A stretch of 64,000 nucleotides of DNA from Eukaryota sp. TZLM1-RC (lineage: Eukaryota > Protista > Metamonada: BaSk clade), in the NCBI GenBank assembly GCA_040285825.1, contig JAUPSS010000004.1, positions 6,843,604 through 6,907,603 of the forward strand, given 5' to 3'. The position numbers and the translations under genes are program-made. Below the pieces are notes generated by a model. The model made no database searches. It had not been told where the DNA came from and worked only from the letters and a program-made list of their open reading frames with translations. How positions within the stretch are numbered: the stretch's first letter is position 1; every line of letters starts with the position of its first letter. Below are positions 1 to 64,000 of this stretch, one piece after another.

Positions 1-2210
1 TCAAAACCTTTAAATGTAGAGGGCTTCTCTTCCTGAAGACCACAAATTTTGGAAAAAGGCATTCCTAGGCCTCTTCCACGAGGTTTCATTTTGGGATTGG
101 CAAGTGAGTTTTTAACACTTCGTATAATTTGACTTTTGACTTGACTATTTGATTTTAAAGAAGAATTCAAATTCAATATCCTCTCTGCTACCACATCTGT
201 TGCCGTAGACCAAATAGAGGCCATCTTCTTGAAGTAAGAGTCGAACAAATCAATAATATTTTGGACTTGCTGTTCATTGTCCACAGATAGGCTGAAAATT
301 GTCAACAGAGATCTTAGAGGTTCTAATAAATGTCTGATTGTTTTTGAAGTGATTGAACCTTTGAAAATAACTTCCACACAATTCTCAAATGCAGAAACAT
401 CTTCAGAAAGTTTACCAAGAATAATACCAGTGATTGGAAACTTAAAGGCTAGGATAGAATCTGCAAAGAACGCAGCAAAATCAGATACAAAATTCTGTAC
501 AACTTTGCTGACGGCACTTGGTTCCAAAGTATTAACCAAGGGAGAAAGCAAAACACGAAGACCACCAGCAAAATCTCGTAATGAAGGTCCATCACTTTCG
601 GAATAGTAATCAAAAAGTTCCTTGACTTCTTGCGAAGCCACATTGACAGCTGATAAGGAAATGTGGCGAAGTACAATTGCATTACCATGAAGCAGTTGAT
701 CCGTGGCGTGATCCCAACTCGAAATATTCACTCTTGGAGCAGCTTCTTCAAGTGATTTTATCTCATTATTCATATTATTCACCACTTTGCTGAAATTATT
801 TGCAAGACAACATAAATTATGTAATGAAATATCCTGATATTCACCAAAAACCCATGACTTAACCAAAGAAACGTACAAAACCACCTGACGACTGCATAAA
901 TCAATTACTAATTGGAAAAACTGACCCCTATCTTGTCTTAAATGGAGAGAAAGGGTTTGTACAATTAAACGCAGAATGTCTGTACAAGCAGGGGTTGTCG
1001 GAAGTTGATGACGTTTCATCTTCATTGACCCTGCTTGACCAGTCAGAATTGATTGTCTGTCGGTTTTACAAATACTTCTAATCCAAGAAGATAGCTGGTT
1101 TTCCAGCTGAGCCAAATATTTTTCACTAGCTGGTTTAATAGAATCCATCAAAGGAGGGGAGAGTTTTGTAACCAAATCATTACCAAACCTAGAAAGATTT
1201 GAGTAGTAACTACCAATCCATTTGACAGTAACTAGTATTTCATCAGCAGGAACTTCTGATTGGGAAATTGAAACAGAAATAGAATATAATTGCTTTGACA
1301 ATTGAGAATGTAGTTTAAAAGTCAATAAGAACAAAGGATCAATTTGAGGTAATTCAGTAATAAATAATGGAGATAAAAACCTTGAAACCAATTCTAAATC
1401 AGTTTCCAAAAGTTCCGCATGGTTTAATATTTCACCATAAGAATGTTGTTCAATCTCATCATTGGTGACGTCATCATTGGAGAATTGATTGGAGTCGAGA
1501 ACTGAATTACATCTTTGCTCAAAACAAAGGTCCAATTTGCTTTTGAATTCATTAAACATCGGTGACTCCACGCCCTCTCTTTGAAGAATTCTCAAGACTT
1601 GTGCAATCAAATCAGGTTGATTTTGAGCTAATGTAATGATTGATGACGTCATGGACAAAACCACCTCAGACAGTTTGGTTCGAAGATCGTCAATCGTTCG
1701 TAGTGAATCATTTATATAAAACCTATTTGCGTCTGGTACACCTTCCAAAAATGAATCTCTTCTTCCTTCCAAGTCCACGAGCTTCACGTGTAATTCATCC
1801 AAAGCAGAAGAAGAAATAGAATTAAGATCCTGGGTGATTAGTTGGAGGTCTTGAAAAGTGGAAGAAACATCAGAGAGCAGCTGACCAAATCTCTCAACAT
1901 CTTGTAAAGTAACCTTCATGTTGTGACGAGCCCTAGATACTTTGGCTACCAATGCAAACCAATCATTGCCATGAAGCAGTTCATTGACTTGGTTGGAGCA
2001 GTCACATATGATTTTAGAAGAAGTATAGAGATTAGATGCATGGTTATAAGATGTGTGGAGTGCTTGTAAACCCTGTTCAACTGTTTCAAAGAACGTTTGT
2101 AAGTCTGTTGCTAGGCGTTCATGAAGTTCCCGGAGAGAGTTCTCTTTGTGTAGAATAATGTTGTCAAGATTGGCAATGGTAACATTTGAAGGATCTTGTA
2201 AGAACTCCAT
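1..2210 (-). CDS. SEC6: Exocyst component Sec6/EXOC3 (3' end runs off window)
   Basis: Not in the ORF track because it has no stop within the window. Manual translation from ATG 2210 (MEFLQDPSN...) is open to position 1. Sec6-like motifs: HNMKVTLQDVERF, LHVKLVDLEGRRD, LAQNQPDLIAQVLRILQRE, LCCLANN. Confidence 0.75.
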   Translation of the reverse strand, partial: MEFLQDPSNVTIANLDNIILHKENSLRELHERLATDLQTFFETVEQGLQALHTSYNHASNLYTSSKIICDCSNQVNELLHGNDWFALVAKVSRARHNMKVTLQDVERFGQLLSDVSSTFQDLQLITQDLNSISSSALDELHVKLVDLEGRRDSFLEGVPDANRFYINDSLRTIDDLRTKLSEVVLSMTSSIITLAQNQPDLIAQVLRILQREGVESPMFNEFKSKLDLCFEQRCNSVLDSNQFSNDDVTNDEIEQHSYGEILNHAELLETDLELVSRFLSPLFITELPQIDPLFLLTFKLHSQLSKQLYSISVSISQSEVPADEILVTVKWIGSYYSNLSRFGNDLVTKLSPPLMDSIKPASEKYLAQLENQLSSWIRSICKTDRQSILTGQAGSMKMKRHQLPTTPACTDILRLIVQTLSLHLRQDRGQFFQLVIDLCSRQVVLYVSLVKSWVFGEYQDISLHNLCCLANNFSKVVNNMNNEIKSLEEAAPRVNISSWDHATDQLLHGNAIVLRHISLSAVNVASQEVKELFDYYSESDGPSLRDFAGGLRVLLSPLVNTLEPSAVSKVVQNFVSDFAAFFADSILAFKFPITGIILGKLSEDVSAFENCVEVIFKGSITSKTIRHLLEPLRSLLTIFSLSVDNEQQVQNIIDLFDSYFKKMASIWSTATDVVAERILNLNSSLKSNSQVKSQIIRSVKNSLANPKMKPRGRGLGMPFSKICGLQEEKPSTFKGF

Positions 2211-2309
2211 TTGTTACAGATATTGTCTATAACAATGAAATAAGTGTCCTTTTTACACCAATGTATGTAGAGGGACTGAGTTTTTGAGAAGTCGAAGATT
2301 TTCTCCTTT

Positions 2310-3160
2310 GAACCTTCATCAACCTTGGCTCTGTGTAGGTATACTGGTCTGTCTCCACCATTTACATGTGCTTCCATCACTGCCAAGTTATTCAGCGAAG
2401 CATTTTGATCTCTATTCCGCAAACTTTCGCATAATTTACACATAGTAAGCCTGTGATGATCAGATTTCTCATGTCTCTTCCTTGGCCTTGGATTTGTGCA
2501 TCATCGGAATGTTTCAACTGTTTTCTCCGCTTTATTACAATTGAAACAGTAATCGAAACTCCTCAGTTAAAAAGACATAACCTTTAACCTGCCTTTTTAA
2601 ATAAAATTCGCAAACCCTTTTCATTAGTTGGTTCTTTGATTTTCATGTGTTTTGTTGTTCCCAGTCTTTGATTCCATCAACTACTTGGCTGGTCATTCCG
2701 TATGCTGTCTCTTATTCTTTTGAATTTGGAACTTTTCGACTCAAGTCTTCGTTGATTTTGAGTGTACCTCAAATTAACTTACTTATCTCAGGTTTTTTCA
2801 AAGGGTCATTGCAGTAGCTAAATTGGCAGAAAGATAGAGTAGATCAGATTTCCCTGGATCAGCAGCAGCAAGGGTCATATCTTGTTATTGAGCAGTATTA
2901 ATGCTGATGTCATCAATATATTTTTCTTTATCTTTCAATTCTTTTGCAGTTACCTTGTATTGTTTCAAGTCAATTCTAGATTGAATGATCCAAAAAATAT
3001 AATTAAATAAATTCATGGTTAATTCTGTATCCCTCAAACAATAAACTGCAACTGCAGTTCTTTTTTGGGATAAGGAAAATCTGAAAAGGGATCATCTTCA
3101 TGAACCTTCCAATACTTTGCACTATACTAAGGATCAAGGTCGATTTTAATTTCCCCTAAA
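2310..3160 (-). pseudogene. Fanzor1-like RuvC nuclease relic (Fz-E)
   Basis: Broken frames give EKYIDD, RuvC-I LAAADPGKSDLLYL, KHMKIKEPTNEKGLRILFKKAG, and CKLC...NRDQNASLN...RPVYLHR (ORF 2111-2443). These are collinear with the 13941-15020 ORF. Many stops and deletions. Confidence 0.8.
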
Positions 3161-3799
3161 AAAATTTTAGAAACTGTTTTTAATTTGCGTGTTTCATAAT
3201 AATTTGTGTAAAAACTACAAGTAATAACAACAAATCAACCAGTAATTAAACTCCATGCGAATTTATCAAAATACAAGAAATTTCACAAGAACAACCAGAC
3301 AATTGAATTGCAAGAAAAGAGGGGGACTACAGGGTACCACTAGTATGTAATTCACTATTACATATATTCCATAACATCATTTAGTTTAGCTCATAAGGCA
3401 AGCCACTAGACCACAGTCCAATTGTGAACTTTATTGAAACAACAATCAGTAAAATAAAAAATGCGTTGCTTTTTAAGCTGTAATACAGGTTCACCTTTTG
3501 TCATCTTCAATTTGAATACTGCTTATCACTTTTGGTCACTTTCAATAGTCAAATTAAAATACAGTACAGTACAGATGGGTTAAGTGGTCGAAAAAGCTAA
3601 GAAAACGTTGTATAAAAAATATTAAGTTGGTTAAAGAATTAATTACAGAACTTTTACAGTAGGTCAATAACATTTTGTCAGTATTGTTGATGATACGCTT
3701 ATCACCCTTCATACCGTAATAAGAAACATTAACAGGATTGTTGTGGACAAATTGTTGTTGACAATTTCATGTGAATCACGAGTCAGAAAAGGTTATAGC

Positions 3800-5261
3800 T
3801 AGGGTTGCACAAAATACGTCACCGTCGCAGTAACGTGACGTCACAAATATATTATTTTTTACCAATTTATCATTGCTTCCCCTTTATTTTTGTCTTTAAT
3901 TTCCAATTGAATCAATTCATTCATATCAACCATGTCATAATCTTTATGTGGTCTATTTCCAGTTCATCAGCAAATCAACTCAACGTCAATGGAACAAATT
4001 ACGAATCAATCATGCACCCTAATCCTGTATTTTTTCCCGATATCCGTGTTTTAAAACCGGTTGTTCCACTTCCTCCCGTTTGCAAAAGCCCCAAAAACCC
4101 CAAAGTTCAATGCTGCAACTGTGAAATACACTTTTAGTGGTTCCCACACTAGGAATGTCAAACACATTACTGACGGTCGTGGCATTAAAGGCTGTCCTAA
4201 CCCACCAGTGGTTCTGTACAATTTATGAGTTCCTCCTGTCAAACGCCGAAGAGATAACTCCTATCAAGACCTAATGGAAGTTTACAATGCAAATTTTCAA
4301 AAAATATGCAAAGCTGCTCAAGAAAAGTTTTTCCTTTTTGCCTGTGGTGTAACTTTCAACGTTGCAAGAAGTCCTTTTTTCGATGATTTCTGCAGAGAAT
4401 TTTCAGGTGGAAGATTCAAGCCCATTGCCTATAATCGTTTAAAAAATGAGTCCTTGCAACGTTCTGAAAATGAAATTTCAAAACAAATTGGAGATATCAG
4501 CTAACGAAACTTCAGTGACTTTGGTTTCAGATGGCTGGTCCAATCTCAACTTTCACAAATTGTAAACACAGTTTTGGTTTCACCTCAAGGAGCTCGATTT
4601 GTTGAGTCCACTGATGCTTCAAAGGTTCCCCATAATGGGCAATTTATTGTTAAGTACATTGAGAATGCAGTTAATTGTTATGGTCATAAACAAATTATTA
4701 ATATTATTGCTGACTCTGCCAGACCCAATAAAACTGCTCAAAAATGTTTGCAGAATCAAAAAAACCAATTTATTGGGATTTTTGTGTCGCCCACTGCTTG
4801 GATCTACTTCTGGAAGATTTAATACAAATTTCTCACTATAACGACGTTGTTACTGAGGTAAGATACATAATTCAATTTATTAAAAATCATGGTAGATTAT
4901 TGGCATTGTTTAGAGAATATAGCAACTTGGAGCTCACTGATCCCGCTGCACAAGATTTGCGACCAACGTACTAATGCTAGAAAGACTTTTGGAGTGTTCA
5001 CAAGGATTAAAACAGTTGCTAGTTTCTTAAGTTTATTTCATGTGGCGAGATCAGCTAACGAGAAAATTGAAGGAAGCATGTTTGAATATCGAAAGGAAAG
5101 TTGGAAATCCTGATTTTTGGAATACAATTGAAAACGTTCAAAGGATTTGTACTCCAGTACATGATTTCATCAAATTTGTGAATGGAAGTGGAGAATGTAT
5201 TAGTCAAGTTTATTCTAGATCACAGCGAATTGTTGACATAATTGACAACAAAGATCTAGGG
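3800..5261 (+). mobile_element. Degenerate hAT (DUF659-type) DNA transposon, 3' truncated
   Basis: Candidate TIR TAGGGTTGCAC at 3800. BED-finger-like C..C..H..C segment, FACGVTFNVARSPFF, LVSDGWSN, IIADSA and CVAHCLDLLLED across frameshifted ORFs 4274-5264. Confidence 0.75.
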
Positions 5262-6875
5262 TGACAATCATTTCCATCTGGGTGAGGTAGCCCACAAAAT
5301 ACATCTCTGTAATTTTCGAGTAGCACGACTAGGCGTTCCTCGTCCTAATGTCATCCAGGCATATTTTACAGCTTAACTCATCTAAATAATGTCTGAAAGT
5401 GGAGTGCCCAAAATGATTACCTAAGTCTGATGTATTACTCAATTTTTCTATGAATCTAATTGGTTCACAAATTCTGCTATGAAACTCACATTCAGCATTG
5501 AAGATGGTGCGATGCTCGCGATCTCAACTATTGTTAAAACCGTGCTCTGTGCGTAGCTCCAAGGTTTGCAATTAGTCACTTCTGATTAAAAAAATTGTTG
5601 GTACCAGGTATGATCTGAAGCTCGATTCTTACAAACACTTGAGTGGCCAAGCTAACCACATTGAAAGCCAAAACACCACTTGCTCAGCCTAAAGTCGTGG
5701 AGCGAATACCGTTTGCCGATAGGTATTCGACGGTATTATTATCATCTGATTGTCGTATTTTATTTTAAGGCTGAATCCATTGATAATGCTGAAAATGCAG
5801 CTGCATTATCAATTTCGCCTTGTACTTACACGTTGTTAATTGAGTAGTTCAACCAAAGTTGCCCGTTAGAACTTGCTTGATTTTCTGTCACCCTGTATAG
5901 TCTAACACTGTGGATAGAACCCACAGGATTGAACGACTCTCTAAATCTTTTTAATAGATTTAGATGTTTATAATTCGAATCAATCTTGCTCATTTTATAA
6001 ATGGTGTTGATTGAATTATATGTAAGGTTATTAAAACATGTGCTTTCATCTGATCTATTATCACTAGACAACTTACGCTTGTCACCTAAACCACCTCTTC
6101 GTTTTTTGTTGTCTACCCACTACTTAAAAGCACTTGTCTTCAGCGTGCCTATCTGTATTACAGATGCTACACCAATGCCCAGCAGGAATTTGCTTGGGTT
6201 GGTGTTTAGGTTTACCACTACCTCTAAATCCTCTAGGGTGCATTCTTGAGGCACCTCTTGACTGGCTTGGTTCCCTGAACGAAGGTTTGTTACCAAATAA
6301 TATCTTCACATTTGATAACTCCAGGTTCTCAAATTCTTTCAATTTCTGCACGAAGGTTTGTCTATGAGCATATATGACATCGCCCAATTTACAAACGTCC
6401 CTGCTACCTTATGGGAATTCATCAATCCAAATCCCGTAGGTATTTACCAATTGATCGTTAGTATTTTTGTTGATATCCTCTAGGAATATTCTAGCAGGAA
6501 AACAACAGAAGGCTGCCCGTCGGTTTCCGGAATCGCGGTTGACCGTCTTATTATATAAATAAACTGTTCTATAAACGTGTTTCAAATCACTTCGGCAACT
6601 TTTCAAGTAATTTCTGGATACTTTGTCGCACTTAAGGCTTGATTTACCTCGAAATGGTCTTTTACTGGGTGTTTAAAAACAAAAGTTCCCAAATTTTGTG
6701 GTCGGTTAAGTTCGTAGCTTCCTAATTGAGTTTGCCATTGAATCAAGCAAGTACCTTCGATTATTTCGCTAATGTAAAGTAGTCTATCCCATAAAACATG
6801 GTCCTAACGAAATCATATTTGTGTATAGGATGCCCATATTTAGTGATAGGTTGGAAAGGTCTAAAAGGTCCGTCT
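5262..6875 (-). mobile_element. Degenerate Ty3/Gypsy fragment (gag C-terminus, Zn knuckle, protease, RT start), same family as 38185-45087
   Basis: Reverse-complement nucleotide similarity to about 40290-41900. Peptides WCSICNTDRHAEDKCF and SKIDSNYKHLNLLKRFRESFNPVGSIHSVRL match the intact copy. Confidence 0.9.
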
Positions 6876-7515
6876 CAGAAAGTGGATTTTTTTCCAAAAT
6901 TGTGAAGCAGATGGTTTTTGAAAATTAAGAACTTCAGCTGGATGTAAGTTGACCAATTGATTCACGGTTTCATCAGTAACAGGCGCAAGTTCAGAAGAGA
7001 AAAGAGCATTTTTCCAGAACCATATCTCCCACGTAATAAAAGTTTTCGCGCAGTCTTATTTTTAGGTTGTTTCTGTGGAGTGAAAACTTTTTGGGGACGA
7101 GAACTTGATTTCTTTTCAAAAAAAAATTTCCAAATAGAAACCACATCCCATTCTGCTTTTTCAATGCATGATTGAATGTTCCAAATGCAACACAAAATGG
7201 AATGGTGGATTTTGGACTGAGAACATTCGAAATTTTACAAGGCCGTAGTAGAGTATCAAACGAGGCACAAACAGAGCAACAATGAATATTATTTTTCAGA
7301 ACATTATTTTCGGCTTTTTCATTACAAATAGCACAATGATCTGTTTGAGGTGCTGCATTGCAACTATCTGAAATTATTGCATCATTGTCTTCTGCGGTAC
7401 ACTCATCTTTAGGGAGCAAATTTAATTCCAATTAATATAATTCAGCTTGAATCCAGATTTTGAAATATGAACAATTTCCGCTCTCTGTACAATTGCTTTC
7501 ATCACCATCAGTTCG

Positions 7516-10500
7516 ATGAGCAATCCGTCGTCCCATTATTCCCTTACTACAGAGAATGAACGTCGGGTTCGATCATTTTGGGACAAACTTTTTGCCGTGT
7601 TTGACGTGTTGCGTTACCAAAATCATCCATTTCTAACTACTATAGCTCTCTTGATACAGTTGTTCCAGATAATTGGCTTTGTTTTACGCACGACCAAGTT
7701 TCACCCCATTTTTGATATTGGTCCAGTTCTCCGCTATACGTCATTGGCATATTACTTTGATTTTCGTGCTAATTCGAGACTAAGCTTTTTTCTTGGTGGA
7801 GGAGGTTTACTTCTAATCCTAGTGACACTTTTTGGATACTTGTACACACGCGTTAGTAGTCATTCTCGCCATCAATCGTGGTTTATTACCGTCACTCGTC
7901 TTTTGAATGGCACAGTATGCACAGTCCTTTTTATCCCTCTTCTCTCCATCTTTCTCTCATTCATTCCTTGTGGAAGGGTGGTTCCAGATGATCTCTCGCA
8001 TGAGGTACTTACTTTCCATGAAGGTGTTCAGAATTGCTCCTCTACTGTTGGTATCTTTACCCGTGGACTTGCTATCTTCCTTGCCATCCTCCTCTGTCTC
8101 TTTTGCCTTGCCAGAGTGTGCTGTGTAGAAGGTAACGATTCTCCTGCTTCAAAGGCTCCATTCAGTCGATCTTTCAATAGAGTCCAGTTCTTTTCTCTTG
8201 TTTCTATCTTTCTCTTCATGTTTATTTTCTTTCTTTTCCACAATCGCTACTGGCTCTTCAGGTTTACCTATCTCGCTGCTTCTGTCACTTCTACTCTCCT
8301 CTTTCTCTACCATCTCCCTTACTACTCTCGTAGAACAAACTCTAAAGTGGCTGTTGGTTTGGGCATTTGGCTTGGTACTGCTATTGCATTCCTTTTTCAG
8401 TCATTCATCTTCTTGTTTGCGTCAACCAATGTTGTTGTTGATTCGTTCCTTTATTATTCTTTTATGATAATTTCTGCCGTTGGTGCTTGGTATTTAACAT
8501 TAATTAGGTACAGGAAGCTAGAAGAGTTTTTAACTGCTGCCAGATCTGAATTGATTAAGCATGGTGTACTAGATTCTAATTACACCTTAAATGAAGAAGT
8601 TGAGTTGACTGGTTTGGATTATGAGGTTTTTCAAACATCCTCTGTTTTTGAATTGGATGCGCTCTGTCGAATCATGCAGCCCAAGCCTAATTCTTCTGAA
8701 TTTAAAACCACTATTAAATGGATCTTTACCAATCTTGATTATCGTTTCGCAGAATCTGTGGATTTTATTTGCCTGAAATTAAATATTGAAATCAATTTAT
8801 TCAAGGATTCAGTTTCTGCAGCTATTGCCTTCAATTCACTCAAAAACATGGATATTGATCTTCGCATAGATCAGAAGTGCTTAATCCACAGGTTATCTCA
8901 AGAATTAGAAACCCTCCGACGACAGCAGTCAACTGGACAAAGTGTTGACTCATCTTCTTTCCTCCAGCTACAACGCCAGCAAAAGCAAATCGCCTCGCTC
9001 CATAGGGATTGTTTAGAAGCTTTATATGCCTTTTGGAGCAGTCTGTCTTCAAATAAGGTGGACCTGAATGTTTTACCTCCGATTCTTGAAAAAGTTCAGT
9101 CCACAAAAAGAGTAATCGAAAGTTCATTTTCCAAGCTTTTCCATAATTCTGCCGATCACCAGTCTCTTTTGTTAGCTTATGCGAGTTACGTCAGAGAAGT
9201 TGAATGTGACGAAGAAAGGGCCAATGCTATTGAAGAACAAGCTCAGTTGCTATCTGCCAGCGATAAGTCTTCTAGTCATGGAAGTACCTCTTTTTCTGGG
9301 TCGTTGACAATGTCTTCCAAGGACCGTGATAAGCAAAAGAAATCTAAATTATCAGCCATTTCTAAATCAGGTTTTGTTAACAGCAAGAAAAAAAGAAAAT
9401 CTGCAATCAAGATGCTTTCCACATCGATTTTGGTAGCTCTGTCTATTCTTTTGGCAATTTCTATCGGCTCTTACATTGTTTCAGTTACAGTTCTTGGTTT
9501 AGTTGAGGACAAAATGGATCAGCTCTATGAATTGGCTTCTGTTGATATTGTCTCCCGCAATGTTGGTCTTTTTGCCAATAGAATGTACTTAAACCAGTCT
9601 CTTGGTTTTGATATCCGTAATCAGGCCGAAACTGTATTGTTTGAATCCGAACACCTGAACTTCCATTTGAGAAGATTGATTTTACCCAATATTCCTTCCC
9701 AAGATCCCAGCATTTGTCCCAGAGCAGGGGATCGTCAGGTCAATCCCCCTTCAGCAGAAGTACAAGCTGTTCTTAAAGATCCAAGATTTCCTATTGTTTT
9801 TAACAGAGATTTCGTTCCACCTACTGCTGAATCTCAAATACTTTCTACTTTCACCCTTGGTTTGAGACATGCTTTGGAAGCTTCGTTGTTTGCTAAGCGA
9901 GTGATTGATGGTGAAGCAATTACGTTGGTCGGGTTGGATGCTGTTTCGAATAGTTTGACTGGTATTTCGAATGCTGTGGCTTATATGTCTGATTATTTCA
10001 TTGCAGATTCGGATAGTTTTTTTGATTTTTCCTTTATTTTGCAGTTGTTTTTTGTTTTTGTGGTCGTTGTTACTATTTTCGTAATAGGTTTTGTTTTGTT
10101 TGCCAGGTCTTTTTCAAAAATTGCAACAGAACGGGCAGCTATTCTTAATTTATTCCTGTATATTCCCAAGGATGAAGTCAAGCGGATTCTTGAAGACCCT
10201 AAATTTCACTTTAAAACCAAGAAGAAGAAAAGATCAAAAACGTTCAATCAGATTAATGACCTTGATGGAATTCTCGAGACTTCCCGCCAGGAAATCTTTT
10301 CATCTTCCGAAAGTGAAGAAGAGGCTGATAAGAATAAGCCAAAAGCTTTTAGTGTTGAAGAAGAAGAATCCGTTGTGGTAGACATTGAGGAAAACTCTCA
10401 AGAGGTAAAGTTTGTCTCTTTAAGTTTGAGGATAATAATGTCTACTGTTTGTATTTTTGTCTTCATCTTAATCGCGCTAATTCTTTTATTTAGCCAAAAT

Positions 10501-12798
10501 TTGCAGGAACTTACCTTGGATATTAATTATAATTTACAATTAGCTATTGATGTTAGAGGTACAGCTGCTGATATTACTTTAATTGATAGGGAATTAAGTG
10601 CCAGTGCCCAGTTGTTTACCGCTTTTGGCGATGAATATTATTTAAATTCATTCAATAATGTTATGAACTCTGGCCGTCGAAATTCTTTAGTGAATGAAAT
10701 TTTGACTCTTTCGCTTTCACGTGATGAGCTTGAAGTTTTAAGTGAAGCCACAACAGTTAGGAATGAGATTGAGTACATTGAAGACATTGTTCTAAAGTTG
10801 GCTATTTCAGTCTTTGATGTGGAACCATCCCTTACTGATAGATGGGCTGAATTTACTTACAATATTGAAGAAGAAGCAAATTCTTTTGAAAAGCGTCTAA
10901 GGTACCCTGATACTAGTTGGTACTCCAACTTTGAGGACGATCTTGGTCTTGAAGAATCCAAAAGACTTGAACTTGCTAGGGAAACTGCTACTAATCAGCG
11001 GTGGTTTGATTTATTTGTTGCTTTAATGGCTGATATTGAAGGTACTGCTGATTTAATTGTGCAAGACAGATCGTCAATGATCCAAGAATCTTTGTTTACA
11101 ATTGATAGCTATTACAATTTAATTTGGTTGCTGCTGTTTGGTGTTGCTGGAACATTTGTTGTCATTTTCCTTTTGTTATGGAAAACTTTTAATAATTTGA
11201 ATCAAGGTAAAGCTTTTATTGTTTTGCTATTGGTTCTTGCAATTGGGTTTACTATTCCCGCCTACATTAACCTCAACAACTCTCCATTTAGTGATGCAGA
11301 ATTTGTTTCTTCCTTGGCCCAGGAATTAATTGACGCTTACATTACAATAGCTGTTGATGCAGAGTGGGAGTTTAATTCGTTCAGGAGAAGGGCTCAGTTG
11401 ATCCCTTTTGCCAATACTATTGAAAATTTCACTCCATTGATCAACTCTTACCACACAATGTTAAATTTATTCAATTCTGTTGAAACTAAGTCCTTTTACA
11501 CTTTACCCCCCTTGGATACTCTGGCAGACGATCTCAGTGATATTGCCAACCAAATAACACCCCTTGCAGAATCACTGTACGAAATGTCTCTTACTGCGGC
11601 TAAGTTGGTTGTTTCAGATGTTAATGATCATTTTTCTGAAGTAGGTAACTTTACTTGGGATTATTCTCTTTTGAACGAAGAAGAACGCACAAGATGGGAA
11701 CTACCAAGTGGTAAAAGTATCACAAATGAGGAAGATGACATGGCCTTGGAGTTTGACGAAAGGCTTGATCTTGCATTTGCTATCATTTCGTCCCGTTACT
11801 ATACACTTACAGTAGAGTCGATTGTTGACCTTTTCGACAATTTTAGAAGTATTGCCCGTGACTTTGCTTTGCACTCATCAAATGATATGGTTGCTGTTGC
11901 TGAACAAACCCAATCAACTGTCCTTCTTTCTGTTATTGGGGTGGCAGCTACAGTTTTTTGTTTCTTTTTGTCTTATTTGTACTGTGGTGCAAGAATGGAA
12001 AAAACCAAAGCCTTTGTCAAACAGCAATTGAACTTTCAAATCCTAATGAAATACACCAAACAATATGTGTTTTCTCTTTTTGCAATCTTTATTGTGCTAT
12101 CTCTATTTTACATTGTTTCTATTTTCAGTTTCATTTATCTCCGCGACTACCCCAATCTGCTCCTAAATACTGGAAGACGATCTGTATTATCAAGTAATTC
12201 GCTCTATTATCTCAACAATGCATTTACTTCCAGCAACCCTGTTTCTAGTCTCAATTCAGCTCGCAATGATGCTAGAGAAGTTTTAAGATTGCACCAACAT
12301 TTGGTTGAATCTCGTCTAGATGATGATACCTACCAGTCTGATTTACTTTTTGCTACAAATTTCGATGATTTTGATAGACGATTTGTTTACGATGGTGAAG
12401 AACAGCATCATGGATTACATTCTCTCGTTGTAAACTATGTCACTAGGTTGACTTCTTTTACATTGGGAGAAGGCGAAACTGAACACTCCCTTGACAGTCC
12501 AGAAGTTGATAGACTTAATCAACTTGGTGATGTTTTGCTGACCCTTTCCTTTGATTCAGTTGATTATCTTCGAGACTACGTTGTTGGAAGAATATCAATG
12601 CTCTTTACATTTCTATTGGTGATTTTCATTGGCTCTATTGGTGTCATTTTGGGAACTTATGTTTTTATTTTCAGAAAAATGTTGAGCACTTTGCACACAG
12701 TCGAAGATACTCAAATTGAGTTTTTGAGTATGATGTCAGATGATATTCTTTCTGGAGTTTCTGTTATCAGAGACTATATTGCCGAATGCGATTTTTAG
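7516..12798 (+). CDS. TmcB/TmcC-like large multi-pass membrane protein (1760 aa)
   Basis: N-terminal cluster of about 8-9 TM helices, a TPR-like segment (LLLAYASYVREVECDEERANAIEEQA), a Ser/Lys linker, then repeated TM hairpins with luminal domains. This matches the protist TmcB-like architecture. Confidence 0.6.
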   Translation: MSNPSSHYSLTTENERRVRSFWDKLFAVFDVLRYQNHPFLTTIALLIQLFQIIGFVLRTTKFHPIFDIGPVLRYTSLAYYFDFRANSRLSFFLGGGGLLLILVTLFGYLYTRVSSHSRHQSWFITVTRLLNGTVCTVLFIPLLSIFLSFIPCGRVVPDDLSHEVLTFHEGVQNCSSTVGIFTRGLAIFLAILLCLFCLARVCCVEGNDSPASKAPFSRSFNRVQFFSLVSIFLFMFIFFLFHNRYWLFRFTYLAASVTSTLLFLYHLPYYSRRTNSKVAVGLGIWLGTAIAFLFQSFIFLFASTNVVVDSFLYYSFMIISAVGAWYLTLIRYRKLEEFLTAARSELIKHGVLDSNYTLNEEVELTGLDYEVFQTSSVFELDALCRIMQPKPNSSEFKTTIKWIFTNLDYRFAESVDFICLKLNIEINLFKDSVSAAIAFNSLKNMDIDLRIDQKCLIHRLSQELETLRRQQSTGQSVDSSSFLQLQRQQKQIASLHRDCLEALYAFWSSLSSNKVDLNVLPPILEKVQSTKRVIESSFSKLFHNSADHQSLLLAYASYVREVECDEERANAIEEQAQLLSASDKSSSHGSTSFSGSLTMSSKDRDKQKKSKLSAISKSGFVNSKKKRKSAIKMLSTSILVALSILLAISIGSYIVSVTVLGLVEDKMDQLYELASVDIVSRNVGLFANRMYLNQSLGFDIRNQAETVLFESEHLNFHLRRLILPNIPSQDPSICPRAGDRQVNPPSAEVQAVLKDPRFPIVFNRDFVPPTAESQILSTFTLGLRHALEASLFAKRVIDGEAITLVGLDAVSNSLTGISNAVAYMSDYFIADSDSFFDFSFILQLFFVFVVVVTIFVIGFVLFARSFSKIATERAAILNLFLYIPKDEVKRILEDPKFHFKTKKKKRSKTFNQINDLDGILETSRQEIFSSSESEEEADKNKPKAFSVEEEESVVVDIEENSQEVKFVSLSLRIIMSTVCIFVFILIALILLFSQNLQELTLDINYNLQLAIDVRGTAADITLIDRELSASAQLFTAFGDEYYLNSFNNVMNSGRRNSLVNEILTLSLSRDELEVLSEATTVRNEIEYIEDIVLKLAISVFDVEPSLTDRWAEFTYNIEEEANSFEKRLRYPDTSWYSNFEDDLGLEESKRLELARETATNQRWFDLFVALMADIEGTADLIVQDRSSMIQESLFTIDSYYNLIWLLLFGVAGTFVVIFLLLWKTFNNLNQGKAFIVLLLVLAIGFTIPAYINLNNSPFSDAEFVSSLAQELIDAYITIAVDAEWEFNSFRRRAQLIPFANTIENFTPLINSYHTMLNLFNSVETKSFYTLPPLDTLADDLSDIANQITPLAESLYEMSLTAAKLVVSDVNDHFSEVGNFTWDYSLLNEEERTRWELPSGKSITNEEDDMALEFDERLDLAFAIISSRYYTLTVESIVDLFDNFRSIARDFALHSSNDMVAVAEQTQSTVLLSVIGVAATVFCFFLSYLYCGARMEKTKAFVKQQLNFQILMKYTKQYVFSLFAIFIVLSLFYIVSIFSFIYLRDYPNLLLNTGRRSVLSSNSLYYLNNAFTSSNPVSSLNSARNDAREVLRLHQHLVESRLDDDTYQSDLLFATNFDDFDRRFVYDGEEQHHGLHSLVVNYVTRLTSFTLGEGETEHSLDSPEVDRLNQLGDVLLTLSFDSVDYLRDYVVGRISMLFTFLLVIFIGSIGVILGTYVFIFRKMLSTLHTVEDTQIEFLSMMSDDILSGVSVIRDYIAECDF

Positions 12799-12891
12799 TA
12801 TTAATTACCTAATTTAAATGTATTATATTTTATTTAATAAATAGTATTATTTTTTACAAGTTAAAAGAACATTGGGAAAAGAGATAATAGA

Positions 12892-13776
12892 TCAACAGCT
12901 ACAGCTCTGCTTCTTGGTACTGTCTTCCTCCACACTTACGTCATCACTTCCTTCTGTCATGTGTCCAGAAATACTTGGTATGGTATCGTCAAAATTAACA
13001 AACTCGGCACCTTGGCTTTCAGTCTCACCGGGGGACAGCAATTCCAAATGCCGAAGGAGCAAAACAGCGGCCATTCTATCAAAAAGTTCTTCAACTCCGT
13101 ATCCAGAGCGAGAACTCGCTTCAAGGTACTCTGCGGAAATTCCGGCAGCCACTTCACCACCCTCATTCTTCGATATACATCCCCAAGCACCAGCTCCACT
13201 TAAAGAGTGGTCATTTGACTCAAAGGAATGGTTGTCAAGAGAAGAAGATTGTGAATTACGGAGATCAGTTTTAAGGCCAACCACAAACAATAAAGGTCTG
13301 GAAGCATCATTGGTACAAACGTCATCAACTCGCGCACACCACTGTGGGACATTGGAGAGTGACTTTGGAGAGGACACGTCGAAGCAGAGTAAAGCCGCAT
13401 GTGAATTTCTGAAATAGTTGGAAGTTAAACTACTGAGACTACTTTCCTGGCCCGCAGTATCCCACAGTTGAAGTGTTATTTTACAACCCTCTATAACATA
13501 CTCATGAGTGGAATACTCAACACCAACAGTAGCATGGTAGAAAGGAGAGAACTCACCTTTTGTGAGACGATTAACAAGTGTAGTTTTGCCTACAGCTGCA
13601 TCCCCTATTACACAAACTTTAAATGAAAACCCAGTTTGTGTGTCCAGTTCTAGTTCTGAAAGAAGTCTAACAATTCGAGTGGCCAGAGAAGGCTGGGAAG
13701 GGTCGCTTGTGGTATCTTGAGGTTTACCTAGACCTGAAACAAGACATCCTAAAGTTGGGTACCTTGTCTTAGACAT
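12892..13776 (-). CDS. Rab-family small GTPase (divergent, N-terminal extension)
   Basis: GDAAVGKT, TVGVEY, WDTAGQE, YFRN, GLKTDL, EASSRSG, and a C-terminal CSC prenylation motif. Confidence 0.9.
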   Translation of the reverse strand: MSKTRYPTLGCLVSGLGKPQDTTSDPSQPSLATRIVRLLSELELDTQTGFSFKVCVIGDAAVGKTTLVNRLTKGEFSPFYHATVGVEYSTHEYVIEGCKITLQLWDTAGQESSLSSLTSNYFRNSHAALLCFDVSSPKSLSNVPQWCARVDDVCTNDASRPLLFVVGLKTDLRNSQSSSLDNHSFESNDHSLSGAGAWGCISKNEGGEVAAGISAEYLEASSRSGYGVEELFDRMAAVLLLRHLELLSPGETESQGAEFVNFDDTIPSISGHMTEGSDDVSVEEDSTKKQSCSC

Positions 13777-13859
13777 CGGCTAAAAGCACGGTAATGTCAA
13801 AAATCAAAAACCTGTTGAGAACTGAAGTGCAAGGAGAGAATCTGAGATGGTGTTTTTCT

Positions 13860-13948
13860 GTGGGAAATTCCCATAAATACACGATCAATTTTCGTGTGGA
13901 ATAATTACAAAAAGTTTTTGTAGATAGTTTTTGTCAAAAACTATCTAC
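13860..13948 (-). ncRNA. Candidate omegaRNA scaffold of Fz-A
   Basis: Perfect 13-bp hairpin at 13920-13948 overlapping the Fanzor stop codon, plus hairpins at 13879-13897 and 13861-13873. Confidence 0.45.
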
Positions 13949-16900
13949 TACACAGATACTGAGGTCTTTCATTACCACTCATTCTGGCTTCAGCAATTGC
14001 AAACATATTCAGACAAGCCAGCTTATTTCTATTGAAGAGCTTTGTTGAGCCTTTGTTACTGAGTTTGCAACTCTCGCTATTACAAGCTAATAAACCATTA
14101 CATGTAGTAACAGGAGTCTTTTCTCTTCTATACACTCTGGGATTTGTTACTCTCAAAAACGTAGCAACCTTTTCAAAACAAACAGGACATTTTGCTGAAG
14201 TGAAAGCTTCATTGATCATCAATACTTCAAATCCATTTCTTTTCAGAAATTGAATCCATCCAATGCCTCGAGTAGGTCTCTGATGTTTCAAATTTTTAAA
14301 ACCTTTTTTACCATAATCACCCATTAGTATTAAAGTGTCTTTCGGGTTGCCAAACTGTTGAACAAGGCTTTTTAACAACCAACTTTCAGTCTTTTGCTTG
14401 TGAATGAAAGCTTGCATTTTATGAATGCTCCACAAGTCAAGACTATAAAAGTCAATTGTCAAAAAAAATTGCCGAAGTTTGGCAACCACATAGTTGGAAA
14501 AGTCTATAAAAGTCGCCGAATTTGCAGCAAATGCTGATAATTCGGTGTTTGCATCTTCAATTGTCATTTCGTTAGACTCTATCATTTGGTTCCTGTCGTA
14601 ACCTACCTCAGTACACTTTGTCGCCCATCGTTTTTGCTTTTCATTCATCCTACTTTTCCAAGACCAGGACATCTGAGTCATTCTCAACCATTTGTACTTC
14701 TTGTCTCCATTCATCACCCTACTATTTCTTTGCTGTTCACTTTCATGTTCAGGCACCATGGCTAGTTTTTGATCAGTCTTTTTACTCTCAAAATACAATA
14801 AATCACGTTTTCCAGGATCACAACCAACAATTCGTTTGTCTAGAAAAGTATCAACATCAACATCATGAATATTTAAATCAGAAATACTGGCCTTGTTGTC
14901 TGGCTTACATTTCTGACCTTGTAAATCCTGACGACCAAATTCTACTGCAATATTAAAACCATCTGTGTGGATAATTTTGTTGAATTTATAGCTCTTCTGT
15001 TTGAACATTGGTTGGTTCAAATCGACAATATTAGACCAAAAGTCAAATTGCTAAGGTGGTTTGAATTTCTTAATTTGGGCTAGTGTATTGGACATTTTTC
15101 AGCGTCTGTGTAGGTCATAAATCATCCATTAATGTTTGTTTGATAAATTCTCCATATTGTTCTTGTATCAATAGGAAAATATCCAGGGCTTACAGTGGTT
15201 GAAACGGGAGAAATATGATAAGGTTTTTTCTCTCTACTGGAAATATATTGAGCAATTGCAATTGCTGGTTTTAGAAATATTTGAGGATCTGTTTTAACAG
15301 CGTCTGCAAAAAAATGTATATCCACTGGAACTATATTATCAACAAAATTCTCGTCAGTGACCAAATTCTCAAATTTGACAGGTAAATGGCTCAATAAGTT
15401 TTCATAAATGTCTCTACGTTCATTATTTCTTATATCATGCTGTTCACATAAATCGAAAAATTCGTCAATCAGAAGGTCTGAATTATTTTCTGGATGATGA
15501 AACAAAGCAATCAAGCAATTTCTATCATCAACTAAAAAGAAGTTTTTGAATTGTAGAAGCCTAAATCTATATAGTGAAATAATTGTAGATAATGGCGTTG
15601 AGTATCTACCCAGTTTGTGCATTTCTACTAACACATTTTCCACATCTGGTTTTTCAAAATAAACATTAATAAAACGACTGATATGTTTTTCATGATCTAG
15701 TTTCAAATTATTCTCAAAATTGGTAAACATTACTGGGGCCATTTACTCAGGTGGTCTACTGTGTTGTTGTTGAACTCATATTGAATTAGTAGGTTTCTTT
15801 GTATTTCGACTGATGACGTGATACTCATTTATGAATCAGTTTTATTAATAAACTTAGATTTCTCTCTCTCCTTCGTGTGTTCATCTGCCTAACGGCATCA
15901 ATAATTATTGGCCCTTCTTATTTCAGATGACTGTTCCCTCTGTTAACCTGACGTCTCTTTCTTCCATGAAAGTTGAAAGTGTTCTTCTGTTCCTATAGGA
16001 GTGAAAGATTTATTCTTCGGTGACTCCTAAGAAAGAGCTTGTTCCAGCAAGACTCTTGGTCGATTCTTTTCTGTTAGAGTCCCTATCTCTCCAGAAATCC
16101 GACGTCTCATCCAGTGACGATGTTCTTCTCAGACATCTACAATCTGTCGTATCGTTCGTCACGTACGAAGATTTTAGTCTGGCTATGTCAGAACTGAAGC
16201 TTGATGTCCGTATTGGTGACGTCCGAGAACGCATGTCCTGTTACCTGCGACGTTTCCTCCAGGTAAAGAGTAGGGCTTCCGGACTGAAGTTGCCAGACAT
16301 AGCTTTTCTGAACCGATTTGCCAGAGGAATTCTTCCCGTAGGTCTCCAACGTTCTCATACCAACGATGCACCGGAGAATTTAACAAACCCCATATCTTCC
16401 CTCTATTGAGCCAGTACTGTATTTGTCCTCAGAAAAGTGGAAAAAAGTAGTGTTGTTGTTGAACTCATATTGAATTAGTAGGTTTCTTTGTATTTCGACT
16501 GATGACGTGATACTCATTTATGAATCAGTTTTATTAATAAACTTAGATTTCTCTCTCTCCTTCGTGTGTTCATCTGCCTAACGGCATCAACTGAAGCCAT
16601 CAGTTGGAAATCGTGGAAAAAACTCAGGCCTATATCTCAAATGGTCTACATAACTTATAGTTTTGTTCAACTTTGGTTGTTCAAAGATAGTCGATAATCT
16701 ATAATCTCTTTCAATGACCTACTCTCTCCGCTCCAATGACCTATTTACATGTGTCAAGAGAAATACTCGCACAGTTAAAACCACTGCTGATCAACGACCT
16801 TCACTACTTCAGTACATACCCCCTTCCTTTCCAGACCAAAACTTCATCAATGATATCGTATTCTTTTATTCAGATCATAAAACAAGGGTCAATAAATTGG

Positions 16901-17057
16901 GGCAACTATATTCTAGGTTTTACGGTCAAGGTGGTATGAATGTCTTTACTACAAAAAATGATAGTTCGATTTAGATATTGTATAATTTATCTTCCAATAA
17001 ATTTGATGATTTATTTAATGAAATTTGATGATTGTAAATGGATCCATTTTCTGCCAT
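13941..17057 (-). pseudogene. Fanzor1-like nuclease (Fz-A), interrupted by TRIM
   Basis: HTDG, RuvC-I IVGCDPGKRDLL, MGDYG, RuvC-II INEAFTSAKCPVC, GLLAC..C and RuvC-III FNRNKLACLNM (D>N). The upstream ORF 15122-15742 (MFTNFENNLK) continues in frame across the TRIM into 16594-16715. A tentative N-terminus (FTIIK/ISLNK) lies near 17057. Confidence 0.85.
15762..16589 (+). mobile_element. Non-autonomous mini LTR element (TRIM-like, 828 bp) with gag-like remnant
   Basis: Identical 139-bp LTRs at 15762-15900 and 16451-16589 (TG...CA). PPT agaaaagtggaaaaaagtag. 4-bp TSD ACTG at 15758-61 and 16590-93. Confidence 0.92.
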
Positions 17058-17128
17058 GATCAAATGAGATAATTGTTAAGTGGAAGAGTCGAAGTTGAAA
17101 CATGATGGCTGTGGTTTTCATTTGATAC

Positions 17129-19138
17129 TGATATTTGCTACTGATGTATTATTTCGCCAAAATGAATCCAATGTTTGTATGTCATTGGATTTTAGTAATG
17201 CTTTCAATTCACTCAGTCGTCGCAGTATCCATGGTGCTCTATTGCAATATATGCCGGAATTAATGCCGTATTTTCAATCAACATATTGCACATATTCTAA
17301 TTTACATTTTGGTAATAACATTTTGAGTTCATCAAGTGGTGTAAAGCAAGGAGATCCGTTAGGACCTCTTTTGTTTTGTTTAGCCATTCATCCTATTTTA
17401 CTGCAAATTCAAGAGATGTTTCCTTCGCTAAAAATGATTGCATATATGGATGATGTTGTGCTTATTGGTGATTTAAATATTGTGAAACAAGCAACTGTAT
17501 GTTTTAAAGAATTATTTACCAAAATTGGTCTCCGACTTAATTTACTTAAATGTGTTTTGTTATCGAATTCTTTAGTTTCCACAATAGTTGATGGTATTGA
17601 AATTCAAGCCAAATTATATTCAATTGATGTTATTCGTCATTTGGGTTCGTTTTTAAAAAATAATGGTGAAATTACCAAAAAATTGTTTGAAAAGTTGAAC
17701 TCAATTTCTGACAAAATTGACCGAATGATGAATTTAGATATACAAAAACACATCAAATTTACCATTATAAGACTGTTTTAGTTCCAATTTTAATCATATA
17801 TTTCGATCTACAAATCCTCTCGTCACTAGACCTTTGGCTCAGAAGTTTAATGAATTGCGTGCAAAAGTTCTGTCTCAATTACTGGGATGTAAAATGTTCC
17901 AAATTCCAGATCATGCTTACCTTAGTCCACATTATAGCGGTTTAGGGTGGACGAAGGCTTCTATTCTTACCTCGTGTGCATTTGTTGGAGGATGCAGAAA
18001 TGCAATCTTTGAGTTTTCTGAAAGATTTGCAGATTGGGAAGATTTATTGATGACAACGCACAGTTCCACTGTTTTTGCATTAAATGAAGAAATTTCAAAA
18101 ATTGATGTAGAAAAATGGGGTCGATGTTTTCCCCAATCATTCAATGGCAATATTCCAGAAAAAACTGTTTTAAATTTGAAGTACACTCTTCGAACATTAC
18201 AGAAACGATTGATTGGAATGTATGAAAAAGATCTTTATAATAATATATGCAGCTCGGCTGTTTTAAATCAAGATCTTCACTCATTGTTATTGGAAAAGGG
18301 TGTTTGTGAAAACAAGTCATCAGATCTTCACTTTTGTAACCATTGTACCACGAAGATTTGGATTGTGTGCCACTAATGAAGCATTTGTAACAAAAATGAG
18401 ATTATATTTGAATATCCCCATTAATCAATTATTTTCAAAAGAAAAATGTATTTGTTCAAATTCACCTCAACTCACTTTGCACCATGCTCTGAATTGTTCT
18501 AAATTGATAACTTATCGTTCTTCATTACATGATGCTGTTAGAGACACTGTTTTCAATATGGCACAAACTGCAAGAATATCTTGTATCAAAGAGCCCCTGC
18601 TGAAGGAACACTTTCTCTGAATAATTTTGGTTCTGATGATAGAAGTGATGTATACTGTGATTGGATTGATAATTCTGAAGCTATTGTTGACTTTGTCTCA
18701 TGTAATGTTGCAAATGATACTTTGGTTCACAGAAGAAAACTTAATCCTGTGGCTGCTCTGGATTTTAAAGCAAAAGAGAAACATAGAAAATATGATAAAG
18801 ATATTGAAGAGTCTAATGTTGATAGAAATACACAGCTGGTTTTTATTGCTTTCCCATTTTCGATAAATGGAAGATTATCAGATGAAGCAGAAACTTTTTT
18901 GAATGACTTCCAAAAATTGGTGCAAGAAAAACCTATGAAAAGATTTGATATTTTTTTATGGCGTTCACGGATTCAATTTGCCATTATTAATAGATTACCA
19001 CGGTTTTTCAATCGAATAAGAGAAGCTTTAGCTAGACAGCAAGCAGATCAAGATTTTGTAGAGGAAATCTTGGTTCAATGATAGTCGTCCCATTAGTTAT
19101 GAGTTAATTTAATTAAGTGTGCAAATTCAATAAATATT
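17129..19138 (+). mobile_element. 5'-truncated non-LTR retrotransposon with restriction-like endonuclease (CRE-like), frameshifted
   Basis: RT motifs LDFSNAFN, GVKQGDPLGPLLF and AYMDD. CCHC CICSN..HALNC, then SLHDAVRD, EP, DRSD, VDF and KxxKY. 3' AATAAA. TSD ATTTGATAC at 17120-28 and 19139-47. Confidence 0.9.
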
Positions 19139-19294
19139 ATTTGATACATTTCATACTTTCTTCAAACATCATTCAAACTTATTCCAACCTTCATTCTTGG
19201 TGTGATCGTCCACAGATGTTCTAGAATTCTCGAATAATTGGCCACCAATCTCAGTGAGCCCATTTCTCCTCTAGAACAATACGTAGCTTTAGAG

Positions 19295-21130
19295 CTAGTT
19301 TCTTTGTGGTATCTGGAACGTTTCTGGTCTTGTTCCATAGTAGTGCTCACTAATTGCTTTCTCAAGCTGATTTAGTGATACAGAAATGTCTCTAGACCAA
19401 ACTTGATTACATTCCGCACAACTGAACTAGGCGTTGTGAACTTTAACTTCACCATCAACTTCTCGATAGATCTTTTGGTGTAGCATCTTGCAGCAGTTCA
19501 CCGTTGCACATGTCATATATTCATCTCCGATCTTCACATAAGCAAATGAACATTGTAACAACTTGAGAAACGCTTTACGTGGTGTTTTCACTTTTTGACG
19601 TGATGTACAGGCACCTCCATTGCCAAACCACACCTTTACTTCTCGACCGTCTGCAAATTCTTTCACATTGTTGATAATTGTTGTTTTCTTATAATGAAGT
19701 CAAATGTGTTTCTCCTCAATGCTTTTCGAGCACTCAGATATAATTGCCAATTTAGCAATGATCGTCTTACGTTATTACCTTCATAGTCCTTATAGTCACC
19801 GATAGTTGATATTTCAAGCAGATAATGGTTCAATTTCTACACGTCATAAACATCTATTGATGAGTGGGTCAGTGAAGGGGAGTGATTGTTTTTCGTTGCT
19901 TTGGTGTCAAGAAGATATTGGATACGGTTGGCCCTGAACGTGTTCCATTGTTGGCACCACATAGATTTGAGTGGTTGGGGTCGATGGCCCAGAACACCAT
20001 GTCCGTCTCATCATCAGGTGCCTGCCTCTCAGTAGCTTTTGGTTTCTGGCGAGGTCTATGCCGTTCAACCTTGGCTTGCAAGGTATGTTTTCTATTCCGA
20101 ATGGTTTCGTAGTGATCAAGTTCCCCTCTGAATCTCTCATCAGTTAAGGCTTCTCCAGACAATCTCACTTGTGTTGCTTTTGGGTGGGGTTTGAAAGTTA
20201 TACGGACACTATCACCATTAAAAGACATGGTATAGTCATTAGCTCTTGTTTTAAAAAATAAATAAGGGTTTTTCATTATTGTTTGTGATGTGTTTTTGGA
20301 GATAAAATAGTTGAGAACCCATGTGGAAACGGGAACAAAAGCAGGCTTCAAACTAGCGATAGGGGTGAGTTTCTGTCTTCTGAAGGTATGTGGAAAGGCT
20401 TGCTCCAGGTGGTTTTAGATTGTTGATCCGCAACCAAAAAAGTAAATACTATTGCCTTGATTAAGAGTCACTTTTTGGGAAGAAAGAAGAGTGTTGTACC
20501 TTTGCGGATCACCAACCAAGAAGTTAAATAGAGTGACAGCCATTGTATGGTGTGTGTTGAACCAAGAAAGAAGAGGTTCCCGAAAGTTCGTGTTGTTGTT
20601 AAGTACAGAGCTTGCGTAAGTGGCTGGTGCAGGGCAGTTATGACCGACTGCATACGAGCAAAAGAAGTTGAGCTTCCAAGACACAAGACCATCAGCAAGA
20701 AGCTGCTGGTAGTTGCCTTGCAGCTGGCGGCACCTTGCAACCACTAGTTGTTGTAGAGGCCTACTAGTGAGCAGTGCATGATTACGACCTGTTCTTGACA
20801 AGAACAAGACAGCAAACGGCCATGATGTAGAGATTCGCTTGAGCTTTTCATACACATGGGCTTTGCCAGTCTGTTGAATGGATGTCTGACTTTTGGCTTA
20901 GAGACCGCCACAAAGTCACGACACTGGATCCAGAATTGATGCTGAGTCAGGAAATGACTGTCTTCAGAGAAGCGCACAGCAAAAACTATGGCCAGCAAGC
21001 TGCCCAGGTGAGCCATGGTGGTCACCTTGGAGCTGTCCATCAATATAATCACACACTGGCCGCTCAAAAAACTGATGAAGGGAGCAGGCAAGTGTAAGTT
21101 TACAACATGTAGTTTACATGTGTTTACATG
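19295..21130 (-). pseudogene. Fanzor-like nuclease (Fz-B), frameshifted
   Basis: SFNGDSV, RuvC-I FWAIDPNHSNLC, WFGNG, RuvC-II GDEYMTCATVNCC, CAECNQVWSRDISVSLN and RPETF. Confidence 0.85.
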
Positions 21131-23110
21131 ACAGCATGGACCTTACTGAAAACGGAAGGTGTACAGACAATCAGAAATGATTGATTTTTCAGTTTCAGTT
21201 ACTTTTAAAATTTGGTTTATTTTCAACTTCTTACATGCACAAAACAATAAAACATGGACAAACTGATAAGCAGACACATTTGGTATAGATACTGGACCTG
21301 CTTTAAGCATTTTCTTTCCTAAAAATAGTAAACAAATGTGAAATTTGATGAAGTTGTTGTTAGTCAAAGCAGTTGTAAGTTTAATCAATGGTGTTTGTAG
21401 ATTCAATAAATTCGTAACCTTTCAGAATTTAATTCCTTTATGCAGTACAAACATGTTATTAAGGGAAGTCACAACACCCATTTCTTCCATCCCATTTCTT
21501 TCCCTCTTTGACGAAGAACCTTTCGCTCCTCGTTCAACTATATCTGAGTTCGCCAGTGATCTTGGTGGAACTGTTGGCTTTTCTATTATAGAGAATATAG
21601 GTTTCGTTCAGTGCGCTCACACATTGACTATAAAACATTGGATCCCATAAAATAGACTAACAAAAGACATTCTGTAAAGGCACTACTGGCTATTCTTGAG
21701 TCTAAACTCGAGTCTATTACAGATCATCCATCCCAAGGTGCACCAATAACTTCTGATGTGCCACCCTCTTCAGCAGCACCCCCTGTTTGTCCTCCCTCTG
21801 GTGCTCACCCACCTCCACCTTCACTTCCTCTTCCTCAGTAAGAAACTTGTAGAACTATAATATATTAAGCAGCGAATATAAATAAAAAATCAAATAGACA
21901 ACTAAGGCTCCACATAATCATCTGCCTCTGCAACATCGAAAGAGTTAATTACTAAATATGTTGCAAATGGACCAAAATAAGAAACTGAATCAGAAATATA
22001 TTTCAACATTCCCTTATAAATTGCAAAAACAATACTGTTTTGCCAGTAAGCACGATTGAAAATTCATCCAGCCCTTTTCTTTACAACTTCTTTTCTTCCA
22101 ACTTTCTTTTTTTTCAGTACTTTGAAATCCTTAAGGAAAGCCAAAAGCATCCTTACCTAAAGAACTGAGTAAAGAAGAAATAATAAATAGATTAGATGAA
22201 TTAGAAGTGTTATTCAATTAGTGAAGGTAGTATTATAGGTGATTTAAATTGGAACTAAATGTACTAATACTCACCAGATAACTAATAGTTCCAAAATAAA
22301 ATATTTTCGATTCATCTTGTATTATAGTGTTCGTGCAAGTGTTGGTAAAAAGAATAGTGTTGGTGAAAGCGGATTTTATAATTATGTGTACAAAACGAAA
22401 ACCACAAGTGAAGTTGTCACCAAAACACCATCCGATTATGCCAAACTCTTTTGATCTTCTTATCAACAGCAGCAACCTTGAGACACTGAGGTGCCACGCC
22501 TCAGAAGATACGATACATTTTACTATATTTTATGAATATTATTCTATTTTAAGATACAATAGATCTTTAGATAAAGACCACCTCTGCAAGGACTCACAAA
22601 ACATGCCAAATTTTTTGTACCTGAACGAGCTTCAGGACCCTCAAGCCAGTTATATTTAAGGGTAAAGCTATTGACTTCATTACTTATTAATATAATCAGA
22701 ATATATACTTTAATCACCCAAATACAAGTCAACGAAATTTAAATACAACCCGCATAATTTCAGAAATTGCATTTGGGTCTGGTTTGTATTTGGGTGATTA
22801 CAGTAATATTTTATTTACTTGATTTTCTACTAATTATGTTTCGTTTATACAGGTGGAAGACAAGTAAACACATGTTTCTATTTTTGGTGAAACTAACATC
22901 AACAGCTGAAGTTCTGGGCCAATTGAGTTTTTGATTGAGCTGAGCAATAAATTGTGCCATTTACATAGTTCAACTCCGTGGAAGATCTGGTGTTGAGACT
23001 ATATTCATGGTTAGAACTTTTTAAGGACATTCATTATACTATTTATAGTGACATTGATGTGATCTGTGCCACCACAATAAATTTCCTGGTTCTTCACACA
23101 ACTAAATCTC

Positions 23111-24712
23111 ATGCATCATGCTACTGAGTCTTATAATCAAGTTGTTTCGCGTCTTACTCGTGAGGTCAATTTCCTTCACAGTGCAGCTTCTGAAGATGCC
23201 GCTACCTTCAGACGTTCTCTGCACGCAAAAGACGAACAGATTCAACAACTCCAGTCACAAATACAAAACTTAAAGCTTCAAAACCTACAACTCAACGAAA
23301 AGCAGCAAGTACTTGAACGGGATTACGATCGCCTCCGTCTTCGCCTAGAAACTCAACCCGATCTCTCTCCTCAAACACATAGGTCTGTCTCCAAACCCAG
23401 CAACGAGTCCAAACTGAAAGCGAAGATCACGCACCTTGAAGACCAACTCTCGATATTCTCTCAAAAGCTCTCAGAGTCAGATGAGGCAGCAAAAGTAAGT
23501 GCTGCAGAAGCGGAGAGATCTGTTCAAGAATTACAAAGGTTTGCGAAAAACATTATCCAGTTGAGGGATGAGTTGAATACAAAGGATGTAGAGTATCGTG
23601 AGCAAGTTGAATATTTGAAAGGTGAGCTCAGGAAAAAATCAAACGATGATTTAATTAAAACCTTGAATTTGGAAATTTCTGTTTTAAAGGAAGAATTAAC
23701 TCGAAAAGAATTAGATTTTAAAAGAACAATTGCTGATTTAAAACAACAATATGAAGAAACAATTCAGAACAAATCTCGTGAAGTGGAGAAATTGCAAGAA
23801 TTACCACACTTGTTGGAAGAAAAAACCAATAAATACAGTCAATTGAGTCATGATTTGAAAAATTCAAATGAAAAATGTTTTCTTTTGGAGCAACAATTAA
23901 GTGAATTAAGAAATGAGAAATTAAATCTTGAAAAAGAACTCACGTCAGCTAATAAATTCCATCAAGAAAGACTTCAAAAACAAGAAATTCAATTCAGTGA
24001 AGAAAAGAAGAAATTGGAAAAGGAAATTGAATTGTTGAAAGAAAAAGAATTTTCACTGAAACAAAATCAAGAAAATTTAATTTCTACAGCAGTGAAATCT
24101 TTAGATCAAGAAAAAGACAGTATTCTATCGGAATTAGATCAAAAAACAGAAGAAGTCTATGCAATTCAACAACAAAAACGTGATCTTGAATGTCAAATAT
24201 CAAAACTTTCTGATTCCTTAAATGATTGTCATTTGGAGCTCGATGCTTATCGCCGACAGGGAGAATCAATAAGAAAAGAACTTTTGGATAGTCAATCTAT
24301 TCAAATTCAAGTTGAGAAAAAAGCCGAGCAATTTCGTAATGAGGTTGAATTAATCAAAGTGGAATTAAATAATTCTAGGACGGAAAATAATGATCTTCAA
24401 GAAGAAATTCAACGTTTAATTCTAGAAGGTGACGAATTAGCTGATATTAGAGATGCATTAACTAATGATCTACAGCAGTGTATGATGCTCTTAAATAATG
24501 CTAATGCTGAAATCAAGGAATTAGAAGAAGAAAGAAATCAGTTTGGAAGTGCTATCACTATGTCTGGTTCCAGAGCTGCTCAATTAGAGAAAGAGATGGA
24601 ACAATTAAGGAGGGAATATGAGTTGAAATTGAGTGATCTTCAACAGCAACATGATGAACTGTCGAATGCATACTCAGAGTTGGAGTTGGAGTTGTCGAGA
24701 TTTCAAAGTTGA
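23111..24712 (+). CDS. Long coiled-coil protein, unknown function (533 aa)
   Basis: Uninterrupted ORF with E/K/L/Q-rich heptads and no other recognisable domain. Confidence 0.8.
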   Translation: MHHATESYNQVVSRLTREVNFLHSAASEDAATFRRSLHAKDEQIQQLQSQIQNLKLQNLQLNEKQQVLERDYDRLRLRLETQPDLSPQTHRSVSKPSNESKLKAKITHLEDQLSIFSQKLSESDEAAKVSAAEAERSVQELQRFAKNIIQLRDELNTKDVEYREQVEYLKGELRKKSNDDLIKTLNLEISVLKEELTRKELDFKRTIADLKQQYEETIQNKSREVEKLQELPHLLEEKTNKYSQLSHDLKNSNEKCFLLEQQLSELRNEKLNLEKELTSANKFHQERLQKQEIQFSEEKKKLEKEIELLKEKEFSLKQNQENLISTAVKSLDQEKDSILSELDQKTEEVYAIQQQKRDLECQISKLSDSLNDCHLELDAYRRQGESIRKELLDSQSIQIQVEKKAEQFRNEVELIKVELNNSRTENNDLQEEIQRLILEGDELADIRDALTNDLQQCMMLLNNANAEIKELEEERNQFGSAITMSGSRAAQLEKEMEQLRREYELKLSDLQQQHDELSNAYSELELELSRFQS

Positions 24713-26190
24713 TACTTTGAAATTTTTGTTTTTATTTAATTTATTTCTTGCTGTGGATTTTTACACGTTTTTCTTTTACAATTTGGTGTAAGGTTTTTGT
24801 ACAATAGTTTCATTTTCAAAAAGTTCATTTATTATTGTTTTGTTTTAATCATTACATAAATTAATTTATTTGAATGTTGTCCATCAACAATTATAGAGAA
24901 GTTATTCTGCACAAACCGTAGCATCAAATCCTTTTTAAAATGCATAGTTTCGAGTACTGACTTTGTCCTATATCAGCAATCTCTAGCAGGTGGTGAGAAG
25001 CACAATGTTGTCGGAGCAAAGCCAGTGTTTTTTGATGAAAAATTGTCATTAGTGACTTTCTTCAAAAGCAGAAAGCAAACAAGATTAACGATTTTGTTGA
25101 TGGAGTGCCTCCCTTAGAGTAGCACGAAATGTTCTACAGATGTTGCAAATCAGCCACAAGTGTTTGTCTTGCTGAAACCAGATATTCCCAAAAGGTAATT
25201 AGTTCAAATAATCACATTACTTTTTGGTGCGTTTGAAGACAGGTATTGAACTGCTGAACATTGTGTGTGAAAGACATTGCTTCAACATTTGCATTAACGT
25301 ATTTCAAGGTGTGAATATTATTGGATACTGCATCACCTTAAAAATGTGACCACATCATCAATTTGAGTTTTGTCGTGTTCCATATTTTGTTGGCTATTCA
25401 AAATACTACGGCTGACTGTGATGTGCTTCCATTTAAAAATAAGATAAGATCTGAGTCATTTGAAAAATTTTCTCTCTTATTTTTTTTCAAAAATAACCAA
25501 CTTTATTGTTTAAACAACATTTCTTGTCATCGTACTGTTGTTAATGGTTGTCTAATTGTTCATTGATAAAATTGAACGAAACATTCGGTCTCAACTATTC
25601 CCCTCCCCCAGTGACTGGCTCACTTCAATGAATCATTAAATCACTTCTTTTGTGCTTTAAGAAACTCACCAAAAAATATGCCAGCACTCATCAGTGTTTC
25701 AACTGTGATTTTAGCGTTTTGAGTTACCAAAATTCCCACTGTCTCTGCATTTTGGTTTGTGTCACCACACATTGGTGATGAGCTATTTTTCGCCTTTTGC
25801 ATACAATTACCTCCAAACTATGACTGATTGTGTGTGGTGAGATAGTGAATAGGTCTGTGGCCTTTTGAACTTCTTGATGATATTTCATGTATTTCAAAAA
25901 ATTTCACAAGTGATATTTTTTTCATTGTCAAATGTGTAAAATTTATATTGTATCGGTCAATTCTAAAAATAGTGTCCGTAATTTTTGTTATGAAGTGTTC
26001 AAGATGAGCAGATTTTATGCCAACATAACCTGTACTTTACCATAGTTCACTGCAAAACGACAACAACATGACAAGTGACGAAGTGACCTTAATTGGCCTT
26101 CAACTGATTACTAAGAATTAGTATTGAACCTCATCACTGTTTTTCCTGTAACAAATCATGTACATGTGATTTACTGTAATGACATTTCAA

Positions 26191-27987
26191 TAGGGGTGTA
26201 AATGGTGTTTCTTAATTGGTTTTTTAAATTGGTTTTAGTTTGGCTTCAATGTTTCTATTAGTTGGTTTGGTGTGGTTTTCATTTAAGGCGAAACCAAAAT
26301 TAAACTGTTAAATCCAAAACAATAAAAGAATTTTTTGTTAATTAATTTAGATGCCGAAAATCAGAATGCGGTGTATCAATTGTCTTCCTATAAATGCAGA
26401 ATTTTTTATCAACTTCTTCTCCTTGCACAATTATCATCAAAACCAAAATGTCGTCGAGGTTGTTGACGAAATTGTTTCTCCTACACATGTTTTGCGCCCA
26501 TTGTGAACATTGTTCCAATAATATACTTAGTTACAACACAGTATACAGTATACAGTATGGGAATAAATATGTGCATGAAACAGTCGATTTTAGAAAGGCA
26601 CGATCAGGTGAACTCACAGTGATGGTTTTGTAGTAATCATTATTGAAGATAATTTCTTTCAGAAATTTTCATTTGCCAGAGTGCCAATTGGGCTTGCAAA
26701 ACTGAGTAATTTTTGTCAAAAAACGACGTTTAAAAGTTTTGGTTTTGGAAAAAAGTGGAGCAATTTAAACCCCTCAGATTTTAATACTTTTCAAAATTCT
26801 GAAAAGGTTAAAGAGAGGTTTATGAGTTAATATTTAATTTTGTATATAAGCATAAATAATTCAAGAGTAATCATACCATTATCTATTCTGAATGGAACTT
26901 TTAAAAACACTATTGTTTATCACAATTATGTCAGGAATTTGGAACAACTTATGTTAAAACTTTGCTGAAGTAATAGGCTTATATACAAACTCCAAAAGCT
27001 TGGTTCAATATGTAGACGACTTTCTGAGAAAACGCTGTGAAACAAAGTGCATTATTCACCTATTCGGAGGATAAAAATTTTGTAAAGTGTTTGTAATTTA
27101 CCAAATTTTCCTATGTGCGCTGCAGTGAAAACCAACTTAAAAGCTTCTCCAATTCTGTTGAACCACAGTAATGGGAAACATTAGTGATGAAAGTTATGAA
27201 TATGATGATTTAAATATACATAGGTCTTGAAATAGGGACTGGTGATTTGATCTATAACATTTAAGTTAATAGCTTCTGGAAAAAGTCGTCCCTATAAAAT
27301 GGTATTCAACATCATTGTGTTGATCGAACAGTGTAAGATAATCAAATTCGGCTCTGAGCTATTTTCATCAAAAGACAACACAAAGATTTACTGCATGTTG
27401 AAGCAACTTTGGGAGTTGAATGCAATGTTTGATTAGATTACCATTTTTAAATGCATTTTTTCAGCAAACATTCCCAGAAAGTCCACTGTGGTAAATCAAA
27501 GCAAACAAGAGCTTGTTTGTAAGTTCGAGTCCTTTATATACACAAAAAAATGTGTTTCAATAAACATGATTAAGAATACTTTACATTTTACACTAACTGA
27601 TTATTGATGAAACAAGTGAACAAACCAATAAAATTATTGTAATGCTATGATTGCTAGCTTTATGCTTATATGTCAGCTAAATTGTATTGGCAATTCGATA
27701 ATTGTCAATTATTGAACCCGCAAAGTAACAGAAAAGATCTCGACTTACGAATTAAACCGAAAGCGAAAAATACAAACATCATTACTGAATATGATATTCT
27801 TATTGAAACTGTTAGCAGGAGAACCTTTTCAGCAGGAAAAAAGCTGTTACAACATTTTAAGAGATCAGGTATCAGTCGGTATATAAACCTGAACTTTATC
27901 ACCCAAACAAGTGTTGAGGTGAAACGTTTGCTTTCATTGGCAAAAAGTGTGTTGGGAACAAACTCAATGTCGTGGACTGACCGATGA
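26191..27987 (+). mobile_element. Possible ancient hAT relic
   Basis: TAGGGGTGTAAA TIR-like start followed by ttggttt/aaacc subterminal motifs. ORF 27670-27987 has KKLLQHFKRSG and SVEVKRLLSLAKSVL, resembling the hAT insertion and dimerisation regions. No matching right TIR was found. Confidence 0.35.
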
Positions 27988-28001
27988 AAATCTTACACTC
28001 A

Positions 28002-28771
28002 TGATCTGGATGGATTAGAAGACATCTTTACCTAAAAGCAAAGTAATTTATTACAAAAGTAAAATGGTTCCCTTCGACTTGAGCGCTAGAACGCAGTTGT
28101 ACATTAAACTAGAATAAACTACAATAATATAAACTAATCTAAAACTAATATAAATAATATAGATAGCCAATGCTATCACTGCTCTTTCTCTTTTTCGAGC
28201 GTCGAGGCCTCAAAACAACGGGAGGAATCGTATTGCTGGAATTACGATTTGCACGACGTTTTCGTGTGGAGAACGAGGAGCGAGAATTAGATAATGACTT
28301 GGCAAAAGCTTTAGGCAGCAGTGTTATTAGCAGTGGAAATCAGCTCAGTGGTGATGTGATTACCACTGGTTAGGGTTAGGTAACTTACCAGGCCATTGGT
28401 CTTGGCAATAATCACCATCCTGACTGCGTACCTTCTGAATAACATGCTCTTCAGCATCACCAGCAGCAACCCAGGAGTGTAATTCATCATAAGAAGGGGA
28501 GGCTAGAATGCCAAGGCTAAAGGTCATGGCACCTGGCCTTGACCAAGCACCTTAATGTTGGTTGTGGAGGTAGATGGGGTGTCAACTATTAGGAATGACC
28601 CTTTGCAATTACCATGCAGCTTTGCAGCGGTTGATGAAGCACGCTTGATCATTTGACCTGGAGAGAAAAGGTTTGCTTCAAGAGGATTCTTGTACATTAA
28701 ACTAGAATAAACTATAATAATATAAGCTAATCTAAAACTAATGTAAATAATAAAGCTAGCCAATGCAAACA
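28002..28771 (-). mobile_element. Internally deleted Gypsy relic: partial 5' LTR fused to integrase C-terminus, PPT and 3' LTR
   Basis: Diverged direct repeat of about 80 bp at 28098-28178 and 28691-28771. PPT gaaaaagagaaagagcag before TG at 28178. Peptides NLFSPGQMIKR..KLHGNCKGSF and AAGDAEEHVI match the tail of the intact Gypsy. The left boundary is tentative. Confidence 0.7.
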
Positions 28772-29243
28772 GCACTGGAATTGTTTCTGAGATGTATTTG
28801 GGTTTAATGTGACATCAGCAAGTTTCGTACTATTTTCAGCCCACAATGGAATGAAGAGGATGTGAATTTATGAATAGTATTAGGGGATGTATTATGGGTT
28901 ATTTTTCTATTTCTAAATTACATTATCTTGATCTTGTTTAAAGCAACCAATATTGCCACTCAATTGCCAATAATTGCAATTTGAAATGGATGTGAAAATT
29001 AAATACCAATTAAATACCAATCCAATATTTCCTTTGCATAAATTGTGCTCAATACAACTTAATAACATATAATTTGATTGTTGCAATTTATTGATTCAAT
29101 AATACAAAAAATTCAACATGGTGTGATGTTTATCGCATAGAATTTGATATAAACAACGATGGATGAGTACATTGAAAACTCTCAAATAAGACAAGACAAT
29201 AACTAATGAACTTGTTGCAACTAAAAATAAAGACAATATAGGT

Positions 29244-30073
29244 TTACTGTTCACGAACCTTGGCCTTACCACCAGCGATTAAACCAGTTCTGCGAGCAGC
29301 AATGAGACCAACCTTACGACCAGGAGGTGTAGATCTTGCTACAGTTGTAGGATGACCAACGTGTTGATCTGGGATGAACAATTAGTAAAACAACATACGA
29401 TTACCACCACCATGGGGATGCTCAACTGGATTCATTGCAACACCACGAACAACGGGCCAGCACTTGCGCTTGGCCTTATATTTGTGATAAGCTCTACCAG
29501 CTTTTAGTAATGGCTTATCTGTTCTTCCTCCACCTGCAATAATACCGATCATGGCACGAGCATTGGATGGAACTGACTTTTTGGCACCAGATGGAAGACG
29601 AATACGAGACTTATTGTCATCAGGATTGTGAGACACAACAACAGCATACTCACCAGAGGCACGTGCAAAAATACCACGATCTCCCATCTTAGCTTCAACA
29701 TTACAGATAACGGTACCTTCGGGCATTTGGCCAACTGGAAGAACGTTACCTACTGTGAGATTGGCCTTAGCTCCACAATAGACAAATTGACCTGTATGCA
29801 TTCCTTCAGAGGCAAGGAAGAGTTCATGAGTTTTCTTGTACTTAAGAGGGTGACGGAACTCAACACGTGCAAGAGGGGCACCTCTTCCAGAATCGTGGAC
29901 GATCTCTCTGACTACTCCCCTCAGATATCCCTTACGTTCGGCAAAATCAAGAGCCCTAAGTTTGGCAGCCCCTTGGCGCTTATGAGTGTGGGCAGTGTAA
30001 ATGCTACCAGCACCCTTACGTTGTCTGGAATAAGAGAGTAGAGAATCACTTACCCGCGAATAACTTTACCCAT
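29244..30073 (-). CDS. RPL8: 60S ribosomal protein L8 (uL2), 3 exons: 30073-30054, 30024-29399, 29368-29244
   Basis: [47 protein letters not shown]. The reading frame is restored by two GT-AG introns. Confidence 0.97.
29369..29398 (-). other. 30-nt spliceosomal intron
   Basis: gtatgttgttttactaattgttcatcccag, with a TACTAA branch-like motif and an in-frame stop; removal restores GGGNHQH. Confidence 0.9.
30025..30053 (-). other. 29-nt spliceosomal intron
   Basis: gtaagtgattctctactctcttattccag; removal joins MGKVIRG to QRKGAG. Confidence 0.9.
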
Positions 30074-30443
30074 TGAAAATTGAGGGAGAGAAAAGGAAAA
30101 GAAAAGAGTTTGTGTTCAAATTGATGAAATCGAAGAATCAAATGTATACACCTATTATCGCTCACACACATTTATAACTCATCAGTCATGATTTGATACA
30201 TTTTCGATTACTTAAGTTCAGTTGATGTTATTAAATTAATGGTCAAAAGGCAAGACATAAATTTATTATCTCAAAAGATGAGAACATATCATAGACAAGG
30301 AATGGATATCGATCCATCATACTCTTCAAAACATTTATCAAACCAACCATTTTTAAAAAAGTGTGTCCCTCCTCAAAAATAGTGTTTCTACAGCATCGCA
30401 ATATAATAAATGACAGCACAAAATAATATCAAAGATAAAACAG

Positions 30444-30956
30444 TTATTTTACAAACTGACGTAAGAAACTCTTGTGAAATTCAGTTTGGACCATGTCACT
30501 GACACCAATATTTCGTTTTTTCTTGGGTGGAGCCACATCAGAAGAAAACATGATGTCTTCATCCCAAGTAGTTTCAGCTTCTTGGTCAATGAATTTTAAA
30601 CCACTAAATGTTTCAGAAGATTGCAATACAGCAGAAGCAGCCTTCTCATCCAATTTTCGCTGCGACTCTCGAGCTTCTTTAATTCTTTGTAATTCAGAAA
30701 GAAGTACATCATCTGGTTCGTCTTCATCAGAAGACAAATATCGATCAACCAATGATGAAGATGAATGTTTCGTTGACAAATGAGAAGATTTAGATGGTAC
30801 AAATCCAAGTGCTTGTTGTAAGAGAGAACTGTCAATGATGGGTATTGCTATGGATTCATAGGGCCTTTGTCTTAATTGTAATTGCTGAGATGCTTGAGTT
30901 TTAACAACACGGCCACTTGGAACAAAACGGCGAAACCTTTCCAGTGTTTCAGACAT
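30444..30956 (-). CDS. CWC15: Spliceosome-associated Cwc15-like protein
   Basis: LQLRQ, acidic stretch followed by LLSELQRIKEAR, WDEDIMF, and C-terminal DMVQTEFHKSFLRQFVK. Confidence 0.75.
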   Translation of the reverse strand: MSETLERFRRFVPSGRVVKTQASQQLQLRQRPYESIAIPIIDSSLLQQALGFVPSKSSHLSTKHSSSSLVDRYLSSDEDEPDDVLLSELQRIKEARESQRKLDEKAASAVLQSSETFSGLKFIDQEAETTWDEDIMFSSDVAPPKKKRNIGVSDMVQTEFHKSFLRQFVK

Positions 30957-30997
30957 TTTTTCGAAATAAAAAGTTTTGCTTAGTTCAGAGACTACTA

Positions 30998-33900
30998 ATG
31001 TCAGTCCAAATACATAACACTGGCCCGAGGCCAGATGATACGCTCAGTGGTGCTGCATCACTTCCCACTCAGGACGAAGCTCTTACGCACCTTGTCACAG
31101 ATTACCTCGATATTTCGCAATTCTCTGATGCATTGGCCTCTGCAAAATGGAAGGAACGTGTTCAAGCTTCCGACGAAATACTAAAAACTATCAGTAAAGT
31201 AACACCTTCATCAGTATCTTCTTTATTTGTCTCTTCAATGGCTGTTTTTCTACATTCTTGCAAGACCTTCTCCAACACCAATACACAGGTCATTTCGAAG
31301 GGTTTCTCAATAATAACCACCCTTCTAAACAAACTTTCTGATAGTGAAAAGGCTAACCCTCACCTTGTTGGACTCTTACTCCCCCTTGCCGCTGATAAAA
31401 CCACTGATACCCGTGCCAAGACTGCTGCTGCTGAGTTGATTCATGCTTTGAGTAAGTACTGTACTCCTGGAGTTGTGTTTGAAAACATTTTCAGTAGTAT
31501 TTCAGGTATTAAGCTCCCAAAAACACAGGCCGAAATTATTAATATAATGGCCCAAATTGCCGAATCTTTTGCTTTAATGACTATAGATGTTAAGAAATTA
31601 GTTAATTTTTGTTCTAGTTTAGCTGAATCTCCCAATGCCCAAGTTCGACAATCTGTTATTAATTTACTATGCTCAATGAAGAAAGTTTTGGGACCTCCTA
31701 TAATGAACTTACTTACTGATTTCAAACCTGCTCTATTAAGTACAATTCAGTCTGAATTGGACAAGGTTGATGGTAATTCTGTCGATCAACCTGCCGTTGG
31801 GGTTCATGGAATTGAAGTTTCAGAGGTGCCTTCCTTAGATGTTAATGTTTCTAAACCTAAAGCAAAGGGAAAAGCTGCCAAAAGTAAACAGGAAGCTGAG
31901 AAACCTTCCCGACCTCCACCAAAAGGGAAACCCGTGTCATCTAAGCCTGCTTCGAAAAAGGAAATTAACAAGAAAGCTGGAGTGGGAAAAGCTGTGGTAA
32001 AGGCAACTGGTCCCAGTGTTTCTGAGCTAATGACGTCAGCACCTTCCCTTCCTACCCAAGACGAAGCTCTTACGCACCTTGTCACAGATTACCTCGATAT
32101 TTCGCAATTCTCTGATGCATTGGCCTCTGCAAAATGGAAGGAACGTGTTCAAGCTTCCGACGAAATACTAGAAACTATCAGTAAAGTAACACCTCCATCA
32201 GTATCTTCTTTATTTGTCTCTTCAATGGCTGTTTTTCTACATTCTTGCAAGACCTTCTCCAACACCAATACACAGGTCATCTCGAAGGGTTTCTCAATAA
32301 TAACCACCCTTCTAAACAAACTTTCTGATAGTGAAAAGGCTAACCCTCACCTTGTTGGACTCTTACTCCCCCTTGCCGCTGATAAAACCACTGATACCCG
32401 TGCCAAGACTGCTGCTGCTGAGTTGATTCATGCTTTGAGTAAGTACTGTACTCCTGGAGTTGTGTTTGAAAACATTTTCAGTAGTATTTCAGGTATTAAG
32501 CTCCCAAAAACACAGGCCGAAATTATTAATATAATGGCCCAAATTGCCGAATCTTTTGCTTTAATGACTATAGATGTTAAGAAATTAGTTAATTTTTGTT
32601 CTAGTTTAGCTGAATCTCCCAATGCCCAAGTTCGACAATCTGTTATTAATTTACTATGTTCAATGAAGAAAGTTTTGGGACCTCCTATAATGAACTTACT
32701 TACTGATTTCAAACCTGCTCTATTAAGTACAATTCAGTCTGAATTGGACAAGGTTGATGGTAATTCTGTCGATCAACCTGCCGTTGAGGTTCATGGAGTC
32801 ACTGCTGAAGAAAAGGTCGTACCTATCTTGTCTGTTCCAAAAGCTGATATCTCTAGCAAGATTACTTCAAAAATGATCAGTTCTTTAAATAGTCGTAATT
32901 GGAAAGAAAGATTAGCAGCAGTTAATGAAATTGATGAATTATTATCTTCAGTCAATGATTCAATTGAGCCAAGTCTTGGTGCTGACTTGCCTAATGCTCT
33001 TAGGTTGCGTTTATCTGATTCCAATGCCAATATTGCCACTCAGACTACGAATTTAATAGGCAGAATAATTAAAGCAATTGGTACATCTGCTATTGAGAAA
33101 TACTCCAAAATATGGTTTACTTCTGTAGTTGGTTGTCTAGCAGTAAATAAACCTTTACTACGAACTGCAGCCCAGGAAGTTATGGAAACTTGGGCTGATT
33201 TGGTTGGTTTGGAGAAGCTTGTGCCTTTCTTACCTGATTTAATGGCAGCAGATTCTGTTCTTCAACGTAGAGATGTTGTTATGTTTTTCAATAACCATTT
33301 GAGCAAATGTCAGTCAACTCCTGCTGGTCTGGGGCCTTTGGTTAAGGTTTTATTATCAAGAGCTCAGGATGGTGATAAGGAAATAAGACATGCAGCAGAG
33401 ACTGCTTTGGTCAGCATTGCGGAGATTGTTGGTGGTAGTAAAATTGCGACAATGATAAGAAAGCTTCCCATAGCAGATCAGGATAGACTTCGGCCTCTTG
33501 TTTCCAAAGTAGAAGGTATTACCGCCTCCACTCATCCCACTGGTAAGAGGTCTCCATCCCCAAAGAGTGTCAACCAAGATGATAAAGTTGATGAAACAGA
33601 TGAACCTGTTCATAACGATGATAAGAAACCCCAAGCTGTTCCTAGAAAAGTTACTGGTCGCGCTGTTAGAAGTGTAGAAAAAGAAAAACCCGTTGTTGCT
33701 GATCAGCCTTCTTTAATCTTGATTGAAGCAACCAACCCTTCAGAATTAATGGAAGGAAAAGAAAAAAGGTGGCTGAGGGAAAGGAAAGGGGTAACCAAAT
33801 GGGGGTGTGTTGATGCTGTTAGTAGGAATAAGGCAGAGTATATTGAACAATTGCGTCACCAATTGAACTTTATTGCCAATCAAAAGTTGATTGATTTGAT

Positions 33901-36355
33901 GCTTTCCCAGTCACTTTCCGATGTTCAATCATCATTAGATATTCTCTGTCATTTCCTCAATGCTGCTGTCAAATCTCCCATCAATTCTCCATCCAATAAT
34001 ACAGTTTTAGCAGTTTGTGATGTTCTTTTACGATGGAGTTCTTTGAAGCTTACAGAAGATCAACCAGCCATAGTACGCAGGATACTAGAATTTTTGCTTA
34101 ATCTCACCAAACATTTAAAAGGTCTCTCTTATCATTTAACGGATTATGAGTTTTCAGCAAGTGTACCTTTCATTGTGGATACCCTCCGGTCTTCTAAGGA
34201 GCCCATTAGAGCATTGGCTAGAGAGGTCATTACTTGTTGCTGCTTCGTTTGTCCGGTTTCCAGAATTTTTGCTTGTTTATTAGATTCATTTTCACACAAA
34301 ATTCCTAAATTCAGGGTGGAAATTCTTGATTTAGCAAGTGCCTTTTTAATTAAACATGGTAAAACCATTACCTCCCCATCCAAAGTTGGTATTATCATTA
34401 AAGAAGCCTCAACAGATCCCCATTTGAAACCAAGTTCAGTTCATTTTGCTTCTGTATGTTTATCTTTATTCCCAGATGATAATTTATCAAGAGTAATCTC
34501 TGACCAATCTTTCTTAGACTTGGTACATAGCCATCAACCCAATATAGAAAATATCCCAATGGAAAGTGCAGAATCGGAGCCCGTTTCAAAAGAAGTATTT
34601 AGTAATTCAAGTTTGGAACTACCTGCAACACCCCCTTCATTAGTTAATTCCATCTCTATTCCTTTCCAAGAAAAGCTTCCTTCCAAGTTGTCTACTCCAA
34701 TGGCACCTGAACTCAACTATGATGTCAGCTCAAGCCAACCAGACAATCTTTTCTTGGCAGGCTCAACTCCAAGATTACCAAGGAAGGAATTCAAGGCAGA
34801 TCGCTCCATTCATTTAGGAGATGCTATCACCACCTTTTTGAATCACAGGTTTGATGATTCTCTGCCCTTTTTCAGTGTTTCAGACTATGTTGAAGTAGCA
34901 CAGACTGTTAAGGCAATTGTGGAATCTTTCAATGAATCATCAAGCACTCTTGGTCTGTCTACACATGTTGACAGACTTGTTGAAGCTTTTACATTTATTG
35001 TTGTCAAGTGTTTCAGAAAAATGATTGATATTTATGACCCTGGTCTTGTGAATTCCATGGAAAGTGAAGGTGATTCAATAACAACTGCCTTGTCCATTCT
35101 TTCTGATACTTCCATGACTGCATTGAGGGGAATTCTGTTTATTTTTTCGGGAAAGGGTAATGCTCCAGGTCATAATGTATCTGCAACACAATTAAAGTAT
35201 TTTATTTCTTCTGTCTGTAGTTTTGTTGTTTTCTCCTCTTTCAGGAACTTAAATAACTTTGTTACTTCTCTAATACGTCAAGTGAATAGGGTGATGCTCG
35301 CTGTTCTTGATGGGGGTAATCGTAATGTTTTATATTCAGTGTTGTTAAACTTGGCTCAATCCTCCAGATCAAATTCATCAAAACCACTTGAATTGATGAA
35401 TCCTTCAGAAATTGAGCAATTTGATGGACTGATTGTGAAGTGCTTAACAAAGCTAACCACTAATCTAGTTGATTGGAGTCGTGAAGATTCAATTGATTTT
35501 GATCTTTTATTACGTGATGTTCACTTATTCCTTGTAGGTTACAGTAGAGAAAAACTCTCTGATAGAAGGGATTTGAAACTAAAATTAGTCAAGAGTTTAT
35601 TGGAAAAAATTACGGATCAATTAGGAAGCAGAATAACTTCACACCTGTCACTTGTACCAACTTCAGGTTTTTCACCTCTAGTTGACTTTATTGAAGAACT
35701 ACTCTCTTGGAAGGAAGGCCCGTCTGTTTCTCCAGTTATTCCAAGACAAGATTTAACAGATGATTCCCCTAAGCCAACAGTTGCTGAAGCTACATTAATT
35801 GTCAAGGATTTAATTAAAAAAATAAAAAATGAAGCCAATAGCGATATTTATAAGGAGCGTCTGGTTTTGTTTGCTAGAAGACACCAGCATATTGATGTTG
35901 TTCCAATTATAAAATCTGATTTAAATGCTGAAGAAGCGGACCGTATAATAAATTGTCTACCTTCAAGTTGTGGTAATGTCGCGGTCTCATCATCAAGTAT
36001 CACTTCTGATTCAATGTCAGCAATTGCCAGTAGGTTTAGAGCAAAATTGAACAACCTTCAGTCAAAAACGAATGCTACACAGGGTGTGTCTTCTTCAGAA
36101 TTATTGTCAAGGCTTTCTCAGTTAAGAAAACCAAGTAGTGGACGATCGGAGTCGTTCACCAGGCCAAAACCACCACCCTCTACTGAACAACTACACGACA
36201 CATTTTCCGAATTGTTGTCACTTCAAGCACAAACTCCTCAACCTTCATCTAGACCTAATCTCGTTTCGGATACTAGTTCGATGTTTAGCAAATCATCAGA
36301 AGCTTCTTCGCGGATGGCCATGTTAAAGGAAAGGATATCTAATCTGAAGAAGTAG
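30998..36355 (+). CDS. XMAP215/CKAP5/MOR1-family TOG-domain microtubule polymerase
   Basis: Repeated TOG starts (KWKER twice, NWKER), DSNANI, HEAT repeats, basic linkers, and a conserved C-terminal LIVKCLTKL region. First ATG is at 30998. Confidence 0.85.
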   Translation: MSVQIHNTGPRPDDTLSGAASLPTQDEALTHLVTDYLDISQFSDALASAKWKERVQASDEILKTISKVTPSSVSSLFVSSMAVFLHSCKTFSNTNTQVISKGFSIITTLLNKLSDSEKANPHLVGLLLPLAADKTTDTRAKTAAAELIHALSKYCTPGVVFENIFSSISGIKLPKTQAEIINIMAQIAESFALMTIDVKKLVNFCSSLAESPNAQVRQSVINLLCSMKKVLGPPIMNLLTDFKPALLSTIQSELDKVDGNSVDQPAVGVHGIEVSEVPSLDVNVSKPKAKGKAAKSKQEAEKPSRPPPKGKPVSSKPASKKEINKKAGVGKAVVKATGPSVSELMTSAPSLPTQDEALTHLVTDYLDISQFSDALASAKWKERVQASDEILETISKVTPPSVSSLFVSSMAVFLHSCKTFSNTNTQVISKGFSIITTLLNKLSDSEKANPHLVGLLLPLAADKTTDTRAKTAAAELIHALSKYCTPGVVFENIFSSISGIKLPKTQAEIINIMAQIAESFALMTIDVKKLVNFCSSLAESPNAQVRQSVINLLCSMKKVLGPPIMNLLTDFKPALLSTIQSELDKVDGNSVDQPAVEVHGVTAEEKVVPILSVPKADISSKITSKMISSLNSRNWKERLAAVNEIDELLSSVNDSIEPSLGADLPNALRLRLSDSNANIATQTTNLIGRIIKAIGTSAIEKYSKIWFTSVVGCLAVNKPLLRTAAQEVMETWADLVGLEKLVPFLPDLMAADSVLQRRDVVMFFNNHLSKCQSTPAGLGPLVKVLLSRAQDGDKEIRHAAETALVSIAEIVGGSKIATMIRKLPIADQDRLRPLVSKVEGITASTHPTGKRSPSPKSVNQDDKVDETDEPVHNDDKKPQAVPRKVTGRAVRSVEKEKPVVADQPSLILIEATNPSELMEGKEKRWLRERKGVTKWGCVDAVSRNKAEYIEQLRHQLNFIANQKLIDLMLSQSLSDVQSSLDILCHFLNAAVKSPINSPSNNTVLAVCDVLLRWSSLKLTEDQPAIVRRILEFLLNLTKHLKGLSYHLTDYEFSASVPFIVDTLRSSKEPIRALAREVITCCCFVCPVSRIFACLLDSFSHKIPKFRVEILDLASAFLIKHGKTITSPSKVGIIIKEASTDPHLKPSSVHFASVCLSLFPDDNLSRVISDQSFLDLVHSHQPNIENIPMESAESEPVSKEVFSNSSLELPATPPSLVNSISIPFQEKLPSKLSTPMAPELNYDVSSSQPDNLFLAGSTPRLPRKEFKADRSIHLGDAITTFLNHRFDDSLPFFSVSDYVEVAQTVKAIVESFNESSSTLGLSTHVDRLVEAFTFIVVKCFRKMIDIYDPGLVNSMESEGDSITTALSILSDTSMTALRGILFIFSGKGNAPGHNVSATQLKYFISSVCSFVVFSSFRNLNNFVTSLIRQVNRVMLAVLDGGNRNVLYSVLLNLAQSSRSNSSKPLELMNPSEIEQFDGLIVKCLTKLTTNLVDWSREDSIDFDLLLRDVHLFLVGYSREKLSDRRDLKLKLVKSLLEKITDQLGSRITSHLSLVPTSGFSPLVDFIEELLSWKEGPSVSPVIPRQDLTDDSPKPTVAEATLIVKDLIKKIKNEANSDIYKERLVLFARRHQHIDVVPIIKSDLNAEEADRIINCLPSSCGNVAVSSSSITSDSMSAIASRFRAKLNNLQSKTNATQGVSSSELLSRLSQLRKPSSGRSESFTRPKPPPSTEQLHDTFSELLSLQAQTPQPSSRPNLVSDTSSMFSKSSEASSRMAMLKERISNLKK
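31061..32797 (+). repeat. Near-identical intragenic duplication of a TOG domain (about 745 bp, offset 987 bp)
   Basis: 31061-31810 versus 32048-32797 differ at only a handful of positions. The antisense ORFs 31441 and 32428 are identical. Confidence 0.95.
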
Positions 36356-37530
36356 TTTTTGTATTATTTTAATAAATTTATGTCATTTTTGTATGTCAAC
36401 TTCCTTTTGGTTTTTTGTCTAATCTCATGGTCGATCAATTCATTTTTTTTCAACGAACCCTTACAAGATCAAATGCTCTTTGAGAATTCCCTAGAAAGTT
36501 ACCAACTAATGATAAGAGTTGCTAATTGTGAATCTGGTCAGTCATTTCTGAATTTTATTTTGTTTATTTTGGAATAAAAAGATTATTTGCCTTATTTCTC
36601 TTAATCTTTTCCTCATTTTACGGATCACGTACACTTCATCTGAAAAATGAAATGTTTTCACTGAATGGTTTAATGCAGTTGAGAGTAATCACATTACAAC
36701 CGTCGTTGTGTATTGTGAATATTGTAAATAATACCAGCCTGATTTTAATATCAATCAAGCTAAGATGAGAAATAAAGCTGCATGTCCCCAGCTCGTGGTA
36801 AATTAATGTTTTGATGAAACACATTGGTTGATAGTTCATAAATTTTTAGTTGTAAGACCAACTGTTGTTTTGTATTGTGTAGTTCTTTGTTGAAAGGAGA
36901 ACATGCAAGGTGTAACCTTGAGCAATATTCATCACCAATAAACATTTAAAAGTAACTTTACTTTGAATTGACAACTATAAGACTGATTGATTTCACCAAA
37001 ATTTTCAATTTTAGGAAACCAATTTTTAATCATTTCTAACTGTTTCCGTTCTGTGTTGACTGTCACGGATTACGCTCTACAAACTACAACTGTGGGATTA
37101 TCGGTCAACCAGTTTTTTGGCTCAGAGGCACGAGAAGCTATGGAACACTAGTTCCAAGTTCTTGCTAGAATTGGAGCTCATGCTACTCAATTAGCACGAC
37201 TCTTTGTACTCTAATATTCAGAACACTCTAAATGGCTTACTCAAAGCCATTTCTGGAGCATCTGTTTCGACGTTGTTTGTGAAAGAGAACCCAAACAAAG
37301 GAGGCCATTCGAAAACCATCCTCTGGTGTTCCAAGCACTGTATATTTCGTTCAGCAGTTTTGGCCTTGGCGCTCACTGAATGAAACCACGTTAGCTGACG
37401 GTGGTACATTCTGGTGCCTTTTAAGTTTGTTTGGCAGTCGGCCATTCAACTGAGGAAGGTTTTTTTCCAGTTATTAACTGACGGCCCTGTTGTTTGGAAA
37501 CATAATTTGTTCAAGAGCGGTGCCAGTGTT

Positions 37531-38177
37531 GAAAAAAATATTTATTGAACATCTATGGAAGATGCACACTCAATAAAATTAATTCATAACTAATGGGATG
37601 AAAATCATTGAACCAAGATTTCCTCTAGAAAATCTTGATCTGCTTGCTGTCTAGCTAAAGCTTCTCTAATTCGATTGAAAAATTGAGGTAATCTATTAAC
37701 AATGGCAAATTGAATACGAAAGCGCCATAAAACAATATCACAACTTTTCATTGTTTTTTCTTGAACCATTTTTTGGAGGTCATTCAAAAAAGTTTCTGCT
37801 TCTACTGATAGTCTTCCGTTTATCGAAAATGGGAAAGCAATAAAAACCAGCTGTGTATTTCTATCGACACTTGCCTCTTCAATATCTTTATCATATTTTC
37901 TATGTTTCTCTTTTGCTTTAAAATCCAGAGCAGCCACAGGATTAAGTTTTCTTCTGTGAACCAAAGTATCATTTGCAACATTACATGAGACAAAGTCAAC
38001 AATAGCTTCAGAATTATCAATCCAATCACAGTATACATCACCTCTATCATCAGAACCAAAATTATTCAGAGAAAGTGTTTCCTTCAGCAGGGGCTCTTTG
38101 ATACACGATATCCTTGCAGTTTGTGCCATATTAAAAACAGTGTCTGTTACAGCATCATGTAATGAAGAACGATAAGT
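37531..38177 (-). mobile_element. 5'-truncated RLE non-LTR element (endonuclease domain plus 3' UTR)
   Basis: ORF 37605-38201 is nearly identical to 18520-19081. 10-bp TSD TGCCAGTGTT at 37521-30; the right copy is split as 38178-84 plus 45092-94. Confidence 0.9.
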
Positions 38178-38184
38178 TGCCAGT

Positions 38185-41100
38185 TGTTGTACTGTGGACA
38201 ATTAGTCTAGTACATTTATATTTATATAACATAGTTCACTAGTGATGGCCTTTATAAGGGCCGGTGAATTTCTAATAAATTATTCCTTATTCTTGTTATC
38301 ATATGGATAGAGCATCATTAATTAATGGCTTGAATAGCCACAATGATAACCCTCCTTCCTCTCTGAGGAAGAGTAATGTCCCTTCTTTGAAGGAGAACAG
38401 TCCACCGCCCTCGGTGAGTAATCCTCCACTTGCGGAGAGTAGTCCTTCCTTCGGGAAGAGTAATCCTCCAAAGGAGAGTGAGCTTTCCGCTGAGAAGAGC
38501 ATTGCCTCTCAGAAAGAAAGCCACCTCCTCAATAAGGAGAGTGAACTTCGCACTGAGGAGAGCCCCACCTCCCAGAAAAGAAGTCACCTCCCTTATACGG
38601 AGAGAGGTAACCACGTTGTTGATGTGTCAGAACTATACACATACCCCGACAACTCCTCGGAGCTCCTTCCTTGTAGGAAGAGTTTTCTCACTCCGAGCGA
38701 GCAACGCAGATTCAAAGCGTTTGTTGTAAGTACCAAATCTGACGCTTGTACAGAAGGTGAAGGAGGTGAAGGCGAGCAACAGTCTACGACTGGCTCCTCA
38801 CGTAAAACTCCCTCCCCACCTACTTCTGACATCAGCTCAAGTGAGGAACCTCAAAGTGATTCCAGAGGATCTCTTAATCAGAACTACAGCAGGAGAGGGG
38901 ATGAGAGCGATGATGAACCACCTCATACACCCAATCCTCCTAATCCAACTCCTAGTTTCCCATCTACGGAAAGGACTTCTCAGGGTCTTTACCGCAGGAA
39001 ATTAGCAAAGGCAGTTGAGGCTGTAACTAGAGATTTCTTATTGGACCTCATCGCCAATCCTCCCGAAGATATACTGGATTGGAGTGATGACGAATTACTA
39101 AAAATGGCTGAGAATGAGTCAGAGCGTCTTGCGGGAGACGTAGACCCAGCCGAATGTGAGAAGGTGCGACGTGACTATTTAGCGAAACGTTGGCCCTTCC
39201 TCTTTGGGGAAGCCCACGGCAAAACACTTGACGACGTCGTCTACGAGAGTTATGATCAAAGTCCAAATCTTTTAAAGAGATTGGATGATCTTACCGATTC
39301 GGCAGTCTCGTGTGGAATGAGTGCAGTCGAGGATTGCTATTTTAGCGCACCTCGTTCAAAGTATCAAGCTGCTACTCCCAGGCCTGCCAAATGGCATAGG
39401 GATGCAATTGATGACCACAAAATATATTTCAGTGGAAATCAAGAAGCTTACGACAGACTATTTTGGATAGCTAAAATGTATCCTCATAATCAACAAGGTA
39501 GAAACCTTAGAGGCGTCGTAAGGCATTTCCTAGTGGAGAATGTACACCCAAAAGATTCCATTGCGGACATTCTTATTATGCTGGGGGGCAGATTCGATGA
39601 ATCTCGAGGTGACACCCTTCAATTTCATACCAAAGAGTCCTATATTAGAGAAATAGGCACGAGGGTAATTGAATTGAAAGAGCAACGTGTTGGCCCCAAC
39701 AAGTTAAAACTAGTATACCCTGATGCATGGATGGCTAAACTTAAGGCATGGGTTGATAGCTGGCCCGACCAAAATGTTTTTGAGAATGTCTTAATAAAGA
39801 GCAGTTGCCTTCCATATGATCATAAACTAGCAGGGGTCCCTAGAGGATCTAAAGATGCACCAGATTGGGTGGATTTAAGACCACCAGCCCAGACTGTACC
39901 TGTGCAGGAGGAACCTCCTAAGACAAGATTTATCATAAAGTTGGGCGAAACATTGCCTTCAGAAGAGAGGAATATGAACCTATATAGTACACCTTCTGTA
40001 GGGCCTCTGGCATCTAGGAGAGCTTCTTGTGAAGCAACTCCTACACAAGCATCTGTTATAAAATCATCTATACCCACGCAACCCCTAGGAACGAATGCTC
40101 CTAGAGATTCTCTCGTCGACACCCTCGGTCTTTATAGAACTCCTGTAACAGACGAGGAGAAATTGAGGAAAAGAATAGACGACAAACTTAGATGCCTAGT
40201 TAAGTTAAATGAAGCGTTTGACGCCAAGAAGATCTTCGACTTCGTTCTTAACTTTGGCAATTGGGCTAAAACAGTTAGGGATCGCGATGGACCCACCAGA
40301 GCATTTACGCCGATCACCAAATACGGTCAACCTGTTCATCAGTACGACTTCGTTAGATCTATGTTCTTCGAAGTTGACCCTTTGTATTTGAGATTTATGA
40401 TCGAGGGTAAGGTCATCGCAGAATGGCAGAGTTTTTATGGAGGCCGTACAAACGTGTTAGGCAACAACCCATCTGACGCCGAAATCTGTCAATATTTGCT
40501 ACTCAGCACCCAGTACAAATACCCTACCGATGTTGAGAAGGCTTTAAGGTCTGTAAGACCACCTGAGATCAGTCGCAAAATGTCTGCTGAATCTTCATGG
40601 ACAGCCTTCATAGAGCAGATCATATATATAATTCGACGCTCTACAATTATGCCCGGAACGGATGGTAATCCGTCTGTCGTCTACCCAGCAAAGAGATTTC
40701 TCGAAACTATTAACGACAAAACAAACAATCAATTGATGGACACATATATCATTTGGATTGGTAAGTTTGATTCGAGTAACGAGAAACTGGGCGATGCGAT
40801 TTACGATTTAGGTAACGCATTTGTTAACAAGGTCAATAGCCTTGAATCCTCGATCAAAGACATGAATTTGATTAGAACAGCTTTTGGTGCTCACGCTCCT
40901 GCGCAAAAAGGACGAAGCCAGTCAAAAGGTCCTTTCAAGAACCCTAGAGTAAGCAGTCGACCCATCCCTTCAGAGCAATGGTGTAACTTATGTAAAACCA
41001 ATAAACATCCTGAAGAGAAATGTTTTAAATTAGTGGGAAGACCGGGTTCAAAAAAGCGTCATGGAGGTGAAAGACGTGATAGAAAACGTAAAAGTAGTAG

Positions 41101-44100
41101 TAATAAACCAGATGATTATACATCTTTAAACAATAACCTTACAAATAATTCAATCAAATCCATTTATATAATGAGCAAAACAGATTCGAATTATAATCAC
41201 CTAAATCCATTAAAAAGATTTAGAGAGTCATCCAATCCTGTGGGTTCTATCCACAGTGTTAGACTATCCAGGGTAGCAGAGGACCAAGAAAGTTCTAACG
41301 GGGAACTTTGGTTAACCTGCACCATAAATAACGTGGAAGTACAAGGCGAAATTGATAATGGAGCTGCATTTTCAGCATTATCAATGGATTTAGCCTCTAA
41401 ATGTAATATGACAGTTAATGACAATAAGACTGTCGAATACTTATCGGCAAATGGTATTCGCTCCACGACCCTGGGATGTGCAAGTGGTGTTCTTGCTCTA
41501 AATGTGGGTAGCTTGGCCACTCAAGTGTTTTTAAGGATCGAATTCCAGATCATTCCTGGTACCAATAATTTTTTGATCGGAAGAGACTTATTACAAACCT
41601 TGGGGCTACGCACGGAGCACGGTTTTAATATTAATTTGGATCGCGAACATCGCACCATCTTAAATGCTGAATGTGAGTTTGATAATAGAATTTGTCAACC
41701 AATTAGATTCATTGAACAATTGAGTAATATATCAGACTTAGGTAATGATTTTGGGCATTCCACATTTAGACATGAGTTAGATGAGTTGGGCTGTAGAATA
41801 TGCCTGGATGACATTAGGGACGAGGAACGCCTAGTCGTGCTACTCGAAAAATATAGAAATGTATTTAGTGGGCTACCTCACCCGGATGGAATTGACTGTC
41901 AGCCGATGACCATTCCATTTTATGACGAAAGTAAGGTCGTCAAAAGGAAACCTCGAAGATCAAACCCAGAAAAACAACGGGTAGCCGAGGAAATTTTTAA
42001 CGAATTGATCCGTAATGGATTTGCTGTGCCCGCAAAATCTCAATTCAGTAGTCCCATCTGTCTTGTGATTTACCCTGATCACAGGAAGCCACGATTAACT
42101 GGCGATTTTAGTGGTATTGGTGGAGTAAATGATTTAACTAAACCTGTAGAGGCAAATTTGCCCAGGATTAGCGACATTTTAGAGTTTCTAAGTAAAGCTA
42201 ATTATATAGCAACTCTAGATTTACCTAAGGCATTTTGGCAGCTCAAAATTGCAGAAGAGGATATTGATAAAACTACCGTATCAATTCCCGGAATGTCGAT
42301 CAGTTTTAAAAGGGCTTGTTTTGGTTTGAAGAACGTTCCTGCAGTCTTCCAAAACATGATGATGGAAATATTTGATTCTGAGGGTGTATTTATTTATATC
42401 GATGATATAATAATAGTAGCTTCAACCCTGGATGAATTTCTATCTAGAGTAGGTACGGTCCTAGAACGCGCCAAACGTTTTAGAGTTAACCTTGGCCTAC
42501 CCAAGTGTAGCTTTACCACTTGCAAACATGAAATAAAAATTCTAGGTAGTATTTTTATAAACAAAACCCGTTATATAGATGAGTCTAGGATCGAGGGACT
42601 GATCAACCTACCCAAACCCAGGACATTACCTGAGGTTAGGAGTTTTATAGGTTCGATTAATTATATACGTGACTGGTTGCCAAACTTGTCTGATTTGATA
42701 GAACCAATCAACAAATTAACCAGAAACAAACCGTCAAAGATCAAGTGGACTTCTGATCATGACGAGGCTTTTGGTAAGATTATAAATCTTATCAATGCAA
42801 ATATCCCTCTTGAATTGCCCTCAGAAGACAAGCATATTTTAATAAGTGCTGATGCGTCTGATGTGGCTGTAGGTGGAGTAATATGGCAAGAAGCTAACCC
42901 ACCTAAAGATCCTACGACACCGCTAATTAAGAGAAAGGTTGTACCTATTGCCTTCTTTAGCAGATTATTATCAACTTCACAAAAGAATTGGTCTGTACTT
43001 CAGAAAGAGTTGTATGCAATTTTACTAATTCTCACTGACAGTAGTTTAGAAAATTATTTAATTTCGAGGAAATTAACTATTTTCACTGATCATAGAAATT
43101 TAGCATACCTTATATCAGCTCCTGAAAAGAACAGAATTGTGAAGAGGTGGCTACCAATATCGTCAGAATTCAATTTTGATGTAGTCCACACGGCAGGCGA
43201 GGAGAATTATTGGGCAGACATGTTGTCTAGATTGGTTGATACCAAACCCAAAACCCCTCGAGTCCAACAAGTGAGAAACTTGGCACCTCACAGAGTTGAA
43301 GAACAATTACCCTATTTAAATTTATTAACTAGAGTTAATTTGTTAAGGGATGATATTACTCAACCGTCCACAATTGAGCTACCCACGATCAATAGCTTAT
43401 CTGCACTGAAAGAAGCAGTTGAGGATACTAAATTTGATTTATTTGACACTTGGATCTCAAAGATTAGGCAAGAACAACTTATAGATGTTGATTCAAATCC
43501 TGATTATTATAAAGATTACAATTATAATTCAGATATTCAATTGTATACCAACAATCGTGGGAAGATTGTTATCCCAGATAGTTTAAAGAAGCAGACTTTA
43601 ACTATCATTCATGGACATACAAATGTTGGCCATCCTAGTGTGACGACTAGCGTAAAGAAATTACTCAATAGTGATTACTTTTGGCCCGACATGCGCAAAG
43701 ACATGATTAATCATATTAAGAGATGCCCAGCATGTCAAAAGACGGCACATGTGCCTAAAAAAGTCATTGAATCATCTGGCTCTCTTTGGGCTGATCGACC
43801 TTTTGCACGATTAAATGCAGATACTATTGGACCATTACAACAAGATGATAATGGATTCAAATATTTAATAGTTTTCGTAGATTCGTTCACTAGGTATACG
43901 ATCATTTGCCCTGTAAAGGAATTGAATGCAGTGGAGGCAACCAATCACCTCCTATGGAGTGTAGTATCAATTTTTGGTATCCCACTGTTGATTCATAGTG
44001 ACAATGGTATTGAATTTGCAAATGCCATATTCAAAGGGTTATGCGATTTATTAAACATTGAAGTAAGTCGTTCACTAACTAGCTTTTCACAAAGCAATGG

Positions 44101-45087
44101 ATTAGTAGAAAGACGACACAGAGACATCTTACAAAGTCTAAGAAAGATTTTGGTGGACTCTGGCGATTATAGCAATTGGAGTGAATATATCCCAATTGTA
44201 CAACTTCAAATCAATTCAACTATTAGTAGAGTTACTGGTCATTCGCCCTACAATTTAATGTTTGGTAGCGACCACAGCCCTAGAGCTGATCCTAGTAATA
44301 TGTTTGAATTAATAAAATCAGCTAATGTTAATATTCCCTTTGTTAAAGATCTTGAAGCAAAACTTGAAAGGATTTCAAAGAAGAGAGAAGAGGCAGAGCT
44401 CAGGCAAGCTCAACAACTGCCTGAAGTTAACAAACATAGGAACCCTTTTAATAAAGGTGACTTAGTTCTGCGATTAAAGACTAATGGTAAACTCCATGAC
44501 TTGCTTCGCTGGCCCTTTTCTCGTTGAAGACGTTAAATCCAATAAAAGTTTATTACTCAAGAATCTTGTCACTGGTTCGATGTCTACGGCAAGTATAAAT
44601 CATTGTAAACTATACCTTTCAGACTTCCCTAAAGAAGATCTTGATTGGCATAAGAATATTGCTGCTGGCGATATGGAAGAATCTGTAATCGTTAAAATTA
44701 TAGATCACTTTGATTACGTAAATTCGAACAATAATAAAGTTCCTTATTGTACCGCAGTTTGGTATGGCGGCGAGACTTCGTCTGTCCCAGTTGCTGACGT
44801 CAAAAGCACTGAGGCATATCAAACATATTTGCGCTCTATTAGTCCTCACACTACCAGGAAACGGAAGGTATCTTCTAATTCCAAATCTAAGACTAATTCC
44901 CCTGCAGTCAGTACTCGTAGCTCTCGTTCGAGATCTAAGAGAGGGAAAAGGTAGTGTTGTACTGTGGACAATTAGTCTAGTACATTTATATTTATATAAC
45001 ATAGTTCACTAGTGATGGCCTTTATAAGGGCCGGTGAATTTCTAATAAATTATTCCTTATTCTTGTTATCATATGGATAGAGCATCA
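38185..45087 (+). mobile_element. Full-length young Ty3/Gypsy LTR retrotransposon (6.9 kb)
   Basis: Identical 133-bp LTRs at 38185-38317 and 44955-45087. TSD CAGT at 38181-84 and 45088-91. PPT aagagagggaaaaggtag. Confidence 0.97.
38303..44954 (+). CDS. Gag-Pol polyprotein (single frame; one +1 frameshift near 44500 before the GPF/chromo-like tail)
   Basis: CNLCKTNKHPEEKC knuckle, protease IDNGA, RT LDLPKAF/YIDD, RNase H DASD, integrase H-H-CPAC with D, D and E. GPF and VIVKIIDH..CTAVWYG lie in ORF 44484-44954. Confidence 0.95.
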
Positions 45088-46603
45088 CAGTGTTTTAATT
45101 GTTCCAGACCCAAAAAGTATGCCGAGTTTGTACTTCAAGATGATCAACTGGATTTCTTAATTTAACAGTAATATCAAGAAATGCACCAGCTTATCTTGAC
45201 CCATTGGCTAAATTTGACAATAAATGCCTATATTAATCGGGGTCAAAATCTATTGGAAAAATCAATAAGAAATGAACGACTTACCATCAATATGAAAACT
45301 CCGGCCACAAGTTTTTCAATCAGGACTGAATATTTTATGTTTTCTAGAAGAGAACTCCCCTGAGCTCATGAAAAGGCACTCTCTCTCTCGCCTTTATCCA
45401 GTTGGTCTCCATGCTTCTGCAGTTTGGAAAAAAAGCCGAATCTTATTTCACAAAGCTAAATGAAATCAAAAACCTTCTAAACAACCCTTATCGGTTTTTT
45501 AATAAATCCAAATTTATCAACTATACTATTTTTTCAAATGGTGATTCTTTGCGGTTCATGTTCATTCAGAAGGCAAGGAAAACGTATAATTGCCCGACTG
45601 AAGCGGAATTTGAGTCGAGACGTGTCTCTGGAAATTATGAGTTCCATAACTCTGAAAAAAAAAGAAAAAAAATGTAATGTCCAGAGAAAAGCAGATTCAC
45701 AGCAGAGAACACAGTTACCAGTGGATGAACAGTTTCATTATTGAGATTCTGATGAAAATTTGTTTTTTATAGCAATCTTTGCATTGTTGGTTCTTTCAGA
45801 AATTCTGCACCTGTATTTAACGGTACTGGCCTGCTGCTGAACCCAAAAGAACGAAAATAAAATCATCCTCCTTCTCTCACTCAAGCAACTCCTAATTGTT
45901 ATTCCGCTCAGAGCTTCCAAGAGTATCTAATTGAAATAAGTTTACCTTATGTTTCGGAATCTGAGGAAGGGTCTGAATATGCTTCAATTAGGTGTGGAAA
46001 CCTGCAGTGTGGTGCAAGAAAAAAATAACATACATGTAGAAGAAATAAGTTTGATTTTTTCATACGAAAACAAAAGAGACTAACTAAATTTATTAACAAA
46101 ATTAAACGCTTGTCTGAAGGAAGAAACACTATAGTTGGGTTCGGCAATGGCGGCGGTGGTCCATCTCGTCAAGCTGTGAAATCCCCCAGATAGTGATTTC
46201 TCAAACAAATCCAAAAACACTCTGAAAACGTCAAAGTGCGGGACGAGTTTATGACCTCAGCAAAAATGAATTGCTGTAAGGTCTTTCATAGAAAGATATA
46301 TCATGATGACGGAAGGGTAAATAACCCTAAGTTCGATTGTCATCGGTGTCAGACCAACTGGTCTAGGAACATCTCAGCCTCTAGAAATCAGCAGGAGATT
46401 GTAGTCAGTGAGTATTTCACTGGTACTAGGCCAGAACCATTCCGAAGACCAAGGTGTGAAAGACGTCTAAGAAGACAGCAGTAGCTGTTTTCATCAACGT
46501 ATTTCCAAGGTGTTTAGTGTATACTGACCCCTGGTGCTGAGAAGTTGACATCAGTTTTGGTGATATTTATTCAATATCCATTGGATGCGAAATTCTCAGT
46601 TTG

Positions 46604-49600
46604 ATGCATCTTGTACAGAAACGGCATTGTACGACTCTTCCCTGTTCAGTGTTCTCCACTGCTAATCCCAATGAACTTCTTTTGTGCTATGAACCACTTT
46701 GCGATGTCTATTTTCTTGTGGTGGAAAAGAGTCTTTTTCGCCTTGAAGCATCCACTCTTACCATTTCACAAGTACATACTTTTTCTTTGTCCAATGCAAC
46801 TGCCATTTCATGTAATCACCCATTCGTTGCAGTGGCTCATGCTTTCCACAGTGTTTCCATCTTTCAAATACCAACGGCTTCTACATGCTCACTCTTTCTA
46901 CAACTACCTCACTTCTCTTCATCATGCGTAAATTCTCTCTCTTTCAGTTCCGACGGTTTGTTGCTTGTAGGTGGTAGCAACGGTAGTTTTAGCATTATGA
47001 ATGTTGCTTTAAATTCTGAGTGTCATGTTCTCTCTACTTTTGTTATCCCCAATGCCCAACCTCAAGCTGTTTACTTACTTGATCATGATACAGTTTTCTT
47101 CGTTTCAGAGTCCTTTGATTTTTTCAAGTATTCAGTTTGCAATAAACATTTGGAGTCAATAATGAATTTTCAGTCAAAATTAATTGATTATTTCATTTAT
47201 AATGACTTTTTCTATGGTTGTACTCGTGATTCTTTTTTTATTATCAAGATCAAAGGAAATTGTCCCAATCAAATTATTGAAAAATCTTTTATTAATTGCG
47301 AGTTTCACTGTCATTCATTAGTGTTTTGCTCGAATTCTTTTGTGTTTCTGTTATCAACTGATGGTTATTTACATTTGGTTTCAGTCAGCCAAGACTTTGA
47401 TTTGTCCTTTGAGGATCAATGTGATTTCAGTCTTTTGTCAATTATCAACCCCCACCGTTGTCCTGATCAACTCAAGGTTGATCAATACCTATCATCGTTA
47501 CCTTCAAAATGTGCAAATAATATCATTTTGTTATCAAGTAGCACTCTTTATTTTTTGAATTATAATTTCATAGGGCCTCGTTGTGAATATAACTTTGATA
47601 ATTTATCTCTTTCTTGCCAAAATATTGATGGTCAATCTCAAAATTTCGACAACTTTATCAGTGATCTTTGCTGGAAAATAAGGGAGCCTTTGTCATCATT
47701 TCCTTCTAGGGTAGATTATGATGAGGTCCTATGTGATTGTTTGAGCACTATATTAAACTATTCTGATCAACTCAGCTTTATTCATCATTCTTGGTTACTC
47801 AATAGTATCATTACTTTGATTGGTAATTTGATTGGGGTAAATACACCCTTTGCACATTCCTTGTTTGATTTAATAAGTTCTGTCTTTGAATCTTATCAAT
47901 TTGAATGTGGTCACTTTACACGTCGTAATATCATACATTTTTTGACCTTGGTTGACTTTTCCAAAATTAAACAGACTCAGTCAGGTTTTATAAAGCTTGT
48001 CGAATCTTTGCTGGTTTTACTCTCTGAATCACACACTAAAATCAGCCCTGCTGATGCAACTTTGGGGTGTAACTTAATCTTAAAGGTGTCTAATTTTTCT
48101 AGTTTTCTCAAAAAGTTGCCATTGTTGGTCAACAATTTTTTCGATTTACACATTTTTGCTTCAACTGGTACTATTAGTTCTTCTTTATCGGTAATTAGTT
48201 TATTTCAGTTGATTAAACATGCGAACTGTGGAAATTCGTTGTTCAAAATCATCGAGTCTTTGCTTCTTCAATCTTTCAAATATGATTTAAAACCTGAAAC
48301 TTGTTTAAGTTTTTTAGTCAAGTCAACATTATTGTCGGACAACTTTCAAGAGAAATCCCTTGACTTTTTAATCCAGGAGTTACCTCGCTGTACCTGTATT
48401 TACTCAGTCTACTGCTATTCAAACAACCAACCAACTGAATTACTCTGGACAAGTGTCGAAAAGTGGTATCACTTTGGATGTTTTTATTGTAATCTTTTGC
48501 TATTTGGTATTATTGAAGATGTTGGAATTGGTTTTGAAGATAAAGAGTCTTTTGTCAGTAACCTAATTTACCAAATCTTTTTGAAGACAGTGGATTTTAA
48601 TTCTACAATTCAAATTTATAATGATTCTTTTACTAGTATTCTCAAAAAAATATCTAGTTTGTCTTGTGATTCACTGTTGCTTTCTATTTTTTCCAAAATT
48701 ACTGGAATCAGACCACAGGAATGCTTTGAAAATTTTGTTTTGCGACTGTTGAAGGTGCCTTACTTGTCACTTATACATTTTTCTAAAATATTGAAACATG
48801 CTACAGGTTTTCTATCACCAGTATCATTGATAGAACATTCTTGTAGCTGCCTGAATCACTTCCTCATTAAAAGTTCAAAATCATCCAATTCTGAACCTAA
48901 CTTTGACCCTCTATTGAAGACTAAACTTCCTCAAGTGGACTGTGATTTTTATTCGGAAATTTTCCCGATATTATCCTCTGCAATTAATTCCCTTGACCAA
49001 CAATTTATTACTGATAATAATTCTAATTTGGTTATTAAACCACTCATTGACCAATTTATTAAACTACTTCACAGCTTACCCTTTTTAGCGCTCATTGATA
49101 CTGATTATTTTTCTGGTTTTGTTGAAACTCTTGCTAATTTTTTGGTTGGATTTTTGATGGAACAGGTTCGAAATCACTGTCTGAGTTCCAATGCCGATTG
49201 TGCACTTTTCCAATTGATCACTAAATTAGTAAGTTTACATCATTCAACTGCTGGTTCTAGAAGATCTTTGCTTCCCAAGACTCGGCAACTTCATTCCTTG
49301 TTTTCTGAATTAGAATTAAATACTATTGTTTCAGCTTTTGCTTCCAAGTCAGCAAGTTTTGGTGGATGTTTGGGTTCTCTAGTTATCCTTATCAAGGAGT
49401 GTCCCTTGGTTTTACCTTATTCTTTTCGAATTAAGTTGATGAAGCAGTTAATAAACTTTTATAATGGTAATTCTGAATCAAAAAAGCTTGTTTTTGAGGT
49501 TGATCGTGAAGATCCAATCAATTCTTTTAAGGCGAGTTTTGATGCAAATTCGTTGATTGATATTAGAAATTGTAATCTACGCATTTCTTTTACCAATGAA

Positions 49601-50488
49601 GTTGGAATTGATGTCAAAGGCTTACGACAAGAGTGTTTTAGTTTGGTCTCAAGACAATTGTTCTTTGAATTAAATGACAACATGGTAGAATATGGTGATT
49701 TTACTATTCCTAATGTCAAATCTTGTAATTCTTTTCAAAAATTCATCGGATTTTTACTGGCTCAATCGTTTTTGAATGACCTGACATTGAATTGTAATTT
49801 ACACCCTCTCTGTTGGAAAATTTTACTTGGACAAACGGTTTCTTTGTTTGAGTTACTCCAATATGACGTTTTTCTCAGGAATTCAGTTGACTCAATATTG
49901 GCTTGTCCTGCTTCTATGGGTCTTTTTTTCACTTCTTTTGATGGAAAGGAACTAGTTCCATCTGGTTCTTTTCAACCTGTAACTGATTTAAACAAATGGT
50001 CATTTGTCACAAAGCTTCTTGAATTTGAGCTTAACAAACTAAAGGCCTCAATGGTTGTTGTTAAGCAAACTTTCCGGTGCTTCGTTTCGCCCCAAGTTTT
50101 GAAGTTAATATCTTCAGAAGAACTTTCTTCTGCCATTTGTGGGCTCTCAGTAATTGATGTTGAAGTACTAAAAGGCGTGACCAAAATCAAAGGAACTGAT
50201 GCTGACAATGACACTGTGAAGTTTTTCTGGAAAGAGTTGGAAAGCTCCTCTCAGGATAGACTGCAGCAATTTGTAGAATTTGTAACTAGTTCACCACGAG
50301 TTTCACCGAATTTGCTCTACCAAGACCAGCCCTATCTCACTGTACACGTCACTCCCAAGTCCACTCGCCTTCCGTCAGCTTCTACCTGCTTCTCCTTATT
50401 GAAGTTACCTGACTATGGGGATCAAGACCTTCTTCAAACCAAACTTTGGAGTGCAATTGAGAGTGATCGGAGTTTTTCCTTTGACTAA
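46604..50488 (+). CDS. HECT E3 ubiquitin ligase with N-terminal beta-propeller-like region
   Basis: FTNEVGIDVKGLRQECF, FFWKEL, QFVEFVTSSPR, and catalytic LPSASTCFSLLKLPDY with terminal F. WD-like VNSLSFSSDGLLLVGG. Confidence 0.88.
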   Translation: MHLVQKRHCTTLPCSVFSTANPNELLLCYEPLCDVYFLVVEKSLFRLEASTLTISQVHTFSLSNATAISCNHPFVAVAHAFHSVSIFQIPTASTCSLFLQLPHFSSSCVNSLSFSSDGLLLVGGSNGSFSIMNVALNSECHVLSTFVIPNAQPQAVYLLDHDTVFFVSESFDFFKYSVCNKHLESIMNFQSKLIDYFIYNDFFYGCTRDSFFIIKIKGNCPNQIIEKSFINCEFHCHSLVFCSNSFVFLLSTDGYLHLVSVSQDFDLSFEDQCDFSLLSIINPHRCPDQLKVDQYLSSLPSKCANNIILLSSSTLYFLNYNFIGPRCEYNFDNLSLSCQNIDGQSQNFDNFISDLCWKIREPLSSFPSRVDYDEVLCDCLSTILNYSDQLSFIHHSWLLNSIITLIGNLIGVNTPFAHSLFDLISSVFESYQFECGHFTRRNIIHFLTLVDFSKIKQTQSGFIKLVESLLVLLSESHTKISPADATLGCNLILKVSNFSSFLKKLPLLVNNFFDLHIFASTGTISSSLSVISLFQLIKHANCGNSLFKIIESLLLQSFKYDLKPETCLSFLVKSTLLSDNFQEKSLDFLIQELPRCTCIYSVYCYSNNQPTELLWTSVEKWYHFGCFYCNLLLFGIIEDVGIGFEDKESFVSNLIYQIFLKTVDFNSTIQIYNDSFTSILKKISSLSCDSLLLSIFSKITGIRPQECFENFVLRLLKVPYLSLIHFSKILKHATGFLSPVSLIEHSCSCLNHFLIKSSKSSNSEPNFDPLLKTKLPQVDCDFYSEIFPILSSAINSLDQQFITDNNSNLVIKPLIDQFIKLLHSLPFLALIDTDYFSGFVETLANFLVGFLMEQVRNHCLSSNADCALFQLITKLVSLHHSTAGSRRSLLPKTRQLHSLFSELELNTIVSAFASKSASFGGCLGSLVILIKECPLVLPYSFRIKLMKQLINFYNGNSESKKLVFEVDREDPINSFKASFDANSLIDIRNCNLRISFTNEVGIDVKGLRQECFSLVSRQLFFELNDNMVEYGDFTIPNVKSCNSFQKFIGFLLAQSFLNDLTLNCNLHPLCWKILLGQTVSLFELLQYDVFLRNSVDSILACPASMGLFFTSFDGKELVPSGSFQPVTDLNKWSFVTKLLEFELNKLKASMVVVKQTFRCFVSPQVLKLISSEELSSAICGLSVIDVEVLKGVTKIKGTDADNDTVKFFWKELESSSQDRLQQFVEFVTSSPRVSPNLLYQDQPYLTVHVTPKSTRLPSASTCFSLLKLPDYGDQDLLQTKLWSAIESDRSFSFD

Positions 50489-51091
50489 GTTTTTTCGTTG
50501 TTGAGATGATGTTGAGTGTTATTCAGTATTGAATCTTCTGTCTTTGTAGAATAAATTCATTTTTTTGAAGGTAAGCAGTGTTTTTTTAGGTTTCCACAAA
50601 GAAATTTCAACATTTGAGATACTGTCTAATTGTTTCAGCATTTGAAGCTTTCACATCATCATTTGTAGGATTTTCAATTCACTTTCAATATGAGTTTATA
50701 TATATGTATGTATGTATTTATATATGAGTTTCAATATGAGTTTTTGTTAAAATTTACTGTGAGTGAAAAAGGGAGTGGGATTCAGATCTGCATGTAATAG
50801 AATAAACAATTGTATGTACAATAGTACCAGCATTGAAAATATGGTCAAAATGTGTTATCGAATACTCCCTTAAAATGGTTGAGCTATCAAGACGAATCAA
50901 AGTAATGGGATTTACTCTTTTTAAATAAGGAACGAAACAAGTACATTCAATTTGTTATATTTTGCATATCTGTTTGTCACCCTTTGTGAAATGAAGGTCT
51001 CACTTTTGTGTATGATCTAGGACAAGTTTTGCAGGCTTGAAGCTCATATTCATTTTTTTATTTGGAAGAACAGAATTGTGTTTCTTTTATT

Positions 51092-51430
51092 AAATTTATT
51101 TATTTATTGAACTTGCACACTTAACAAAATAAACTGATAACTAATGGGACGAAATTCATTGAACCAAGATTTCCTCTACAAATGCTTGATCTACTTTCTG
51201 TCTAGCTAAAGCTTCTCTAATTCGATTGAAAAACCGAGGCAACCTATTAATAATGGCAAATTGAATTCGAGGGCGCCATAAAAAGATATCAAATCTTTTC
51301 ATTTTTTTCTTGAACCATTTGTTGGAAATCATTCAAAAAAGTTTCTGCTTCTACTGATAGTCTTCCATTAATAGAAAATGGGAAACCAATAAAACAAGTG
51401 GTCTATTTCTATCAGCATTAGCTTCTTCTT
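51092..51430 (-). mobile_element. Short 3' fragment of the RLE non-LTR family
   Basis: Matches 18810-19135. (TAAA)n tail. 11-bp TSD TTTCTTTTATT at 51081-91 and 51431-41. Confidence 0.85.
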
Positions 51431-52448
51431 TTTCTTTTATTCAAGACTCTTTTCTGATGTTTCAACTCAATAATTAATAGCATTTCTGAGAACAACAATA
51501 ATCGTGCGGTCAATCCTGTCAATAGTGAAAATGTCGCAGTGATTTTTTTCAACTTTCTTGGTTACTGCTTATGTGATGTGTCTAAATTTCTCAATGAATA
51601 ACAAGGTATTTTGCAATAGACAAACAATGAACTCAAAATGTATTTCTCAGTTAGCCATAATTGAAAAATTAAGGAGTAATTGTTTGAAAACTAAAACAAT
51701 CACTTATTACCAACACTACCGCTCGTCTCTCAACTTTTGAAGAATATATTTAAAAACACATTAAATTTTTACTCAATCCAAATTGAAAATCATTCTCCAA
51801 TTCAATTTTGTCTAATTCATTGATGAAGTTATTTGCTTCATGGTGCCTTTGTGTAACCATTCTTGATACTTTTCTGCATTGAAATCAATGATCCAAGCCC
51901 AGATTTCAATAACCACAAAAAACATAAAGCAGTTCATCCACCACCAAACAGACTTACATTAATTGAATAATTAACACAATCATCGGAGAAATCGTTGTTT
52001 TGTGGAATTGTTTTGGCAACACTTTTTAAATAAACAAGAAATCAAAAGCTTTAGATTTGGAAGAATATTTCACATTTGTTATGCTAAAAATTCGTTACTC
52101 TGGAAAATAACTAACATTTTGAGCTCTTTTCCTGCTTCTACAATTTTTGACTTTTATTTATTCTTCAACTCGATTAAAACAGAATTTTCTAGATTTTGGA
52201 GCAGAAATGACAACACTCATCTTTATTGTGTATCTAATTTGGACTAATTCACATTCTATTCTGCACTGATGTGATTTTTCTCAAAATCACAAGAACCATA
52301 ATCTTTATAAAAACAGCAAAATTAAAAAATAAACAATAAATTACAGACCCTAGAATAAAAGGAAAGCTAAAAAATGGGAACTATTCAGACCAAATACTAT
52401 AAACAAGTAAATCAAAAATAACATTAAAATTAATAAAAAAACAAAAAC

Positions 52449-55400
52449 TTATTTAAAGAGAAGGACTTTTAAAACCTTCAATACTCTCAAATCACGATCA
52501 ACTAACCTCAACAAAACAGCAGTAGAAGATTTGCAAGATACCTGTACACCAAACTCTGAGGCAACAAGTGAAGGTAGGCATCTAAAACAATTTTCAATAG
52601 GAAAAACAATTTTCGGACTACTCGATATTAATTTGCATTCAGAAACAGCTTCTTTAAAACCATTTATAGTTATTGTTTGTTTTGAAAAGGAAGCACATAA
52701 ACTGATTTCATGAACTTCAGGGCAAAATGGTTCTAGAAGGTACGATAAAAATTTTCCAAAACTAGCCGTATACAAAAAACAACCCAGAAAAGACACATTA
52801 CTAGCGACTTTACCAGAGAAGTGACCCCCGTTGGAAAAACAAAGGTCAACTGAAGGTACACCTGATGCAATGATATCAGTGGGAGAAATACCATCAAAGT
52901 TTTGATTGAAGGAGAAATCATAGTCAACTGAATTCTGCTGAATTTCTGACCTGATGACCCCTTCAACAATCAGAGGCTGAATATCAATTTCCACATCTAA
53001 TTCGTTAACCATTTGGCTACCATCAAAGATAGAAACAGTAGTACAAATTGTTTTTGGTTTATGTGTTCTACTGGTGTGATCACGAAAAAGAGGAGCTTTC
53101 CATGACTCACTGGGATTTGGAGTAATAGTGGCATTTTGCTTGGACCGGAAATAGACATACTTTTCATCATCAATTAAAACTTCCAACGACACAACCACAC
53201 AATCATTTGATTCGAGATATAATAACCCCACATTACCATCAACATACAGTACTTCTTCCTCGACACTCAAATTCTTTCTCTTCTCATAAGACCTTAATGC
53301 CCTTACTCTGGTTGAATTAGGAAAAGAAATAAAACTACAAGAAGAGGATACGGTAAGCAACTTTGAACAATTGAACAGATTGGTAACAGAAAATTCTAAA
53401 AGTGCTGGCTCCCCATAAGATGCATTCACCTTAAACTTTCTTGGCCTATCAGCTACTAGTGACACTGGAGCAGAAATAGGATTTAATGTCGAAGGAGAGC
53501 CAAGGTCATAAATCTGACGTGGAAAGGTCAAAACTGAGTTAGAATTTCCATGAGTGGATTTAAAACTTAATTTTCGAGCGATAGACAAATGAAGGTAACC
53601 CAAGCAATGTCCTTCTTGTTTGTTGGAAATAATTGGAAACTCTGCAGAAATTTTCAATAAACTTCTAGGTGTACTGAAATTAAACTGCAAAGAATCCATC
53701 GAAACTTTACAATACCCAATGCTAGAAATGGTATCAGCATCAAAAACATCAATAAAAACAGAGTGATTAGCCAATTGTCGCTCTGTACGGTGGAAAATTT
53801 CATTGTTAGAATGATTGACTCTAAATGCTACATCAATACCATAACAGACCTTATTCGAATTAATCAGAAAAGATGGAATTAAAATCATTGGATTCGGCTT
53901 TTCAGATGACGTCATTGATGGATTTTGGTCCAAAATGGTCAAACAAGGAGTACAAAGTGGTTCAAAACTTAGAAAATTGACATTTAAATAAATATTTTTT
54001 ACAGAATTTAAAAGTTTTTTTGAGCGAAATTCAGCAGCAATAATTGAAAAAAGAAACTCCGAATTACACGGAAAATTGGATAATAGTTCTCGAGGAGCAG
54101 TACTCGCGACAGGAACAACAACCAAATTGGCTTGATAATCATCAATCAAATGATCAGTTTCCTGTGCATTCTTGACTGTTGACATCATAAAGGCCAGTCT
54201 ACCGCGCGTGGCTGTTCTCATTGATGGATTTAATTCAAGTTCATGGTCAGAAGGTTGATCTGAAACAGATTGAATAAAAGATTCATTTAAAGGGCTATCC
54301 TTTGCTTCCAAAGAACTTTCCTGTTTAGTTGAAACAGTATCAGATGACTTGACATCCACTTGATTGTCATCAAATTTTGTTTGATCATCAGCAACATCCA
54401 CTTGATTGTCATCAAATTTTGTTTGATCATCAGCAACATCTGATTGATTGTCATCAAATTTTGATTGATCATCAGCAACATCTGATTGATTGTCATCAAA
54501 TTTTGATTGATCATCAGCAACATCTGATTGATTGTCATCAAATTTTGATTGATCATCAGCAAAGCTAATGTTGGTTGAAATTCTGTCAAAAACGCCCTCA
54601 AAAGAAAGTGAATTTATTTGGTTTTGAACAATATCATCACCATTAAATTCAGCTTCACCAAGAAGAACAGTAAACAAAGAAGAAAGTTCTTCAACATCAT
54701 TGTTAACCTTTTTCCCTTTTTTAATTCCCTTGACAGATTTGGTAATTGTCAACTCAATATTGAATTTGATAGAAACCTTGATTCTAGAAGATGCATAAAA
54801 TGAAAGGAAGCAGTTAGTATCTTTTAAAATATTGGAATCAGCAAAATTAAAAACAACTTTTACGATTTGAGTATTCAAAACCCCAGAAAAAACTTTGAAT
54901 TCTAAAAAACGCTCAACAATCATAGGAGGACTCGAAATGTCAAAATTCAAACTGAAATGTTTGGAAATCTGCTGCAATAGCAAAGATTCATCTAGTTTAG
55001 TCTGAAATGAAAAACTCGATATTTGACAGGTAGATGGCTGTAGTAAAGACATGTTTGAATAGAACAAAATATTATAGTAAACCTCACCATCATGTTGGTA
55101 TTCTGCATGTAATAGATTATTACCCTCCTTTATATTAGGAAGAACAGGAAACTCACCCGGTTCAAAGCAATTCAACCTATCAAATGCTGATACTGGAACC
55201 TTTAGGGGTAATAACGAACCATTATCACAGACTGGAGAATGCCTGAACCCATACGAAAGGTGACCGGGAATGACCGGAAGCTTAATATTAGGGTTAGTTA
55301 GCAATCCAACACATGAAGGTGCATAGAGAAATGTCGTAGCAAAGGAAAGGGCGGCGGTGGAAAGAGATTTGGAAGAAGGACATGGAAAAAAATACCATCC

Positions 55401-55751
55401 CACTGATTGAGGGATTGAGGAAGGATTGGAAGTAGAGAGGAGAAATTCAATGATGATTAAGCATTTGGTGTCAGTGGGTACACGTATAACGAGAGGATAA
55501 TTGAGAATAGCAGAAATACCAGACAGGGAATCATTTGGAAAACCTGGAAGAGCAACACCACACTCTTCTGGAAAAAAAATGTATGGTGACATACTCTGTT
55601 GTGTATGAAAAGTGTGTTCGTGAAAGACATATGAATGTACCTCAAGATTGATTTGGTCAAGAGAAGAAATACTTTGTAGAAGTGAAGTCGGTATCGGTAG
55701 ATTACTCACTGAGTGTAAAAGAATGTAAACAATGCGTTCCCTTGAGGTCAT
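52449..55751 (-). CDS. NPHP4: Nephrocystin-4-like ciliary transition-zone protein
   Basis: C2-like segments (IIIEF..SVGWY; VFIDVFDADTISSIGYCKVSM) and ASYGEPALLEFSVTN of the C-terminal Ig-like region. First ATG is at 55751. Confidence 0.65.
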   Translation of the reverse strand: MTSRERIVYILLHSVSNLPIPTSLLQSISSLDQINLEVHSYVFHEHTFHTQQSMSPYIFFPEECGVALPGFPNDSLSGISAILNYPLVIRVPTDTKCLIIIEFLLSTSNPSSIPQSVGWYFFPCPSSKSLSTAALSFATTFLYAPSCVGLLTNPNIKLPVIPGHLSYGFRHSPVCDNGSLLPLKVPVSAFDRLNCFEPGEFPVLPNIKEGNNLLHAEYQHDGEVYYNILFYSNMSLLQPSTCQISSFSFQTKLDESLLLQQISKHFSLNFDISSPPMIVERFLEFKVFSGVLNTQIVKVVFNFADSNILKDTNCFLSFYASSRIKVSIKFNIELTITKSVKGIKKGKKVNNDVEELSSLFTVLLGEAEFNGDDIVQNQINSLSFEGVFDRISTNISFADDQSKFDDNQSDVADDQSKFDDNQSDVADDQSKFDDNQSDVADDQTKFDDNQVDVADDQTKFDDNQVDVKSSDTVSTKQESSLEAKDSPLNESFIQSVSDQPSDHELELNPSMRTATRGRLAFMMSTVKNAQETDHLIDDYQANLVVVPVASTAPRELLSNFPCNSEFLFSIIAAEFRSKKLLNSVKNIYLNVNFLSFEPLCTPCLTILDQNPSMTSSEKPNPMILIPSFLINSNKVCYGIDVAFRVNHSNNEIFHRTERQLANHSVFIDVFDADTISSIGYCKVSMDSLQFNFSTPRSLLKISAEFPIISNKQEGHCLGYLHLSIARKLSFKSTHGNSNSVLTFPRQIYDLGSPSTLNPISAPVSLVADRPRKFKVNASYGEPALLEFSVTNLFNCSKLLTVSSSCSFISFPNSTRVRALRSYEKRKNLSVEEEVLYVDGNVGLLYLESNDCVVVSLEVLIDDEKYVYFRSKQNATITPNPSESWKAPLFRDHTSRTHKPKTICTTVSIFDGSQMVNELDVEIDIQPLIVEGVIRSEIQQNSVDYDFSFNQNFDGISPTDIIASGVPSVDLCFSNGGHFSGKVASNVSFLGCFLYTASFGKFLSYLLEPFCPEVHEISLCASFSKQTITINGFKEAVSECKLISSSPKIVFPIENCFRCLPSLVASEFGVQVSCKSSTAVLLRLVDRDLRVLKVLKVLLFK
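54345..54561 (-). repeat. Coding minisatellite, about 5 x 42 bp (ADDQSKFDDNQSDV)
   Basis: Direct tandem repeat visible in DNA and protein; each unit consists of two related 21-bp halves. Confidence 0.95.
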
Positions 55752-55778
55752 GTATGTTGAGGTGACAGAGTGTAGCAA

Positions 55779-56098
55779 CGAGAGTACAGTGCTATGGTAC
55801 CCAAAAATACATGCTAATAAATCTACTGTGAATTTCACTTATCATGCATTCCCCTGTGAAATTCACTCCTGTTTTCAACTCCCTCAGTGTCTACTCACAG
55901 GCTGTAAGAGACATGTAGCATCATTTGACAAAGACAATCATGATCTTCATCAATGGGCTACCTCACTTAAATACACCTGCTGCTTTCACAGAACAAAGCC
56001 TCGCGACTTGATGTATCTAAGTGGATCTACCAAATGCTACTAGGGCATTTGTAGATCATTCTCAAAAGTTTTTGTTTCTGTATGCTCAGGTTCCCCAT
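55779..56098 (-). ncRNA. Candidate omegaRNA (scaffold plus flank-derived guide) of Fz-D
   Basis: Consecutive stems at 56024-56057, 55964-56023, 55915-55961, 55888-55913 and 55828-55866, plus a closing stem 56079-91/55799-811. Several pair through G-U only on the Fanzor-sense strand. Confidence 0.65.
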
Positions 56099-58054
56099 TC
56101 ATCTTCTCAACAGAGCATCTGGGCAAATGTATCTTTCCGGCCACAATTCCGCTTTCTTCTTAATTTGAATATTTTTTGCAGCGGAAATATCTCTGTCATA
56201 TACTATTTGACACTCAGTACAAATACGCATCTGCCATGAGCCTGCTTGAAGATTCTCGGCCATGCAACAACTTGACATTTTGCTTGTATTAAATTCACTG
56301 GTTGACAAGTGCTTCACGTCCTTTTGATAACACAACCATTTTCTGAAAGCCCTTGCTGATCCATATCGATTGACTTTTCGGCAATGAGAAGGGAAATTAG
56401 CAGAACCCACAGCAAGATAGAGTTTTTCAGGATGTCCAGCCAGCCTTTGAAATTTGTTGAGACTCTCTCTGAACCGTCTCTCTTTTCGTCTGCGATTATC
56501 AAATTTAATTATTTTCCATTTCTGGCGATTACTTTCCAAATACACTTTCCTCCTGACCAAATTCCAATGGTTCAAATATTGGTTGAAATTTTGAACGGAA
56601 TATTGGTTGGGAGAGTGTTTACTGGGTGAAGGTTTTGTCCTGTACCTCCTGCTAGTTGGATAAGGGATAACACCACATTGATCATCAGTTAAGAAGTAAC
56701 CACATAATCTTGATTGGCCCAGATCAACACCAATAAGGGGCATTTCAGGTAAAATTTCGACTGGATGTCTACGTCTTCGACGGGGCATTTTTTTAGTACC
56801 CTTCAACTGTGTTTCTCTGGTTTTGTTGGCATTAGGGTCACTTTTCATTTCATTTTTTGATCTTCTTTTCTTTTTCGGTGGTTCATCCAGCTCATCTGTG
56901 TTTTCTGAGTCATTATTTTTACCTTCAAAGGTCAAAAGCAGTTCATTACCATTAGTTTTCAATAAAATTTTGTTAAATCTATTTTTCAAACTTTTTCTGT
57001 TGATATTGAATTTTTGGTAAGGACATTGTTTGAATATTCGTTTCAGACATGTATTTTTGATAAACTTTGTTTTGGAAGATGATCCTTCAATAATTGGAAA
57101 TTTTTTCACAGAGTGGAAAATTTGTGAAGGTACCTCAATAAATTTAGAACCTTTATGAGAAGCTAAAGGTATTATTCTGAATTTCTTCCAGCAATGCATA
57201 TGAGAAAAGAAGGTGAGTAAGTATTGTGAAATTTTAAGATTAAAGAGAAAAAGTTCACTAATTTCCTTTGATGAAAAAGTGATTTTATCATGTGAGGACA
57301 GTAGGGAGGCAGTGGTAGGAAATCTTTGAAAGAGATTCAAGATAAACTTACATGCATTTAATAAGAAGAATCTTTCTCTTGAATTATTCAAATTGAAATT
57401 GATGAGGTATTCAAGAACAGAATCAACTACTACTTCCTCGGGTTGGGCTAGTGGTTCATCTGGCAAAAGTGAAAGAATATTATTTGCAAAGACATTTGTT
57501 TTATCCAGGGCTCTACAATGAGCACGAATAAAGTTTTTTGTCCAGGATTGACAAATTTTAGGTAAACTTGTCTTCACGTTGGAGGCCAATTGACGAGCCC
57601 GACAAGCAAGGTAAGGAGAAAACCCTTTTCTATTGATAAAATTACAGTTCTGGGACTGCAGCCAATCATTGAGGAAAAGATTGAATGAATTTCTGTAAGG
57701 CACTAAAGAATTTTCCCACACAGAAACAAGAGACCTGTCTTGTGGGCATTCAGAAAGAAATCCATTGTAAAAGATATGGAGTAATTGGCGTTGGCCTTTA
57801 GATGTGGAAGGCTTAGGAAAAGAACCAGTGGTGATGACGGTCATAAACAGATACCATGCATCCTGTTCCACTAAAGCTCTAGATGCCAACGGAAAATTTA
57901 GAAGAAAAGATTGAAGTAATAAAGAAGCTTCATGACAAATCTCGGTGACCACAGGAAGGTCAGTCCGAATTTGTTGCACCGCTGCAGGGGTCAGCAGCGA
58001 GTCAAGTGCACAAGACCGAGTGAATACACGTGACACAGAGTGGGTGTCTGTCAT
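56099..58054 (-). CDS. Intact Fanzor-like RNA-guided nuclease (Fz-D, 651 aa)
   Basis: KTNG, NLS-like PPKKKRR and RRRRR, RuvC-I LIGVDLG, LAVGSANF, RuvC-II SEFNTSKMSSCC, CTEC and RuvC-III YDRDISAAKNI. Confidence 0.88.
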   Translation of the reverse strand: MTDTHSVSRVFTRSCALDSLLTPAAVQQIRTDLPVVTEICHEASLLLQSFLLNFPLASRALVEQDAWYLFMTVITTGSFPKPSTSKGQRQLLHIFYNGFLSECPQDRSLVSVWENSLVPYRNSFNLFLNDWLQSQNCNFINRKGFSPYLACRARQLASNVKTSLPKICQSWTKNFIRAHCRALDKTNVFANNILSLLPDEPLAQPEEVVVDSVLEYLINFNLNNSRERFFLLNACKFILNLFQRFPTTASLLSSHDKITFSSKEISELFLFNLKISQYLLTFFSHMHCWKKFRIIPLASHKGSKFIEVPSQIFHSVKKFPIIEGSSSKTKFIKNTCLKRIFKQCPYQKFNINRKSLKNRFNKILLKTNGNELLLTFEGKNNDSENTDELDEPPKKKRRSKNEMKSDPNANKTRETQLKGTKKMPRRRRRHPVEILPEMPLIGVDLGQSRLCGYFLTDDQCGVIPYPTSRRYRTKPSPSKHSPNQYSVQNFNQYLNHWNLVRRKVYLESNRQKWKIIKFDNRRRKERRFRESLNKFQRLAGHPEKLYLAVGSANFPSHCRKVNRYGSARAFRKWLCYQKDVKHLSTSEFNTSKMSSCCMAENLQAGSWQMRICTECQIVYDRDISAAKNIQIKKKAELWPERYICPDALLRR

Positions 58055-58261
58055 GTAGTGAGAATAAAGAGCTCATCTATCAAATTTTACACTTGTCACC
58101 CCATTTTCGACTTCTGGTTGCCTGTTCTGGGAGGTTTTTAACCCTCAACTTGGTTTTGGGAGGTTTTCACTATTCCCACACTTTCCCCTCACTTCATAAA
58201 CTAGGTTCATAAACTAGGTATCCTTTGTAAAAGTTTCTGGAATTTCAACTCTATGTAACTC

Positions 58262-58690
58262 ATGAAAGACGCTCTCAGCATCATCAACAAATTAGTCCAC
58301 GATACTTTTTTGTCTAAAGAACGTTTCTTTGTTGGTTTTGAGGATAGATTTGGCGGTGTATTCTTCCTCCCTCTTCACGATTTTCTTGCCTTATCTGTAC
58401 CATCTCACAGAATTCGCTACATATCTAAGGAAACTCAATTCTCTGGTCTCGCACAAAACGAATCAACCTTATTGGCTCTGTTGCACCTTCTGTTTCTTTA
58501 TTCTCATCTCCAACACCTGGTGTTCTCTCCCGATATTTTCCTCCTCATGCTACTGGTAGAAAGAATTTCCAGTTACCCTTCTTCTCTAACATTGTTTCTT
58601 GTAGTGTAGGTGTTCATCATACATTGGCACTCACTGCTTGTGGTAATTGCTATGGATTTGGTCTGAACAAATCTACCAATTAGGCAACAA
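58262..58690 (+). pseudogene. MJ1316/DUF504-like domain fused to RCC1-like repeat, frameshifted and truncated
   Basis: IINKLVHD..FFVGFEDRFGG..VPSHRIRYI, then in a shifted frame LWSRTKRINL and IVSCSVGVHHTLALTACGNCYGFGLN. Confidence 0.55.
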
Positions 58691-59224
58691 CTACACTTAA
58701 AGCAGCACTTTCAAACCGTTTTCCTAAGATTTTTTAGAAATTCAATCAATTTCTCTATCCTAAATGAACCCTGGAGAAAACCATAAGTCGAAATGCTATA
58801 CGACACGTGTGGATAAGGTTTGTCAAGTGGGATAAAGGTAGTTAGTGTTCATCATCTACTGAGATTTTATGTTATTATTGATTAGCTACTTGCTTCAATT
58901 GTGATGTATCCAGGACAATTCCACAGAAATGATACTATCAATAATGATTGAAGTTTGTTAATAATAATTGAGTTCTGCGAAACAGTGAAAAGATTTCTGT
59001 ATGTATGTTATCATGAAGCTTCAGTTGTTTTGATGAACACACAACCATCCTTTCATGAACAGCAGTTATAAATCCTCTATTAATGAGAAAAACATTAAAA
59101 CAGCCAACAAAAGATTCACATATTTACACTGTTGTGACAGCATGTCAATGCTAAAACATTAAAATCAAATAATTAAGCCATATTTATTTCTATGCAATAC
59201 AAATCCAACTATCCTTGTTGTTGC

Positions 59225-62200
59225 ATTGAATGTTGCAAACTAATAAAACCATTGCTGTAAGTGTAAGAGTATCGTTTTTGATACGATTTACTGAGGCTCA
59301 TATGAAGTTCCTAGTTTCGTATATTGACCAATGGTTGTTTATTACAATCATTGGTCAAATCTTTAAAGTCCATTTTGGGACAATTAATATAACAATTGTG
59401 GTGTTAAAGTCCGTGCTATGATCATTTGAGTAGTCATTGGTATGATTGGTTGAATGGTCATTGGTGTGATTAGGTGAGTTGCATGTAGTCCTTATGTACT
59501 AGATGTGATCAACTTGTGATCAAACTTTGTGTGAAATTGTGTGTGAGTAATGTTGGCTATGTGTTACTTGATCAGTACAAACTCATGATTACATTTTCAA
59601 TTGATTTTGTATATATTTGAATTAATTGAGTGTATTAATTTTTAAACATTAAATTGTAAAAAAAGTAAAAAATCAAAAAGTATACAATTGAATGTTGCAA
59701 ACTAATATAACCATTGCTGTAAGTGTAAGAGTATCGTTTTTGATACGATTTACTGAGGCTCATATGAAGTTCCTAGTTTCGTATATTGACCAATGGTTGT
59801 TTATTACAATCATTGGTCAAATCTTTAAAGTCCATTTTGGGACAATTATTATAACAATTGTGGTGTTAAAGTCCTTGCTATGGTCATTTGATTAGTGATT
59901 GGTATGATTGGTTGAATGGTCATTGGTATGATTAGATGAGTTGCATGTAGTCTTTATGTACTAGATGTGATCAACTTGTGATCAAACTTTGTGTGAAATT
60001 GTGTGTTAGTAATGTTGGCTATGTGTTACTTGATCAGTACAAACTCATGATTACATTTTCAAATGATTTTGTATATATTTGAATTAATTGAGTGTATTAA
60101 TTTTTAAACATTAAATTGTAAAAAAAGTAAAAAATCAAAAAGTATACAATTGAATGTTGTAAACTAATAAAACAATTGCTGTAAGTGTAAGAGTATCGTT
60201 TTTGATACGATTTACTGAGGCTCATATGAAGTTCATAGTTTCGTATATTGACCAATGGTTGTTTATTACAATCGTTGGTCAAATCTTTAAAGTCCATTTT
60301 GGGACAATTATTATAACAATTGTGGTGTTAAAGTCTGTGCTATGGTCATTTGAGTAGTCATTGGTATGATTGGTTGAATGGTCATTGGTATGATTAGATG
60401 AGTTGCATGTAGTCTTTTGTCCATTTTGGGACAATTAATATAACAATTGTGGTGTTAAAGTCCGTGCTATGGTCATTTGAGTAGTCATTGGTTTGATTGG
60501 TTGAATGGTCATTGGTATGATTAGATGAGTTGCATGTAGTCTTTATGTACTAGATGTGATCAACTTGTGATCAAACCTTGTGTGAAATTGTGTGTGAGTA
60601 GTGTTGGCTATGTGTTACTTGATCAGTACAAACTCATGATTACATTTTCAAATGATTTTGTATATATTTGAATTAATTGAGTGTATTAATTTTTAAACAT
60701 TAAATTGTAAAAAAAGTAAAAAATCAAAAAGTATACAATTGAATGTTGTAAACTAATAAAACAATTGCTGTAAGTGTAAGAGTATCGTTTTTGATACGAT
60801 TTACTGAGGCTCATATGAAGTTCCTAGTTTCGTATATTGACCAATGGTTGTTTATTACAATCATTGGTCAAATCTTTAAAGTCCATTTTGGGACAATTAA
60901 TATAACAATTGTGGTGTTAAAGTCCGTGCTATGGTCATTTGAGTAGTCATTGGTATGATTGGTTGAATGGTCATTGGTATGATTAGGTGAGTTGCATGTA
61001 GTCCTTATGTACTAGATGTGATCAACTTGTGATCAAACTTTGTGTGAAATTGTGTGTGAGTAGTGTTGGCTATGTGTTACTTGATCAGTACAAACTCATG
61101 ATTACATTTTCAATTGATTTTGTATATATTTGAATTAATTGAGTTATTAATTTTTAAACATTAAATTGTAAAAATAGTAAAAAATCAAAAAGTATACAAT
61201 TGAATGTTGCAAACTAATATAACCATTGCTGTAAGTGTAAGAGTATCGTTTTTGATACGATTTACTGAGGCTCATATGAAGTTCCTAGTTTCGTATATTG
61301 ACCAATGGTTGTTTATTACAATCATTGGTCAAATCTTTAAAGTCCATTTTGGGACAATTAATATAACAATTGTGGTGTTAAATTCCGTGCTATGGTCATT
61401 TGAGTAGTCATTGGTCTGATTGGTTGAATGGTCATTGGTATGATTAGATGAGTTGCATGTAGTCTTTATGTACTAGATGTGATCAACTTGTGATCAAACT
61501 TTGTGTGAAATTGTGTGTGAGTAGTGTTGGCTATGTGTTACTTGATCAGTACAAACTCATGATTACATTTTCAATTGATTTTGTATATATTTGAATTAAT
61601 TGAGTTATTAATTTTTAAACATTAAATTGTAAAAATAGTAAAAAATCAAAAAGTATACAATTGAATGTTGCAAACTAATATAACCATTGCTGTAAGTGTA
61701 AGAGTATCGTTTTTGATACGATTTACTGAGGCTCATATGAAGTTCCTAGTTTCGTATATTGACCAATGGTTGTTTATTACAATCATTGGTCAAATCTTTA
61801 AAGTCCATTTTGGGACAATTAATATAACAATTGTGGTGTTAAAGTCCGTGCTATGGTCATTTGAGTAGTCATTGGTTTGATTGGTTGAATGGTCATTGGT
61901 ATGATTAGATGAGTTGCATGTAGTCTTTATGTACTAGATGTGATCAACTTGTGATCAAACTTTGTGTGAAATTGTGTGTGAGTAGTGTTGGCTATGTGTT
62001 ACTTGATCAGTACAAACTCATGATTACATTTTCAATTGATTTTGTATATATTTGAATTAATTGAGTTATTAATTTTTAAACATTAAATTGTAAAAATAGT
62101 AAAAAATCAAAAAGTATACAATTGAATGTTGTAAACTAATAAAACAATTGCTGTAAGTGTAAGAGTATCGTTTTTGATACGATTTACTGAGGCTCATATG

Positions 62201-64000
62201 AAGTTCATAGTTTCGTATATTGACCAATGGTTGTTTATTACAATCGTTGGTCAAATCTTTAAAGTCCATTTTGGGACAATTATTATAACAATTGTGGTGT
62301 TAAAGTCTGTGCTATGGTCATTTAAGTAGTCATTGGTATGATTGGTTGAATGGTCATTGGTGTGATTAGGTGAGTTGCATGTAGTCCTTATGTACTAGAT
62401 GTGATCAACTTGTGATCAAACTTTGTGTGAAATTGTGTGTGAGTAATGTTGGCTATGTGTTACTTGATCAGTACAAACTCATGATTACATTTTCAATTGA
62501 TTTTGTATATATTTGAATTAATTGAGTGTATTAATTTTTAAACATTAAATTGTAAAAAAAGTAAAAAATCAAAAAGTATACAATTGAATGTTGCAAACTA
62601 ATATAACCATTGCTGTAAGTGTAAGAGTATCGTTTTTGATACGATTTACTGAGGCTCATATGAAGTTCCTAGTTTCGTATATTGACCAATGGTTGTTTAT
62701 TACAATCATTGGTCAAATCTTTAAAGTCCATTTTGGGACAATTATTATAACAATTGTGGTGTTAAAGTCCTTGCTATGGTCATTTGATTAGTCATTGGTA
62801 TGATTGGTTGAATGGTCATTGGTATGATTAGATGAGTTGCATGTAGTCTTTATGTACTAGATGTGATCAACTTGTGATCAAACTTTGTGTGAAATTGTGT
62901 GTTAGTAATGTTGGCTATGTGTTACTTGATCAGTACAAACTCATGATTACATTTTCAAATGATTTTGTATATATTTGAATTAATTGAGTGTATTAATTTT
63001 TAAACATTAAATTGTAAAAAAAGTAAAAAATCAAAAAGTATACAATTGAATGTTGTAAACTAATAAAACAATTGCTGTAAGTGTAAGAGTATCGTTTTTG
63101 ATACGATTTACTGAGGCTCATATGAAGTTCATAGTTTCGTATATTGACCAATGGTTGTTTATTACAATCGTTGGTCAAATCTTTAAAGTCCATTTTGGGA
63201 CAATTATTATAACAATTGTGGTGTTAAAGTCTGTGCTATGGTCATTTGAGTAGTCATTGGTATGATTGGTTGAATGGTCATTGGTATGATTAGATGAGTT
63301 GCATGTAGTCTTTTGTCCATTTTGGGACAATTAATATAACAATTGTGGTGTTAAAGTCCGTGCTATGGTCATTTGAGTAGTCATTGGTTTGATTGGTTGA
63401 ATGGTCATTGGTATGATTAGATGAGTTGCATGTAGTCTTTATGTACTAGATGTGATCAACTTGTGATCAAACCTTGTGTGAAATTGTGTGTGAGTAGTGT
63501 TGGCTATGTGTTACTTGATCAGTACAAACTCATGATTACATTTTCAATTGATTTTGTATATATTTGAATTAATTGAGTGTATTAATTTTTAAACATTAAA
63601 TTGTAAAAAAAGTAAAAAATCAAAAAGTATACAATTGAATGTTGCAAACTAATATAACCATTGCTGTAAGTGTAAGAGTATCGTTTTTGATACGATTTAC
63701 TGAGGCTCATATGAAGTTCCTAGTTTCGTATATTGACCAATGGTTGTTTATTACAATCATTGGTCAAATCTTTAAAGTCCATTTTGGGACAATTAATATA
63801 ACAATTGTGGTGTTAAAGTCCGTGCTATGGTCATTTGAGTAGTCATTGGTTTGATTGGTTGAATGGTCATTGGTATGATTAGATGAGTTGCATGTAGTCT
63901 TTATGTACTAGATGTGATCAACTTGTGATCAAACTTTGTGTGAAATTGTGTGTGAGTAGTGTTGGCTATGTGTTGACTTGATCAGTACAAACTCATGATT
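59225..64000. repeat. Satellite array, 461-462 bp monomer, more than 10 copies, runs off window
   Basis: Equivalent positions at 59230, 59692, 60154, 60743, 61204, 61665, 62126, 62588, 63050 and 63639. Two monomers carry an internal 127-bp duplication. Confidence 0.97.

Follow-up and report, generated by a model that had tools for sequence, protein, structure and literature searches.

A divergent Fanzor carried by a non-autonomous DNA transposon of Skoliomonas litria, with a candidate omegaRNA at its 3′ end

The genome of Skoliomonas litria TZLM1-RC, a soda-lake flagellate, contains a Fanzor element in dozens of copies, one of which lies in the 64,000-nt stretch of DNA analyzed here (the window). 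The initial annotation had read this copy as a complete, transposase-less Fanzor-like nuclease of a divergent subfamily, followed by a structured omegaRNA candidate. This raises the questions of which branch of the Fanzors the protein belongs to, where the element and its RNA end, and how an element of this kind is inserted and maintained. The enzyme class is known; the Skoliomonas branch, its host group and the odd insertion pattern appear to be undescribed. No paper in the searched literature joins Fanzor with Skoliomonas, metamonads or TZLM1, and the genome paper makes no mention of the family. Coordinates are window positions, and features lie on the minus strand unless stated otherwise.

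The Fanzor protein and its relatives

The protein (P0006) is encoded at 58054-56099 by a frame open over 651 codons, and its PF07282 score is 28.5 bits (cut-off, 26.3). The sequence features named in the initial annotation were all found in place. GVDLG begins at residue 442 and contains D444 (RuvC-I; 56723-56725), which is D in 13 of 14 close copies; SEFNTS at 586 contains E587 (RuvC-II; 56294-56296), and DRDISAA at 620 contains D622 (RuvC-III; 56189-56191), kept in close copies. The zinc ribbon at 56210-56275 is atypical, S594-S-C596-C597...C612-x2-C615 (SSCC at 594-597, CTEC at 612-615). Its first cysteine is replaced by Ser in every Skoliomonas family and is followed by an invariant CC pair. 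The catalytic triad and the four cysteines are kept both in close copies and across families. Two basic, NLS-like runs, PPKKKRR (392-398) and PRRRRRH (424-430), lie within 56765-56881; the first is kept in strain GEM-RC, and both may act as nuclear localization signals.

These motifs follow the pattern of the TnpB/Fanzor superfamily, a split RuvC D-E-D with a C4 ribbon ahead of RuvC-III, D-x(125-275)-[TS][TS]-xx-C4-x(5-50)-RD, here as D444, T590-S591, four cysteines in the order S-x-C-C...C-x2-C, and RD at 621-622. A rearranged glutamate that precedes the zinc finger by six residues is specific to Fanzors (PMC10711439). In the window protein E587 is followed by six residues and then by S594-x-C-C, an arrangement invariant across families, and the spacing between the RuvC D and E also agrees with published Fanzor signatures. 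The DPG at RuvC-I, nearly exclusive to Fanzors, is replaced by DLG in the window protein and in its GEM-RC relative. This is a derived change, since the nearest families of strain RCL have DPG or DPN. Fanzor1 proteins have a WED motif described as "TDG" (PMC10711439), an enlarged REC and 600-800 aa. The window protein has TNG at residues 367-369 (56948-56956), a helical N-terminal 300 aa and a length within this range; its relatives have TDG, SDG or SNG, with TDG at the WED position in P0056 and P0087.

Profile comparisons point the same way. The RuvC region matched ApmFz2 (E 2.9e-6, the best long match), SpuFz1 (E 1e-3) and PpFz1 over long stretches, whereas most matches to TnpB and Cas12 covered the ribbon only. 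A profile from the WED to E587 had no match in the PDB. The ESM features of P0006 were nearest (0.98) to ESM Atlas clusters of giant-virus PF07282/DUF8286 proteins (206/256), which are of similar length; phmmer found no alignable similarity to these proteins among 1.84 billion proteins, and no viral locus was found. The comparison with TnpB, Fz1 and Fz2 proposed in the initial annotation was favorable for the PF07282 and Fanzor profiles and for the top structural rank of TnpB (Z 9.3, followed by ApmFz2 at Z 8.8, with Cas12j also among the best), but the AlphaFold models behind the structural search were poor (pLDDT 45 and 39), and Foldseek with the predicted model returned no match at E<=0.001. 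From its sequence, P0006 is a divergent Fanzor. It is probably a Fanzor1, a placement set by motifs and profiles, with a family tree that covers Skoliomonas sequences.

Selection on the protein agrees with this reading. Between the window family and GEM-RC, pN is 0.29 and pS 0.71 (saturated), and variants shared among copies within the TZLM1 genome comprise 20 synonymous and 10 replacement changes. The Fanzor ORF is therefore under purifying selection both between species and within the genome. Together with homology and motif spacing, this supports the earlier reading of a divergent Fanzor-like nuclease.

P0006 belongs to an 82-member TZLM1-RC protein cluster, of which the majority are fragments. 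Relatives share 58% identity in GEM-RC and 22-40% in families of RCL, and further families occur in all three genomes. A full HMMER search of 1.84 billion proteins returned 29 matches, from Skoliomonas wherever checked, except for one weak 121-aa Logan fragment; HMMER and phmmer found no full-length relative outside Skoliomonas in this set. Pattern searches of metagenome and viral contigs, which reach close relatives only, found none. The family is a multicopy mobile element of eukaryotic genomes, as is typical of Fanzors, and has host genes as flanks. In the nearest sister clade, RCL protein P0064 (KAL0209630.1; 1323 aa) joins an XPG/EXO1-like nuclease (XPG_N/XPG_I at 99-322) to a full Fanzor (581-1309) with 30% identity to the window protein, and at L007:3923-7980 this same fusion is split into two called genes. 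A resection nuclease fused to Fanzor would favor homing. The window itself holds two broken Fanzors of a P0054/P0149-like family, at 37083-46600 (plus strand) and 20837-19313. The former is interrupted by non-LTR and Gypsy elements and ends in GAAATTCTCAG a few bases ahead of the start of a HECT gene.

Element ends, target sites and captured DNA

The ends of the element were determined from ten copies and their ten junctions (the window copy, six others from TZLM1 and three from GEM). The right end falls on the same base in all ten copies and in both species, at CACAG, position 55826 in the window; aligning the copies, as the initial annotation had suggested, therefore fixed this boundary. Copies end in GAAATTCACAG, followed by TA in nine and TT in one, and the right terminal inverted repeat (TIR) of the window copy is GTGAAATTCACAG (55826-55838). 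The adjoining TA (55824-55825) is the right copy of the target site duplication (TSD) and, on the model of other Fanzor1 RNAs (PMC10711439), probably belongs to the scaffold. At the left, full-length TZLM1 copies show TA|CTGTGGTTGAATTT, which imperfectly repeats the right end in inverted orientation; in the GEM copy L004 this inverted match is perfect over 11 bp. The element therefore has termini CTGTG...CACAG, short imperfect TIRs (~12 bp) and a 2-bp TSD, usually TA after TAT. It measures about 3.4 kb in the window and 3.6-3.8 kb when whole.

The TSDs vary. Three copies have TSDs of 2-3 bp; four have longer ones (11, 7, 7 and 4 bp), each running from TA onward and mostly joined to the left end through 1-5 nt of microhomology; two truncated copies and the window copy have none. 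L006 has TT on both sides, and copies of an RCL family have AT/AT and AA/AA, so the 2 bp are a true duplication that is not strictly TA. Short TIRs, and TA in most copies, would fit an IS630-Tc1-mariner element with its strict TA TSD; the TT, AT and AA sites and the four longer TSDs fit it less well. The hallmarks of Fanzor2/IS607 elements (serine recombinase TnpA, GG ends, no TSD) are absent. No transposase was found within the element by six-frame reading or by tblastx of the left arm against the GEM and RCL arms, which bears out its earlier description as transposase-less, and a scan of ten neighboring genes found no DD(34)E transposase that shares its ends. On these searches a transposase hidden in the left arm was rejected; the arm holds CCT and MJ1316-RCC1 fragments. 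Retrotransposition, considered because of the 5′ truncation and variable TSDs, is disfavored by complete copies with TIRs and 2-bp TSDs and by the lack of a tail and of 3′ transduction. The element is a non-autonomous DNA transposon carrying a divergent Fanzor.

The left arm (58055-59223) consists of captured host DNA. It is common to other TZLM1 copies, absent from GEM-RC and unalignable with the GEM left arm, and copies differ by nested deletions of it. It holds a CCT chaperonin fragment and, on the other strand, an MJ1316-RCC1 fragment (58262-58683, plus strand) that forms a 140-aa ORF in L001 and L012 and is frameshifted in the window copy, which is 1 bp shorter at about 58426. The longest arm, in L012 (7325-7700), extends the CCT chaperonin coding region by about 280 bp, annotated as a gene. 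The element is complete at its ORF and right end, but not at its left: full-length copies reach 270-380 bp beyond 59223, so the window copy has lost at least 270 bp. A satellite, which the truncated arm abuts, stands in place of the lost end. DNA contigs from three runs continue past 59223 into the missing part. A left end at 58060-58225 was ruled out, as homology continues to 59223 and beyond. The satellite (59225-64000, no strand assigned) has a 462-bp unit with a 127-bp internal duplication and a very high contig depth (thousands); it is absent from other copies and was ruled out as part of the element. By a coarse measure on DNA contigs, depth increases toward the 3′ end: it is 17 over the left arm, 50 over the ORF and about 100 over the RNA region.

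The five TZLM1 left junctions read TATTA (three copies), TTTTA and TATT, against a background of 2.7% TATTA among TA sites. The TAM, predicted as the sequence left of full-length copies, would be TATTA / WTTA, in line with CATA for SpuFz1 (PMC10432273) and TTA for KnFNuc. On the other side, the right end lies 43-122 nt ahead of a same-strand host ATG in five of ten copies, compared with 4.4% at non-coding TTA sites, a background that includes much unannotated repeat. In the window this gene is NPHP4-like (52449-55751), with its ATG 73 nt past the right end. Three of ten flanks start with TIR-like sequence (background 0.35%), a pattern chosen after seeing the data. The idea that such flanks are ends of neighboring transposons found no support in the DNA examined. 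The combination of truncation and TSDs has a precedent in CRe-1,2,3 of Chlamydomonas, where it was left unexplained (PMC3627910); variable TSDs have been speculated to result from Fanzor cutting (PMC10288648).

Other elements and repeats occur nearby. A multicopy non-LTR retroelement with a reverse transcriptase and a restriction-like endonuclease tail is found in the window (17080-19140, 37550-38180 and 51100-51437) and at L003:10228-12247; in L003 a copy of it is inserted within the Fanzor right end with an 11-bp duplication, and in L012 others lie 104 nt past that end. A Gypsy-type element at 38185-45087 has a gag-pol frame open over 2074 aa between two LTRs of 133 bp that are identical, and a copy in L001 is 96% identical to it. 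The NPHP4-like gene contains a 42-bp minisatellite (54352-54562) coding an acidic repeat. A 753-bp duplication (31058-31810 / 32045-32797; 98.8%) in an XMAP215-like ORF is a recent tandem duplication or an assembly artefact. Copies of the RCL family (L008:4496-7884 and L010:2067-5884) have CTGGGG...CACAG ends and are inserted at TTG-AT and TTG-AA; their 3′ region, at about 105 nt, is much shorter, and an ATG follows the right end after 3-5 nt.

The candidate omegaRNA and its guide

As in other Fanzors, a conserved, structured non-coding region extends from the end of the ORF to the right end of the element, with variable flank beyond. Conservation, folding and covariation delimit a candidate scaffold of about 240 nt (55826-56063, 5′ end approximate). 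It comprises helices at 56057-56024, 56023-55964, 55961-55915 and 55866-55828, with a short closing helix (56063-59/55912-08). The fold of the 239-nt scaffold has a z of -4.1, compared with -2.1 to +0.3 for ORF windows, and the GEM scaffold reaches -6.5 and -7.5 in sense and -3.0 in antisense. Between species the RNA core is identical at 175 of 220 positions (80%), at a distance where synonymous sites are saturated.

The consensus structure has 74 pairs with 98.6% of cells paired (controls slid by 1-3 columns, 35-43%); it was derived from the same alignment that scored covariation. Two-sided changes occur at five pairs, among them C-G to G-C at 56013/55974, in the 14-bp stem named by the initial annotation, and C-G to U-A in the last hairpin before the right end. 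Many other substitutions between the species affect one side of a pair, which is then preserved only as a sense-strand G-U. Independent covariation events are few because only two lineages are available. Both conservation of the 3′ region and covariation, which the initial annotation had proposed to look for among copies, were found, and these data support a structured omegaRNA under sense-strand selection. The argument from strand holds for the cross-species comparison but not for the window copy alone, whose z is similar on both strands.

Individual structures fared differently. The proposed 14-bp stem, which includes two G-U pairs, joins 56023-56010 to 55977-55964. All five proposed stems fold in the window copy, but only four are kept in GEM-RC; about 55913-55887 is specific to TZLM1 and corresponds to a 20-nt gap in GEM. 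The long-range stem proposed between 56079-91 and 55799-811 can be drawn (12 of 13 pairs, three of them G-U), but its 3′ arm falls in host flank, 13-25 nt beyond the end of the element. Pairing is weaker with the flanks of all other copies, and 4.7% of random 44-mers reach as good a pairing. The sequence proposed as guide, 55798-55779, belongs to the host and lies 25 nt farther downstream than it should. Since the element ends at 55826/55824, the initial annotation had misplaced the RNA boundary, the closing stem and the guide. Instead, the guide is predicted to be the first 15-20 nt of host flank, GATTTATTAGCATGT... (55804-55823). A start at 55823 would follow from the element boundary and from analogy with Fanzor1 RNAs, which include the TSD (PMC10711439); a guide length of 14-15 nt has been given (PMC13565253).

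How the element may move, and what it resembles

The most probable explanation, in which we place considerable confidence, is a non-autonomous transposon with a Fanzor1-type OMEGA module, homing repair and a transposase acting in trans. A transcript of the 3′ end would fold into the ~240-nt scaffold, ending at the right TIR and TA, and would run 15-20 nt into host DNA as a guide. The resulting RNP would recognize the AT-rich TAM (predicted as TATTA / WTTA) followed by a match to the guide, the arrangement of the empty insertion site, and would cut this site; the chromatid or homolog that bears the element would then serve as repair template, so that the element is restored or copied. Repair that proceeds from the right flank and ends early by end joining may leave precise right ends, truncated or deleted left arms and longer TSDs. 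New sites would be reached by a cut-and-paste transposase in trans. Evidence for homing has been listed for TnpB and IscB only; in-vivo homing of Fanzors in eukaryotes is inferred, not shown (PMC13565253).

Alternatively, the Fanzor RNP may help to build new insertions: its cut would provide the target nick(s), TAM and cut would set motif and TSD, repair would be one-sided, and a DDE transposase would play little or no role. Elements would then settle sense-wise just upstream of host ATGs, and each guide would come from the leader of the host gene. Long TSDs that begin at TA and show microhomology to the left end fit this proposal, as do the target-type bases in the first two TIR positions of two of four full-length left ends (rough chance 4e-4) and the fusion of a sister clade to an XPG/EXO1-like nuclease. 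In Chlamydomonas the same TSD pattern is found only in Fanzor-bearing elements (PMC3627910). The RCL sister family shares CTG...CACAG termini but has different target sites, so the target motif would follow the Fanzor family, although the two species may have different transposases; the excess of TIR-like flanks counts in favor too, but was defined post hoc. However, a DDE transposase would account for TIRs and concordant 2-bp TSDs (TA, TT, AT, AA), a guide taken from the donor flank is unable to direct cutting at an unrelated new site, and TSDs of 4-11 bp are shorter than the Fanzor1 cut distances of 14-21 nt (PMC10432273). We consider this role for the RNP unlikely.

Less likely still is a non-autonomous, rolling-circle element like the Helitron2-related CRe-1,2,3, in which the TA would belong to the element end. 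The 5′ truncations, over-represented 3′ ends, internal deletions, variable TSDs, 3′ hairpin and capture of host genes (as fragments of CCT chaperonin and MJ1316-RCC1) agree with CRe-1,2,3, but the inverted repeat is terminal and not 20-30 bp inside, TT/TT in L006 and AT/AT and AA/AA in RCL are true duplications, the 5′ fold is weak with no stable hairpin, and no RepHel partner was seen. We see hardly any room for hairpins that are DNA-level transposon ends or chance structures beside a protein that is not RNA-guided. The similar z on both strands of the window copy and the lack of an Rfam match to the scaffold would allow it, whereas the sense-strand G-U pairs, a GEM antisense fold weaker by about 30 kcal/mol and 240 nt conserved despite saturated synonymous sites argue against it. 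Much more plausible, at somewhat below an even chance, is that the family once had a working Fanzor system of which the window copy is a decaying, inactive insertion. Besides its missing left end, frameshifted cargo ORF and membership in a cluster mostly of fragments, it has 27 private substitutions in 3.4 kb, of which 9 replacements and 4 synonymous changes fall in the ORF; C465Y and G468S alter residues that are C and G in all 14 close proteins, and two changes at 56059-58 break the short closing helix. Yet all 651 codons are open, the triad, four cysteines and four conserved hairpins are intact, and part of its private differences may be errors of the Nanopore-based assembly (16 contigs, 55% repetitive; PMC11316075), since the element is a repeat. 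Judged from the sequence, the window copy is about equally likely to be active or inactive.

One of the closest counterparts is the Fanzor1 element Spu-1 with SpuFz1 (PDB 8GKH; PMC10432273). Both have a single ORF of about 640-650 aa, TIRs and TA, no transposase, an RNA located between stop and right TIR, and conserved bases left of TA that give the TAM (CATA in Spu-1; TATTA, predicted, in Skoliomonas); D383/N385 of SpuFz1 correspond to IDPN of sister Skoliomonas families. In contrast to Spu-1, there is no pairwise similarity and only a profile match (E 1e-3), the TIR is about 12 bp and imperfect instead of 30 bp, the conserved scaffold spans about 240 nt instead of a 75-80 nt region, and the element has DLG, an S-x-C-C ribbon and a long host-derived left arm. 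The Fanzor1 elements CRe-1,2,3 (PMC3627910) likewise keep intact 3′ ends beside 5′ truncations, internal deletions and variable TSDs after an AT-rich motif, but are Helitron2 derivatives with introns and no TSD when complete, unlike the intronless Skoliomonas element with TIRs and 2-bp TSDs. MCi-2 and MCi-5, Fanzor1 elements of Mucor (PMC3627910), share the conserved 3′ and variable 5′ ends and TSDs starting AT-rich, but have no TIRs and fixed TSDs of 11-12 or 6 bp. Fanzor2/IS607 (ApmFz2, PDB 9B0L) resembles the window protein in its rearranged RuvC-II glutamate and long profile match, and has a large conserved 3′ RNA (about 200 nt; PMC10530073), whereas the Skoliomonas element has no serine recombinase or GG ends, and has an AT-rich target, a longer helical N-terminus and TNG.

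The Skoliomonas family represents a Fanzor1-like branch that has diverged too far to be recognized by pairwise comparison; its zinc ribbon is rearranged and its candidate scaffold is large. Since its ends, predicted TAM and predicted guide start can be read from the copies, the family is ready for nuclease testing. With a culturable host and dozens of 97-98% identical copies that have variable TSDs, the question of TSDs raised by CRe-1 in 2013 becomes testable in a second lineage.
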